From Azolla caroliniana (lineage: Eukaryota > Plantae > Polypodiophyta), in contig JBHGNT010000002.1 of assembly GCA_043228905.1 (NCBI GenBank), positions 28,148,001-28,212,000 of the forward strand: a DNA stretch of 64,000 nucleotides, given 5' to 3'. Within the stretch, counting starts at the first letter, position 1. Every line of letters begins with the position of its first letter. The notes under the pieces were generated by a model. The model had not been told where the DNA came from and made no database searches. It saw only the letters and a program-made list of their open reading frames with translations. Both the position numbers and the translations under genes were made by a program. Positions 1-64,000 of this stretch are shown here, one piece after another.

Positions 1-887
1 TATGTATATTAAAGTGAAAACTCCTTTAATGGATCATTTGAATAACTAATTGTTTATTTTTTTGTTGCAATTCCAATGATATAGGTGTACCTTTGTAGGC
101 CTAGGTGGTGGTTCACACCATAAAAGGTTAATAACACCCATGAGCCTCGGGCCCATAAACCACCCATCCTAGTGCCCTATGGTAAAAATTTAGCGCCATA
201 ATAAGTGTGGAATCAAGTACATAGGCATGCAAATATATGCAGGTTGAGAGGGTGCGTGTGAGCCAATATCACTATCAAGGAACTAAGTGAAACGAGGCGT
301 AAGAGCACACCACCAACCACTAGGGCCAAGGATAACTATAACAAGAATCAGGCGAGAACACAATCAACGGACGAAGGAAGGGGAGAGGACATGCGTGCGT
401 GGGAGAGAAAGAAAGAAAGATATATTAACGTCTTCTAAGACCAAAATCGGCCCATCGATCGGTATGGAATCAAGTAAGAGATCAAGCATCAACATGGTCT
501 ATGGAATCACTATCGGATCGTGTCGGTCATGTACGGATTGGACAAACCCTAGCGGTATGTACGTAAAAGCTCTGCTTTTGTAATTGCTGCGTTTTGTCAC
601 TTCCTTCCTTCACTAAGTGCACCAATGGGGACCCTCCCCCAAAATAACTCTCTTCCCTCCATACTCATAGTACATACCACCAACATAACCATAGAAAGAC
701 CCTCTATCTGTCTCTGACAGAAGAAGAAGAAGAAGACGAAGAAGAAGAAGGAAAGAAAATGCTCTGTTTCTTTCTTTCTTTCATTCTTGACGCAGATCTT
801 TGCTCACATGGATTAGGCCCCTCCCCTTGAAAGAACCCAAAATCTAGAAGAACCCCATTTCTTGGTTTCTACATACTACGAAGCCAA

Positions 888-8067
<7,180 letters not shown>

Positions 8068-9328
8068 TGTTTGGAGAATATATCTGCAAAGAATGAATGG
8101 AGAAAGGCTTCAAACTTGTAAACATTCGATCTTGTCTGAAATATTCTTTTTCCACTTTAGTAACAGTCGGACCAAATGAAAATGAAAGAGAATAATTGTC
8201 GAGAGTCCGTAGTCAATATCACACAAATATTCAACTTTCGTTCAGAGCTTAGATAGCAACATGGAGGGAAAATCTGGAAAAAGATCAATCCCAGCTATAA
8301 TTATTATTATATAATTGATATGCTGTGGAGTTTTTTGACTGGTATTCCTAAACACAATGATTGGAATTTGGCATACAAAAACATCAGTGTGATGAAATAT
8401 AAATCCTTTGGAATCATTGATAGTATGGGTTTCATCAAAATTTGTATTTTAGTCTTCTCCAATGTTTCAGGAGAAAAAACTACTAAAACCTTGTAATGAC
8501 GTAGCAGGCACAAAATAACCCCAATAAGATTTGGATGATTTCTTTACTGTATGTACCCTTATGGAGATGCTCAACAGAACTCATTGCGCATAAGAGATTC
8601 TAATGTCACCAGATTTCACATGCCATCTTCTGCATTGTAGATGTTTCATTAGGTTCCCAACTTTGAAGATCTTACAAGCTTAGTCACTATGGTCAAGCTA
8701 CTCGGGACCTATTTTATACATTGGAGTTATCTTGGCAACCAATATGTTCTTGGTACATTTGAAAGATATCAACGTGTGGATTTTCTCTGTATGTATGATT
8801 ATCTTCCAAGCATTTAGCATTTAGTTCTAGGCATGCCATTATTTATTTATTACTTGCTTTGATGAATTAATGCAAAACAAGTCTGGTCTTTTAGCGGCAC
8901 TAAAATTTAGTCTCTTTCTTCATAGGCCTTCACTCAGTATTGAAAATTTATTAGTAGAAGAAAAGATGACAGCATATTTGCCAAAATCCATTAAACATTA
9001 AAAAAAGCATTCTCTTCTATGCCCAAATACCAGTCTCAAAGCTTATTTTTAAATTTTGATCTTAGCAATCCCTTCTACTTAAGATTGAAAGGGGATCCTC
9101 TAATGGTGTATGAAGTTGCATCCCTGTTTGCTTGCCGCTAAATGATGTTGATGTTAATGTTGATGTTGAAATGATACATGTATCATATCAGCGTATGTTT
9201 TATTACTGAAAGAAGTAGTGTTGCAACATACATGGCCTTATTCAATGGAATAATACTACCAAAGGCTTAAAGTTGAGAATCCCAATATATGTAAGGTTGG
9301 AAGTTTGAACTATCGCCAAGAAGACATC

Positions 9329-9704
9329 ATGTACGAAGAACAATGTGATGTTGTGTCTCTAGTTTGTAGATGTAGTGGTGGATTAACATTTAGAAAATTC
9401 CATGAGATATGTGTCATGGATGATTAAATTAAACAAAAAAGACCTTTTAATGTAAAATGGTAAAATAAAAAAACATTATTCCAACGGCACCCTTGAATGA
9501 CTTACATTCTCATATAATGTACGAAGAACAATGAGATGTTGTGTCTCTAGTTTGTAGATGTAGTGGTGGATTAACATTTAGAAAATTCCATGAGATATGT
9601 GTCATGGATGATTAAATTAAACAAAAAAGACCTTTTAATGTAAAATGGTAAAATAAAAAAACATTATTCCAACGGCACCCTTGAATGACTTACATTCTCA
9701 TATA
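9329..9704. repeat. Near-perfect 188-bp tandem duplication
   Basis: ATGTACGAAGAACAATG...CATTCTCATATA at 9329-9516 and 9517-9704. Confidence 0.92.
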
Positions 9705-10601
9705 TGGAACTTTCCAAACTTGGGCCACTTAAAACGATAGATTCCCTTAGTAATCAAGATTATATTAATAAGTACACAAAACGACCAAACACCATTATAG
9801 ACAATCCCCAAATTCCGTCAAAGACATATAGAGGATAACAAATCGATATTCTTCCATGCTATCTGCTTCCTTGGGTATTGGAGATAAGCAAACATTGCAT
9901 GACTTTATTGTGGTGATGTAGGCTTGTATGACAAAGAAGTGAAAATTTTAAAGTTTGTAAGAAATATCGAGATCAATTGTGAGAGAACAACTAAGATGGC
10001 CATAGACCTTGTGAAGCTCATGCAAGCCGCCATCACACCATGTGCATTATGTATCTCCTTCTACACATCCTTTGATTAATAAAATCTTATGTTGGCATTT
10101 ACACAAACCTTAAAAAGTACCTCTTTTCAAAAAAAGGTCATTGTGTCTGAATCCTAAAGATACGTGAAATCAAGCGGAAGGTATTGAAGGCAAGAAATAT
10201 TCTAATGAAGAAAAAACTAAGAGATGGTCTAGTTTATTTTCTTTACCTCGTTCATTCCTAACGAGGATGGACAAGCCGTTCCATTGACAACACAACATCA
10301 ATGAGTTAGGAGAAGTCATGCTTTGAGTTGTGGACACGTGAACACGAGGACAAGTTATGAGACGAGTGTATGTCTATGTGTGTGTTGTGGGGAGGGTGGG
10401 ACATAAACTTTTAGAACTTGTAGTGCATCTCTATTAAGGGTCTGTCGAGGCCATTAGATTGACCAAAAAGAAGACATTTCCACTTCACATTCTTTTCTTC
10501 TTTCCTTGACCCGATCGGATGCTTGGGAGAAGAAGTTATATCACCCAAGTCTTTGCATTTTCCCGATGCCGATGAGATGAGAGCGAGGGGTCCATAATAA
10601 T

Positions 10602-10661
10602 GTATATATACATATACTGTATACATATACATATACATACATACATACATACATACATACA

Positions 10662-10692
<31 letters not shown>

Positions 10693-10716
10693 GTATATAT
10701 GTATAAGGTATATATA
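10602..10716. repeat. (TACA)n/(TA)n microsatellite upstream of the aspartic protease
   Basis: Direct reading of the ATAC run. Confidence 0.9.
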
Positions 10717-10863
10717 TGTGCATTTCACAATATGTACCCCACATTCATTCATTCATTCCTTTGCTTCATTCTAAGAAGACCTAGCTAGCTCTATAGAGAT
10801 TCATAGTTAGTGTTCCTAAATGCCCACTCACATGACCACATCATCCTCTCTTTGTTACTAACA

Positions 10864-12408
10864 ATGGGCTCTCTAATTAGGGTTTCTGAAGAAGTCGAAG
10901 AGGAAGAAGATGTTTGTTTGGCCATGGCTAATTACCACCGTCTCTGTGCGGATGCACCAAAGAAACTATTCCTCCTCTTTACCATCGCTCTCTTCTTTAT
11001 TCAAGCTTCTGCAGATCAGATCAATCACAAACCCGCAGAAGTTGACGGCAATAGAAGCCTCAAGCTCAGATTGATCCACAAGAGTGCATTGAATTTGCCT
11101 CAGATCTCTGCAAAGGACGAAAGCTTTGCAGAGATCCATGGAAATCTCTTCTCAGGGGCTTCGTTTCCAGGTAATATTGGTCAATATTTCGTTGAGTTAT
11201 ATTTGGGCAATCCAGAGAAGCCCTATTTTTTCATCATAGACACTGGTAGCGATGTGATGTGGGTCCCTTGTTCTCTATGCCAAGATAACAATAGCAATAG
11301 CAATAACAATAACAATAACAGCACTAATGATACTAACACCAATACAAATGATAGCAATGGAACTTGTGTGGAGGCTAAGAATTCTTCATCAGTTTTCATG
11401 GCTAAGAGGTCTTCGACATTTGACCTAATTTCATGTCCCTCCGACACGTGCTATTATGTCCCACCTCCCCAAGGGGCACCCGCATGTCGTGCTAATAGCC
11501 CCTCTGTATGTACGTATTCATATGGTTATAGCGATGGTTCACATACGAGGGGCATGTTTGCCTATGATACGGTCCGTTTGGTGGCGTCTAAGTCCAAGTT
11601 GGGCTCTCAATATGAAACCAGACATGTTGTTGAGCTTGGAAAAGTTGCTTTTGGGTGCGGAACTGACAACTTTCGTCCTGGAAGCGTGGACTCGGTAGGT
11701 GGGGTCCTTGGCCTCGGTCTCGGTCCTATATCTTTTTCTAGCCAATTAGGAGGTAATAACATATATGGCCACAAGTTTTCCTACTGCTTTCCGAGCTTTT
11801 TCCACACTGCAAACCTCACCAGTGTGATCACATTTGGAGAAGATCTGGTGGCCTCAAATCTTAAGGTTCCAATACAATATACCCCATTCATTGAGAATCC
11901 ATTTTCTCGGGGTCTATATTATGTTGGTATAGATTCAATGAGGATCAATGGAGTGACTCTACCTATACCACCTGATGTCTGGAGTATTGATAAGAATGGA
12001 AAAGGAGGTACTATAATAGACTCTGGAACCACGCTCTCATTTTTTCGAGCAGGAGCTTACGACGTGATAGTTAATGCAGTCAAGGAAGCAATAAACTACC
12101 CTTTGGCCCTACCCACTGCCGGGCTTCCTCTTTGTTATAATGTCTCAGGCATTGAGTTTCCAAAACTCCCGCGGATCTCCATTGTGTTTAAAGGTAGTAG
12201 TGAGGCGGTGTTTAGCCCACCGCCCAATAACTATTTCCTTAGGCCTGAAGAGAACCTCAGGTGTCTAGGTTTAATGGAAAGCTTGCCACAATCTCCCTCA
12301 ATTCTTGGAAACTTGTTGCAACAAAACTTCTATGTGGAGTATGATAGGAAAAGTTACAGGATTGGATTTGCAAAAGCTCATTGTGCCACTCTTGTGGAAG
12401 AACTATAA
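10864..12408 (+). CDS. Intronless A1-family aspartic protease (nepenthesin-like/atypical), probably secreted
   Basis: GQYFVELYLGNP, catalytic IIDTGSD and IIDSGTT, Cys-rich insert, FGCG, FSYC, ILGNLLQQNFYVEYD. Hydrophobic signal-like stretch LFLLFTIALFFIQASA; the true start may be ATG 10924. Confidence 0.93.
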   Translation: MGSLIRVSEEVEEEEDVCLAMANYHRLCADAPKKLFLLFTIALFFIQASADQINHKPAEVDGNRSLKLRLIHKSALNLPQISAKDESFAEIHGNLFSGASFPGNIGQYFVELYLGNPEKPYFFIIDTGSDVMWVPCSLCQDNNSNSNNNNNNSTNDTNTNTNDSNGTCVEAKNSSSVFMAKRSSTFDLISCPSDTCYYVPPPQGAPACRANSPSVCTYSYGYSDGSHTRGMFAYDTVRLVASKSKLGSQYETRHVVELGKVAFGCGTDNFRPGSVDSVGGVLGLGLGPISFSSQLGGNNIYGHKFSYCFPSFFHTANLTSVITFGEDLVASNLKVPIQYTPFIENPFSRGLYYVGIDSMRINGVTLPIPPDVWSIDKNGKGGTIIDSGTTLSFFRAGAYDVIVNAVKEAINYPLALPTAGLPLCYNVSGIEFPKLPRISIVFKGSSEAVFSPPPNNYFLRPEENLRCLGLMESLPQSPSILGNLLQQNFYVEYDRKSYRIGFAKAHCATLVEEL

Positions 12409-14012
12409 AACATCATATGACTAGCTATTGTACACAGAAACCTTTGTATATTATCGAAACTATAGAGTTTACCTTATTATTTTATTCTTTTATGATCAAT
12501 CATCCTTTTGTGTTTTTTGTTTGGAATGTAGCGAATAGAGTAAGAAAATGTCAAGTTCTCATTTCATAACGCAATAATTTTACTTAATTCTTATGAGAGG
12601 AAATTTCAAGTTCTTGTATTCATAACAGAACAATTATCCTTAATTCTTTTCACTCAAGGGAAAAAAATAAACTCACTCTATGAATAGATTAAATGATGTT
12701 TATAATTGTGTGCATGTTTTTTTAGACTTTTAGAAGCTTGAAACTGTCATGTGTATGATCACACAAATCTTACAATGATTGTCATGTAGATGCTGATAAA
12801 GTTTAGTTAGTTGTGTTGGTTCGATAGGCAGTCATTGATGATCAAAATCTATTGTCATTAGCCATACAAAAAGAACAAGCTAAATTATTTGACTGTAATC
12901 TAGAACTCAATATAACAATTAAAAGACCTCTGAGCATTAAGAAACAGGGATATTCTTGGAAGTACAAGTGGCTTACAATTTTTATAGTTTCTACAAAGTT
13001 TTTTGTTGATCGTCAATTCTAAGCTTTTGGATTTTGTACTGGTTGGTTTTGAATCTACATCTTTTGTAAAGGTATTAATAGAGGTGTGTTGAAACCATCT
13101 TTGGTGTAGAAGAGGAACTGTTTCTCAAAGCAACAAGGTTGCAACTTCTTTATCTAATTTACTGAAAAGAAGATAATGAGCATATTTAAATACAAAAACA
13201 TTAAATCCCAAAGACAAATAATTTGATAAAAATAAGGTTGGTTATTTAAAACGTTTTGATCATCAACTTCTCATTTAATTATGCAATAATATAGTATGGA
13301 CTATTTGATCTTAGTTTTGCTTGCTCCCCTAAAGATCCTTTGTTCTTAAGTTGGTTCCTAGGTTGGTTTGGTTTCGTTAAGCCATTGTAGTTCTTGTCAC
13401 ATGCACGCATGTATGTTTACGTATGAATGAGGCGTTCAAGTAAGAAAGTATTTAAAGATAACATTTCTAATTGGAAGTGTAATAAGGGGAAACAATAGGG
13501 AATGAAAGTAGTCCTATTGATCATATTAACAACTAACAAAGAAATTAAGAAATAGATTGAGATTCTAAAGGGCAAAGCAATGCAAATAATTGGTGCAATC
13601 CGAACCATATTATACTTATTTTAAGGTTCCATATATGCCATTAATCAATTGAATTGAAATCATTCCTTTGGAACACACATTGAAATTGCCCACAAATTCA
13701 TTTTAGTTGATGTGCTGTATTTATAACAACGTTAAACTAGAGATATTTAACAAAAATGTAAATAAATATGCTCATTACTGTTGTCGGAAGTGAAGGAAAC
13801 AAACACATGTGAGTTGATCTTTGTTGGTTTGTTAATTGATCTTCCTGAAAAGAAGCAAATAACCTTTGTTTCTTTATAAGTTATTTCACCTCAAAACAAG
13901 GAGAGGCTTCGATTGTATCTACAATAGGCTAAACTTCAACCTTACTCTTTCATAAACATTAATTCATATTCTTCAACTAGCATTAAGTTTACTTATAAAT
14001 GACTTGTCATAT

Positions 14013-15429
14013 TGTGGTGTGCATGTGTTCCTTTGTGCCACCCTTTTAGCACACCCTTTTTTGGATGCATGTACCTAAGTCGACCCACCCTTTTTAGCTA
14101 AGCCAACACAAATGGGAAATTGGGCATGATGTAAGAAGCTAAGTAGGCTGGTTTTAATATCTTATGTGCATTTCACATATTGGTGGAGATGCAAGGTACC
14201 AGTCCCCCACGTCCAAGCATCCACATCTTCCCCCTCACTTTAGGTTGCCCACTAACTTCTTGTCCCACGAGTTTCCTCGATCCCCCTTTGACATGATAGC
14301 CCTCCTGTCCCCCACCTCAGCCAAGTCCAGGTGGCCCTCAGTCCACAAGAGCGATTGATCTCCATTTGCCTATAGCCCTCATGTCCCCCACCTCAACCAA
14401 GTCCAGGTGGCCCTCAATCCTTAGGAGCGATTGATCTCTATTCGCCTATAGCTCTCATGTCCCCCACCTTAGCCCAATCCAAGTGGCCCTCAGTCTACAA
14501 GAGCAATTGATCTCTATTCGTCTATAGCTCTCTTGTCCCCCATCTCAGCCAAGTCCAGGTGGCCCTCAGTCCTTAGGAGCGATTGATCTCTATTCGCCTA
14601 TAGCTCTCATGTCCCCCACCTTAGCCCAGTCCAAGTGGCCCTCAGTCTACAGGAGCGATTGATCTCTATTCGTCTATAACTCTCTTGTCCCCCACCTCAG
14701 CCAAGTCCAGGTGGCCCTAAGTCCACAGGAGCGATTGATCTTTATCCACCGATTGCTAGCTTGTTTTTCGTCACTAGCCCTGTCCAACTATCAAGGCCAG
14801 TAGTTCCGTGGGGATGTCCTCAACACTGTTGTAGCTCAACTCGGTGTCCAACAGATGTTTACATCCCCATACCATCCTCAGACAAATGACCTCACCGAAC
14901 ACCTCAACAAGATCGTCAAGAAGGAGATTGCCGCTTTCATCGATCCATGCCACAAAACCTGGGATAAATCTTGCCTTTCGTCACCCATTCCTACAATATA
15001 TTTGTATAGGCGTCAACATGGATCAACCCTTTTCGAGCACTCTATTGGCGTAACCCTTGCCTCCCACCAGAATCGTCCATTGATGTCTATTCGAAACCTG
15101 CCAACATGGATGATGCCACTTGGGAGCTCTATCTCCAACAAATGCTCCCCCTCCTTCAACAAGCCACTGCTCATGTTCCTGTTCGTGTTCCTGCTCCTTG
15201 GTGTCTTGTTTCTCTTAGGGGGGAAACATAATATGTGAAATGCACATAAGATATCAAAACTAGCCTACTTAGCTTCTTACTTCTTGCTCAATTTATAGTT
15301 GATACAAAGGTACCCATTTGGGTTGGCTTAGTTAAAAAGGGTGTGCTAAAAGGGTGGGCCGGCTTAGGTAAATGCATCCAAAAAAGGGTGTGCTAAAAGG
15401 GTGGCACAAAGGATCACATGCACACCACA
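14013..15429 (+). mobile_element. Internally deleted Ty3/gypsy-derived element with inverted LTRs (TIR-like), tRNA-Ala PBS, integrase remnant and PPT
   Basis: LTR 14013-14177 (TGTGG...TCACA); PBS TGGTGGAGATG 14181-14191; integrase remnant QGQ*F...TSPYHPQTNDLTEHLNK...TWD at about 14790-15000; PPT AGGGGGGAAA 15217-15226; reverse-complement LTR 15234-15429; ATAT on both flanks. Confidence 0.85.
14297..14745. repeat. 76-bp tandem repeat, about 6 copies, with 152-bp dimer structure
   Basis: Units start at 14297, 14373, 14449, 14525, 14601 and 14677. Confidence 0.9.
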
Positions 15430-16149
15430 ATATTTAACATATAAAGAACTAGAGAAAATAGTTTTATGTAGGGGAATAGTTTAAGATGTATGTGTTTGCT
15501 GTTGTTTATGTGTGTTAGAGGAGAGAAAGAGGGACAAAAGTAGACACAAAAGAAAATAATATTTGAGTTAGCTCTAGATTAAGATTTGTTACGATAACCT
15601 TAATGCTTATAACCAGCCCAAATTTTGATGTTCCATGCACACATGAACCACATTGAGAATGAAGATGTTGATCTCATAATATCTAAACAAAAAAGTAAAT
15701 AACATATACATTTACCACTGAGCTTGGAGGGAACAAGTTCTACCCGGATCAAGGGGGACCAGGAAAGTAAGCAAAGATAGTCCAAGCTCGTTGATGATAT
15801 GACTTAGATGAATAGGAAGGGACATGGTGACTTAACATGCTCCACCAAGTGTGTGAATGCACAAGTGATGGGAAAGTGTGCATTAAAGCTCGTCATACCT
15901 TGTCATATGTGTGTGGTCACCATCTTTGTTATATGTAAGGAGAGATACCATTGGCGTTCAACGCGCAAAATATAATGATAATATATCCTTTCTCATTTAC
16001 GAAAATGTGCTTGGAATCCTACATAAATCCCCCACATTTGACGTTTCATCTTTATTTTCATCATCATTTTTGGCTATGTATGTTGGCCTACCTTAACAAG
16101 GAATTGTTTCCATCTTTTATCTTCTAAAACTTGAAGGTTAACAAAGTTA

Positions 16150-17900
16150 ATATTACCGATAGGCTTTCCTAATCTCTCTATGCCATTGGAGGATGGCAAC
16201 GATACTTTGAGTGATACCCAACATCGTCAAAATATGTTGTTGCAACAATTATCGTTTCTAATGGTTCATGGAAATGGTTTTTTTGTCATCTTAATTGGCA
16301 CATACATCATAGTTGTTAATGTGGTGCCAGATGAAATTATGAGGTTCAGTTCAATCTTCTCTATAGAATCTTTTTGATCTAGTAAAATTAATTAAACCGA
16401 TTGAGATTTTTTTTTGGCTTTGGACCGTGACAATTTTAACTAGAATGGTTTGATAATTTTCAGATCCTCTTATACATTATGTTAGTATTATGTATTCTTG
16501 CCACTTGGCCCTTAACTACAACAAGATCCTACAATAACTGTACTCCAAAGTAGCACCATAATGTCAATATGTACAATACCAAGTATAAAAAACTAGTTGC
16601 AACATTTGTGTGCCCAGGACATTCATAAGTCACAAAAACACTTCTTGTGATGCGTCATGTGGTTTGAGGCAGTAGAGTCAATGAACCCCATGTCTTTAGA
16701 CTTGCTAGAGCTAGTTGATATGGAACGTGCTTTATGAAATCATAAAATCGCCTCCATAATCATCATGGTTTTAGGTTGTGGTATAGCTAGTAAGTAATTG
16801 GCCACTGGTCGAATCATGTTTCTTCTTAGGAGAATCTACCTCGATGAGATATATCTTGCTACAAAACCAAAAATCATGGTTGCTCTCTATTATAGAAAAC
16901 TCCTTCTTCTTCTAGAGTTTCTTGCATTCGTAGAGGTTTTCTATATCTTGCTCATCGTTGTTTCAACCACCAATCTTACTTACTTGCAAATTGTCTTCCT
17001 TTGCTATGATCACCTTTGGAACTTCATCATCTATGACCACCATTCAAGTGGGAGTAGAATTTGTCTCTTAGTAGCTAATCTCATAGTGGGATGTCTTTGA
17101 ATGATAAAATGAATTGGAGGTAAGAACAACATGTTGGTGTTTCTATTGTGATGGTGGTAGTTCTAAGTTGTTTAACCATTGTAATTATTTTCCAAGACAT
17201 GTTTGCAACATCTCATCCTCATTATCCTTCATGTCAATGGATGCAAGATAGTTGCATAGGTTCTTAATCTTAATTGTGTAGTCTTTGATAGACGCATATA
17301 TTTGTTTCATGTTGTTGAACTCTTACAATAGTTGCGCGCAAGTGGTCATGTTGGTGGCAAACATCTTCTGCAAGTATTTGCACCATGTCGATGGACCTAA
17401 GACATTCTCATGGGCACTTAACCTTAAAAGTCTACTTATTGATAACCATACTCCTTTGTTCCATGCCGTTGAACCCTCGCAATAGTTGGATCTTGCAAGC
17501 AATCATGTTGTTGTCAAACATCGTTTGTAAGTTGTTTCATGGGTCTTTCATTATCTTTGTATCTTACACACAACCACATGTGAATCTACATGCAAATCAC
17601 TAGAATCTAATACACCAACACAACTTGTCATGTGCTTGTAGTTTGTGGGGGCGATGTTGTCGGTTTGATTTGACATATTCTCCAAACCTTTTTTGATACT
17701 TCCGTAAAGCAAATTTGGTGTGGTCTAGCTTCTTGTTTAGTGAGGTACCGATTAGTATATTCATAATGATGGTGATGATTCCTTTGACTTCAATATCCCT
17801 TGAATGTCACAACATGCAAACAATTTGTGGCTTCTCTACAAAAGTGTTGGTCAACCTCAAAAACATAGAACAAGCTAGTGCTTCAACAATGGGTTTTCAA
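16150..17900 (-). mobile_element. Possible highly decayed retrotransposon gag/protease remnant
   Basis: Minus strand has a broken zinc-knuckle-like FCDL.ECPGHT near 16600-16640 and a decayed LGRPW-like motif near 16220. No intact ORF. Confidence 0.25.
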
Positions 17901-18056
17901 ACAATATAGAATCAACAATGAGGTTGTAAAACCCTCATGCACTTATAATACTATATGAAAGCAAGAGAATGTAGGTCTATGTAGTAGGAAATAATAAGAA
18001 AGATATCTTTACATTATGAGAGAGAGGGAGAGAGAGAAAGAGAGAGAGCCCAGATG

Positions 18057-18240
18057 GATGTAATTCGATTGGTAAGGTTGCCCAAGGGAGACCAGGTTGT
18101 CATGGGTTCCACCCCTACATTCCAGGGTGGCAACTTACCGATGTAGCTCAGTTGGTAAGGTTGCCCAACGGAGACCAAGAGGTCATGGGTTCCACCCTAC
18201 TCTCCATAGTGGTAACTTACCCAAGACCAGGAAGTCATGA
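18057..18240 (+). repeat. Tandem 83-bp tRNA-derived units (SINE-like) between GA microsatellites
   Basis: Units start at 18057 and 18140, plus a partial third. A-box TAGCTCAGTTGG and B-box-like GGTTCCACCC. Confidence 0.6.
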
Positions 18241-18323
18241 ATTAAGAGATGTAGTTGAAGTAATAGAGAAGTGAGAAATTTGGGTTTCGAACCCAAGACG
18301 TAGTGCTAGGGTAAGCTAATTGC

Positions 18324-18328
<5 letters not shown>

Positions 18329-18403
<75 letters not shown>
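18329..18403. repeat. (GA)n microsatellite
   Basis: Direct reading. Confidence 0.95.
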
Positions 18404-18407
<4 letters not shown>

Positions 18408-20125
18408 CGTTGCATCAATGCTCATGTAAAATATTGATTAAAAGATCACACTTGCAAGAATCTACGAGTAAGATGTGTCCACAAAGTCTACTCATATAAT
18501 ATATGCCAATAAAACTTCGTTGTAGAATGGGCAATGCATTTATATATCATGATGTGAGCCCATACTTACTGCTTGACCTATGTAACAAACACCACTCTTA
18601 GGACTATTTAACACAAATTTTAGTTTTTTTTTCAAACAAAACCTACTTCACATTAGTTAGCAAACAAAATACATCAAAGTTCAACACGAAGATCCATAGA
18701 GACTAACTTTAGTGGGATCAATATATACAACATGGAGGAGCAACTCCAAAACCAACAAAACTCACATTGTCCTTCTCCCCACGATTCTCGTAATAAACCC
18801 CACGCCCTCTTTTTTTTTAACCCCGCCGTACTATTTTACAACAAAGTTATCCGGGTAACACAACTACGATAACTTACTTGTGCCCCAACTACATTTATTG
18901 AACACAATTAATGTAGTCCTGCATTCTTTGAACGCAACTTCCCACACCTTTGATCACTTAGTTTTCTTTTACTTGTTCTCACAATCATATGAGCTTGTCT
19001 TTATGGGTAGGATTTCCATTGTAAGTTTGGCTTATGCCTTGTAACAACCATTTTTTTCTCCCTTAATTCAGTATATTTGACACAATAATTGTAACAAAAT
19101 CAACTTTCTACAAGCCAAAAGGCAAGGCTAATAAGTGTGCACATCTATACTACAAGTATAATGTTAATATACATTTGTATCCATATTGACATTCTACTAT
19201 ATGAAATTGTCCATACAAGTATCGGAAATCGATGTTTCCGAATGTCACCATTCTCTATACTTCTAAAATCTTTGTGCGTTTGTTATTGTGCAACAAATGG
19301 TTTTCCTTAACTAAATTGCTTTACAATTTTTTGGATTTCATAAACTTAAAGGAGGTGCATATTTTGAAAGATCTAGTGTGGCGATAGGTACTAGGTACAA
19401 TTTTGATGGGATAAAGAAAAGGTATCTCCTTAGTTAAAGAGGTTGAAAAAATGAAACGCCAGTAAATGCACACACCTACACTACAATTTTATAAGAGAAA
19501 AAACCAATGTAGATATGTATTTATTATTTTTGTTTGTCTATAAAAGTAAAAGGAAATAAGATCGCTGAATAGAAAATAGTGGGTATTTGAGATCCTACTT
19601 GGGTAACAAAAAATAAATTCCTTTCTTCTTCAAAAGGGTGAATAATGGGATTGTGTTAAAAGAAGACGGACACCTATGTGTGCCAAGATTGGTAGAACAC
19701 AATGCATATGCTTACCAAAAAGCATTTCCCATCTACGATCTACAATTTTTTTTATGCCTTTGCGAGAACAGTAAGTGTGTGTTAAAAAAAGAGAGTGGTA
19801 CATATTGGTGCCAAAATAATGTTTGAACACTTATTAACTAGGATAACATATATCCCTTCAATAGTTCACGACAAGGATAGACATACTTTACCTATTAACA
19901 TTTTTACCTACATCCAAATTGTCTAGTAGCCTTAAAATTAAAGATGAGCATTAAAGCTCATAAATTTATATGCATATATGTATGAAAAGTGGATAGTACT
20001 TAAAGTAGTGAAGCAACAACAATGGCTAAAGTAGACAAGCCATATTAAAACTCATGGACCATATAAAATGACAAGTCGTTCTGAATTAGAGACAATAGTG
20101 CACAAATATCAAAGAGAGATTAAAC

Positions 20126-20578
20126 ATGGCAACATCTGTGGTTGAGGGGGTGGCACCACCAACATTCTTCCCGGACTTGAGAGATAAGGCGGCAATATTC
20201 AACGGCCAAGAAGAATTCAACCTCAAGACGGTCGAGCTTTTCCGAAACATGGGCCTCCCAGAGAAAATGCTACCACTTTGTGACATCGTAGAGGGAGGGT
20301 TTGTTGAAGAAACTGGTTTCTCGTGGATCATTGCACGTTCTGAGCAACAACACCATTTTGTCAAAGCCGATCGACACTGCTCCTATGATGAGGTTGTCAC
20401 TTCAACCATCTCTAAAGGTCGAATGTCCAACATCCATGGTGTAAAAGCTAAGGAGTTAGGCATTTGGGTTCCAGTTAACGAGATTTATGTGGATGAATCT
20501 GATCCTAATGAGAAGAAGCTTGTCTTCAAAAGTATCTTGGGCCTCTCTCGCACCATGGCCTTCCACCTCTTCGAATGA
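20126..20578 (+). CDS. DUF538 family protein, copy 1 (150 aa)
   Basis: MGLP..MLPL.DI.E.GFVEETGFSW, HHF, SYD..V, GVKAKELGIWVPVNEIYVD, FKS.LG.SRT; candidate TATA box near 20062. Confidence 0.9.
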   Translation: MATSVVEGVAPPTFFPDLRDKAAIFNGQEEFNLKTVELFRNMGLPEKMLPLCDIVEGGFVEETGFSWIIARSEQQHHFVKADRHCSYDEVVTSTISKGRMSNIHGVKAKELGIWVPVNEIYVDESDPNEKKLVFKSILGLSRTMAFHLFE

Positions 20579-22149
20579 ATGACCTAATTATTCCTTCTCA
20601 TCCTACGACCTATATTAAGAATATATTTTCATATCCAGCAATCCTCACCCACATGTACACGTCATTGCATAATTTGCATTTACAATGACATGATTCTGTC
20701 ATTATCATTCCTCAATAACAATCATTTCCCTATATTAATGTTTCAAGCATATACTAAGTCACCATGAGTCAAAATATAGGAAGGTTTTCGATATGTATAA
20801 TGCATTGTGTGTTCCTTGAATTTCTAGCACCTGAGTGGTTTTCTTTAGCAATCTTAGTATAATTTTCTTTTCACAATTATAGTAAATTGCTTGTGGATGC
20901 TCTTTTCCTTTATTTAAAGAAACTACCAAATAGTATACAGCAATCGACAATATGTTGGATGTTGTTGAAGTTCATCTAATTTGGCTACACCCCCTTCAAT
21001 GCATCTAGAAGCATTAACACATTAATTTAGGCTTTCACATCATGACATTAAATGAGGAAGATATATCATTTCAATTTGTCTCTGTCATACAATTGGAGTC
21101 ACAAAAATGGGCGCAATTTAAACGAAAAGTACTTGGCTTTCAAACCTTGCAAATCCAACAAACACTCCTACATTCTTCGCGAGACATTGACATCCAAAAT
21201 TATATTAGAGGGTCTAATAGGCTAGAATTGCCTCCATTATTAACATCCATAATAGTACTAATGAAAGCGAGGATGGGGGATTAGAACAAGGTGAAATACT
21301 TCAGAGAACAAAGACACGACTAATACATTGCGTTTCATGAAGATAGGAGGATCCCTTTAAAGCTAGCACGTGCTACAAAATGTTGGACTCTTCATTAAAT
21401 TCATCTTATATTCAAGGTTGTTGTCTCTCTGCATCTATGTTAAGGCATGCTTCATAGAGAAGTTGCATCTTAATGATCCTTTAGACATCCCTCTTTAGTC
21501 CACAAGTCCAAATTGAAATCTCAAACATTGAGAAAGTCAAGGTTGCTCAATTAAACGTATGGATTGTGAAAGTTGTTTTTGCCTAATATTCCTTGTGTTA
21601 TTGGATGTAATCAACATTGGCCTCACTTTAACTCTAGGAAACGTTTAGGCTCAAAATTGGATATCGTAGAAGCATAACTAATTAGCATTTACACATGACC
21701 CTAATGTGAAGGAAAAAAGGGTCTAGCAAGTGTAAGTGGTGCATTTAAGAACCCTGATTTATTTATATGCACATAGCTTAGTGCGGCAATGCAACATATG
21801 GAGATATGACTTACTAGAGTTCTAGGTTCCATAAAGCATTGTTCTATATCACAATGTTTTGTAGCTATCTTTTACCAAGGTTCATCATAGCAACCGTCCT
21901 TCATTGCTTGCACCTATCACGATACTTCAAGTTTGAAAGTCATTGTGAATTGTTATTTTTGTTTCTTATGCACCTATCTTTTACCTAGAGGCTAGGTCCA
22001 CCATAGCAATCGTCCATTGCTTCCATCGATCACGATACTTTAAAGTTTGAAAGTCATTGTGAATTGTTGTTTTCTTTTTTTGACCTTGCTAAAGTACAAT
22101 TGAGAATAGAAGAGAGAAAGAAAGCAAGAAAAATTATTCTTGAGAGAGG

Positions 22150-22527
22150 TTTCTTGACAGAGAATATGACCATAATGGTCAAGATTATATCAATGACATG
22201 CTAGGAGTACAACATGAAAAATGAAGAGATTTTCTGAGATATGGGCCTTCAATACAGTTTTCTTATTGTCAAGGACATCATTAAGAGTAGATGGAAATAA
22301 ATAGATTGTCTTGGTCCATAACACATAACATACTATGCCACCACTTCGTCAAACATCTTGAACAATGATGTTTATTTTTGTAATATTTTGAAAGGTTGTA
22401 TGCCCAAGATTCATGATGTGAAAGCTTGTGGGACTTGGTAAATTGTGATGAACCCAAGGAGAAGAAACTTGTGTTCAAAAACTTCTTGAGTATCACTCAC
22501 ATTGTTGGCTTTCAACTTTTTGAATAA
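22150..22527 (+). pseudogene. DUF538 pseudogene
   Basis: Decayed matches with stops and deletions: MGL...VKDII.S, HHFVK, KG.MPKIHDVKA, KEKKLVFKNFL...FQLFE*. Confidence 0.8.
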
Positions 22528-24973
22528 TGCCACTGCATAGTTTTACCCGATGTATTAGTATTATTATATTATAAACATCTCACATATAGGCCGTAATTTC
22601 ATCCTTAATATTATGTCAATGTCTCTTTTGTCGGGGTTATGCCACGATCCCTTGAACTTGCCTCGTTTTCATTTGTCATTACTACATTGGACCAACTTAT
22701 CATCTTATAGCTCACCACCAAATCCATTGACATTGATCTGAAAACATCTCAATGTCATCAACTTGATCTATTATCATGAGAATCAATGAAGATTTTTCCT
22801 TGCAACATTAATCATTGCTAACGCTATTGGAGCTCTTGTTTTTTATGGTAGCAATAGTTTTTAGTTTTTCTTCATATGGAAAATGGCAATATGAGATTGA
22901 AACACATGTAATTTCCATTATGTGGCCAGAGGTTTAGTAAGGGTGGTTTTCGGTTTTTTGTTCCTTAGGTTAGCAAAGTCTTTCTAGACATATTAATCAT
23001 TGTCTACATTGTTCAAGCTCTTGCCTGTGAATCGTGATGATGACACAAAGCTTTTAAGTTGTATTAAATTTTGGTTCCAATGTTAACACACATGTTTGAA
23101 GGTATGTGATCATAACCTATACATTTTCCATTTTTTGTAATCAATTCTCTAACATGTTGCATGTTGCTATCTTGATTTGCAACTAATTAGTATTTATTAA
23201 CATGTCTTGCATCAATGAATATGAATTAAATGTTGAATGTTTTGGATGCATTACCATGCAAAATATATGTGAGTATGGTGTTGAAAATTTAAAACGTTTT
23301 AGGGTTAATTATTGCTAAAATGAATGGGGGCCATTTAGGACATTGGGTGATGCAAAACTTGTTTTCAACCCATGTAGACAAATTAGGGGAGATCCAACTA
23401 GCATGATATGCTATTGGTGTTTTTATGTGCTTGGCTAAAGTATTTAAAGTTCTAGAAAAGTAAATTCACATACAACTTCAACACACTCGTCGTTCCTATA
23501 TTCCATGCGCATGGGGTTGGTTTTCATGTTTTCTCTCATTTATTAGAAAGGCTTTTAGTATGGAGTCTGGACCACACCTTACTGCCAATGCTTTTCATAC
23601 CTTTCTAAGTTTGTTTTTGGAAATGTCTTTAAATAAACTCTATAAGTCCATAAATATCATGGGTAAGTGAATGAGCAAGTGTATAAATTCTGTCAATGCT
23701 TGCTTTTACCCATTGTGTTAAAACAATTATACTAAATTATTTATTAGTATTCTAATGTTGCATTTATATGTTATACTAGCAACAATGGGCACCATTCCAC
23801 CACTTAGGAGCAACTATATGGAGAAATTTAGTTATTAATTAAATAATGAGGAGTTTGGGGTGCATGAAAAGGTTGCCCATTATGTCAACAAAGAAAACCC
23901 TTATAATCTAGTGAGGGAATATGAATCTAAAGTTCTATGCCAAACAAATGGGGTTGCAAGAGGTCCAAACACAAGCATTGGGAAGACCCAATAGAACATT
24001 AGTATTTGCAATCAAGCCATTGTATGAAATTGAGCCCTAATGTAGGGTCGATTTTTGGTTTTGCCAAACTCTATAGATTTTTTTCTTGAACATCGACCAT
24101 TTGAAAAAGATATTAGTCAAATAAATATGTATAGCAAGCACTTGCTTGGCTATATTCCATTGAAAGCATATCAAAATACACTATATAAAGGATTTTCATA
24201 CATAAATTTCTTATATCACTAGCATTGTAATAATAATCCAAAGGATGAAGATGTATAACATGGGGCATCATGGTAGTGTTAATAGAAAAACCACATATCA
24301 ATAAATAAAAAATGCCAGAAAGATAACTCAAAGCCTTTCTAATTTAGACAACCATTCAAATTGATCCAATGGATCTCAAAACGACTTAGCATAGGTAACA
24401 ACTAAGTTGTGGGAAAAATAAAATCCATGATGTGGTGGGTTCTCGTTGGTGGAAAGATCAAGTGCCAGAGGTGGCAACAAGCTCGTGCTAGATTTCATGA
24501 CGTTCGAATGCATGAACTAGATCTTAATTAAACTAAATCTAAATTAGAAGTTATTAGATGGGTGGATGTGGCCTTCATTTTTTTAAATATATCTATATCT
24601 ATATACATGTGTGTGTGTCGGTTGGTTTGTTTTTTGTGGTAATATTCAAGTTGAGGATTTACGATGTTTCCCAGAGACGAAAAAGGCTTGCCATGTGGCA
24701 TAATGATGAGTCAATCGTATCTAATCATTTGGCATACGGAAATAATGATAAAAGTTAGTAAAAATTAAATAAAAGGAGAAAAGAGAGTAGTTAGGTGATG
24801 GTAGAATAAGAAGTTAGGTAGTTAAGAAGGCTTGAATTCAAGAAGGTGCCATAGAGAGGAAAACGGGGAGGGGGGCATATTGTAGGATCTATAAAAGGGT
24901 GAAGAGGGCAAGAAGAGGAGAGACACACATAGAGAATGTAGAGAGAGAATCTAAATAGAATATTAGTGAGAGT

Positions 24974-25417
24974 ATGGCAGTTGTGGTAGAGGAAATTCCT
25001 GTGTTCTTCCCAGAATTGAGAAAGAAGGCATTAATATTCATCGGCGACACTGAATGTAATGCGAGAACATCTAGGTATTTTAAAGAGATGGATCTCCCTG
25101 AGGGACTTTTACCCCTCAAGGACATCCTTGAAAGCGGATTGGTTGAAGAAACTGGCTTCTCATGGAATGCTTGTCGTAGCAAGCAAAAGCATCACTTTGT
25201 CAAACCTGACCGACATTGCTCATATGATCAGATCATCACATGCACAATCACTAAAGGTCGCATGTCCAATATTCGTGGTGTGAAAGCTAAGGAGCTCGGT
25301 GTTTGGGTTCCACTAAATGAGATCTATGTAGATAATTCAGACCCTAGTGAGAAGAAAGTCGTGTTCAAAAGCTTTTTGGGATTGTCTCGTAGCATGCCCT
25401 TCCACCTCTTTGAATGA
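24974..25417 (+). CDS. DUF538 family protein, copy 2 (147 aa)
   Basis: LPEGLLPLKDILESGLVEETGFSW...GVKAKELGVWVPLNEIYVD...FKSFLGLSRSMPFHLFE; TATAAAAG at 24890. Confidence 0.92.
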   Translation: MAVVVEEIPVFFPELRKKALIFIGDTECNARTSRYFKEMDLPEGLLPLKDILESGLVEETGFSWNACRSKQKHHFVKPDRHCSYDQIITCTITKGRMSNIRGVKAKELGVWVPLNEIYVDNSDPSEKKVVFKSFLGLSRSMPFHLFE

Positions 25418-26329
25418 GAAAACCCCTAGGTTGTAATTTGATAGATTTAGACATTTTGCTTTTTTGGATGTCATAATATTGTGGGCATCTTCTGAGCCCT
25501 CTCCCTAACTTATTGCCATTGAATTGTATTATGATTAAGTAATCATCATATGGCTCACTACCACCACTTTCATCCATATTCATAGTTCAACCCATTGTTA
25601 TGAATCTAACAAGTACACATTCCAACATGATCTTGATCATGTATTCAATGTTTTACCACCATCACCATTGTCACTTGCATTCCCATTGTCGATGTTATGT
25701 CATTTTGTCATTAGCATGATGTTCACAATCCCTTTTTGAATCTATATTGCATATGTTTTTTAATTACCTTGTGCTTGATGAATGCATGTCATATTTTGAT
25801 CCCAAATGTCATGATGTGGTGTTGATATTTTCCCCATTGTATTGATCACAAATATCCCATAATCTATCTCATATTCCTCTAGCTATTTGTCTATGTTAAA
25901 AATTTGCATCAATCAATTATATATAACTCGTAAATAATACAATTCATATATTGACTAAATAAATCATCAAATATCATGATTGAGAATAGCGAGGCACTAT
26001 CAACTTTAGGACCATCATTTTTTATGTTATTGACATGATCATGATATTTTTCTCTAGTGTCATGTATGTGTACTTAAGGTGCTTCTTATAATCAGTTTTC
26101 TTCGCTTGTAAAGAGAAAGACAGTTAAATCAATAGAGAAAGAGAAGGATTGAAGTGGTTTTATCTCACAAGTCTTACTTCCAAAAGAAGAGCTAAGTTTG
26201 AGTCTTGCCAAATAAATTTTGGCAAACAAATATTGTAAGTGGTGTTTCTTTTTACAAATAAATATCTTTGTCGCATCTATCTTGTCATCACACCATCCAC
26301 GAATCACGATTACGCCTTGTCATACCGAT

Positions 26330-26780
26330 TTCTTGGAATTGCGCCCCATTGTGGAGGGATCCCGATTTTAGATGTGTAGATGCAGTTTCTAATGTAGCTG
26401 CATGAGAGCTTTTGCTATTCGCCATGTTGGTTGTGTTTTCATGTACAAGTTCTTTGTAGCCTTTGGGCATCTTTCCGCAACATCTAGGGCGTGGGAAACA
26501 TTCACTTTGAAATGGGGTGGAATGTCAATGTTGCGATTGCAAGGCAACAATATACAATGATGTTATCTCTCGCCGAAATGGCTCTTCCCACCAAGGACTC
26601 CCCCCGTGCGACATCTCCCACCGTCCTTGGACTCCACCATCCTTGGACTGTAGAAGGATTCCTCTACTTTAGAGTTATTAGAAGCCACGAAGCTCTATAG
26701 GAGGCGTGTCCCTTGTACATATGATACCTCCTGTATTTCTTCCTAACTAATGGGTAGAATATTTTTCGGGAAAAAAAGAA
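26330..26780 (+). mobile_element. One or two short L1 LINE 3'-end remnants
   Basis: IQ*CYLSPKWLFPP resembles the C-termini at 28350 and 33800. CTAACTAATGG...TTTTT..AAAAAAA tail. TTCTTTGTAGCCTTTGGGCAT is shared with the 3' UTR of the 33.7-kb LINE. Confidence 0.6.
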
Positions 26781-28061
26781 ACAATCAATGAACTTTAAAT
26801 TAAATTTCAACCTCAACACACATGCACAAATATGTGAAATGACAATTTACTTGGTATTAAATAGTGTAAATGTGTCCAAACCCAATGCAACTATTATTGT
26901 TGGCATACTATTTGACATGATCCTATGAGTCCCTCTTGTTTTTTTTTCCTAAACAAAACTCCGTCCATTGGTTATAAAATTTTACAGCTGCCTCTTGGTT
27001 TTATTTTGAAATAGAGCTACAAAAATTCAATCTCACATTAGTCGTGTCTTCCTTAGCCAATGCTTAAACATTGTTTTAAATGTTGGGAATCCCAAATAAA
27101 GCAATGCATTTGGGGGGGGGGGGTACTTAGCCAAGTCATATATCCATCCTTTTCAAAAGAAAAATAATTTACCTCAAAACTAAAATAATCTACTTATAAA
27201 AGTCAAGTAAGTTTTATTTTTGTCCAAAATAAGTTTCAATGACCACAAATCTATGGTCAAAATCAAGCTCGGGTCATGGCAAGTTGTTTGCTTTCTCTAA
27301 TGCAACATTGTTACCACATATCTCTCCAACATAAGAAGGAAGCTCATTGTCAACCTAAGTAAAGGCTGCAAGTATTGCTTACAATAATTGTTTTAAAAAT
27401 TAATCAAAGTATGAAGGCTCAAAGGAAAATTTTACCTAGAGTCTGAGGAAAAGGTTTCACATTTAGGTCTAAAATTCAATAACAAAACATGTCCATAAAA
27501 GAGAATATGGCTTGTTTTCTGCCTAGATGGAAAGAGAATTTGAAAGACCCAAATAACCATGAACGTTATATTTAGTTTTTCTTCAATAATCATGTTGGTG
27601 ATGTTGAGATCAATCTCAACATGATCACATCATACAATATTGATTACACATGAGGGGTCAATTTGATTCACATACTCATTGGAGGGCAACTCAAGTTCGA
27701 TAATGCCAACATTTGAAAACTTTGATAAAACATCTAATACACACAACATAAAGACTACAAATATAGATTATCGACAACTTGCTCCCTTTCACAAAAACCA
27801 TCTTCATACATATATTACAAAATGCGCCTCATAATTTTAGTTTGCTAACATGAACACTAGTATTTTGCTCCCCAAAGAGCATCTCATTTTAGACCATAAT
27901 CACGACTAATTCCCCCCTAAAACAATGGACTTATAGCAATATAAAGAGTGAATGGTGGCATTGCCCTTTAGAAGGTAACATCAAACTAGATAATTCATAG
28001 GTCAAATTGTACATAGTTAATTAAAGTTTTTGTTGATTAATGTTCGTCAAAGATAACCATA

Positions 28062-29850
28062 TTTTTTCAAAAAAAAAAACTACTTCCATTAGTTAAGCAA
28101 TGTACAAAGGATAATTTACAACTCATATCTTACACGACATCTTGCATGTCAAAGGAAAACAATAAGTGTAGATGAAACACCAAAAAAATAAACAACTCCA
28201 AAGCACCACATCGTTCGATGTGTATAGCATTACTCAGACGCATATTCTCCACGTGAGCCTCATATAAAACAGAATTCAGCATAGATGTCCGCCATTCACT
28301 CCTCATGGCATCACCCATCTAGATGTTCGGTACACTCGGAGGGAACAACCATCGTGGTGGTCGATAATTCCACTTCACTTTACCATCTATTATCTGCAAC
28401 AACGACAAACCGCGCCATTTCAGAAGGAAACGAGCTCTAGCTTCTTCAGTTGCGTCAGATGACCCTTGAAGACTTTCAAACTCTCCTCGCAACGTAGAAA
28501 TAAGATTAAACCAGATCATCATTAAATTCTCAGTCGGTGGGGTTCGTTTACCTGCGAAAGTCTCCTTGCACCTAGATACCCACACTTGCTAGACCGTAAG
28601 GCCGACCACTAATACCCATATGTCCACGTTGCGTTCCTGTAAGAAGAATAAACCTCCTTGCGCTGGTTGCACAGATCCTTGCATCACTTTTAAAGAATGA
28701 TTGTTTCCATTCCACCCTTGAAACCACGAGGCCGATTCAGTGGCCAACCAAGTGATTGCTGCGCTCGATACATGAACCTCAACCCCGAACCGAGCCAAGA
28801 TTCGTAAGCTCCTCAGCCAAATTTCTTGCGCTCGTGGGCAACACCACAAACAATGAGCGATGTCCTCCAAGCTCGCACTACAGGCCTTGCAGCCACTCAT
28901 GCCGCCTCTATTCCCAAGCCACTCTCCCGTTGGAACAACCCGATGGGTGATAAACTAGAAAAATACTTTGATCCGCTCGGGAAGGGATGAGTTCCATATC
29001 CTGCTCCTGGTTCTATCCACGAAGACTGAATCAATAGATGCATGGGTCCACTTGTTGGCACACTTCTCACGATACGAACCTAGCTTCCTCCCCAAGCGCG
29101 TCGAGTATTCGAAGAAACCTAATGATTTATCTTGTTCTCCCTTCCACGTATATTCAACAGGATCCCATTCTACGTGCTCGAGAGGCTTGCCTTCAACCAC
29201 GTACAAGATCCAGTCCTCCTCAACCTCTTCGACTGGTGGATTCACCTTCCATTTCTTTCCGTCTCTTGCCACAATTCTAATCGGGTACCAGCCTGCACTT
29301 TCATCTAATAATCCCATTTGGACAGTCTTCCCATTCTTTCTTAGACCCCTGACATTGATAATTTTTCCGGTATCATCACATTGTCCGGACCATTCACCCT
29401 CTTCCTCATTACCAATAGGAAGTGAGGAGACAGCTGTATTGACTACGTCAAGCATCTTTCTACCATTTCTGACCTTTCCCATGTCTTCATATAATTGATC
29501 ACGATTATTGCCGGACAACCGCATCCAATCAGCCACTGAGTGTATACCTAGACAATACAATGTAGCCCACGACATGCGCTTGCTTTGTCCAAGCATCGTT
29601 CCTTCTGGCGATTGTACGGTCTCATTCCACAATAAGGGTTGGCGCATCCATTCAACACTAGTACTTGGACGATTCCAACTTAGATGCCCTTGGAGCACAC
29701 TTCACGCCTACATCACTAACATACAAGTACGATCAGCCAACCGGTTAGATTTCCTCAACTTTAAGTCCATACAAAAAGGCCATGCTTTGTGTGACTTCCA
29801 TTGCCCACCCAGTCTTGGACTCCAGAGAATGCTCCTATTATGTATCAATG
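28062..29850 (-). mobile_element. 5'-truncated L1-clade LINE (ORF2 C-terminal part, decayed)
   Basis: ORF pieces with RIWNSSLPERIKVF, zf-RVT-type CKAC...EDIAHCLWCCPRAQEIW, and terminal WNYRPPRWLFPP; family 3' motif CTTAACTAATGGAAGTAG. Confidence 0.85.
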
Positions 29851-29946
29851 TTTAGTGCTTTGAGTAGTATGCATAGGAACGCATAAAAGGTTACTCATAT
29901 TTAGTGCTTTGAGTAGTATGCATAGGAACGCATAAAAGGTTACTCA
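29851..29946. repeat. 49-bp-period tandem duplication at the LINE truncation point
   Basis: TTTAGTGCTTTGAGTAGTATGCATAGGAACGCATAAAAGGTTACTCA at 29851 and 29900. Confidence 0.9.
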
Positions 29947-31645
29947 GAAAGGGGCTCAAACAAGTTGACCTAATGATCAAAGGACTCAATAACTACAACT
30001 TGATATAAAAGCCAAAACTCTCTACGTTAAAAAGATATGTCTTAAATGTCTTCCTCATATTTTAATGACTCTTGTCTTTAAAGTTACACCATGTTTTAAG
30101 TTTTTGATTGCCATGAATAACTAGATAAGAATGTTTATAGCATCTAAGATTAGAACCAATAAACTATTTCCTTCTTCCGTTTCTTTAAAGAACAAGAAGC
30201 AAGGGTTTACATTAGTGTACAAAAGTTCTATCCAAAAGGATATTTCAAGCATAAAGTAATGAAATATACAAACACCATTTGTTAGATATGTGTGGAAACA
30301 CTAGGAAGAGCCCTCCAAGAGAAACAATCAAGGGGGGCATGAACAACCATATAAGTTTGATCAAAGGGACCACAACAAAAGTTTATATACAAGGAAATCA
30401 AAAGAAAGGTGAGAGTGAGTCGTGACCCCAAGCAACGAGATAGGCCTACCCCCTTTTCCTAATAGATCTACATTTTCGTTATTTGAACACCCATTAGTGT
30501 ATCAATACCTACCTTAAAGCATAAGTACACGCAATTAGTTCACAACTTATTCTCAATGTTGGTTTTATTTTATGTACATGTGATTAATATAAGCTGATTT
30601 CATTATTAGTTACTTAGTTGTACAAATTTAAGGCCACATTAAGTAGGAAAATTTGATCCCTTTAGAAATGTGAACGGCTTTTTGGTAATTTGGATTGCAT
30701 AATTATAGTGGTAATGCTTAATATACTCTCTAAAGCTCACACAATTGCAAAAAACTCGGATATGTGTCACGGCAACTAACATGTTAACGACGTTGAGATG
30801 TCTAACTAGATGAGATCTCTCTCCCTTTTTTCTTTTTATTTGGTAAAAAGTGAAGCTTTCCAACAAATATTTATATATTGTTATCTTGTCTATCCTAAAT
30901 TTTTTGTAATAAAATGGAACTTATATCTTAAAGACATTTGTCTCTAATATATCTGTGAATTTATGATATAAAGTCAAACTAACTGGTAAGTTTATTTGCT
31001 GCATCCTAAAAAATAAGCTTCCTATAAAGGTTAAGGATCCACAATCACACTAATGCAAGATTCTTGTTTTTTCATAAAATCAATTTCTACAATGGAACAA
31101 AACTCTAATAATAAAAAGCAAGACTAGTAGGCTATATGCAACAAAAAGAAATCGTATATAAGGCCCATAACAATGGTAGAAAAGACTCAGAATTTGGTGT
31201 GTTTATGTTTTGAAATTTTGAAAACAAATATTTGAAACCTGGTTTGCTCCTACCATTTGAACCTCTTCGCACACCATGAAAGGAAAATTTGTGGTTTATG
31301 AGAATCCTATAGCATGTGACAAACAATATATTCACAAATGAGACTTGAAATTGAACAACACTTCAGAATTGAACATACGGTGCAAGTGACATTGGAATAT
31401 TATAATGAATAGTAATATTAAAGATCTATTAAACAAGTGGCACATGAATCAAACACGATTTAGTAAATTAGGTGGTTTTAATGCTACAAAGAGTAGATGG
31501 ATGGGTGGCAAAAAAGGGAAACATTGAAGGCATGGTGGGTGACAAATGCCATCGATAAAAGGGGCTCTAAGATCCACCAAAGTTAAAACACAAGAGGCAT
31601 AGAGAGTGGGAGTGTGAGAGAAAGACAACAAGAAGAGAGTGAGAT

Positions 31646-32086
31646 ATGGGAGAGGTAGAGGAAGCAACACCATTCTTTGCTCATTTGAGAGATACATCCC
31701 TAATATTTCAAGGCGATGAAGAATGTATTCCTAAATCCATCGAGCTTTTTACAACGATGGGCCTCCCGAAGTCTCTTCTACCCCTCAAGGACATAGTTGA
31801 GACTGGATGGGATGAAGCATCTGGCTTCTCTTGGACAATCACACGCGGTGAACAACAACACCATTTCGTCAAAGCCGATCGTCATTGCGCCTATGACGAG
31901 GTTGTCACAGCCACCATCACCGAAGGTCGTATGACCAATATAAGTGGTGTGAAAGCAAAGGAGTTGGGCATATATGTCCCAGTAAATGAGATCTATGTCG
32001 ATAACTCTAACCCTGATGAAAAGAAACTCGTGTTCAAAAGCATCCTAGGACTCTCTCGCACCATGCCCTTTGACCTCTTTGAGTGA
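31646..32086 (+). CDS. DUF538 family protein, copy 3 (146 aa)
   Basis: MGLPKSLLPLKDIVETGWDEASGFSW...GVKAKELGIYVPVNEIYVD...SRTMPFDLFE. Confidence 0.92.
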   Translation: MGEVEEATPFFAHLRDTSLIFQGDEECIPKSIELFTTMGLPKSLLPLKDIVETGWDEASGFSWTITRGEQQHHFVKADRHCAYDEVVTATITEGRMTNISGVKAKELGIYVPVNEIYVDNSNPDEKKLVFKSILGLSRTMPFDLFE

Positions 32087-33245
32087 ATGCCCATCTTCAA
32101 TGTACTATGGTGAAGCTATTGATGTTCCACTCTTTGCATTGCGATATTGTGTAATCATCACATAGTTCATCACCTCTTCATTGTAACTCCTTCCCATTAC
32201 ATGCAATCTCATCGCCAACATCCATCATCATCAAACAATATCATTGCTCTAAACATCATTCCCACAATCATTGGTGTTCCTTTGCATCAATTTGTTTCTA
32301 TATTGTCCTTGCCAATAATGTATTGTCAACTTTCATAATATCCATTATTTTTCATGCTATATTTGCAATTGGTGAATTCATCAATCTATTTTGTGATTTC
32401 AGTTATTACCTCCATGAAATAACCTTTTTCCACATTTCAATAACTTCAATAAGGCTTAATAATCTTGAAATGATTTGTTTTATTTCGTACTTGGTTCTAC
32501 TTTAATTTTGCAAAATGTCTGTATCTCTTTTTCTCATTTTAGTTTTAATCGGTTTTTCTTCACAAGTTCTAACCACTTGTCAAATATGGTCACTACTTTT
32601 GATCAATCATTACTTTGAGGACTTTTTTGATAAATTTGCATGAGCATCTTAACACATCAATAGGCCACTACGTTTGAGCAATCATTACTTCCTAGACTTT
32701 TAACTTTTACTAGGTTGCGTTGATAAATTTGCGTGAAATTTGAACATGTTAACACATCAATAAGTTGTCGTACAACGACTCTACAACCATTAAGAGTTGC
32801 ATATACAATTTACTTTCTTGGTCCACCCTTTCCCTCATATGTTTGTTATATCAAAAATGATTTTGGGTAAATAGAGATGGTATCAACAATGGTGGTGGAT
32901 ATATTATCATTTATTATTTTAAAATAAAGCTATAAGTGGTATACACAAGTTTTGGATGGAAGATGCAATGTTATGATTTCGTAACAATTCTTCTTGTCAT
33001 TCTAAAGAATATTGAATGTTGGGTGGATCTACCAATATTGTTAGTGACTTAGACTTTCGAGCACACATTTATGGTCCATATTTTGTATACTAGTAAACTA
33101 TGTTTCTACAATGATTACTATTTTCCACGGGCATGTCCAAGAGTTGTCATAGCAGGAAACATCACATTTTCATTTTTGTCTTGCTTACATTTGTGCTTCT
33201 CCATTCAAGGAGCTTATTGGTTGAATAATCGGTATTGGTTTGGTT

Positions 33246-33458
33246 GTTCAATGTCAATATTTCCTCTCTCCATGCCCACTATCGTCCAAGAATTCCAATT
33301 TTTTGACTTCCATTAGTGTTACTGAATTCTGATGATTTCTAAATTAGTGCCTCGATAATTTGTACTAGTTTGATTGTTCGGTGTCAATATCTCCTCTCTC
33401 CATGCCCACTATCGTCCAAGAATTCCGATTTGTTGCCTTCCATTAGTGTTACTGAATT
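33246..33458. repeat. Two-copy direct repeat, about 130-bp period
   Basis: TCCTCTCTCCATGCCCACTATCGTCCAAGAATTCC...TTCCATTAGTGTTACTGAATT occurs twice. Confidence 0.8.
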
Positions 33459-33546
33459 TCTGTGTATTTCCATCGATTGTTAATGTTGTTGGCTTTCACT
33501 TTGTTGTCTTAAGGAGACATGTTGAGCTTTTGTAGCTTATCCACTA

Positions 33547-34205
33547 TTTTTTTTCTCTTTTAAATTTATTTATTTATTTATTATTATTTAAAATTTTTAA
33601 ATTTAAATTTAAATTTTAAATTTATTATTATTATTATTTTAATTTTTTTATTGTTTGAAGTCAAGATTCACCTTGTTATTAATGAAATGCCCAAAGGCTA
33701 CAAAGAATCCATACAATAAATTATAACCTTGCTACATACATCAATCAACATGTCTAGTAGCGGAAACCCTCATGCATGGTCCTTCCAAGACAGGGGGCAA
33801 AAAAAGCCATCTTGGTGGAGCATATCTCCACTTTATTCGGTCCCCAAAAAAGGTGAAGACATTTGCTTTTTTTCCAAATTTCTCGAAAATGTTGTTGCTT
33901 GCGAAACACAACATTAGGCTCACTAGGTATTGCCTCATATTGACCTCTTAGAGTATGCATGAGCATCAACCATATCTCCTTGACTAACTCGACCGCATTC
34001 TGTTTGACTTTCTTAAATACACACTTACATCTTGCCTTCCATAATACCCAAATTACGAAAAACTATATTGTAGGCCAAACCTTGTCCTCTTCCAAACAAT
34101 GGATTGGTGTAGTATAAGAGGCCTCCAATACATGTCTTCCATCAGAGAGGAGAAGAAAATCAACATAGTTCCTTTCATAATTTTGTATTTCTTCAGCCAA
34201 CCTTC
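33547..34205 (-). mobile_element. L1 LINE 3' fragment with A/TAA-rich tail
   Basis: WVLLWKARCK-like segment and IKWRYAPPRWLFLPP C-terminus; T-rich tract at 33547-33650 on the plus strand. Confidence 0.7.
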
Positions 34206-34581
34206 TGTCACGGATGAACAATTGGAGATAAAGAGATGGGGAAGTTGATGAGATAGGGAGATCGAGAAGTTGACGACAATGAGTAAAAATATCTATTCCA
34301 TGAATGGTGTTGATCTCCTTGATGTTAACAAGGGAGATAAACTCTTTTTATACATGTAGTGATGCATTGTAAGCATGCTCATGCCAAGTCTTATATACTA
34401 TAATATCAAGCATACTAATTCTTGCATGCCAAGTCTTACATACTGAGTCTTACATACTGGGTCTTACATATTGAGTCTTACATACCACTCTTTATACAAA
34501 GGTTTGAAGTCTAAAGTTTTTCTAGGAAAAATATGTACATACAAGGGCCTAAGGTTCACATTCGAGTCGATGTTCATGACA
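34206..34581 (-). mobile_element. LTR (TGTCA...TGACA) abutting the truncated Ty3 integrase
   Basis: Terminal inverted pentamers TGTCA/TGACA; internal TCTTACATAC repeats; no TSD. Confidence 0.6.
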
Positions 34582-35991
34582 TTTATTGAATTGAATCCCT
34601 CAATGTCGGGAAGGTTGGTGATAAAATCCGTCGAGATGGAGGCCCATGGCCTACTTGGAATTGGCAAAGGTGCAAAGGTTGAAGTAGACCGTAGGGATGA
34701 TGATGTACTGCTTTGGCGGGGGCACATGTATCACATGTTTTCACAAATTGTTTTTAAACAAGTTTCCAAGGTTGAGGCCACCAATAACTTCTAGAGATTA
34801 ACTCCAAAGTTTTTGCAACACCAAAATGTCCACCTAGGGCGTCGTCATGGCATTCCTTCATGATATGACTAAGACAAGGACCATCTAGGACATACATTAA
34901 GTTGTTTCGAAAAAGAAAACCATTTTGAAACATAAATTGGTCTTGACTATTCAGTACCTCCGTTATGGTTGATTTGTTGACTCGACTCTCCTTAATTTCG
35001 TTTGCAAATTTCTCGGTGGCAGTATCTATGGCTATTGCGTTGAGTAATGATTCATCTGCACCCATATAAGTTGTAAAGAGTTGAATTTGATGTGGCTATA
35101 GGAGACAGCGTGATTGTTGATTGTAGGTCTCATCTCCCGGTCGGATTTCGAATTCCGAACACCGAGATAGGGCATTGGCTTTACCATGTTGGGCACCGGG
35201 ACGAAAAACAATTTCAAAGTCATAGTCCACCAAGAAGGTCGACCATCGCGCTTGCCTCCGGTTCAAAATATGAGTAGTGGTGAAGTAAACAAGGTTCTTG
35301 TGATCGGTCACCACTTGGACACGGTGTTGGGTGCTTGCTAAGTAAGGACACCATTCTTCAAAGGCTGCAATAATGGCAGAGAGTTCTTTGTCATAAACAT
35401 GGTAGTTGATCTCTGGAGGTGTGAACTTTCGAGAATAAAAGGCAACAGGATGAAGAATCATATTGTTATTTGATTGAGAGAGAATGGCACCAATGGCAAA
35501 GTCAAAGGCATAAGTTTCGATCATAAATGGTTTGGTCAGATATGGGTGTAGAAGTATCAGAGTTGAGGTAAAAGATTTCTTTAGTGTCTCAAATGCTAGT
35601 TGGGTTGTAGGAGTTCAGCAAAAGGGGAATCCTTCTGAGTGAGTGCTATAAGTGTTTGCGCCAATGTAGAGAATCCTTGAATGAATCGACGATAGAAATT
35701 GGCAAAACCCAAAAATGATTGCACATCCTTGACCTTGGTGGGGACTTCCCACTCTTGAACTGTTTCGACTTTCTTCTCGTCCATAGTGAGACCATCAGAT
35801 GAAATGAAATACCCGAGGAATTCAACTGAGGTTCGATCAAAGTCCATGTTCCTAAAGTTTGGATAAGATAAGTCGAACGTGCTTGGTGTGCTCTATATAG
35901 TTCTGTGAGAAGATAAGTATGTTGTCGAGATATATGACAACAAATTGGCCTAGATATTCTCAGAAGATGTCATTCATCATATGTTGGAACG
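34582..35991 (-). mobile_element. Ty3/gypsy pol remnant (RT-RNase H-integrase), chromovirus Tcn1/Tf-like, frameshifted
   Basis: FQHMMNDIF, VQSFLGFANFYRRFI, HPVAFYSRKF..EINY.VYDKEL, TDHKNL, RRQARW, CHDD..GHFG..KT, PWASISTDFI; RT-RH-INT order. Confidence 0.9.
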
Positions 35992-36274
35992 CCAAGAGCA
36001 TACGCCAAGAGAACGTTGTCGTGAAGAAAACCGTCCCTTAGCGCAATCGGTGCATAGCGCGCGTGAACCGGCTCTTCACGCGTGCGCGCCCTTTAATGTA
36101 TATATTAGAGAATTAGGTACAAAGGTATATCCTAGGTAGTTAGATTCGGTAGGTAGGAAGTTAATGAGGGAAACAGCTCCCTTCTTGAAGCTATAAAAGA
36201 GAGGGAGACGCGGGGAGAAGAGCAGGGCATTATTTCTGAGGAGGACGAAGTGCTGTCGGACCGGAACTGAACGC

Positions 36275-36542
36275 TGTTACCCCGTACGAGCTGTACGGAG
36301 AGTCAAGTGTGATGAGCGAGGGTCGAATATTATCATGATGATGTTGTATATGTGTAGGGAACATAAATGTAATTGTGAGTCGATATGTATGTGAACACAT
36401 GCACACGTGTGTGCATGTGGAGGGATACGATGAGGTGTGAGTGAGTGTCCAATATGAATGCTCTAGGGGGGTTACACCCCTTTGTATCTACCCCCTCTTG
36501 TACTATTTAACCCCTTTATGGGGAATGAATGAGAAAGGAATC

Positions 36543-36585
<43 letters not shown>

Positions 36586-39066
36586 CATCTCTCTTCCTAT
36601 CTCTCTCCCTCAACGTTGAACCCCTTAGAATGGCTCCACCCCCCACCCCACAATGCTTCTCAACGATTCTCAACATCTTCATGCCAATCTCTCTTACCAT
36701 CATACTCTCCATTATCTTCGCTATTACGCCATGTCTATCTTTGTCATTGATAATCATCATCGTCCTTAACCCTAACCCTAAAACATACAACACCTTTTGG
36801 CGACCACTAAGGCGACCCCCCTTTGAAGATGAAGTCGAAGATGAATATGCGGCAAAGACATGGCGACAACGAAATGTGCGATAATGGTGACAATGATGTA
36901 CAAAGAATCTAATTGACGATGTGCAACAAATGGCAGTCACAATATGTGAGACAAAGTCGAGGAATGAGATGGTATGATGATGTGAAGGAAATGGTGATGT
37001 TGATGGGAAGTCATCGAGGAATGCAAAACAATGAAGTTGTGCAAGAGGAAGTTATGAAATGATATGCAACAATAATACGCGAGAAATGGTAGAAATGTGC
37101 GTGTAATAGCGATGATGATGAAATGATGACGTTGTGCGAGACTACAACAATGGCAATGACCGTGTGCAAGAGATGGGGAAAAGGTCAAAGAAACAGGAGT
37201 AAAATACAATGATTACGATGATTATGATGTTGTGTCATTAGGGTTTCGGTTTGCGTCTTCTCCATTTCGAATCTTATCGATGAAAGAGATTCTGAAGGAT
37301 GCAACATGATTAAGGAAGAAGACAGAACGAACTACCAAACTATAGAGACTATGGATTTCTGTTTGAATGGCATTCTCCCAATCATTCTATGTTCCCATCT
37401 TAGGAATTTCGAAGAGATGAATCTCTAGTGTTTTATGAGCAAACTGACACAAGCAAGCAAAATAGACTCAAGAGACACAACCGAAAAGAGCCGAAAAGAC
37501 ACAACCAAACCACGGCCAAGACGGTGATACGGAGATGGTGATAGAACAAGAGGCGATAGAGCACCTGTCGGAAAGCGACCTAAGAACGGTCCCAGTGGCT
37601 GAATGGCGTCAGAATGGAGGCGGCCGGACCTGATGACGCCAAACAACGACAGTGATGGAGATTGCCGGAAGCGGCCAGACAGCAGCCAAACAACAACCGG
37701 ATGACGACTGAAGAGTGGCCAAGTGACGGAGCTCAGCCAAAACAGACGGCCACGCGACTGCAGACCGGCCGGACAGGGCCGGCGACGACGAGAGGGGCTT
37801 CAAGAACGGTCATCACCAACCGACAGAAGCCAGAGAGCGGTCGGAATGGTCGAACAAGACGACAGTCGAACGTCATTCGGACGACGATTGAATAAAGTGG
37901 CCGGAGCAACCGACGTGCTGGCGGCTAGACAACCAATGGTAGTAAGGAATAGAGATAGCCAGATAGAGATGCCAGCCCAAAGAATGGCTGGACAGGGCCG
38001 CGAGAGACGGCAACGACGCCACACGATGGTAGAACAACAACAGAAAGTGGCGGCCGGACAGCCACATCCGAACATCGGAGGACCCTGACTGCGACGGCGA
38101 CAGAACCACAGCCAAAGACGGAAACAGAAACAAAAATAAAGACCGAGACGGAGATGAACAAAGAAGGCCATACAAACACACAGAGTGACAGCCACGAACA
38201 ATGGACATAGTAGTGGTGAATGAAGAAGAGAAAGAAGAAGATGATGAAGTCTGAGAAACAGAAAGAAGAGAGAGAAAGGCATAGACGGAAGAATAAGGAA
38301 GAACGGGAAGAAAGAATGAGGAAGAAGAAAGCAGGTGAGAAAGAAAGAAAGAAGTAGTAACAGAAATGAAAAAGAAGAGGGAAAGAAGAGAAGGAAAGAA
38401 GAAAAAGAAAGATGAGGGTATCAAACATAATTGTAAAAACTTGAGGGTATATAAGAATATTTTAAAAATCAAAGGGCACCTATGAAATTTTGAAATCTCA
38501 TCCACCTAAAGAAATGGACGTGATCGACCACGACATCTCACAAAATCAACAAAGCATAACATACATACACACAACATTTTTAAGGACCCGAAAGAGGATA
38601 CCAAAGTTCGTAAGACGACAGAATGAGAATGTTCATGTCGCGGAAAAGTCGCTGACCGATGGAGATGATCGAGTCAAGCGCTCCGATCGAGGGAGTCGAT
38701 CGTTGAAAGGACCGATGGAAGTTCCGGTCGAAGAGATATCATCATCAAGGCATGTGGGATCGACGTGCAAGGCACTTTCCCACGGGCGTGCGATATTGTG
38801 TTACCCCGTACGAGTTGTACGGAGAGTCAAGTGTGATGAGCGAGGGTCGAATATTATCATGATGATGTTGTATATGTGTAGGGAACATAAATGTAATTGT
38901 GAGTCGATATGTATGTGAACACATGCACACGTGTGTGCATGTGGAGGGATACGATGAGGTGTGAGTGAGTGTCCAATATGAATGCTCTAGGGGGGTTACA
39001 CCCCTTTGTATCTACCCCCTCTTGTACTATTTAACCCCTTTATGGGGAATGAATGAGAAAGGAATC

Positions 39067-39117
<51 letters not shown>

Positions 39118-39343
39118 CATCTCTCTTCCTATCTCTCTCCCTCAACGTTGAACCCCCTTGGGAGGGGGGTGGAGCCATTCTAGGCACCACCCCCCACCCC
39201 ACAATGCTTCTCAACGATTCTCAACATCTTCATGCCAATCTCTCTTACCATCATACTCTCCATTATCTTCGCTATTACGCCATGTCTATCTTTGTCATTG
39301 ATAATCATCATCGTCCTTAACCCTAACCCTAAAACGTATAACA
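36275..39343 (+). mobile_element. Non-autonomous LTR retrotransposon (LARD/large TRIM) nested in the Ty3 LTR
   Basis: LTRs 36275-36792 and 38799-39343 (TGTTA...AACA), 5-bp TSD AACGC, PBS TGGCGACCAC (tRNA-Arg-like), low-complexity non-coding interior. Confidence 0.92.
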
Positions 39344-39789
39344 AACGCTTCTCCTCTGTTCGTTCTCCATTGCTCTTCTCTGCAGGTTTTCGGGAGGCTC
39401 GCGCTGCTTCGAGGAACGCCCGTGTGCTTCCGGCAGCACCTCCATCCTATCCCCTTTCGTGCGCAGACGAGTAGGCATCGGCATATGTTCGTCGGCCTGT
39501 TCGGTTGTAACCACTCGCGTGCTCTATTGTTTATTTGTCATTCATTAATATACAAACATTCGTGTCTCTCTGTCTCTGTGTCCATTCGTGTCTTCTGCAT
39601 TGACAGGGCCGTGTCCCTGTGTTTCTTTGCTCATACGTAACCGAGCGTCTCTCTCTTTCTCTTTCCCCTTCTATCACCTGCTCTTCGGTTCAAGACCCCG
39701 GTGGTCCCGCCTCGTTTCTCCACGCACGCGCATAGTAATGCGACATCTTTGGTGAACCCGACGTGAACAAGGCGGGAGAGGAGCAGAAG

Positions 39790-42722
39790 ATGAGGGGGTC
39801 AGATCTTGCAGAGGCCATGGCTTCGGCCGTGCACCAGATAGTGAGCGCGCACGAGGGCGCCAGCGCCCTTGACAGGGCTATTGAGGCGATCATCGGTACG
39901 ATCGACCGGTTCAGTGGAAAGGATGCCACGAGTTATTTGGCGTCCTACCGGGCGGAGATGTTGATGAGGGATATTCCGGAAGAGAGGCGTCTTGCCGGAT
40001 TCCCTCGAGTGGCGATGCCGGGCATCCATGCAGAGGTGCTCGAGGTCCGGGCGGAGAGCCGGACCTGGGAGGAGTTCGAAGTACGGCTCCTGGAGAAATA
40101 CGGGCTGGATGACGCCCTTCGGCTTTCGAAGCGGGGCTTCATGGAGTGGGTGGAGTCCCCCAACAAAGGAAGAAATGCGTCGGTACTCCTCTGGGAGTTT
40201 GAAGAACGCTTTGCGCACCTTTCGGCGCTCGATCGGACCGTTCTGGACACAAGTCGTGTCCTACTGTTTGTCAAATCGGTTGACGCACGGGATCAGGGGC
40301 AAGTGGGCTCCTTACTGGAAACCGAAGACGGGCTGACAAACGGTGGGAGTGGGCTGATACAGGGGCGACCGGGGCGGGTCCTGTCGCAATAAGGAAGCTC
40401 GAACCGATACCACAGGCGCGAAGGGTGTTGGGAAACAGGTCCCTCCGGATGGGAAGGGAGAAGATCAGTGCCGATGAACAAACTCGGCCGAGGCCGAAAC
40501 CGTATGAGGTGGACCCGGCCACGGAGAGCCGGATGATGCAGACCCGGTGAAGACCGGATGAGGAGTACCTGGCTACGGAGAGCCGGATGATACAGACCCG
40601 GTGTGAACCGGATGAGGAGTACCCGGCTACGGAGAGCCGGATGGTGTAGGCCCGGTGTGAACCGGATGAGGAGTACCCGGCTACGGAGAGCCGGATGGTG
40701 CAGGCCCGGTGTGAACCGGATGAGGAGCACCCGGCTACGGAGAGCCGGATGACGCAGACCCGGTGCGAACCGGAGGAAGAGACATATTCGTAAATATGTT
40801 TCTAAGAGCCCATCGAGGCTACATTTGTAAATAGCCGAAAAGTCATATTAGTATAAATATGACTTAGGGCAAACTTTATGTGTAGTTGTTATTTTCTGTT
40901 TTGCACGAGATCAGTGTGCGTAACTGTACAGAGAGAGAGAGAGAGAAAGAGGTCGTTGCCTCTGTTGTAACCGCCGCCTGTGGCGAAGATTTGTGAGCAC
41001 GAGGTCGGTGCCTCAGTGAACTCACTGTTGTATATTCCTACGTAGTGACAGTTTGCAGCCTGTGGGCTGCCGTGGTTTTTCCCCTAGTTTGGGGTTTTCC
41101 ACGCAAACCTCCTGTGTATTCTCTTCTTCTTCTTGTCGTGTTTATTTCCCGTTTTCTATGTATGAAAAGAATCTCGGTTGTGGCCGAGCGTTGGACATAA
41201 GGAGCCTTGAGTTCTCGTCAAGTCGGTTGTGGCCGAGCGTCGCGCATAAGGAACTTAGGGTTCACGTCAAAGGGAAGAGACCCGGGAGTGGCTCAAAACC
41301 GGTTCGGCTTCGACCGGCGTGGTCAGAGGCTAGTCCGGGGGAATAGCTTTGGAGGAGTTGACACGGGAAGTAAAGGATCTCCAGATCGCCCAGGCTCGGA
41401 GGGAAGGCGGCGAACAGGCTCGTGACCGACGGCCTCCGGCAGGAAATAGGTGCATGTGGTGCGACGAGGTCGGCCACATCTGGAAAGATTGCGGGGAATT
41501 TGCGGAGGCTTTGAGAAGCCGGGTAGTGTACCTGTGGGAAGGTTGGGTGCACGCCAGCGATACCCGGAGGGCCCTGAACCGAAACGACGGGCGAGGAGGA
41601 ATGAAAAGGCTGATGGAAGAGGCGGCGGCCCGGCACGCGAAGAACGTCCACTACTCGGCATCATCCGGTATTCGGGTCGGAGGCAGCGAGGCCCGGAAGG
41701 AGAGCAAAGCCGGGTTCTGGCCGACAATGCTAGAAGGCCTCGCCGGTGCCCGACTAAGGAAAGACGAGGTGGACCGCACAGAGAAGCGGGTCCAGGAGGT
41801 AACCGGGTGGAGTGACCCGGTCGAAGAAAAGACGGGTTTCGTCGAAGCAGCTTGCCAGAACTACGAGGCTCTGGTTGAAGACAAACGGGTAGGTAAAACC
41901 GGAGGGGCCGGACCCTCACAGAGATACGAAACCCGATTCGGGCCGAAACAGAACGAGGCCGGTGAGACTAGTGCCCGGGATAACCACAAGAAGGGCGGAT
42001 ACCTGTTGGGCACGGAGATCGAAAGGACCACGGACCTACGAAAGGTCCTGGAAGAACGAATCCTCAACAACAAGGTGGAACTGTTGTTGCGGGAGATGCT
42101 CGGAATCGCCAAGAAGGAGTTCCACGACTCCATCGTAGACTTGGTGAAGAGGAAGAGGCTGTCGACGGAGACAGAACCGGAAAGGCCGGTGGAGGTGCGG
42201 ACGACGCACATAGAGGACATGGCGCTGGAAGACGAGTGGGCGGAGAGCCACTATTCGAGGCCACACTGGGTCCGAGCGACCACGGAAACCCCGGTGAAGA
42301 TCGGAGATGTTTAGGAACCGGTGGTGGCGCTGGTGGACCACGGTTCGGAAATAAACCTGATTTCCATGGACTTCTACAAGAAGGGGAAATGGCCGATCAA
42401 CACCAAGCACGGGTGGAAGATATGGGCGGCGACGCGCGCCACCGAGGAACTACACGGGGCCTGCCCAAACGTGCGAGTCAAGATCGGCGACGTCGAGATA
42501 GACTAGCACTTCTTTGTGCAGGAGATGTCCTCGCACCCGGTCATACTGGGAGAACCGTACATTACGGCAGCACGGATGGAGACTAAGGTGCTGGACAACG
42601 GGTCTGCTTACACGAGGGTCAAGAGTCAGGACGAGCGTCATTCGGTCCAGTTCCTGACGATGCGACCGAACCACGAGCGAAACCGCGAGTCCCTCGGTGG
42701 CGAGAACCGAGAGGATTTTTAG
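39790..42722 (+). pseudogene. Ty3 gag-protease, copy 1 (interrupted by a solo LTR and stops)
   Basis: Capsid-like RFSGKDATSYL...WEEFE; zinc knuckle CMWCDEVGHIWKDC; protease ALVDHGSEINL...VILGEPY. Confidence 0.85.
40426..41269 (+). mobile_element. Solo LTR (probably Copia-type) inserted in gag
   Basis: TG...CA ends and 5-bp TSD AAGGG; the uninterrupted site is visible in copy 2 near 43370. Contains the GTGGTTTTT...GGGTTTTCCACG motif and a 54-bp tandem repeat (about 5 copies, 40506-40775). Confidence 0.88.
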
Positions 42723-43183
42723 AGAGGGCTGTCAAGGAGTGGGGCCGCAACAGTCCGGACACTCCAGGAAAACCCCATAAATGTACGATAGAGACGAAAC
42801 CAAAGAAACCTTGTACCATAAGTAGGAAGTTTTGTTTCTCCGACAACGGAGGGTGTACGATAGTCGGCGTCGTTGGTCGAGAAAAGACAAGGGCGGATGA
42901 GCGACTTCGGGCGTGCGGAGTTCTCGGGCCCAGCGAGGAAATCAACGGAGCTGTAGAGGCGGTCTCCTTCGACGATACCTTGGGAATACTGCAAGAGGTG
43001 GTCGGAGAGGGCCTTAAAGAGGACCGGACGATACCGGTTTGTTTAGAAGAGATGTACGAAGTCATCGCGGACTTCAGTCGAGGGCTCGAGTCGGATCGGA
43101 CGGCCCGGTGTCGTGAAGAAAACCGTCCCTTAGCGCAATCGGTGCATAGCGCGCGTGAACCAGCTCTTCACGCGTGCGCGCCC

Positions 43184-44820
43184 TTGACGCACGGGACCGG
43201 GAGCAAGTGGGCTCCTTACTGGAAACCGAAGATGGGCTGACGACCGACTAGGCCGTGGTAAAAAGAGTCTGCGGCCGTTTTGACAAATGGTGGGAGTGGG
43301 CTGATACAGGGGCGACCGGGGCGGGTCCTGTCGCAGCAAGGAAGCTCGAACCGATACCGCAGGCGCGACGGGAAGAGACCCGAGAGTGGCTCGAAACCGG
43401 TTCGGCTTCGAACGGCGTGGTCAGAGGCCCGTCTGGGGGGACAGCTTTGGAGGAGCTGACACGGGCGGTAAAGGATCTCCAGATCGCCCAAGCTCGGAGG
43501 GAAGGCGGCGATCAGGCTCGTGACCGACGGCCTCCGGCAGGAAATAGGTGCATGTGGTGCGACGAGGTCGGCCACATCCGGAAAGACTGCGGGGACTTTA
43601 TGGAGGCTTTGAGAAACCGAGTAGTGTACCTGTGGGAAGGTTGGGTGCATGCCAGCGATACCCGGAGGGCCCTGAACCGAAACGACGGGCGAGGAGGAAT
43701 GAAAAGGCTGATGGAAGAGGCGGCGGCACGGCACGCAGAGACTGTCCACTACTCAGCGTCAGCCGGTATTCGGGTCGGAGGCAGCGAGGCCCGGAAGGAG
43801 AGCAAAGCCGGGTTCTGGCCGACGGTGCTGGAAGGTCTCGCCGGTGCCCGACTAAAGAGAGACGAGGCGGACCTCGCGGAGAAGTGGGTCCAGGAGGTAA
43901 CCGGGTGGAGTGACCCAGTCGAAGAAAAGACGGGTTTCGTCGAAGCAGCTTGCAAGAACTACAAGGCTCTGGTTGAAGACAAACGGGTAGGTAAAACCGG
44001 AGGGGCCGGACCCTCACAGAGATACGAAACCCGATTCGGGCCGAAACGGAACGAGGACGGTGAGTCCAGTGCCCGGGATAACCACAAGAAGGGCGGATAT
44101 CGTTTGGGCACGGAGATCGAAAGGACCACAGACCTACGAAAGGTCCTGGAAGAACGAATCCTCGACAGCAAGGTGGAACTGTCGTTGCGGGAGGTGCTCG
44201 GAATCGCCAAGAAGGAGTTCCACGACTCCATCGTAGACTTGGTGAAGAGGAAGAGGCTGTCGACGGAGGCAGAACCGGAAAGGCCTGTGGAGGTGCGGAC
44301 GACGCACATAGAGGACATGGCGCTGGAAGACGAGTGGGCGGAGAGCCACTACTCGAGGCCACACTAGGCCCGAGCGACCACGGAAACCCCGGTGAAGATC
44401 AGAGCTATTCAGGAACCGGTGGTGGCGCTGGTGGACCACAGTTCGGAAATAAACCTGATGTCCATGGACTTCTACAGGAAGGGGAAATGGCCGATCAACA
44501 CCAAGCACGGGTGGAAGATACAGGCGGCGACGCGCGCCACCGAGGAACTACACGGGGCCTGCCCAAACGTGCGAGTCAAGATCGGCGACGTCGAGATAGA
44601 TCAGAACTTCTTTGTGCAGGAGACGTCCTCGCACCCGGTAATACTGGGAGAACCGTACATTACGGCAGCGCGGATGGAGACCAAGGTGCTGGACAACGGG
44701 TCGGCTTACGTGAGGGTCAAGAGTCTGGACGAGCGTCATTCGGTCCAGTTCCTGACGGTGCGATCGAACCACGAGCGAAATCGCGAGTCCCTCGGTGGCG
44801 AGAACCGAGAGGATTTTTAG
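43184..44820 (+). pseudogene. Ty3 gag-protease, copy 2 (5'-truncated)
   Basis: Closely similar to copy 1: CMWCDEVGHIRKDC, ALVDHSSEINL; ends REDF*. Confidence 0.85.
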
Positions 44821-44866
44821 AGAGGGCTGTCAAGGCGGGGCTTCTCAAAGCCTCCGTAACCGGCTA

Positions 44867-45656
44867 CTCAAAGCCTCCGTAAAGTCCCCGCAGTCTTTCC
44901 GGATGTGGCCGACCTCGTCGCACCACATGCACCTATTTCCTACTGGAGGCCGTCGGTCACAAGCCTGATCGCCGCCTTCCCTCCGAGATTGGGCGATCTA
45001 GAGATCCTGTACCGCCCGTGTCAGCTCCTCCAAAGTTGTCCCCCCGGACGGGCCTCTGACCACGCCGGTCGAAGCCGAACTGGTTTCGAGCCACTCCCGG
45101 GTCTCTTCCCGTCGCACCTGCGGTATCGGTTCGAACTTCCTTGCTGCGACAAAACCCGTGCGTCAACCGATTTGACAAACAGTAGGACACGACTTGTGTC
45201 CAGAACGGTCCGATCGAGCGCCGAAAGGCTCACAAAGCGATCCTCAAACTCCCGGAGGAGTGCCGACGCATTTCTTCCTTTGTCGGGGGACTCCACCCAC
45301 TCCATGAAGCCCCGCTTCGAAAGTCGAAGCGCGTCATCCAGCCCGTATTTCTCCAGGAGCCGTCCTTCGAACTCCTCCCAGGTCCGGCTCTCCGCCCGGA
45401 CCTCGAGCACCTCCGCATGGATGCCCAACATCGCCACTCGAGGGAATCCGGCAAGACGCCTCTCTTCCGGAATATCCCTCATCAACATCTCCGCCCGGTA
45501 GGACTCCAAATAACTCGTGGCATCCTTTCCACTGAACCGGCCGATCATACCGACGATCGCCTCAATAGCCCTGTCAAGGGCGCCGGTGCCCTAGCGCGCG
45601 CTCACTATCCGGTCCACGGCCGAAGCCATGGCCTCTGCGAGATCCGACCCCCTCAT
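44867..45656 (-). pseudogene. Ty3 gag, copy 3 (inverted, internally deleted)
   Basis: ORF 45021-45548 matches the copy 1 gag; the segment ends just after the zinc knuckle. Confidence 0.85.
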
Positions 45657-46561
45657 CTTCTGCTCCTCTACCGCCTTGTTCACGTCGGGTTCACCAAATA
45701 TGTCGCGTTATTACGCGCGTGCGTGGAGAAACGAGGCGGGACCACCGGGGTCTTGAATCGAAGAGCATGTGATAGGAGGGGAAAGAGAAAGAGAGAGACG
45801 ACCGGTTACGTATGAGCAAAGAAACACAGGGACACGGCCCATCAACGCAGAAGACACGAATGGACACAGAGACAGAGAGACACGAATGGACACAGAGACA
45901 GAGAGACACGAATGTTTGTATATTAACAAGTGACACAAAAACAACAGAGCACGCGAGCGGTTACAACCGAACAGGCCGGCGAATAGATGTTGATGCCTGC
46001 TCGTCTGCGCACGAAAGCGGATAGGATGGAGGTGCTACCGGAAACACACGGGCGTTCCTCGAAGCAGCGCGAGCCTCCCGAAAACCTGCAGAGAAGAGCA
46101 ATAGAGAACAAACAGATGAGAAGCGTTCGTTTACGATCTGACAGCACTTCGTCCTCCTCAATGCGCAATCCCTTCTCCCTGCGTCTCCCTCTCCTTTATA
46201 GCGTCAAGAAGGGAGCCATCTCCCTCATTTACTTCCTACCTACCGAATCTAACTACCCAGGATATACCTATGTACCTAATTCCCTATTATATACGCGCGC
46301 GCTATGCACCGATTGCGCTAAGGGACAGTTTTCTTCACGACAACGTCTGATTATAAATCAAAATAGAATGTTATGACTCACTTAAATTAATGAATATTCG
46401 CAGCATTTAAATTTTATTACAGGTTTGAATGATAAAGATATGGCTATAATGTATATTGATTTAAGAATACCGCAAATACTAAAATTCCTCTTGAACTATT
46501 AATCTTGGAATTTCCATTGTATTATTGCATGGAACATGAATATTGGCAAATCTAATATTAA

Positions 46562-49432
46562 TGTGAAATGCAGATAAGAGATCAAAACCAGTCTACTTAG
46601 CTTCTTACTTCTTAATCAATTTATAGTTGATACAACGAAACCCATTTGGCTTGGCTTGGCTAAAAAGGGTGTGCTAAAATGGTGGGTCATTTTGGGCACA
46701 CGCATCCTAAAAAGGGTGTGCTAAAAGGGTGGATCAACTTGGGTACGTGCATCTAAAAAGGGTGAGCTAAAAGGGTGGCACAAAGGAACACATGCACACC
46801 ACATTTCCCCCCTGCGAGAAACAAGAGATTGAGGGGCATGAGTGACCATGTGTGGTTCTTGCCGGGAACTGGAACGGTCCTCGCTCAGAGTTGCAACACG
46901 AATACCAACGGGCGTGAGCAACCATGTTGTCCTCACCGAGAATTGGAACACGAACAGGTGAGTGACCATGTGGCTCTCACCGGGAACTGGAACATGAACA
47001 ACAACGGGCATGAGCGACCATGTCAGTCCTCACCGAAGACTGGAACAGAAACAGGAGTGAGCAACCATGCGGCCCTCACTGGGAACAGGAACACGAACGA
47101 GAGATAGGGGCCATGTGCGGCCCTCATCGAGAACTCGAACACGAATGGGCGTGAGCGACCATGCGGCCCTCACCAGGAACACGAACACAAACACGAAAGA
47201 AACTAAAAAATAGAGACAATGAAGCGATGTTGATGATGAAGCGGTGGATATCAGGAGGCCTAACTAGTGAACTAAGGCGGTGCTAATAGAAGAGATACTA
47301 CTACAAGAGACTAACAAGAGTGTCGGTGATGGTGGTGAGGGCGATGCTACCTACGAAGCGGAAGAGGCGGATGCTTGGATGTGGGGGACTGGTACCCCGT
47401 CATCTCCACCAATATGTGGAATGCACATAAGAGATCAAAACCAGTCTACTTAGCTTCTTAGTTCTTAATCAATTTATAGTTGATACAACGAAACCCATTT
47501 GGGTTGGCGTGGCTAAAAAGGGTGTGCTAAAAGGGTGGGTCATTTTGGGCACACGCATCCTAAAAAGGGTGTGCTAAAAGGGTGGGTCAACTTGGGTACG
47601 TGCATCCTAAAAAGGGTGAGCTAAAAGGGTGGCACAAAGGAACACATGCACACCACATTTCCCCCCTGCGAGAAACAAGAGATTGAGGGGCATGAGTGAC
47701 CATGTGTGGTCCTTGCCGGGAACTGGAACGGTCCTCGCTGAGAGTTGGAACACGAACACCAACGGGCGTGAGCAACCATGTTGTCCTCATCGAGAATTGG
47801 AACACGAACGAGTGAGTGACCACGTGGCCCTCACCGAGAACTGGAACATGAACAACAACGGGCATGAGCGACCATGTCGGTCCTCACTGGGATCTGGAAC
47901 ACGAACAATAGTTGGAGTGAGCAGCCATGTGCGGTCCTCACCGGAGACTGGAACACAAACGGGAGTGAGCGACCATGCGGCCCTCACTGGGAACAGGAAC
48001 ACAAACGGGAGTGAGCGGCCATGTGCGGCCCTCATCGAGAACTCAAACACGAACGGGCGTGAGCGACCATGCGGCCCTCACCAGGAACACGAACACGAAC
48101 ACGAAAGAAACTAAAAAATAGAGACAATGAAGCGATGTTGATGATGAAGCGGTGGTTATCAGGAGGCCTAACTAGTGAACTAAGGCGGTGCTAATAGAAG
48201 AGATACTACTACAAGAGACTAACAAGAGTGTCGGTGATGGTGGTGAGGGCGACGCTACCTACGAAGCGGAAGAGGCGGATGGTTGGATGTGGGGGACTGG
48301 TACCCCGTCATCTCCACCAATATGTGGAATGCACATAAGAGATCAAAACCAGTCTACTTAGCTTCTTACTTCTTAATCAATTTATAGTTGATACAACGAA
48401 ACCCATTTGGGTTGGCGTGGCTAAAAAGGGTGTGCTAAAAGGGTGGGTCATTTTGGGCACACGCGTCCTAAAAAGGGTGTGCTAAAAGGGTGGGTCAACT
48501 TGGGTACGTGCATCCTAAAAAGGGTGAGCTAAAAGGGTGGCACAAAGGAACACATGCACACCACATTTCCCCCCTGCGAGAAACAAGAGATTGAGGGGCA
48601 TGAGTGACCATGTGTGGTCCTTGCCGGGAACTGGAACGGTCCTCGCTGAGAGTTGGAACACGAACACCAACGGGCGTGAGCAACCATGTTGTCCTCATCG
48701 AGAATTGGAACACGAACGAGTGAGTGACCACGTGGCCCTCACCGAGAACTGGAACATGAACAACAACGGGCATGAGCGACCATGTCGGTCCTCACTGGGA
48801 TCTGGAACACGAACAATAGTTGGAGTGAGCGGCCATGTGCGGTCCTCACCGGAGACTGGAACACAAACAGGAGTGAGCGACCATGCGGCCCTCACTGGGA
48901 ACAGGAACACAAACGGGAGTGAGCGGCCATGTGCGGCCCTCATCGAGAACTCCAACACGAACGGTCGTGAGCGACCATGCGGCCCTTACCAGGAACACGA
49001 ACACGAACACGAACACGAAAGAAACTAAAAAATAGAGACAATGAAGCGATGTTGATGATGAAGCGGTGGATATCAGGAGGCCTAACTAGTGAACTAAGGC
49101 GGTGCTAATAGAAGAGATACTACTACAAGAGACTAACAAGAGTGTCGGTGATGGTGGTGAGGGCGATGCTACCTACGAAGCGGAAGAGGCGGATGCTTGG
49201 ATGTGGGGGACTGGTACCCCGTCATCTCCACCAATATGTGGAATGTACATAAGAGATCAAAACCAGTCTATTTTGCTTGTTACTTCTTAATCAATTTATA
49301 GTTGATACAACGGAACCCATTTGGGTTGGCTTGGCCAAAAAGGGTGTGCTAAAAGGGTGGGTCATTTTGGGCACACACATCCTAAAAAGGGTGTGCTAAA
49401 AGGGTGGCACAAAGGAACACATGCACACCACA
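46562..49432 (-). mobile_element. Tandem-array TRIM: 4 LTRs and 3 non-coding internal units (about 850-915 bp period), same family as 14013-15429
   Basis: LTRs 46562-46803, 47415-47657, 48323-48565, 49237-49432. On the minus strand each internal unit starts with PBS TGGTGGAGATG(A)CGGGGTA (tRNA-Ala) and ends with PPT GGGGGGAAA. Internal repeats of about 50 bp. Flanks TTAA and TTAT. Confidence 0.9.
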
Positions 49433-52400
49433 TTATTATAAATAATAAAACAAAACAAAAAGAAATATGGGAATTAGTGTTGGAGATTTTCTAGCATTGC
49501 TATAATAATAATAATAAAAGAAATTAGGACGTTTCTGTCACATGAATCTAACATCTACTATATATGTAAGAAAATATAGAAATTCAAGGGTGTCAAAAAT
49601 ATAGGGGCGAGACCATTGGTGCCTTGAACTATGGAAGATTATCGACGTGCCTAGATTTGTTGGAGCCAATGTATAAATTGTCATGTTCTAGTGCTATTGA
49701 TTGTTTCCCCTCTTCACCTCATTTGGCCACATGGCATCGTTGCCCCTAGTTTTAGGACTTTATTCAGTTGTCTGCAAACTCTGTGTGTGTGTACATGTAA
49801 ATGTGCATTCATGTTCTATGTGTGTGTATATGTATATGTATATGTATATTTGGGTTCTATGTAGGTATGTGAGTTTTGTGCTTAAGTGGTTTACATGTAT
49901 TAGAGGATAAGCATGATCGTGTAATGATGTGTTAATGTGTGTGATTTTGCTCATCTAGGATGTGTATATATATGTGCTTTACATGTATACTAATGTATGA
50001 ATAAGCATAACCGTGTAACGGTGTGATAATATTTTATTGGTGAATATATGTGAATGTGTATAATTTGTATGGACATGTATGTGTATGTTTGTAAGTTTCT
50101 AGTAACAAAATGGAGAACTTTAGGAATTACATGAATGTGGATAGGGGTATGTATATATGATTTGGTTTTTATGGTTTAATGTTGTGTTCTAGTCTACAAA
50201 ATTCAAACAACTCTAAAAAATCGCAAGTGACGTTTACCATCGCTTGCATAAGAATGTACAAGCATGCATGTGCATGTTTTTGCAATTGGATGAATATGTA
50301 CATGTGAATTTGTGTAAATGCGGATTTGTATGTATAATAAGTATGTATGTATAATAGTATGGATCTCAATTGTGTATATTTGTATGTCTCTAGAAACAAA
50401 ATTGAGAACTTTAGGAATCACGGTGTAGGGGTGTATATATGTGATTTAGTTTTTATGGTTTGACATTGTGTTTTATAGTCTAAAACCGGCACTAAAAATT
50501 TGCAGTTGATATTCAACGTCACCTTTTTAGTAAAAAGGGTTTGATGTTAATTCCCCCTATGTTGTGTAATGATGGGGATGGAGACGATGATAAAGATGAA
50601 ATTGTTGTTGTTATTGGAGATGATAATGACAACAATGTTGACCACGACGACGATGTTGATGACAACAGATGATGAACTCCATGATGACAATAGCGAACAA
50701 ATAATGATAGATGGTAATGATTATGATGGTGTCAATGAAGTAATGAAGCATGATGAAGACGATATCGGTGTTGGAGATGAGAAGGATGACGACGACAATG
50801 TTAACAACAGTGGACAATGTTATCAATGAGATGTTGATGAAGACGATTCCGTTGTCGAAAACAAGAATCACAATATTGATGATGATGTATTCCTCCCAAT
50901 TTTTAAATAAAATAAGAAGACTCTCCTAAATTCTAATTTTACCTTAGGCATTGTTTGAAGTTTTCCAAAATTTTATTTTGGGACTTTTTATATTAATCAA
51001 TTCAATTAATGCTCATTGATACCAAACATTTCTCCCTTTTTTTTGAAAACTTATGTTTACGTCTTCAATTGGTCTTTACTTTTAGACCGTATTCTCGACT
51101 CCATGTGAAACCAACTATACTTCACTATTTCTCCATTTGCCCATGCCATGACATTACATAGGTCTAGGAGCCTAAGAGTTCAACTATAAAAAGACATTCT
51201 TCAAACTTTATTATGAATCAAAGCTATCATATTTTTGGATCCATTTATTGGTTAACTTCAAGGTATAACATAAGGCCATATTCCGTGACGTGAGACATGG
51301 ATGGGTTTTTGTGTTCACCTCTTGTTCATTGCTCAAGAGTGATTGGTCTATTTAAGCCCCCTTTATTGATCATTTTAATTAATTACTTATCATTACTATA
51401 TGCTTGTGCTATTGGCCTTCCCACACATGGGGAAACCTTTACAAAAGCAGAGCCCCATGGACCAAACTTTTACCCCGCACATGCTCAAGGGATAGCATAG
51501 GTTCAATCCACCATATGCAAAATTGCATAATTGAAGTCACAAAAGTTATAGACTCCCAAACACAATCTTATCGAATATAATGAACAAAAGGTATCATCAT
51601 GGCTCTAAGTTCTAACTTGAGCAACATAATCATCATATTAGTACCTAATAATCAATAATGATTATATTCACATTGTCAATCAAAACTATTAGAAGTATGA
51701 AAACACTCAAAGAATTGTAAGTTCTACACAAGAATATTGTCCATTTTTTTATGTTACATCAATTTTTTTGAAATGGTTCTCTTTTTTTTGGTACATTTTG
51801 AAAGCCTAAACTATTGCATTTGCAAGCCACTATCTTTAAGCAAACTGGCATCAATAAACAAAACATGCTTGATAAATTTATATCAAGATCCATAAATTTT
51901 GCACTGTCAATCAATTTTTTTGTGTTAAATCAATTATGGAAATACTATTGTATATAAGGGTCATGTCCTACTAAGATTTTAAATCATGGAAAGAAGTAGG
52001 TTGGGTTGCACTTTCTATGGTGAATAAGAGTCTTGCAAGAAGAGACAAAAGCTGATAAATGACATGGTGTTAACAAACAAAAGAATGTTGTCAAAAACTT
52101 AATACAATCATCACATTAAAGGAACATAGGAATTCTTGTGTGTGCAATATCGTGCCAAACCTCAAATGCTAAAATGTTGTTAAATTGCAGCCATGTATAC
52201 AATTAAAATTGGACAAAATTGAAGAATGATTAAAGCATGTTGCAATTTCTACTTGGAAAATAAGAAGAAATTATATGGCTTACCGCAGTTTAAATTCTTA
52301 ACACTCAAATCTTTTGGTTTTAGTGGTTCTCATCAAAATCAAGAGTTTTGATAATCTTAAACATTTTTAACATAAAGCTACCACATGGCTCAAACAAAAA

Positions 52401-52855
52401 TTTCGCTATATTGTCAAAATCATGTAAATCGATGAGGATGTTGGCTCTAAGCAATAACAATACTACCTAGTACTTGTAGGAAAGATGATCATATTTTCTA
52501 GACTAATTGGTCGTAAGAAAAATATCTGTGTTATTTTATAGATTCATTATGAAAAATGATTGCACCATCTCACAATTATATTAAGAACGGTAGTAGCGTT
52601 GTGTAGTCATTGTCAAGAAAATAGCGAGCTACACCATTGAGTAACTCAATTAAGAAAAAGAAGCTACACAATCCAAGAAAATAACTACACCGCCCATTGG
52701 CATTGTCCTTTGAGAACGTCCTATAATGACACCTGTTGGCAGTTGGGGCTGCAATAATGACACCCTCTAGTTTTCTGTTTTGGTAAATTAGAAATTTTGT
52801 ATCATGTGTTGATTGTTTTTCTCTCCCATGTAATGGTTTTTGCCATTCACTAAAT

Positions 52856-52903
<48 letters not shown>

Positions 52904-52904
52904 A
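52856..52904. repeat. Compound (CT)n(CA)n microsatellite
   Basis: Direct reading. Confidence 0.9.
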
Positions 52905-53757
52905 ACAAAACCTTCATCACAAGAACACCCTCTTACCTATTGCTATAGATATTTGATCACTAATTAATTTAAAAGGCATGTCAAGCCTTGCGGGTTTTTC
53001 ATCCTATTTCTATCGAAAGTTACTCTTGAAAGTTACCAATGAGATTAAAGAGTATCATAGGAATTGGATCCCCTCCCTCCCAACCTAGACATGGTAACAA
53101 AGTAATGGCACCTGTCATGGTAACCAAGTAATTAATGGCAACCTAGACATAGAACAAAAAATTGTGCCTTGTAGGGTACATTTTAGCATCATTCGTACTT
53201 CCATATATTGAAAATCACCCTTAAGCTAGAAAAGGTTCCACCTTTCTATGTCCCTCCCTTGGAATCAAACACCCAAGAAGATTGGTTTTAAACAATATTG
53301 TGCAAAACGATTCAAAAATTTGTGCTTGCAAGACTCGTGATGCGTGGGACATCACCGCGACTTTGCATTCGGCATCTAACATAAATATTTGGTAAAGATC
53401 GATGGTACTTGTCGGCTCATCATTGGCCATTAAAAGGGAGCTCCCAAGTGATGCGGATGGCCCCAGATTAAGAGAAAGAGAAAAACAACAAAACAAAAGA
53501 CATTATATATAGACGTCGTTAGGTATTACTTAAGGTCAAATTTGGTAGATAGGTGGCAAAGGCATTGAAGGGGGAGGGTGAAAGACAGGTGAGGAAGGCC
53601 TGGATAAAAGGAGTCTGATGAGAAAGAGAGACAGAGAGGAGCATGCATAGAAGATAGATAGATAAATAGATAGGTAGAGAGATAGCACATACAAAAGAGG
53701 GAACTTAGAGATTGAGTGAGTGAGAGTGTGTGTAAAAGAAGCTTGTAGAGAAAGGGC

Positions 53758-54231
53758 ATGGCAACGGAGGTAGTGGCGGCGACCGAGGTGGTTACAACGA
53801 CGACAAAGCGCCCCTTGTTCTTTCCCGATGAGAGAGAGAAGGCATACATATTCGAAGGGCAAGAGAATTGCTCGAGAAAGATCGAAGAATTGTACCGTTC
53901 CATGGAGCTCCCCACTGGGCTCTTACCACTCACCGACATTATCGAGAGTGGATGGTCCGACGAGTCGGGGTTCTCTTGGATCGTCACCGGCCGTCCACAA
54001 CGCCACCACTTGGTCAAATCCGATCGCCATTGCTCGTATGATGAGGTGGTCACGTGCACCGTCACCAAAGGCCACATGAGCAACATCCGTGGTGTGAAAG
54101 CCAAGGAATTCGGCATTTGGGTCCCCATCAACGAAATCTACGTCGATAACTCTAAACCCAACAATAAGAAACTGGTGTTCAAGAGCCTCATGGGTCTCTC
54201 TCGCTCCATGCCGTTCGAACTCTTTGAATGA
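53758..54231 (+). CDS. DUF538 family protein, copy 4 (157 aa)
   Basis: LPTGLLPLTDIIESGWSDESGFSW...HHLVKSDRHCSYDEVV...GVKAKEFGIWVPINEIYVD...SRSMPFELFE. Confidence 0.92.
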   Translation: MATEVVAATEVVTTTTKRPLFFPDEREKAYIFEGQENCSRKIEELYRSMELPTGLLPLTDIIESGWSDESGFSWIVTGRPQRHHLVKSDRHCSYDEVVTCTVTKGHMSNIRGVKAKEFGIWVPINEIYVDNSKPNNKKLVFKSLMGLSRSMPFELFE

Positions 54232-54771
54232 TATTGCAAAAAACCATGTTCACCATAATGGGCATTCGCGGTATCGCATATTATGGCTTAAAACAAACAA
54301 CAGGAACAATAATCGCATATCCCCCTTGTCCTAAACATCATATTAGTATAGAAATAAACATGTCTCCTTGATAGACTAATCTCTATGTCCATGTTTCATA
54401 TCATCCACATCCTCGTGCCTTCCACATATCTATCGCATTGCATTCATTGGTTAAACTTTCCTCCATCAATATTTTCAATCCATATCATGCATTCTCATCA
54501 TGTTCGTGTCATCAGTATCATGGCTAAAATTTGCCCATGCCAATCAATCATCATATTTTTATTAGCACCGATACCAAATGTTTAGATTGCAATAACATCA
54601 AAGGTTCTTGCTTTAAAACTCCATTATCGCCCAATCTAGTGTTCTCGTTTAAGTTTCTATGGCTATCATGTCTTCTAATGTTATTTATATGGGGTACCAC
54701 AACTTTCCAACAACTTTTTGCCTCTTTGCAATTGTTTTGAAAAATGACAAGCTATGCACTCTTTATATTGC

Positions 54772-55076
54772 ACTTGACAAGACATATCTTAAATGCACTA
54801 CTCATTGGTACCATATTAACCCTTGGAAAACCATATTTAGGTTGTTTGCGACTAGTATTGAGATGGCATATCTTAAATGCGCTACTCATTTCCATGATAT
54901 TATTAACCCTTGACAAACCATATACGATTAGGTGGTCTTTGACTTGTATTGAGATGGCATATCTTAAATGCACTACTCATTGTGCCATATTAAACCCTTG
55001 ACAAAATCTGTATGGAATGTATGGAGATGGCATCATCTTCAAATACATCATAAATTGGTACCGTATTAACCCTTGG
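54772..55076. repeat. Degenerate tandem repeat, about 4 copies of 75-90 bp
   Basis: GAGATGGCATATCTTAAATGC.CTACTCATT...TATTAACCCTTG recurs. Confidence 0.75.
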
Positions 55077-55317
55077 ATTTACGTCGTCGTTCTAGTAATT
55101 TGATCAAATTTTACATTTTTAGTTGAATTTACAATTTCCATAATGTCTCTTCCAAAGTTCAAACTATCGATCATTGATCCAATGGAAAAAACATACGTTT
55201 CAACTAGTGTGTTAACTTGGGGCCTTGTGCGACAATGTTTAGTACGAAGTGTGTGATTTCTCCTCACCTAATTTTGCACATGGTCTTATACCCTGGAACA
55301 CCCTTGCCTTGCATGCA

Positions 55318-55386
55318 TGTTGTATATTATCCGATGTACTTTTTCTTAACTAATGGAAGTAGAAATGTTTTTTTGGGGAAAAAAAA
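55318..55386 (+). mobile_element. Ultra-short (about 69 bp) L1 3'-end insertion with 21-bp TSD
   Basis: TSD AACACCCTTGCCTTGCATGCA at 55297 and 55387; the insert carries CTTAACTAATGGAAGTAG and a poly(A) tail. Confidence 0.85.
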
Positions 55387-55544
55387 AACACCCTTGCCTT
55401 GCATGCACCTTTATCTTCATTTATAAATTAGCATCCATATTGTATCTAACTAATAAATGTACCTCCTTTTAACCCAATAGACACCCACGTTTTATGCGAA
55501 CCTAGAAGATAGTACAAAGGAAAACAAATACCATAATAAAAAGA

Positions 55545-55960
55545 AAGGAAAAGTACTAGGATACCCCTAAAAGTTCGTCTATTTACCAGAATGCCCTTGG
55601 AAGTTTCAAATTTACTAAACTACCCCTATGTCCAAAAAAATACACTTTATAAAGTAATTATACACTCAAATCTACAAGCCCTATTTACCAAAATACCCTT
55701 CAAACACAAATCTACAAGCCCTATTATACGCTCAAATTTACAAGCCTTATTTACCAGAGTACCCTTAAACCTAAACTTATTTACCATAATGCCACTATAT
55801 ACCTATTTTGACCAATTTATACCACTTTTATTTTTCAAAATACATCATAAATCAAATTAAATTTCAAAATTATATTATATATCAAAAATTTCAATTGAAA
55901 GGTCACCTTAAAATCTAATTCTATGAATTTACACCGAGTTATACTGGCTTAATCCCATAA
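55545..55960. mobile_element. Possible Mutator-like terminal repeat remnant
   Basis: Recurrent TTTACCA..ATACCC motifs resembling plant MULE TIRs; no partner end seen. Confidence 0.3.
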
Positions 55961-57033
55961 AACCAAAAATTGTGAGACAAACAAAGCGAGGAGCAATGGC
56001 TGAACAAAGACGGATACCTGATTCAACGCACAGAGGGGGTTCCGATGCAACTCCCCTCGATCTGCCTTCTAACTCTCCCCATATTTCAAGTAAGGTCGTC
56101 TCACTCTCCTTGTCAGATTGTTATAGGACCATTGTGTTGACAGAAATACATCGGCTAGAGGCGGTCTCTCTGGTGGCGCATATGGAAGGATCAAGGCCGA
56201 ATAGGCCTGAGTTACGTCGAATGTTGTACGCATCCTTCCCAGAAGAAATCAGTACTATTGTGGACATCCAATTCATGGGTAAAGGATGGTGTCATTTGGA
56301 GCTTACAGATCCTTCGTCAGTTGATCGTGTGTTGAAGATCAAACATACATCGTTGCATGGTAGTTGGATATCTTTTTATAGGTGCACTCATAAAGTGGTT
56401 GCAGACGAGATTTTGCAGCACAAAGAAGCCTATATGATATTTACGACCGTTTTTCCAAGATTAAAGAAAGAATGGCATCAAGTATTAGCCCAAATAGGCT
56501 CTCTTTTAGGTACTGTAATGTTCTCCGAGGATGATCGTATATGAGGAGCACAAACTGTGAGAATTTTGGCACCCAAGAATAACGTTTTACCATCTTCAGT
56601 TTTGTTGCCAAATTTGCAAGAAAATAAAGAGTCGTTGCCCCAAAGGATTATGTATCAAGTAGGGATCGGCAACGGTTCGGTTTAGGCTTAGCCAGTTTGG
56701 CCTAATCCAAGCCAAACCGGCTAAGCCTAAACCGTTTACGGGATCTCAAACTTGAGCCGAACTGAGCCGAGCCGGTTCACAAACCGGTTCAGGCTAAACT
56801 GGTTTGTGAACTAGTTTGGTAAACGGCTTGTAAACCGGTTTCCAAACCGGCTTGGAAAGCGGTTTAGAAACCTCCCTCCCTCCCTCCCTCTCTCTCTCCC
56901 TACCTCCTTCTCTCTCTCAGATGATCCACTATATACTATACATTGTACAAGCTCTCCCTCCCACTCTCTCTCACGTCTGTGGTCTCGACTCTCTCTCTCT
57001 CTCTCTCTCTCTCCCCTCTGTGTAGTCTCTCTC

Positions 57034-60000
57034 TTTTTTCTTCTTTTTTTTCGTAAATAATGGCTTTCATTACGAAAGAAAAAACACCACCATGACTAAC
57101 TTACAACAAACTATAGAACCCCTTCTATCTAGGGATCTAAAGAAAACTACGACACCAAACTCAATGCCACCCTACACACCAATTCAAATGGCGAATATGA
57201 TGATATGTGACCTTGCAGAGTTCTCTCTCTTCTTGGTTGAGATTTTGTGACTTCTCTAGCACTGTCAATTGCCACAAAAGAAGTCCTTTTAACTTAAGAA
57301 CATATTTTCTCACCCCAACTTGCGAATAAAAAATGAAGGCATTCCGCATATTCCAATTGAACCATAGCCCCCAATACCTCAAGAACTCAAAAATAATTTG
57401 AAAATGAGGCATCGATTCATTGTTCTCCATATGTGCAAAAACCCAACTGAAGGAAGATAGACTTACTCTTGTTAGAGACATCCACACTAAACTGATACAC
57501 CTCCAAACCATCCTTGCCATCGGGCATGAAATAAATCGATGCCTACTATGTTCCAATTCCACCGAACAAAAGAAACACAATCATTTAGTAATGTTTCTTC
57601 TTTTTAATGCATCCCCTAATGGTAAAGCTCCAACCATAACTCTCCAAATAAATACCTTGGCTCGTAGCATCAATCGAGAACACCAACCTGCCTTGATCAC
57701 ATGAAACCACCAAGTAATGGGCTTATGAAAACCCTATATCTTTATAACCCTTTCTTCCAACCACTTATGTTTGTCAATCAACTTGTGATAAGCAACATTC
57801 GTTGAGATCATAGTCAATCTCTTATTTCCAACAAACCTCCAATCAAGCTCTTGAGATCGCCCATCTAAATCAGGAATTGGCTCATGCGAAGATAGTGTTT
57901 GTTGCAACTTATCCCAAATAAAGTTATAACCTTTTGGAATACGAAATGTTGATCTTATTGTTCGAAAAGCCATTAATCTTCTTTGTGAAACCAACATAGC
58001 ATCCTTAACTCTTACCAAACCCAATCTAGCCATCCGATTAAATTGAAGGTTAAGAATTTGTTTACCTTCCCACCTCAACAACCTTGATGTTGCCAAAACC
58101 TCCATTTGTAATGAATTGGCACATCCCCTTTCTTGTGGGGGATGCCATTCCACAAAATCCAACATACTTTGCCAAGATGTCAACAAATGATTAACTATCA
58201 TAGACCCTGTACATTTGACATCCCTGTCAGAATTAATTACATTCCACCAATTCGCTTCAACCTTCATGTTTCCAAGCTTTATTCCGTTCTTCTCTATAAA
58301 GTATGCCACCATTTCGGTCCAAGGTTGTACACCTTCAAACATGAATCGAATGAAAGTAAATCGACGAGCCACCATATGCTCATATAGATTCAATATTGAT
58401 GCCCCACCAAGACGCTTCGGAGTACAAACATGATCCCATGCCAACCATGACAAGGCACTTTTCCCTTTTCTTTTCCATAACAACATTCGCATCGAGTGTG
58501 ACAACATTTCAAGAGCTTTCTTTGACCATGGGAGCAAAGGAAGATAATAAGATACCATAGAGACCATAATCGATTGGACCACCTTAAGTCGTACATGAAA
58601 AGGCCAAAATTGAGACCTCCAATACATAAACTTATCCTCCAACCTTTTGGATACCCACTCAATAAGTTTCACATGAGAAACTTCCACCCCAATTGGATAT
58701 CCAAGATGACGACAAATCATACCACGATGTACTATCCTTCTTGACCACCCCAACCCTAACACATCTTGTTCTGTACATGAAATGAGGACAGATTTATGTA
58801 TATTAATTCTCAACCCCGAAGCATTTGAAAACAATTCCCACACATCTCTTGTCTTACTAATATTTTCCCGATTAGGTGCCAAAAACATAATATGGTCATT
58901 TGCGAGAGCTTGAACAATACAGGGCTTCCCTGATGGTAACCTCAGTCCAAGCAATTCTTCCCCCATAGTCATATTGTGTAACTTAACAAGAATAGGATGT
59001 GTCACAATAGTGAATAGTAAAGGACTTACTGGGCATCCTTGTCTAACTGACCTCCGAATAGAAATCGGTTGGGTTACTCCTCCATTAAACATCACATGTG
59101 AAACCGAACCCTCCCCTAATGTGTATATCAACTTAGACATACGATCACCAAAACCCATATGAGACATCAATTGATTTATAAATGACCAATCCACATTATC
59201 ATAGGCTTTCTCGATATCCAATTGTAGCAACACTAATTCTTGTTTAGACTCCTTTGCATAGTCAATTGCCATTTGAACATTTAAAATATTATGTAAAATG
59301 TCTCTTTTTGCTAAAAACTCATATTGAGCATTATGAATAATAGAAGGTAAAACCTTATGCAACCTATTGGCCATCACTTTTGCAAAAATCTTGTACATTC
59401 CCCCCATCAATGAAATAGGCCTCCATTGAGCAAAGGAAGATGGAGAAGGCACCTTCGGCAAAAGCTTGATCAAACCAATCTTCCAAGAATGAGGCATTTC
59501 CCCTGATGTCCACACCTTCTGAAATAAAATCGTAAAAGGCCCCTTTAACTTAATCACATATTTCTTAAAGAGTTCATGTGTTAATCCATCCCACCCAGGA
59601 CTCTTATCATTAGCAAGATGTGACATGACATGTTCCACCTCATCCTCTGAAATATTAGCATCTAATGATTGTGCCACATCATGCGATACATGATTTTTCA
59701 CTCCATTAAAAAATACATCTCTATCCTTTTTAACATTATCATTGATACACACTTGTACATCCAACAATTGTGTATAATATTCTATGCATTTCTTCACAAT
59801 TTCTTGAGGATCGGAACACATGATACCATTTTCCTCTAACCTTACCACATTATGTCGTGCATGTGATTCATGAAGGTCATGGAAAAACTTACGTGATTGA
59901 CAATTAGCATCATCCACTTCTTGTCTTAGATGATGTAGTCTAGCATGTTGATAATTTTTTGCCGTTAGGTCATGCATCGCAGAAATTAATACCCCTTGAT

Positions 60001-61557
60001 ATCCCATCAACTCTACATCCGTTGGCCAATAAGTTAACAATCAGTTGCATTTATCAAGCAAATTAACTAGGAGACTTAATTTCTTTCTCCTTTTAAAAGC
60101 ATGGTGAATTCCATAATATCTAGTTAACCTCTGAATATTTGCAACAAATACTTCCCACGCTTCATACCCATCAAATTGAACACGATAGGCAAATGCATCA
60201 ATCAATTGACACATATAGGCATGGAAGATCTCATGATCCAAAAATGATGAATTAAAAATCAACGGTGGTTTTCCTAAAAACTCATGAAAACCTCTAATTG
60301 AGTGGTGATTGAACTCAAAAATTAATGGGAAATGATATGATATAATTGACCCATAAGACACTGAAATATCCAAAATCTCTGGTAAAAAACCTTCGGTATG
60401 CATTACATACATTCGATCCAACCTACTCCAAGTATCCTTATATTGAGCCGATTGAAAGGTATAACCAGGTTCATCTCCCTTGATCCATTTCCATACATCC
60501 CTTAACATGACTTCAGTCTCAAAATCTCCCCATTCTTGAGCCTCTGGTCCATCCATAATAGAGTGGATAGATGTTGATTGATCTGTCTCACAACAAACAT
60601 TAAAATCTCCCATCAATAAACCCGGTCTACCATTATGAAGCACTGAGTTTAGAGATCTCCATAACAACTTTCGTTCTTGTGAAACATTTGATGCATACAC
60701 ACCAACTAACCAAATAGCTTGCCCTTCATAACATATCTCTACCACAATAAATCTTCCAAATTCATATGAAACAATTACTTTTGGGTGAAATTTATCTCTT
60801 ATAAACATGACAATCCCAGAATAATCCCCATGAACCTTGCCAGCATAACATAATGTATAACCCTTAGAGTAACTAATTAAACTAGCATTCCGATGATCTT
60901 TATGCTCTACTGCACATAAAACATCCCATTGATCACTTAACACAATCCTCCAAACCTCATGCATTCTAAATCTAGAACACAATCCCCTCACATTCCATGT
61001 GGTGATCTTCATACTTTATTTTTTCCTTTTATTCGAGAAATCTCCTTCTCCTTCACTGCTAATGTTTCTGCCATATCCTGAAATAAATCCCCTAAGATTG
61101 CATATGAATTACTATGGGAATGCAAAACTCCAGACCCCGATGGCTCCTCATGTGAACGAGGCACCGATTTCCGTTTATTCCAAGGAACATACCAATTACC
61201 TTTATTACCAAAAGATAATTTCTTTGGATAGTCCTCTTGACGAGCCCATGGTTTATTCCGGGTGGGATGTGTCGGTGTGACCTTCTCCATAGATACATTA
61301 TGCCCAACATTTTTATTAGACTTCTTCATCTTTCCAGAAACTATTGACCATTGTCCTTCATCCTCTAGAGTCTTTCCATCCTTCTCATTCACAATTTGTG
61401 GTTCCTTTGTTTGCTCTGAAATTGTCAAATCTTGAATCTGATCATGAGTTGTAGGCTCTTCATGTACCACTTCCACTACATTATTTCTTTTTGAGGACAT
61501 TCAGCCATAAAATGCCCCAACACACCACAATGGAAACAATGTCCTGCAAATGTATCC
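57034..61557 (-). mobile_element. L1-clade LINE (ORF1 5'-truncated, near-complete ORF2) nested in the hAT
   Basis: ORF1 knuckle CFHCGVLGHFMAEC; endonuclease 60041-61012; RT 57734-60040 in frame after one TGA; zf-RVT 57161-57730; poly(A) at 57034-57051; CT-rich TSD-like CTCTCTCCCCTCT.TGTAGTCTCTCTC on both sides. Confidence 0.93.
57734..61012 (-). pseudogene. L1 ORF2 (AP endonuclease plus reverse transcriptase), disrupted
   Basis: TWNVRGL, MGDFN, SRLDRMY; KSPGWDG, WRPISL, LDIEKAYD, RQGCPVSP. The YADD motif reads LAND; in-frame TGA at 60041-60043. Confidence 0.9.
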
Positions 61558-61612
61558 CTCTATCTCTCTCCCCTCTATGTAGTCTCTCTCTCTCTCTCTC
61601 TCCCCTCTATGT

Positions 61613-61644
<32 letters not shown>

Positions 61645-61701
61645 CGTTTGTGTAGTTCTCCCTCCCTCACTCTCTCTCTCCCATCGTCTGTTTAGTCTCC
61701 C

Positions 61702-61751
<50 letters not shown>

Positions 61752-64000
61752 CTTGTCTGTTGTCTCTCTCCCCCTCTCTCTAAAGTTTATAAACGGCTTA
61801 AACGGTTTAGCCGGCTTGAGCCGGTTTGGCAAGGCTCAAGCCAAGTCGAGCCGAGCTCAAACCGTTAAGGCAAGTTTAAGCCTAAACCGAGCCGAGCCGA
61901 GCCGCCAAGCCGCCAAGCCGTTTTCAAGCCGGCTAAGCCAAACGGTTTAGGCTTGAGTCGAGCCGTTGCCGATCCCTAGTATCAAGGGCTTCTGGACCAA
62001 TGTTTTATATGTATGCATTGTGGGCAATTAGGGAAAGATTGTCCTCGGAAAAGTTTTCGATCAGAGGAGGCCTCTAAATCGACTTCCAAGGTGGGGAGAT
62101 CCAATTGGACTCCAATAACATCTAAGCATAGTTTTAAACATTTTAACTCACCGGTCAATTCTATAGTTTTGTTTGATTGTAATCCGTACAATACTTTGAA
62201 TAGCGATGAAGGTAGGAATATCTCCTCCCAAAATATTGTAAGGGAAAAGAATAAACTTGTTGAAATACAGAGTCCAACAACCTCGAAGCAAGATCAGGAA
62301 GTCGTAATGATTAAAGAAAGTAAGGATAACCATCATAAGTTTGAGGGTTCGTCTATTGGGCAATCTAAAGGTAATCAATTGGGGGATAAACCCTAAACCC
62401 TAAACCTGGAGCCTCAGGACAAGGGGCTACAAGCTGACTGTTCGGGGGTTGCCATGGATTGTGAAAAACAATTACCTTTAGTAATTTATGAGGAGGATCC
62501 ATCAAAATAAAAACCTCTCTCGCCATTAAAAACGATGGTTTCCCAAGGCATTAATGATTTTTCCTTTTCGGCAGTAACTCTAGTTCCAGAGGATAATTCT
62601 ACATTGGAAAAAGTTATGCCAGTTCGTGCACATAAATATTCTGGTAAAGATATGATGACAATGAGAAGACAATTACGAGTTGCTGATGAAGGAAAACGTA
62701 GAGTAGTTTTGGCAGGAAAAATGACACTTTCATAACACCAACTTTTTAATAATGGACGTTTTAAATTTAATCTCATGGAATGTGCAGGGATTAGGAGGTA
62801 GTCGGTTTCGAAGAATGAGAGGGGGTTTTAGACAGGAGCTGAAAAAGCCTTATGTAGGTCCAATAGATGTGCTCATTATTTAGGAGCATCATTTAGGGGA
62901 ACAACGTCTCTTAAGATATGGGAACCTTCTCCTTGGGAGGTGGCAACATTTTTGGTTGCCGGCTTTTGGACCGAATGATACTCAGGGGGTTTTATGTATT
63001 GCGGTTTCACATGTAAGTACGTTAGGATCATTACCAAATAAAAGAGCACAATATGTTGTTTTTCAAATAAGCGAGATTAAGTGGGGTTTGCTTAATCTTT
63101 ATGCGCCAAATTCAGAGGTAGCGAGGTCTCGTTTTTTGACTGAATTTTTTCACAAATACCTTAGATTGACCATTGGGCATTAGTTGGGGATTTTAATATG
63201 TTAGAGGATGTGTAAGACAAGCAAGGTGGTAGTTTACGCATTATCTCTGGATCAGAATTTAGGGAGTGGGAAAGACTAGTATGTATGTCACTACGTTTGG
63301 TTGATCTTTGGTTAGTGCAATCCTTTAGTAGATTGCCGGAGATTGGCAGGTGTCAACCTTTCTCGTTTGGATAGGTTTTATGGGGATGCTTTTATGTGGA
63401 ATAGAGGTGATCAATTAGGAATCATACTTGGTTGTTCTTTTTCTAATCATTCACCTCTTAAGTTAAAATTCTTTTTATCATCGACAAAAAGGGCTAGTAG
63501 ATTTAGAATCCCTAATTCCGTTTTTCTTAGAGAAGATTGTAAAGATTTTTTTCAAAGTATTTGGTCTCGTTATCATTATGATGTGGATGTTATCTTGATT
63601 AATGTGGTACATGTGTTGAAGGAAATTCAAGATTTTTTTCAAAGTAAAGCAAAAGCTTTGTACCTTGATTATGATTCCAAGATTGGAAGATATAAGCGAG
63701 CTTTGACAGCACTACAACATTTGCAACAAAGGTGGCCTAGGTCGGTAGATTTAGCCGCGAGAATTATTGAAGTTGGGAAAACAGTTATTGATATACAATT
63801 GCAGAAGTCAAATTTTTGGTATCATAAATCCTTTGCAAGATGGATTAGACAAGCTGATATGGTTTGTAAAGAGTTTTTTCAACCTCATCGTATTAAATCA
63901 AATAAGTCTCAACCGACAAGTATTAGACGAGTTGATGGATCTTTTACATTGGATGTGGTAGAGATGAGGGACATAGCATCAACTTTTTATAGTCATTTGT

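What the first reader, a model, noticed from the sequence alone, without database searches (positions are those of the whole stretch)
14009..15433. LTR retroelement whose second LTR is flipped, giving a Ginger-like TIR element
Seen: LTR, tRNA-Ala PBS, 76-bp repeats, integrase remnant and PPT in normal retroelement order. Exactly where the 3' LTR should start there is a 7-nt linker (CATAATA) and the LTR in reverse complement. The result has 165-196 bp inverted termini starting TGT and ending ACA, with ATAT on both sides. The same LTR family is in normal direct orientation at 46562-49432, which shows the repeat is an LTR. Known: Ginger/GingerRoot DNA transposons have gypsy-integrase-like transposases, TGT...ACA ends and 4-bp TSDs. 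Inference: this may be an LTR-to-TIR intermediate or an aberrant cDNA integrated through two U3 ends. Caveat: ATAT is palindromic and common in AT-rich DNA.
Basis: partly seen in the sequence, partly recalled or inferred. Interest (0 to 1): 0.8.

Follow-up and report, generated by a model that had tools for sequence, protein, structure and literature searches.

The report
Retrotransposon inserted by two left ends
This dead plant jumping gene sits at a single insertion site with its end-repeat facing outward on both sides, and about one in eight traceable copies of its family has the same shape with a different joint each time, so it is likely a recurring copying slip that gives a retrotransposon the inverted ends of a DNA transposon, with no sign that such copies move again.

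Summary
In detail: LTR, tRNA-Ala PBS, 76-bp repeats, integrase remnant, PPT, then an inverted LTR, with ATAT on both sides. ATAT alone proves little, being the family's usual target (31 of 46 normal copies). But a related organism has the empty site, with the flanks joined over one 4-base site, so this was one insertion.

It is not a Ginger transposon. The integrase scrap is 87% identical to an ordinary gag-pol Ty3/gypsy element of this genome, the junction is unique, and the inverted copies are not one clade. The shape recurs: 14 two-U3-ended copies were found, 10 of 83 resolved copies in a PBS-anchored survey, each with its own joint. In 10 of 13 readable joints one partner ends 2-13 nt past an LTR end on PBS-side letters, as plus-strand strong-stop DNA does.

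Best reading: a plus strand stalled at the PPT was joined tail-to-tail to a strong-stop DNA and integrated by two U3 ends. It is a one-step route from LTRs to TIRs, but no such copy has a whole integrase or has multiplied. Unreviewed notes of this scan report the same shape in other genomes.

The parts
14009..14012 (.). left copy of the 4-bp target-site duplication (ATAT)
   Evidence: the family's usual target
14013..14177 (+). 5' LTR, 165 bp, U3 end facing out; two internal gaps against the other LTR
14181..14192 (+). primer-binding site, 12 nt complementary to the 3' end of tRNA-Ala(GGC) plus CCA, after a 3-nt spacer
14296..14745 (+). 5.9 tandem copies of a 76-bp unit, 76-79% like a stretch of pol behind the protease of the autonomous copy L116
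14802..15166 (+). integrase remnant: C-terminal half of the core only, with a stop and a frameshift; 87% nucleotide identity to the autonomous copy L116
   Evidence: (rve_3, below the curated cut-off)
15217..15226 (+). polypurine tract, ending exactly where the 3' LTR starts in normal copies
15227..15229 (+). 3-nt filler (CAT) at the inner joint, found in this copy only
15230..15233 (-). PBS-side stub (TATT on the minus strand) carried by the inverted LTR
15234..15429 (-). second LTR, 196 bp, inverted, U3 end facing out
15430..15433 (.). right copy of the target-site duplication (ATAT)
46562..49432 (-). same LTR family in direct orientation: tandem array of 4 LTRs and 3 non-coding internal parts (comparison copy)

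Best explanation
This is a non-autonomous Ty3/gypsy copy that sits at one insertion site with a U3 end on both sides, likely because reverse transcriptase joined a plus strand stalled at the polypurine tract to the 3' end of a second, free plus-strand strong-stop DNA, after which the family's integrase would have inserted the product by its two U3 ends. Shown: the anatomy, the single target site, the parent family, the recurrence, the unique joints and the independent origins. Inferred: (1) the RNA was copied in trans by the autonomous gag-pol partner; (2) the PPT primed more than once, leaving spare strong-stop DNA ending just past U5; (3) after the second strand transfer the plus strand stopped at the PPT/U3 border, where strand displacement should begin; (4) it jumped end-to-end, with a 3-nt filler, onto the strong-stop DNA and copied it to its U3 end; (5) integrase accepted two U3 ends and made the usual 4-bp duplication. 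The product lacks a direct R repeat, so it is predicted to be unable to retrotranspose. The shared core (one integration of a DNA with two U3 ends made from replication intermediates) I put at about 0.85; the number below is for RT doing the joining.
For: Empty site: an X11 contig lies on 13687-14013 and goes on with 30 letters matching 15435-15464 at 28 places, i.e. one 4-base site and no element. Recurrence: 14 two-U3-ended copies; 11 of the 13 with both ends have a perfect direct 4-bp repeat, two of them non-palindromic (ATAA in L161, GTAT in L025), 2 have one mismatch. PBS-anchored survey: 10 of 83 resolved copies. Joint anatomy: in 10 of 13 readable joints one partner ends 2-13 nt past an LTR's U5 end on spacer/PBS letters; in 3 the other partner ends exactly at the PPT 3' edge and in 1 at its 5' edge. 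LTR pairs of 8 inverted copies differ by a median 5.5%, like 46 normal copies (5.2%, p=0.32) and less than random pairs of 5' LTRs (8.7%, p=0.005). Seven inverted copies need 7 origins on a tree of 79 rows; one clade is rejected, p-AU 0.00015. Repeated PPT priming and piled-up dead-end strong-stop DNA ending at U5 or 12 nt into the tRNA are described for Ty1/Ty3 (PMC5371799, passages). The U5 end folds into a 6-bp hairpin, and L009 carries 12 nt that read as its snap-back copy.
Against: Sequence cannot tell an RT jump from end-joining by the host. The RT 'clamp' needs a C or G in the 2-nt overlap (PMC3035444, abstract), whereas the PPT-edge joints overlap by 0-1 A:T pair or hold a filler. The inner junction of this copy was not seen in read contigs. 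For this copy alone the LTR difference (6.7%) sits at the lower quartile of random pairs (6.8%) and does not discriminate. A U5-U5 copy also exists (L242), which this exact path does not explain. Only 1 of 24 resolved copies of the autonomous subfamily is inverted. 15 of 98 surveyed copies were unresolved, and about 30 copies called direct from coordinates alone were not read for extra inverted ends.
Confidence: 0.6

Rival explanations
1. Two-donor integration with host end-joining: one integrase complex held the U3 ends of two unfinished cDNAs from one particle, inserted both at one site, and the host joined their free inner ends.
For: It predicts the same single TSD. Joints with 0-2 nt overlap or short filler, truncated U3 pieces (L025, L191, L166) and a U5-U5 copy with ATAT/ATAT (L242) all fit. 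Two-donor concerted integration in vitro is recalled, not read here.
Against: Blunt joints exactly at the PPT edge with intact stubs show little resection. The fold-back joints of L009 and L224 need DNA synthesis from a self-primed end.
Confidence: 0.23
2. Post-integration repair: a normal copy inserted first, then a break at its 3' end was mended by copying the 5' LTR backwards and re-annealing at the right flank, helped by the short inverted repeat formed by the LTR termini and the palindromic ATAT.
For: It keeps the TSD and the empty site, explains the PBS-side stub, and gives LTR pairs closer than random.
Against: The product expected from microhomology between the two LTR termini (PPT directly followed by the inverted U5 end, no stub) was not among the 17 matches of a pattern that would catch it. 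It does not explain joints at the exact PPT edge, two-PBS copies (L185), or non-palindromic TSDs kept intact (L161, L025). Inverted pairs are not younger than normal pairs.
Confidence: 0.11
3. A mobile Ginger-like TIR family: the inverted copies are cut and pasted as DNA by an integrase-like transposase.
For: TG...CA inverted ends of 165-196 bp around an integrase fragment with a 4-bp TSD match the outline of Ginger1/2 (PMC2836005).
Against: This junction has one exact copy in 523 Mb; all 13 readable joints differ; copies are polyphyletic. No inverted copy with a whole integrase was found; the one autonomous-type case, L271, aligns only to gag, protease and the start of RT. L024 and L025 share their flanks, so they are one locus assembled twice, not a transposed pair.
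Confidence: 0.02
4. Two independent, convergent insertions followed by a deletion between them (the route proposed for Ginger1 TIRs in PMC2836005), or an assembly error at the inner joint.
For: Target preference alone gives matching flanks in about 67% of such pairs. The inner joint was not bridged in the listed contigs.
Against: The flanks are contiguous in the empty allele. The right U3/flank joint is bridged with 35 letters on the LTR side in X3, a run with its own SNPs; the left joint is crossed by contigs of X2, X3 and X4 with 24-26 letters, short of the tool's 31-letter rule. Deletion ends would not cluster at strong-stop and PPT ends.
Confidence: 0.04

Closest known systems
Non-autonomous Ty3/gypsy LTR retrotransposon (parent family: 4.6-kb gag-PR-RT-RH-INT elements of this genome, e.g. 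L110, L116)
   Same: TG...CA LTR with the same first and last bases, tRNA-Ala PBS, same PPT, 4-bp ATAT target, integrase 87% identical in DNA
   Different: The second LTR is inverted and carries a PBS-side stub; there is no direct R repeat, so it is predicted to be a dead end.
Template-switch complex LTR insertions of Triticeae, rice and maize (Sabot and Schulman 2007, PMC1950507; passages read)
   Same: An aberrant reverse-transcription product integrated as one unit with a clean TSD
   Different: Those are direct three-LTR dimers ('inverted' occurs 0 times in the text); the array at 46562-49432 resembles them, the finding does not.
Ginger1 and Ginger2/Tdd DNA transposons (Bao et al. 2010, PMC2836005; passages and Discussion read)
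   Same: Inverted ends of 40-270 bp starting TGT, gypsy-type integrase domain, 4-bp TSD
   Different: Ginger has a whole transposase, no PBS or PPT, multi-copy families, and CCGG/CCGT (Ginger1) or RTATAY (Ginger2) targets; here a broken pol fragment, PBS and PPT, and single-copy joints.
GingerRoot (Cerbin et al. 2019, PMC6839031; passages read)
   Same: Plant element with an integrase-related DDE domain between 100-150 bp TIRs
   Different: 6-bp GC-rich TSD and TA...TA ends in 72 of 77 copies; here 4-bp ATAT and TG...CA.
DIRS retrotransposons (inverted LTRs; search listings only, the rest recalled)
   Same: Retroelement with inverted terminal repeats
   Different: DIRS use a tyrosine recombinase and their inversion is the heritable norm; here a DDE integrase family whose norm is direct LTRs (179 normal against 4 inverted PPT joints).

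Membership tests
Ty3/gypsy LTR retrotransposon (derivative) | TG...CA LTR followed by a tRNA PBS, PPT before the second LTR | tested here: met
Ty3/gypsy LTR retrotransposon (derivative) | coding remnants derive from a gag-PR-RT-RH-INT element with direct LTRs | tested here: met
   87% over 366 bp to L116; Pfam domain order in P0001 and L110; LTR pairs 97-100% alike in most such copies
Ty3/gypsy LTR retrotransposon (derivative) | two LTRs in direct orientation | tested here: not met
   met in the family (179 normal PPT joints), not in this copy
Ty3/gypsy LTR retrotransposon (derivative) | family-typical TSD from one integration | tested here: met
   4-bp TSD, as in 38 of 46 normal copies; empty site
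Ginger1 / Ginger2 | TIRs of 40-270 bp beginning TGT, 4-bp TSD | tested here: met
Ginger1 / Ginger2 | stand-alone integrase-like transposase with zinc finger and whole DDE core, without RT or RNase H in its lineage | tested here: not met
   only the C-terminal half of the core, broken, and traceable to a pol polyprotein
Ginger1 / Ginger2 | target CCGG/CCGT or RTATAY | tested here: not met
   ATAT, the parent LTR family's target
Ginger1 / Ginger2 | dispersed copies of one structure (DNA-level mobility) | tested here: not met
   unique junction, polyphyletic copies
Ginger1 / Ginger2 | integrase groups with Ginger transposases in a tree | not tested
   no Ginger reference sequence was fetched; the direct match to a gypsy pol made it unnecessary for this copy
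GingerRoot | 6-bp TSD and mostly TA...TA termini | tested here: not met
Ginger-type cut-and-paste | excision of the element by integrase | not testable with these tools
   needs an excision assay or population footprints

The most novel reading that the evidence does not exclude
Ty3/gypsy replication routinely throws off TIR-bounded, TSD-flanked copies, about one insertion in eight in this family, so retrotransposons keep making ready-made DNA-transposon shells whose two ends are the integrase's own U3 site. This would be the missing step from Gypsy to Ginger1; a copy that kept a whole integrase, or was excised by integrase in trans, would be a newborn DNA transposon.
Probability: 0.12. Interest if true: 0.85.

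Novelty: new variant of a known kind. Interest (0 to 1): 0.55.

Why it matters
Bao et al. 2010 state that the chain of events from an LTR retrotransposon to a Ginger DNA transposon is unclear and suggest two chance insertions in opposite orientation. Here inverted LTR ends with a clean TSD arise in one insertion, many times over, in a family where they can be counted and their joints read, which makes that step testable. The joints also record the 3' ends of plus-strand strong-stop DNA in a plant element. Tools that require direct LTRs would miss or misfile about a tenth of this family as TIR elements. It stays a by-product unless mobility is shown.

Tried and rejected
In-genome empty site: the left flank is single-copy, so no paralogous test was possible. 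ATAT on both sides as proof of one insertion: rejected, chance match about 0.67. Pattern hits L031, L033 and L038-L047 and L071, L073-L079 had no family LTR at the match and were dropped as chance. The two 2-mismatch hits were not inspected (control: 1). L008 is two separate neighbouring copies, not one unit. X12 lacks the element together with about 165 and 77 flank bases, so it says nothing on the TSD; X13 and X14 do not reach the site. Reading the filler as a hairpin (the joint forms an 11-nt odd palindrome): the fold does not form it, and 3 letters can be chance. Nearest-neighbour ranks of LTR partners were too noisy in normal copies (ranks 1-100) to use. No RNA data were examined, so transcription or small RNAs from the inverted arms are open. 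Lauermann and Boeke 1997 was not held. Seven literature searches for inverted or two-U3 LTR insertions listed no description of this structure in their titles or abstract openings; the library lacks most subscription and many older papers, and no supplements were read.

Full report
Observation. The window is G000:C2:28148001-28212000 of a 523-Mb genome. It is a land plant, probably a fern: the best named relative of the family's pol is an Adiantum capillus-veneris protein (54% identity), followed by arthropod elements at about 40%. The element runs 14013-15429 between two ATAT. It reads LTR (165 bp), spacer, PBS, 76-bp repeats, integrase remnant, PPT, then CAT, AATA and the LTR in reverse complement (196 bp). 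The PBS matches a genomic tRNA-Ala(GGC) end over 12 nt. AATA is the reverse complement of what follows a 5' LTR, so the inverted LTR carries a PBS-side stub. It does not carry the genomic ATAT that a flipped 3' LTR would bring along.

Parent family. Searching G000 with the integrase remnant gave 150 scored matches. Among 20 fetched loci were 4.6-kb elements with direct LTRs mostly 97-100% alike, the same U5 end, a tRNA-Ala PBS and gag, protease, RT, RNase H and integrase in Ty3/gypsy order. The remnant is 87% identical over 366 bp to one of them, L116, and the 76-bp unit resembles a stretch of its pol. It keeps only the C-terminal half of the core and is broken. Of 46 normal non-autonomous copies with both LTRs, 38 have a perfect 4-bp TSD (31 ATAT, 3 GTAT, 2 ATAG, 1 CTCT, 1 CTAT); none of the 48 rows has a 5-bp one; two rows, L184 and L242, were aberrant copies and were dropped. 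ATAT on both sides is therefore the family's norm, and two unrelated flanks would match about two times in three.

One insertion. A contig of run X11, a related organism, lies on 13687-14013 (325 letters, 32 differences) and goes on with 30 letters that match 15435-15464 at 28 places. By length this is one copy of the 4-base site and no element; X11's letters at those four places were not displayed. X12 also lacks the element, inside a larger gap. In runs that carry the element, the right U3/flank joint is bridged by X3, a run with its own SNPs, with 35 letters on the LTR side; X1 and X2 have 30 and 26. The left joint is crossed with 24-26 letters by X2, X3 and X4, under the tool's 31-letter rule. 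No listed piece bridges the inner joint, and the tables were cut.

Recurrence. A pre-PPT motif is followed by a normal LTR start 179 times and by the inverted U5 end 4 times, among 12 pattern hits of which 8 were chance. For a count that does not depend on the joint I took the first 100 of 194 LTR-PBS sites, which are 98 elements. 72 are direct (49 paired by coordinates, 23 read), 10 have U3 facing out on the 3' side, 1 is head-to-head and 15 are unresolved, mostly through nested insertions. That is 10 of 83, or 9 of 82 without this copy. Of 48 PPT sites without a paired PBS I fetched 36; they gave one more U3-U3 copy (L224) and one U5-U5 copy with ATAT on both sides (L242). Of 60 fetched PBS sites of the autonomous subfamily (71 in all), 23 are direct, 1 is U3-U3 (L271, without integrase) and 36 are unresolved or tandem. 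With L009 and L025 from the first search the total is 14 U3-U3 copies. 13 have both ends: 11 have a perfect direct repeat (9 ATAT, ATAA in L161, GTAT in L025) and 2 have one mismatch.

Joints. All 13 readable joints differ (read by eye). In 10, one partner ends 2-13 nt beyond an LTR's U5 end on spacer and PBS letters. In 3 (this copy, L002, L161) the other partner ends exactly at the PPT 3' edge, and in L163 at its 5' edge. Overlaps are mostly 0-2 nt or a short filler. The others join truncated U3 pieces or fold back inside the LTR (L166, L191, L224). L009 carries a short reverse copy of U5 that fits snap-back from a 6-bp hairpin at the LTR end. The product expected from DNA microhomology between the two LTR termini, PPT straight into the inverted LTR with no stub, was not found.

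Origin of the second LTR and independence. The LTR pairs of 8 inverted copies differ by a median 5.5%, normal pairs by 5.2% (p=0.32), random 5' LTR pairs by 8.7% (p=0.005 against inverted). This fits both LTRs coming from one template or particle, though this copy alone (6.7%) is not decisive. On a tree of a 241-bp internal stretch (79 rows; 7 of the 14 inverted copies held enough of it) the inverted label needs 7 changes, as many as shuffled labels; starred branches force at least 3; one clade is rejected (p-AU 0.00015). This copy's junction has one exact match in the genome. So the shape is remade each time, not spread from a founder.

Mechanism. In Ty1 and Ty3 the PPT primes several times, and dead-end plus-strand strong-stop DNAs that end at U5 or 12 nt into the tRNA build up in particles (PMC5371799, passages). 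The stubs here fall in that range. I infer that a plus strand extended after the second transfer stopped at the PPT/U3 border and was joined to the 3' end of such a spare strand, giving a DNA with two U3 ends that integrase inserted normally. Whether RT made the join before integration (0.6) or the host after a two-donor integration (0.23) cannot be read from sequence. RT can bridge strand ends with 2-nt overlaps and add untemplated bases, but the overlap needs a C or G (PMC3035444, abstract), which the PPT-edge joints lack. Later repair of a normal copy is possible (0.11).

Comparison. In outline it works like a TIR element: two inverted integrase-recognised ends and a TSD. It is not a member of Ginger1, Ginger2 or GingerRoot: no whole transposase, a different target, PBS and PPT present, no copies (PMC2836005, passages and Discussion; PMC6839031, passages). 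The nearest published kind is the template-switch complex insertion, which is direct (PMC1950507, passages). Seven searches listed no description of two-U3 genomic copies, within a library that lacks most subscription papers; early Ty1 work on U3-U3 donors is recalled only. Unreviewed notes of this scan describe the same shape in other genomes and, for other families, in this one. My reading was set down before I saw them; they are leads, not support.

Verdict. The feature is real, and its single integration is well supported. It is a recurring by-product of Ty3/gypsy replication, dead as a retroelement by prediction and unproven as a DNA transposon. New variant of a known kind; interest 0.55, for the high rate, the empty site and the bearing on the open Gypsy-to-Ginger question.

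Noticed in passing
window 36017-46342: A second, unrelated family shows the same outline: LTR-like TGT...ACA ends facing each other (36013-36275 against 46346-46122, 77%; 39335-40291 against 46135-45155, 91%) with ACGT on both sides, and duplicated gag-like regions inside. Possibly another two-U3-ended insertion; ACGT is palindromic.
   Followed up: partly
window 46562-49432: Tandem array of 4 LTRs and 3 non-coding internal parts of the same family, flanks ATAA and TTAA on the element strand; like template-switch or TRIM-type tandem arrays.
   Followed up: partly
L110-L128 (autonomous copies in G000): A short (4.6 kb) plant Ty3/gypsy family with tRNA-Ala PBS and a sequence-specific 4-bp ATAT target, whose best named relatives beyond Adiantum are arthropod elements. 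Neumann et al. 2019 name only Phygy (NCGN) as sequence-specific in plants (PMC6317226, passages). Lineage not placed.
   Followed up: partly
L242:314-3276 (G000 C10) and L165/L208 (G000 C2): Head-to-head joins with U5 ends outward: L242 is complete with ATAT on both sides; for L165 the far end was not found.
   Followed up: partly
L185:313-1247 (G000 C5): A copy with two full LTRs and two PBS facing inward, ATAT on both sides.
   Followed up: partly
L263 and L275; L284 and L285; L005 and L014; L024 and L025: Pairs of loci with the same flanks or structure at two places of the assembly: segmental duplicates or haplotigs.
   Followed up: no
window 20099-20578, 24959-25417, 31643-32086, 53749-54231: Four dispersed paralogous ORFs of about 150 aa, 60-80% alike in DNA; family not searched.
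   Followed up: no
window 10807-12408 and 5106-6852: A single-exon ORF of 533 aa that reads like an aspartic protease, and kinesin-like exons, upstream of the element (names recalled from motifs, not searched).
   Followed up: no

Follow-up and report, generated by a model that had tools for sequence, protein, structure and literature searches.

In the window, a stretch of 64,000 nt of Azolla caroliniana DNA, a Phygy-like Ty3 element of 7 kb is represented by two dead, rearranged pieces, together with other parts of the same family. The features relevant here are as follows:

39344..40425, forward strand: the 3' part of an LTR (ending at 39745), the tRNA-Trp primer-binding site (from 39750) and 5' gag
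41270..43108, forward strand: copy 1, an internal piece with 3' gag, protease, the junction and the first 132 codons of the pol frame
42315..42722, forward strand: protease end of ORF1, with the active-site D-H-G at 42336-42344 and the terminus ...REDF-stop
42713..42719, forward strand: slippery heptamer G GAU UUU (0-frame codons GAU UUU)
42713..43108, forward strand: start of the -1 (pol) frame, a linker of ~130 aa preceding RT
42720..42725, forward strand: 6-nt spacer, with the ORF1 stop TAG at 42720-22
42726..42756, forward strand: stem 1 of a predicted pseudoknot, 42726-32 with 42750-56, its eighth pair broken in this copy
42739..42778, forward strand: conserved stem 2, GTGGGG (42739-44) with CCCCAT (42773-78)
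43109..43185, forward strand: first 77 LTR bases, at the break truncating the pol of copy 1
43184..44840, forward strand: copy 2, a gag-protease piece, with heptamer at 44811-17 and stop at 44818-20
44857..46342, reverse strand: inverted piece with LTR, primer site and 5' gag

Copy 1 matches positions 1368-3206 of the full-length copy L034 at 95% identity. Two premature stops (42312-42314 and 42504-42506) interrupt its gag-protease frame and one (44365-67) that of copy 2, which makes both copies dead. Broken at 44840, copy 2 retains only the 5' arm of stem 1 (44824-30) and lacks the 3' arm. As the initial annotation had it, the gag-protease frame stops directly after GGATTTT in both copies (42713-42719 and 44811-44817, each then TAG), and the -1 frame of copy 1 is free of stops from 42713 to the break at 43108; it runs on past the break, with its first stop at codon 175. 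The Trp primer is likewise confirmed, the primer site matching the 3' end of tRNA-Trp genes of the same genome. As stand-alone evidence, we rejected the open -1 frame of the window, because a run of 130 codons is not beyond chance in GC-rich DNA; in an intact ORF1, the alternative frames stay open over 122 and 245 codons. Support for the -1 pol frame is drawn from relatives.

The family shares with Phygy (Neumann et al. 2019), a lineage of short elements with no extra domain, a tRNA-Trp primer site and a 4-bp NCGN target duplication; it is likewise short and may likewise lack an extra domain. Among 20 loci inspected, both ends were readable in 8, of which 7 had identical duplications and 1 a duplication with one mismatch, and the pattern is also found in a sister family. 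Complete pol frames gave no Pfam hit to a chromodomain or an additional RNase H, and the linker matched nothing. At ~7.04 kb, the window family lies below the size range of Phygy (7,656-9,968 bp), within which the sister family falls (~7.9 kb), and it is therefore filed as Phygy-like; the authors of the Phygy description call size relatively insignificant (PMC6317226). In that description, the ORF organisation of Phygy is entered as not determined, and no tabulated lineage has GAG-PROT overlapping RT-RH-INT (PMC6317226). The nearest named proteins are from Physcomitrium.

In relatives, a single frame of ~1,150 codons, open from the heptamer onward in -1, encodes RT, RNase H and integrase, and all three Pfam domains were found in it. 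The proposal of a shift called for RT in the -1 frame of intact relatives, and this is where it lies in 59 of 62 metagenome loci with an RT hit, with none in the 0 frame; in the other three, the RT N-terminus is in +1, two of them belonging to the sister clade described below and one (L149) having stops and a frame change. In 31 of the 80 metagenome loci, the -1 frame stays open for at least 950 codons from the heptamer; 76 of the 80 come from one assembly series and are probably collapsed repeats. Of 20 long copies within the Azolla genome itself, 17 have an RT-like xDD motif in -1 and the remaining three carry insertions. A copy with pol apparently in +1 (L052) was discarded, having a ~340 bp deletion relative to its family. 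The downstream ORF overlaps ORF1 in -1 without a start of its own; going upstream from the heptamer, the -1 frame closes within 1-16 codons in 58 of 65 loci (within 1-3 codons in 24). Across 23 families, the linker contains no stops, whereas the other two frames together have 478 in 5,756 codons, and its conserved residues (F2, G46, E75 and T89) start ahead of the first usual Met. Searches of 24 linker members against Pfam returned no family and single weak hits only, and a search against Atlas gave no hit; an AlphaFold model reached pLDDT 70, with a best Foldseek E of 0.36 and a best VIA-align Z of 2.6. We take these searches as evidence of neither a new nor a known fold.

The heptamer has the form of an X XXY YYZ-type site in 0-frame phase (GGATTTT, GGATTTC or GGGTTTT, that is, G GAU UUY or G GGU UUU) in 65 of the 75 metagenome loci where the end of ORF1 could be located, and G_GA is reported as a documented X_XX variant (PMC5009743). 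The G GGU UUU variant occurs in 2 families, and the U run ends UUUC in 4 loci. Within the window's own family, the heptamer is kept in 27 of 30 copies; because it contains no CpG, conservation among 95%-identical copies is weak, and distant families were used instead. Across these, heptamer conservation held up, and its first G is invariant in 23 of 23 families (47-84% DNA identity). This G is the third base of the preceding codon and is present across 10 amino acids, versus a background third-base G of 21-48% (Met aside); the nominal value of 1e-10 for its invariance is no true probability, since the families are related. The ORF1 stop directly follows the heptamer as TAA in 27 metagenome loci, TAG in 22 and TGA in 11, and lies 5 codons later, inside the loop, in 5. 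The 6-nt spacer between heptamer and stem 1, noticed at the outset in copy 1, falls within the usual 5-9 nt, is 6 nt across the 23 families apart from two with 5 nt, and is 6 nt in all 30 -1 rows of a gap-free 32-row alignment. A search of the Azolla genome with the composite signal gave 1,797 matches, and the control gave 0. In plant-virus tests reported from wheat germ extract, G GAU UUU shifts efficiently (PMC4737148).

Downstream of the spacer, stem 1 as originally drawn (GGGCTGT, 42726-32, with ACAGTCC, 42750-56) is present in copy 1 and covaries in relatives: 96.9% of its cells are paired in the 32 aligned rows, with both sides changed in 6 of 8 pairs, against 28-40% for slid controls. 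By itself, stem 1 of the window folds weakly better than shuffles (z -1.2), the values for relatives being -1.7 to -6.2. The H-type pseudoknot layout put forward in the initial annotation stands in that both stems covary in relatives, while the position of its stem 2 and its 3-nt last loop do not. The helix proposed there (42736..42765, forward strand; GGAGTG 42736-41 with CACTCC 42760-65) exists, yet it is perfect only in the window's own copy (1 of 30) and reflects a private mutation, copy 2 carrying the family's GGCG where copy 1 has GGAG; it is 38.5% paired in the 32 aligned junctions, and we rejected it. The conserved stem 2 instead pairs GUGGGG with CCCCAY in its family form, leaves a last loop of 16 nt, not 3, and is perfect in 27 of 30 own-family copies. 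It covaries as well, so that the covariation sought in both stems was found once stem 2 had been relocated. The best loop-to-downstream helix scores 16.6, versus 12.2 +/- 0.4 for shuffled and 14.3 for cross-family pairings, and 0 of 10,000 permutations scored as high. In a 16-row subset chosen for its common register, 92.9% of the whole knot is paired, and both partners have changed in 10 of its 15 pairs. The register of stem 2 is not uniform throughout the alignment (75.5% paired at one offset, 71.9% two columns further), and in 2 of 32 rows (L139 and L143) the best helix differs from the expected one. A search of Rfam returned no matching family, only a chance hit at E 8.3.

These comparisons establish a two-frame layout, a conserved heptamer, a fixed spacer, covarying stems and a translated linker. 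On the strength of this sequence evidence, Gag-PR is very probably released for the most part at the ORF1 stop, with RT-IN made through a programmed -1 shift at G GAU UUU promoted by the predicted pseudoknot; the earlier suggestion of Gag-PR in bulk and RT-IN by frameshift is thus borne out in the comparative tests of RT frame, heptamer and stems. In the proposed mechanism, most ribosomes would stop after the heptamer and release Gag-PR, while a minority, held by the predicted pseudoknot 6 nt downstream, would slip back one base, the P-site Asp tRNA moving from GAU to GGA and the A-site Phe tRNA from UUU to UUU. The shift product would be Gag-PR-linker-RT-RH-IN. By analogy with known systems, the shift rate may be between a few and about 20 percent, and protease would be made 1:1 with Gag, as in alpharetroviruses.

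The window family differs from the alpharetroviruses RSV and MAV in being a plant Ty3 retrotransposon in which no env was seen and in having a D-H-G protease motif, a 130-aa linker before RT and another heptamer, that of RSV being A AAU UUA. In those viruses the protease is in frame and equimolar with Gag (PMC3185560), and a pseudoknot accompanies a -1 shift, reported at ~5%, close to the end of gag (PMC5009743); the layout predicted for the family resembles this. The generalisation that retroelement frameshifts usually precede the protease is incomplete: a post-protease shift is not foreign to retroelements, the alpharetroviruses having the protease in frame with Gag and MMTV and HTLV shifting again after pro (PMC3185560, PMC12789967). 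With the dianthovirus RCNMV and the umbravirus PEMV-2 the family shares G GAU UUU and a 0-frame stop directly after it or 3 nt later, where any stop codon is reported to work (PMC4737148, PMC3111606). Their stimulator is described as a large bulged stem-loop with long-distance pairing and a 5-nt spacer (PMC4737148, PMC3111606), unlike the compact predicted H-type knot at 6 nt, with a local stem 2 partner, of the window family. According to a 2016 review, the 2003 survey of gag/pol recoding (Gao et al.) gives plant cases as +1-frame only (PMC5009743). A literature search, with subscription journals and bioRxiv supplements outside its scope, found no prior report of such a post-protease signal; entries in Repbase, GyDB or REXdb could mention the two-frame layout. 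A fully specified, covarying predicted signal occurring ~1,800 times in one genome would fill this gap in plant surveys and offer a predicted endogenous pseudoknot frameshift for the study of plant ribosomes.

Three other routes to pol were weighed. Ogre and Retand (Tat) likewise place GAG-PROT in ORF1 and RT-RH-INT in ORF2, the ORFs being parted by a spliced intron or a single in-frame stop rather than overlapping in -1 (PMC6317226), and a spliced RNA, as in Ogre, could join ORF1 to the pol frame here. Predicted Physcomitrium gene models do connect ...KDFGE to the linker, and the sister clade has CAG|GT at its site. However, no donor-like G|GT[AG] near the junction is shared (within 50 nt, by no more than 2 of 23 families), in 23 of 23 families no stop interrupts the linker from the heptamer onward, and the only in-frame acceptor that the two sister-clade families have in common ahead of the conserved linker block would give a 28-nt intron. 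RNA reads of a related organism cover the junction bin at depths of only ~7, 4 and 13 in three runs, with no joint or indel listed; being few and mostly 85-95% alike, they are compatible with a rare splice. For the window stretch itself, a look-up listed no RNA data set. Splicing would also leave the heptamer, spacer and covarying stems unexplained, and we consider it very improbable. More improbable still is termination at the ORF1 stop followed by reinitiation, or an internal start, at a pol-frame AUG. A Met ~110 codons downstream is present in 19 of 23 families and L082, representing one family, has UGAUG at its stop, but the former is replaced by L, F or V in 4 families, the AUG of the latter is lacking in its close sisters L083 and L084, the first pol-frame Met ranges from codon 3 to 111, and the conserved F2, G46, E75 and T89 precede the Met in a frame without stops. 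Transcriptional or reverse-transcriptase slippage on the U run, placing an extra base in some RNAs and so bringing pol into frame, is hardly credible, despite the five consecutive U's formed by the heptamer and the U of the stop and the slippage reported for HIV RT at shift sites (PMC5737442): the run is short and interrupted as UUUC in 4 loci, the same low-depth reads list no indel at the site, and slippage would need neither an invariant first G nor a knot at a fixed distance.

In a young sister clade, whose members often keep both frames intact, the site reads AG GUU UUU and pol occupies the -2/+1 frame; the same predicted pseudoknot lies 5 nt away, 1 nt closer than in the -1 families. We take its state as derived on the basis of parsimony and of its sister group (93/87); distant outgroup branches in the rooting are very long, 3 proteins without the motif were dropped from that tree, and L080 was dropped from the RT tree. 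The sequences suggest that the loss of a base brought the same predicted knot to a distance of 5 nt from AG GUU UUU and moved pol into the other frame. We consider it likely that ribosomes of this clade would shift by -2. A +1 shift in this clade alone, with the P-site Phe UUU moving forward or by a stop-dependent, antizyme-like route, would be an unlikely though not far-fetched alternative. The frame by itself fits +1 and -2 alike, P-site re-pairing after -2 (GUU on AGG) is poor, G as the first base of U6A is reported to inhibit structure-stimulated -2 shifting (PMC3458567), and the arterivirus -2 site is described as dependent on a protein stimulator (PMC4937337). Against +1, sequence geometry places the knot at 5 nt when GUU UUU fills the P and A sites, whereas UUU in the P site would leave it 2 nt past the A site and a stop in the A site would find stem 1 already melted. 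Moreover, in the larger of the two families the Phe tRNA would sit on UUG and a -1 slip hits an immediate UGA, as reported for PRRSV (PMC4937337), and all 10 stem 1 pairs are retained between the two families despite substitutions. At the sister-clade junction itself there were no RNA reads among 10 reads on 2.7 kb.

For the -2 shift, the nearest parallel in site is the PRRSV nsp2TF -2/-1 site, with which the clade shares the G GUU UUU core, a downstream ORF in the -2/+1 frame and, in the larger family, the immediate -1-frame stop. PRRSV is described as using GG GUU UUU together with a C-rich motif to which nsp1beta/PCBP binds, and no RNA structure (PMC4937337); the sister clade, unlike it, has A as the preceding base (AG GUU UUU) and a predicted pseudoknot at 5 nt, and would depend on the shift as its sole route to RT. 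The arterivirus CCCANCUCC motif, which lies 11 nt downstream without RNA structure, is absent, and stem 1 sits there instead; with stem 1 in place of CCCANCUCC, the clade is no member of the arterivirus type and the likeness is limited to the site. In the U6A spacer experiments (Lin et al. 2012), -2 shifting is reported to be best at a spacer 1-2 nt shorter than that for -1 (PMC3458567), as the sister spacer is by 1 nt; these were artificial constructs with U UUU UUA in rabbit lysate, where first-base G inhibited -2 (PMC3458567). Overall, we lean slightly towards a seed-free-plant retrotransposon lineage with a pseudoknot-driven -1 shift after the protease, in one living clade of which the loss of a single base would have turned this into a pseudoknot-driven -2 shift at an arterivirus-like G GUU UUU. 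If true, a retroelement would depend for its RT on a naturally occurring -2 shift driven by RNA structure, and nature would have supplied a test of the mRNA-tension model of shift direction. The matched natural pair (-1 at 6 nt and -2/+1 at 5 nt, with a homologous predicted knot) makes the spacer-tension hypothesis directly testable.

The intact ORF1 of L031 (725 aa) matches DUF4100 (E 3.5e-7) and, weakly, aspartyl proteases (E 0.03-0.1). The D-H-G protease motif is present in 113 of 120 hits. Of 120 ORF1 homologues, 76 end in DF, GF or NF and 24 in DF or GF followed by ~5 residues; no relatives were found among viral contigs. Homologues ending in this way include proteins named from a liverwort, a fern and Physcomitrium. 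The proposed -1 shift would account for gene predictors splitting or falsely splicing these elements, giving DUF4100 proteins that end in DF. In Physcomitrium, the gene models, which are predictions, join an ORF1 ending in ...KDFGE to the linker and pol across the junction as if spliced.

GGATTTT followed by TAG stands at window positions 42713-22 in copy 1 of the Ty3 element (41270-43108) and at 44811-20 in copy 2 (43184-44840), and the -1 frame of copy 1 runs without a stop from 42713 across the break at 43108. On re-reading, the coordinates behind the initial annotation, which had proposed a -1 frameshift at this heptamer after the protease, proved correct for both heptamers with their TAG, the open frame and all four named pairing arms. 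Both are dead elements. Stops interrupt copy 1 at 42312-14 and 42504-06, and its pol is lost at 43108, where an LTR start replaces it; in copy 2 a stop lies at 44365-67, and the sequence breaks off at 44840, within the stem-1 loop of the predicted pseudoknot. Other frames of the element, which is GC-rich, also stay open for runs of 122 and 245 codons, and this makes the case from the window alone weak. The surrounding region (36017-46342) is a patchwork of at least seven element pieces in both orientations; one LTR is interrupted by an insert of 3 kb (36276-39343), and a 54-bp tandem array lies at about 40444-40781. Tandem repeats of ~0.9 kb at 46561-49437 and 15233-15434, with related copies near 14000-15400, are unrelated to the Ty3 element.

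In the element's own genome (523 Mb), a junction-spanning 27-mer occurs 283 times (control, 0), and long copies give an element of ~7.04 kb with LTRs of ~650 bp. The primer site matches the 3' end of this genome's tRNA-Trp genes, bearing out the Trp priming first suggested, and NCGN target duplications were found in seven of eight readable cases among 20 sampled loci. Both marks characterize the Phygy lineage in a 2019 plant survey, which gives its ORF organization as not determined (PMC6317226). Its size falls short of the Phygy range, so on the strength of these two marks the element is called Phygy-like here. The names of the nearest proteins suggested a moss as the host. One copy retains an intact 725-aa ORF1 (the gag-protease frame) with a zinc-knuckle-like motif, DUF4100 and a weak protease match. 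At window positions 42336-42344 the protease active site is D-H-G instead of D-T/S-G, as in 113 of 120 homologues; in copy 2 it is D-H-S. tRNA-Trp-like 3' halves give 64 matches genome-wide, some in tandem arrays spaced about 0.9-1.2 kb, with clusters on three contigs (C8:17.80-17.82 Mb, C16:4.99-5.11 Mb and C5:10.11 Mb); ARAGORN was run on four other loci.

Relatives place RT in the -1 frame relative to ORF1, as the proposal predicted. Of 169 confirmed loci from a metagenome scan, 80 were retained, 76 of them from one assembly series. The end of ORF1 could be placed in 75 of these and a heptamer-like site in 70; the N-terminus of RT, located in 62, lies in the -1 frame in 59 loci, in the +1 frame in three and in the 0 frame in none. 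Counted from the heptamer, at least 950 -1 codons are open in 31 loci. In 58 of 65 loci the -1 frame closes no more than 16 codons upstream of the heptamer (no more than three in 24), and the frame change is therefore confined to the neighborhood of the heptamer. In the own genome, an RT-like motif is in the -1 frame in 17 of 20 long copies, the remaining three carrying insertions, and Pfam places RT, RNase H and integrase all in this frame.

The heptamer itself is conserved. In 23 families judged distinct by eye, whose DNA is 47-84% identical around the junction, its first G falls at the third position of codons that specify ten different amino acids and is present in 23/23, against a background of 21-48% for amino acids with a choice; two families have G GGU UUU. 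In three own-genome sets, it is intact in 27/30, 16/30 and 24/30 loci, the lower counts coming from older, more mutated copies. A stop follows directly in most loci (TAA 27, TAG 22, TGA 11) and five codons further downstream in five. In this second group (L139, L143, L144, L145 and L147, with proteins ending ...PL), the stop lies inside the knot, and spacer and stems are unaltered. Independently of the DNA, 76 of 120 ORF1 homologues, from sources including Physcomitrium patens, Riccia sorocarpa and Adiantum nelumboides, end in DF/GF/NF and 24 in DF/GF plus about five residues; of the rest, two end in QVF[DY], six are truncated or unassigned and 12 extend further, most of them predicted gene models. 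Distant DUF4100-type Gag-protease proteins (P0146, P0170, P0190, P0202, P0249, P0250, P0252-P0258) likewise have their C-termini soon after the protease, as DF/NF/GF or LKV/GKV/GKA; such termini would be compatible with U UUA AAA or G GGA AAA sites.

The two-stem structure first drawn stood in its stem 1 and spacer and fell in its stem 2. In a gap-free alignment of 32 junctions, 30 of them -1 rows, stem 1 begins 6 nt past the heptamer in all 30, is 96.9% paired and shows two-sided changes at 6/8 pairs. The originally proposed stem 2 is 38.5% paired, not above slid controls, and perfect in the window copy alone (1/30); it was rejected. Instead, a G-rich part of the loop finds its partner in C-rich sequence 11-16 nt beyond stem 1 (window 42739-44 with 42773-78; perfect in 27/30 copies), for example as GUGGGG/CCCCAC, GCGAGA/UCUCGC, GCAGGGA/UCCUUGC or AUGAGGGU/ACCCUCAU. 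The best-helix score is 16.6, against 12.2 for shuffled and 14.3 for cross-family pairings, and 0/10,000 permutations reach it, a significance inflated by family relatedness. Families differ in the register of stem 2: across the 32 rows together, one offset gives 75.5% pairing and the +2 offset 71.9%. In 16 rows picked for a common register, a choice that favors the result, the whole knot is 92.9% paired with 10/15 pairs changed on both sides. A composite pattern of heptamer, stop, spacer and both stem-1 arms has 1,797 own-genome matches (control, 0).

The 122-157 codons linking the site to RT contain no stop in 23 families, compared with 478 in 5,756 codons in other frames, and conserved residues begin well upstream of a Met that is itself replaced in four families. 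To judge from this pattern, the linker is translated, which argues against both an intron and reinitiation. RNA from a related organism points weakly the same way (junction-bin depth of about 7, 4 and 13 in three runs; no joint or indel listed). The ~130-aa linker (window 42713-43108), with nearly invariant G, E, T, S, Y and I, is conserved across the 23 families; its predicted structure is alpha/beta (pLDDT 70), and comparison with Pfam, Atlas and PDB gave no recognizable family or fold. UniProt Physcomitrium models (P0004, P0039, P0061, P0104 and others) fuse ORF1 to the linker at ...KDFGE in a splice-like manner, probably as prediction artefacts across a frameshift.

From the layout, heptamer, spacer, covarying stems and translated linker, we infer slippage: tandem -1 slippage would occur on GAU UUU, with the knot blocking the mRNA entry channel, and would yield abundant Gag-PR and minor Gag-PR-linker-RT-RH-IN. 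With the pseudoknot corrected, the initial annotation's reading of Gag-PR in bulk and RT-IN by a -1 shift is thus very probably right on comparative grounds. G GAU UUU with an adjoining stop is a working plant-virus site at which any stop codon serves (PMC4737148, PMC3111606), and shifts after the protease are known from MMTV and HTLV (PMC12789967). As in alpharetroviruses, the protease is in frame with Gag; there, equimolar enzyme goes with lower specific activity (PMC3185560), and the D-H-G protease might, speculatively, be similarly damped. In the table of the 2019 survey, every overlap of frames precedes the protease (Tcn1, Selgy, some SIRE), and where GAG-PROT and RT are separate, an intron-like gap or a stop lies between them (Ogre/Retand) (PMC6317226); the portion of a Physcomitrium TE study available contains neither 'frameshift' nor 'Phygy' (PMC7466625). 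We found no prior report of this signal in open papers. What appears undescribed is not the mechanism, which is known, but its position, host group and covarying signal.

The most surprising part of the finding is a switch from -1 to -2/+1 in a sister clade.

Sister-family loci (AG GUU UUU, 5-nt spacer)
L120, 2836-2900
L123, 2498-2560
L211-L240
L265-L278

The junctions of L120 and L123 share 79% identity and have the sequence CAG GUU UUU GAC/UAC UAG; pol spans 1,154 and 1,101 codons, respectively, in the -2/+1 frame. Stem 1 begins 5 nt past G GUU UUU; the knot keeps its position relative to pol, and one base is missing upstream. In both the RT and the ORF1 tree, their two families group as a single clade (100/100) within the -1 families; the ORF1 tree sets them beside CAG GAU UUY families at 93/87. 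The root is unsure. An assembly artefact is excluded by 61 exact junction copies in the own genome, a layout common to 30/30 fetched copies and matching protein ends (in the first protein cluster, five full-length members among those listed share the same terminal residues).

A -2 shift is the reading we favor, with some reserve. The site resembles the PRRSV site GG GUU UUU, where -2 is used and -1 runs into an immediate stop (PMC4937337), and such a stop after -1 also occurs in the larger sister family. In U6A tests, the best -2 spacer was 1-2 nt shorter than for -1, but a first-base G inhibited -2 (PMC3458567), and P-site re-pairing would be poor in the sister clade. A +1 shift, leading to the same frame, is a lesser possibility, and access to pol by other routes is less likely still; comparison of two families' sequences found no usable splice acceptor common to them. 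Among 14 copies chosen for few stops, both frames are fully open in ten and the LTRs at least 99.3% identical in 12, so the sister family moved recently with this layout. Its LTRs are ~1.1 kb, many of them 99-100% identical.
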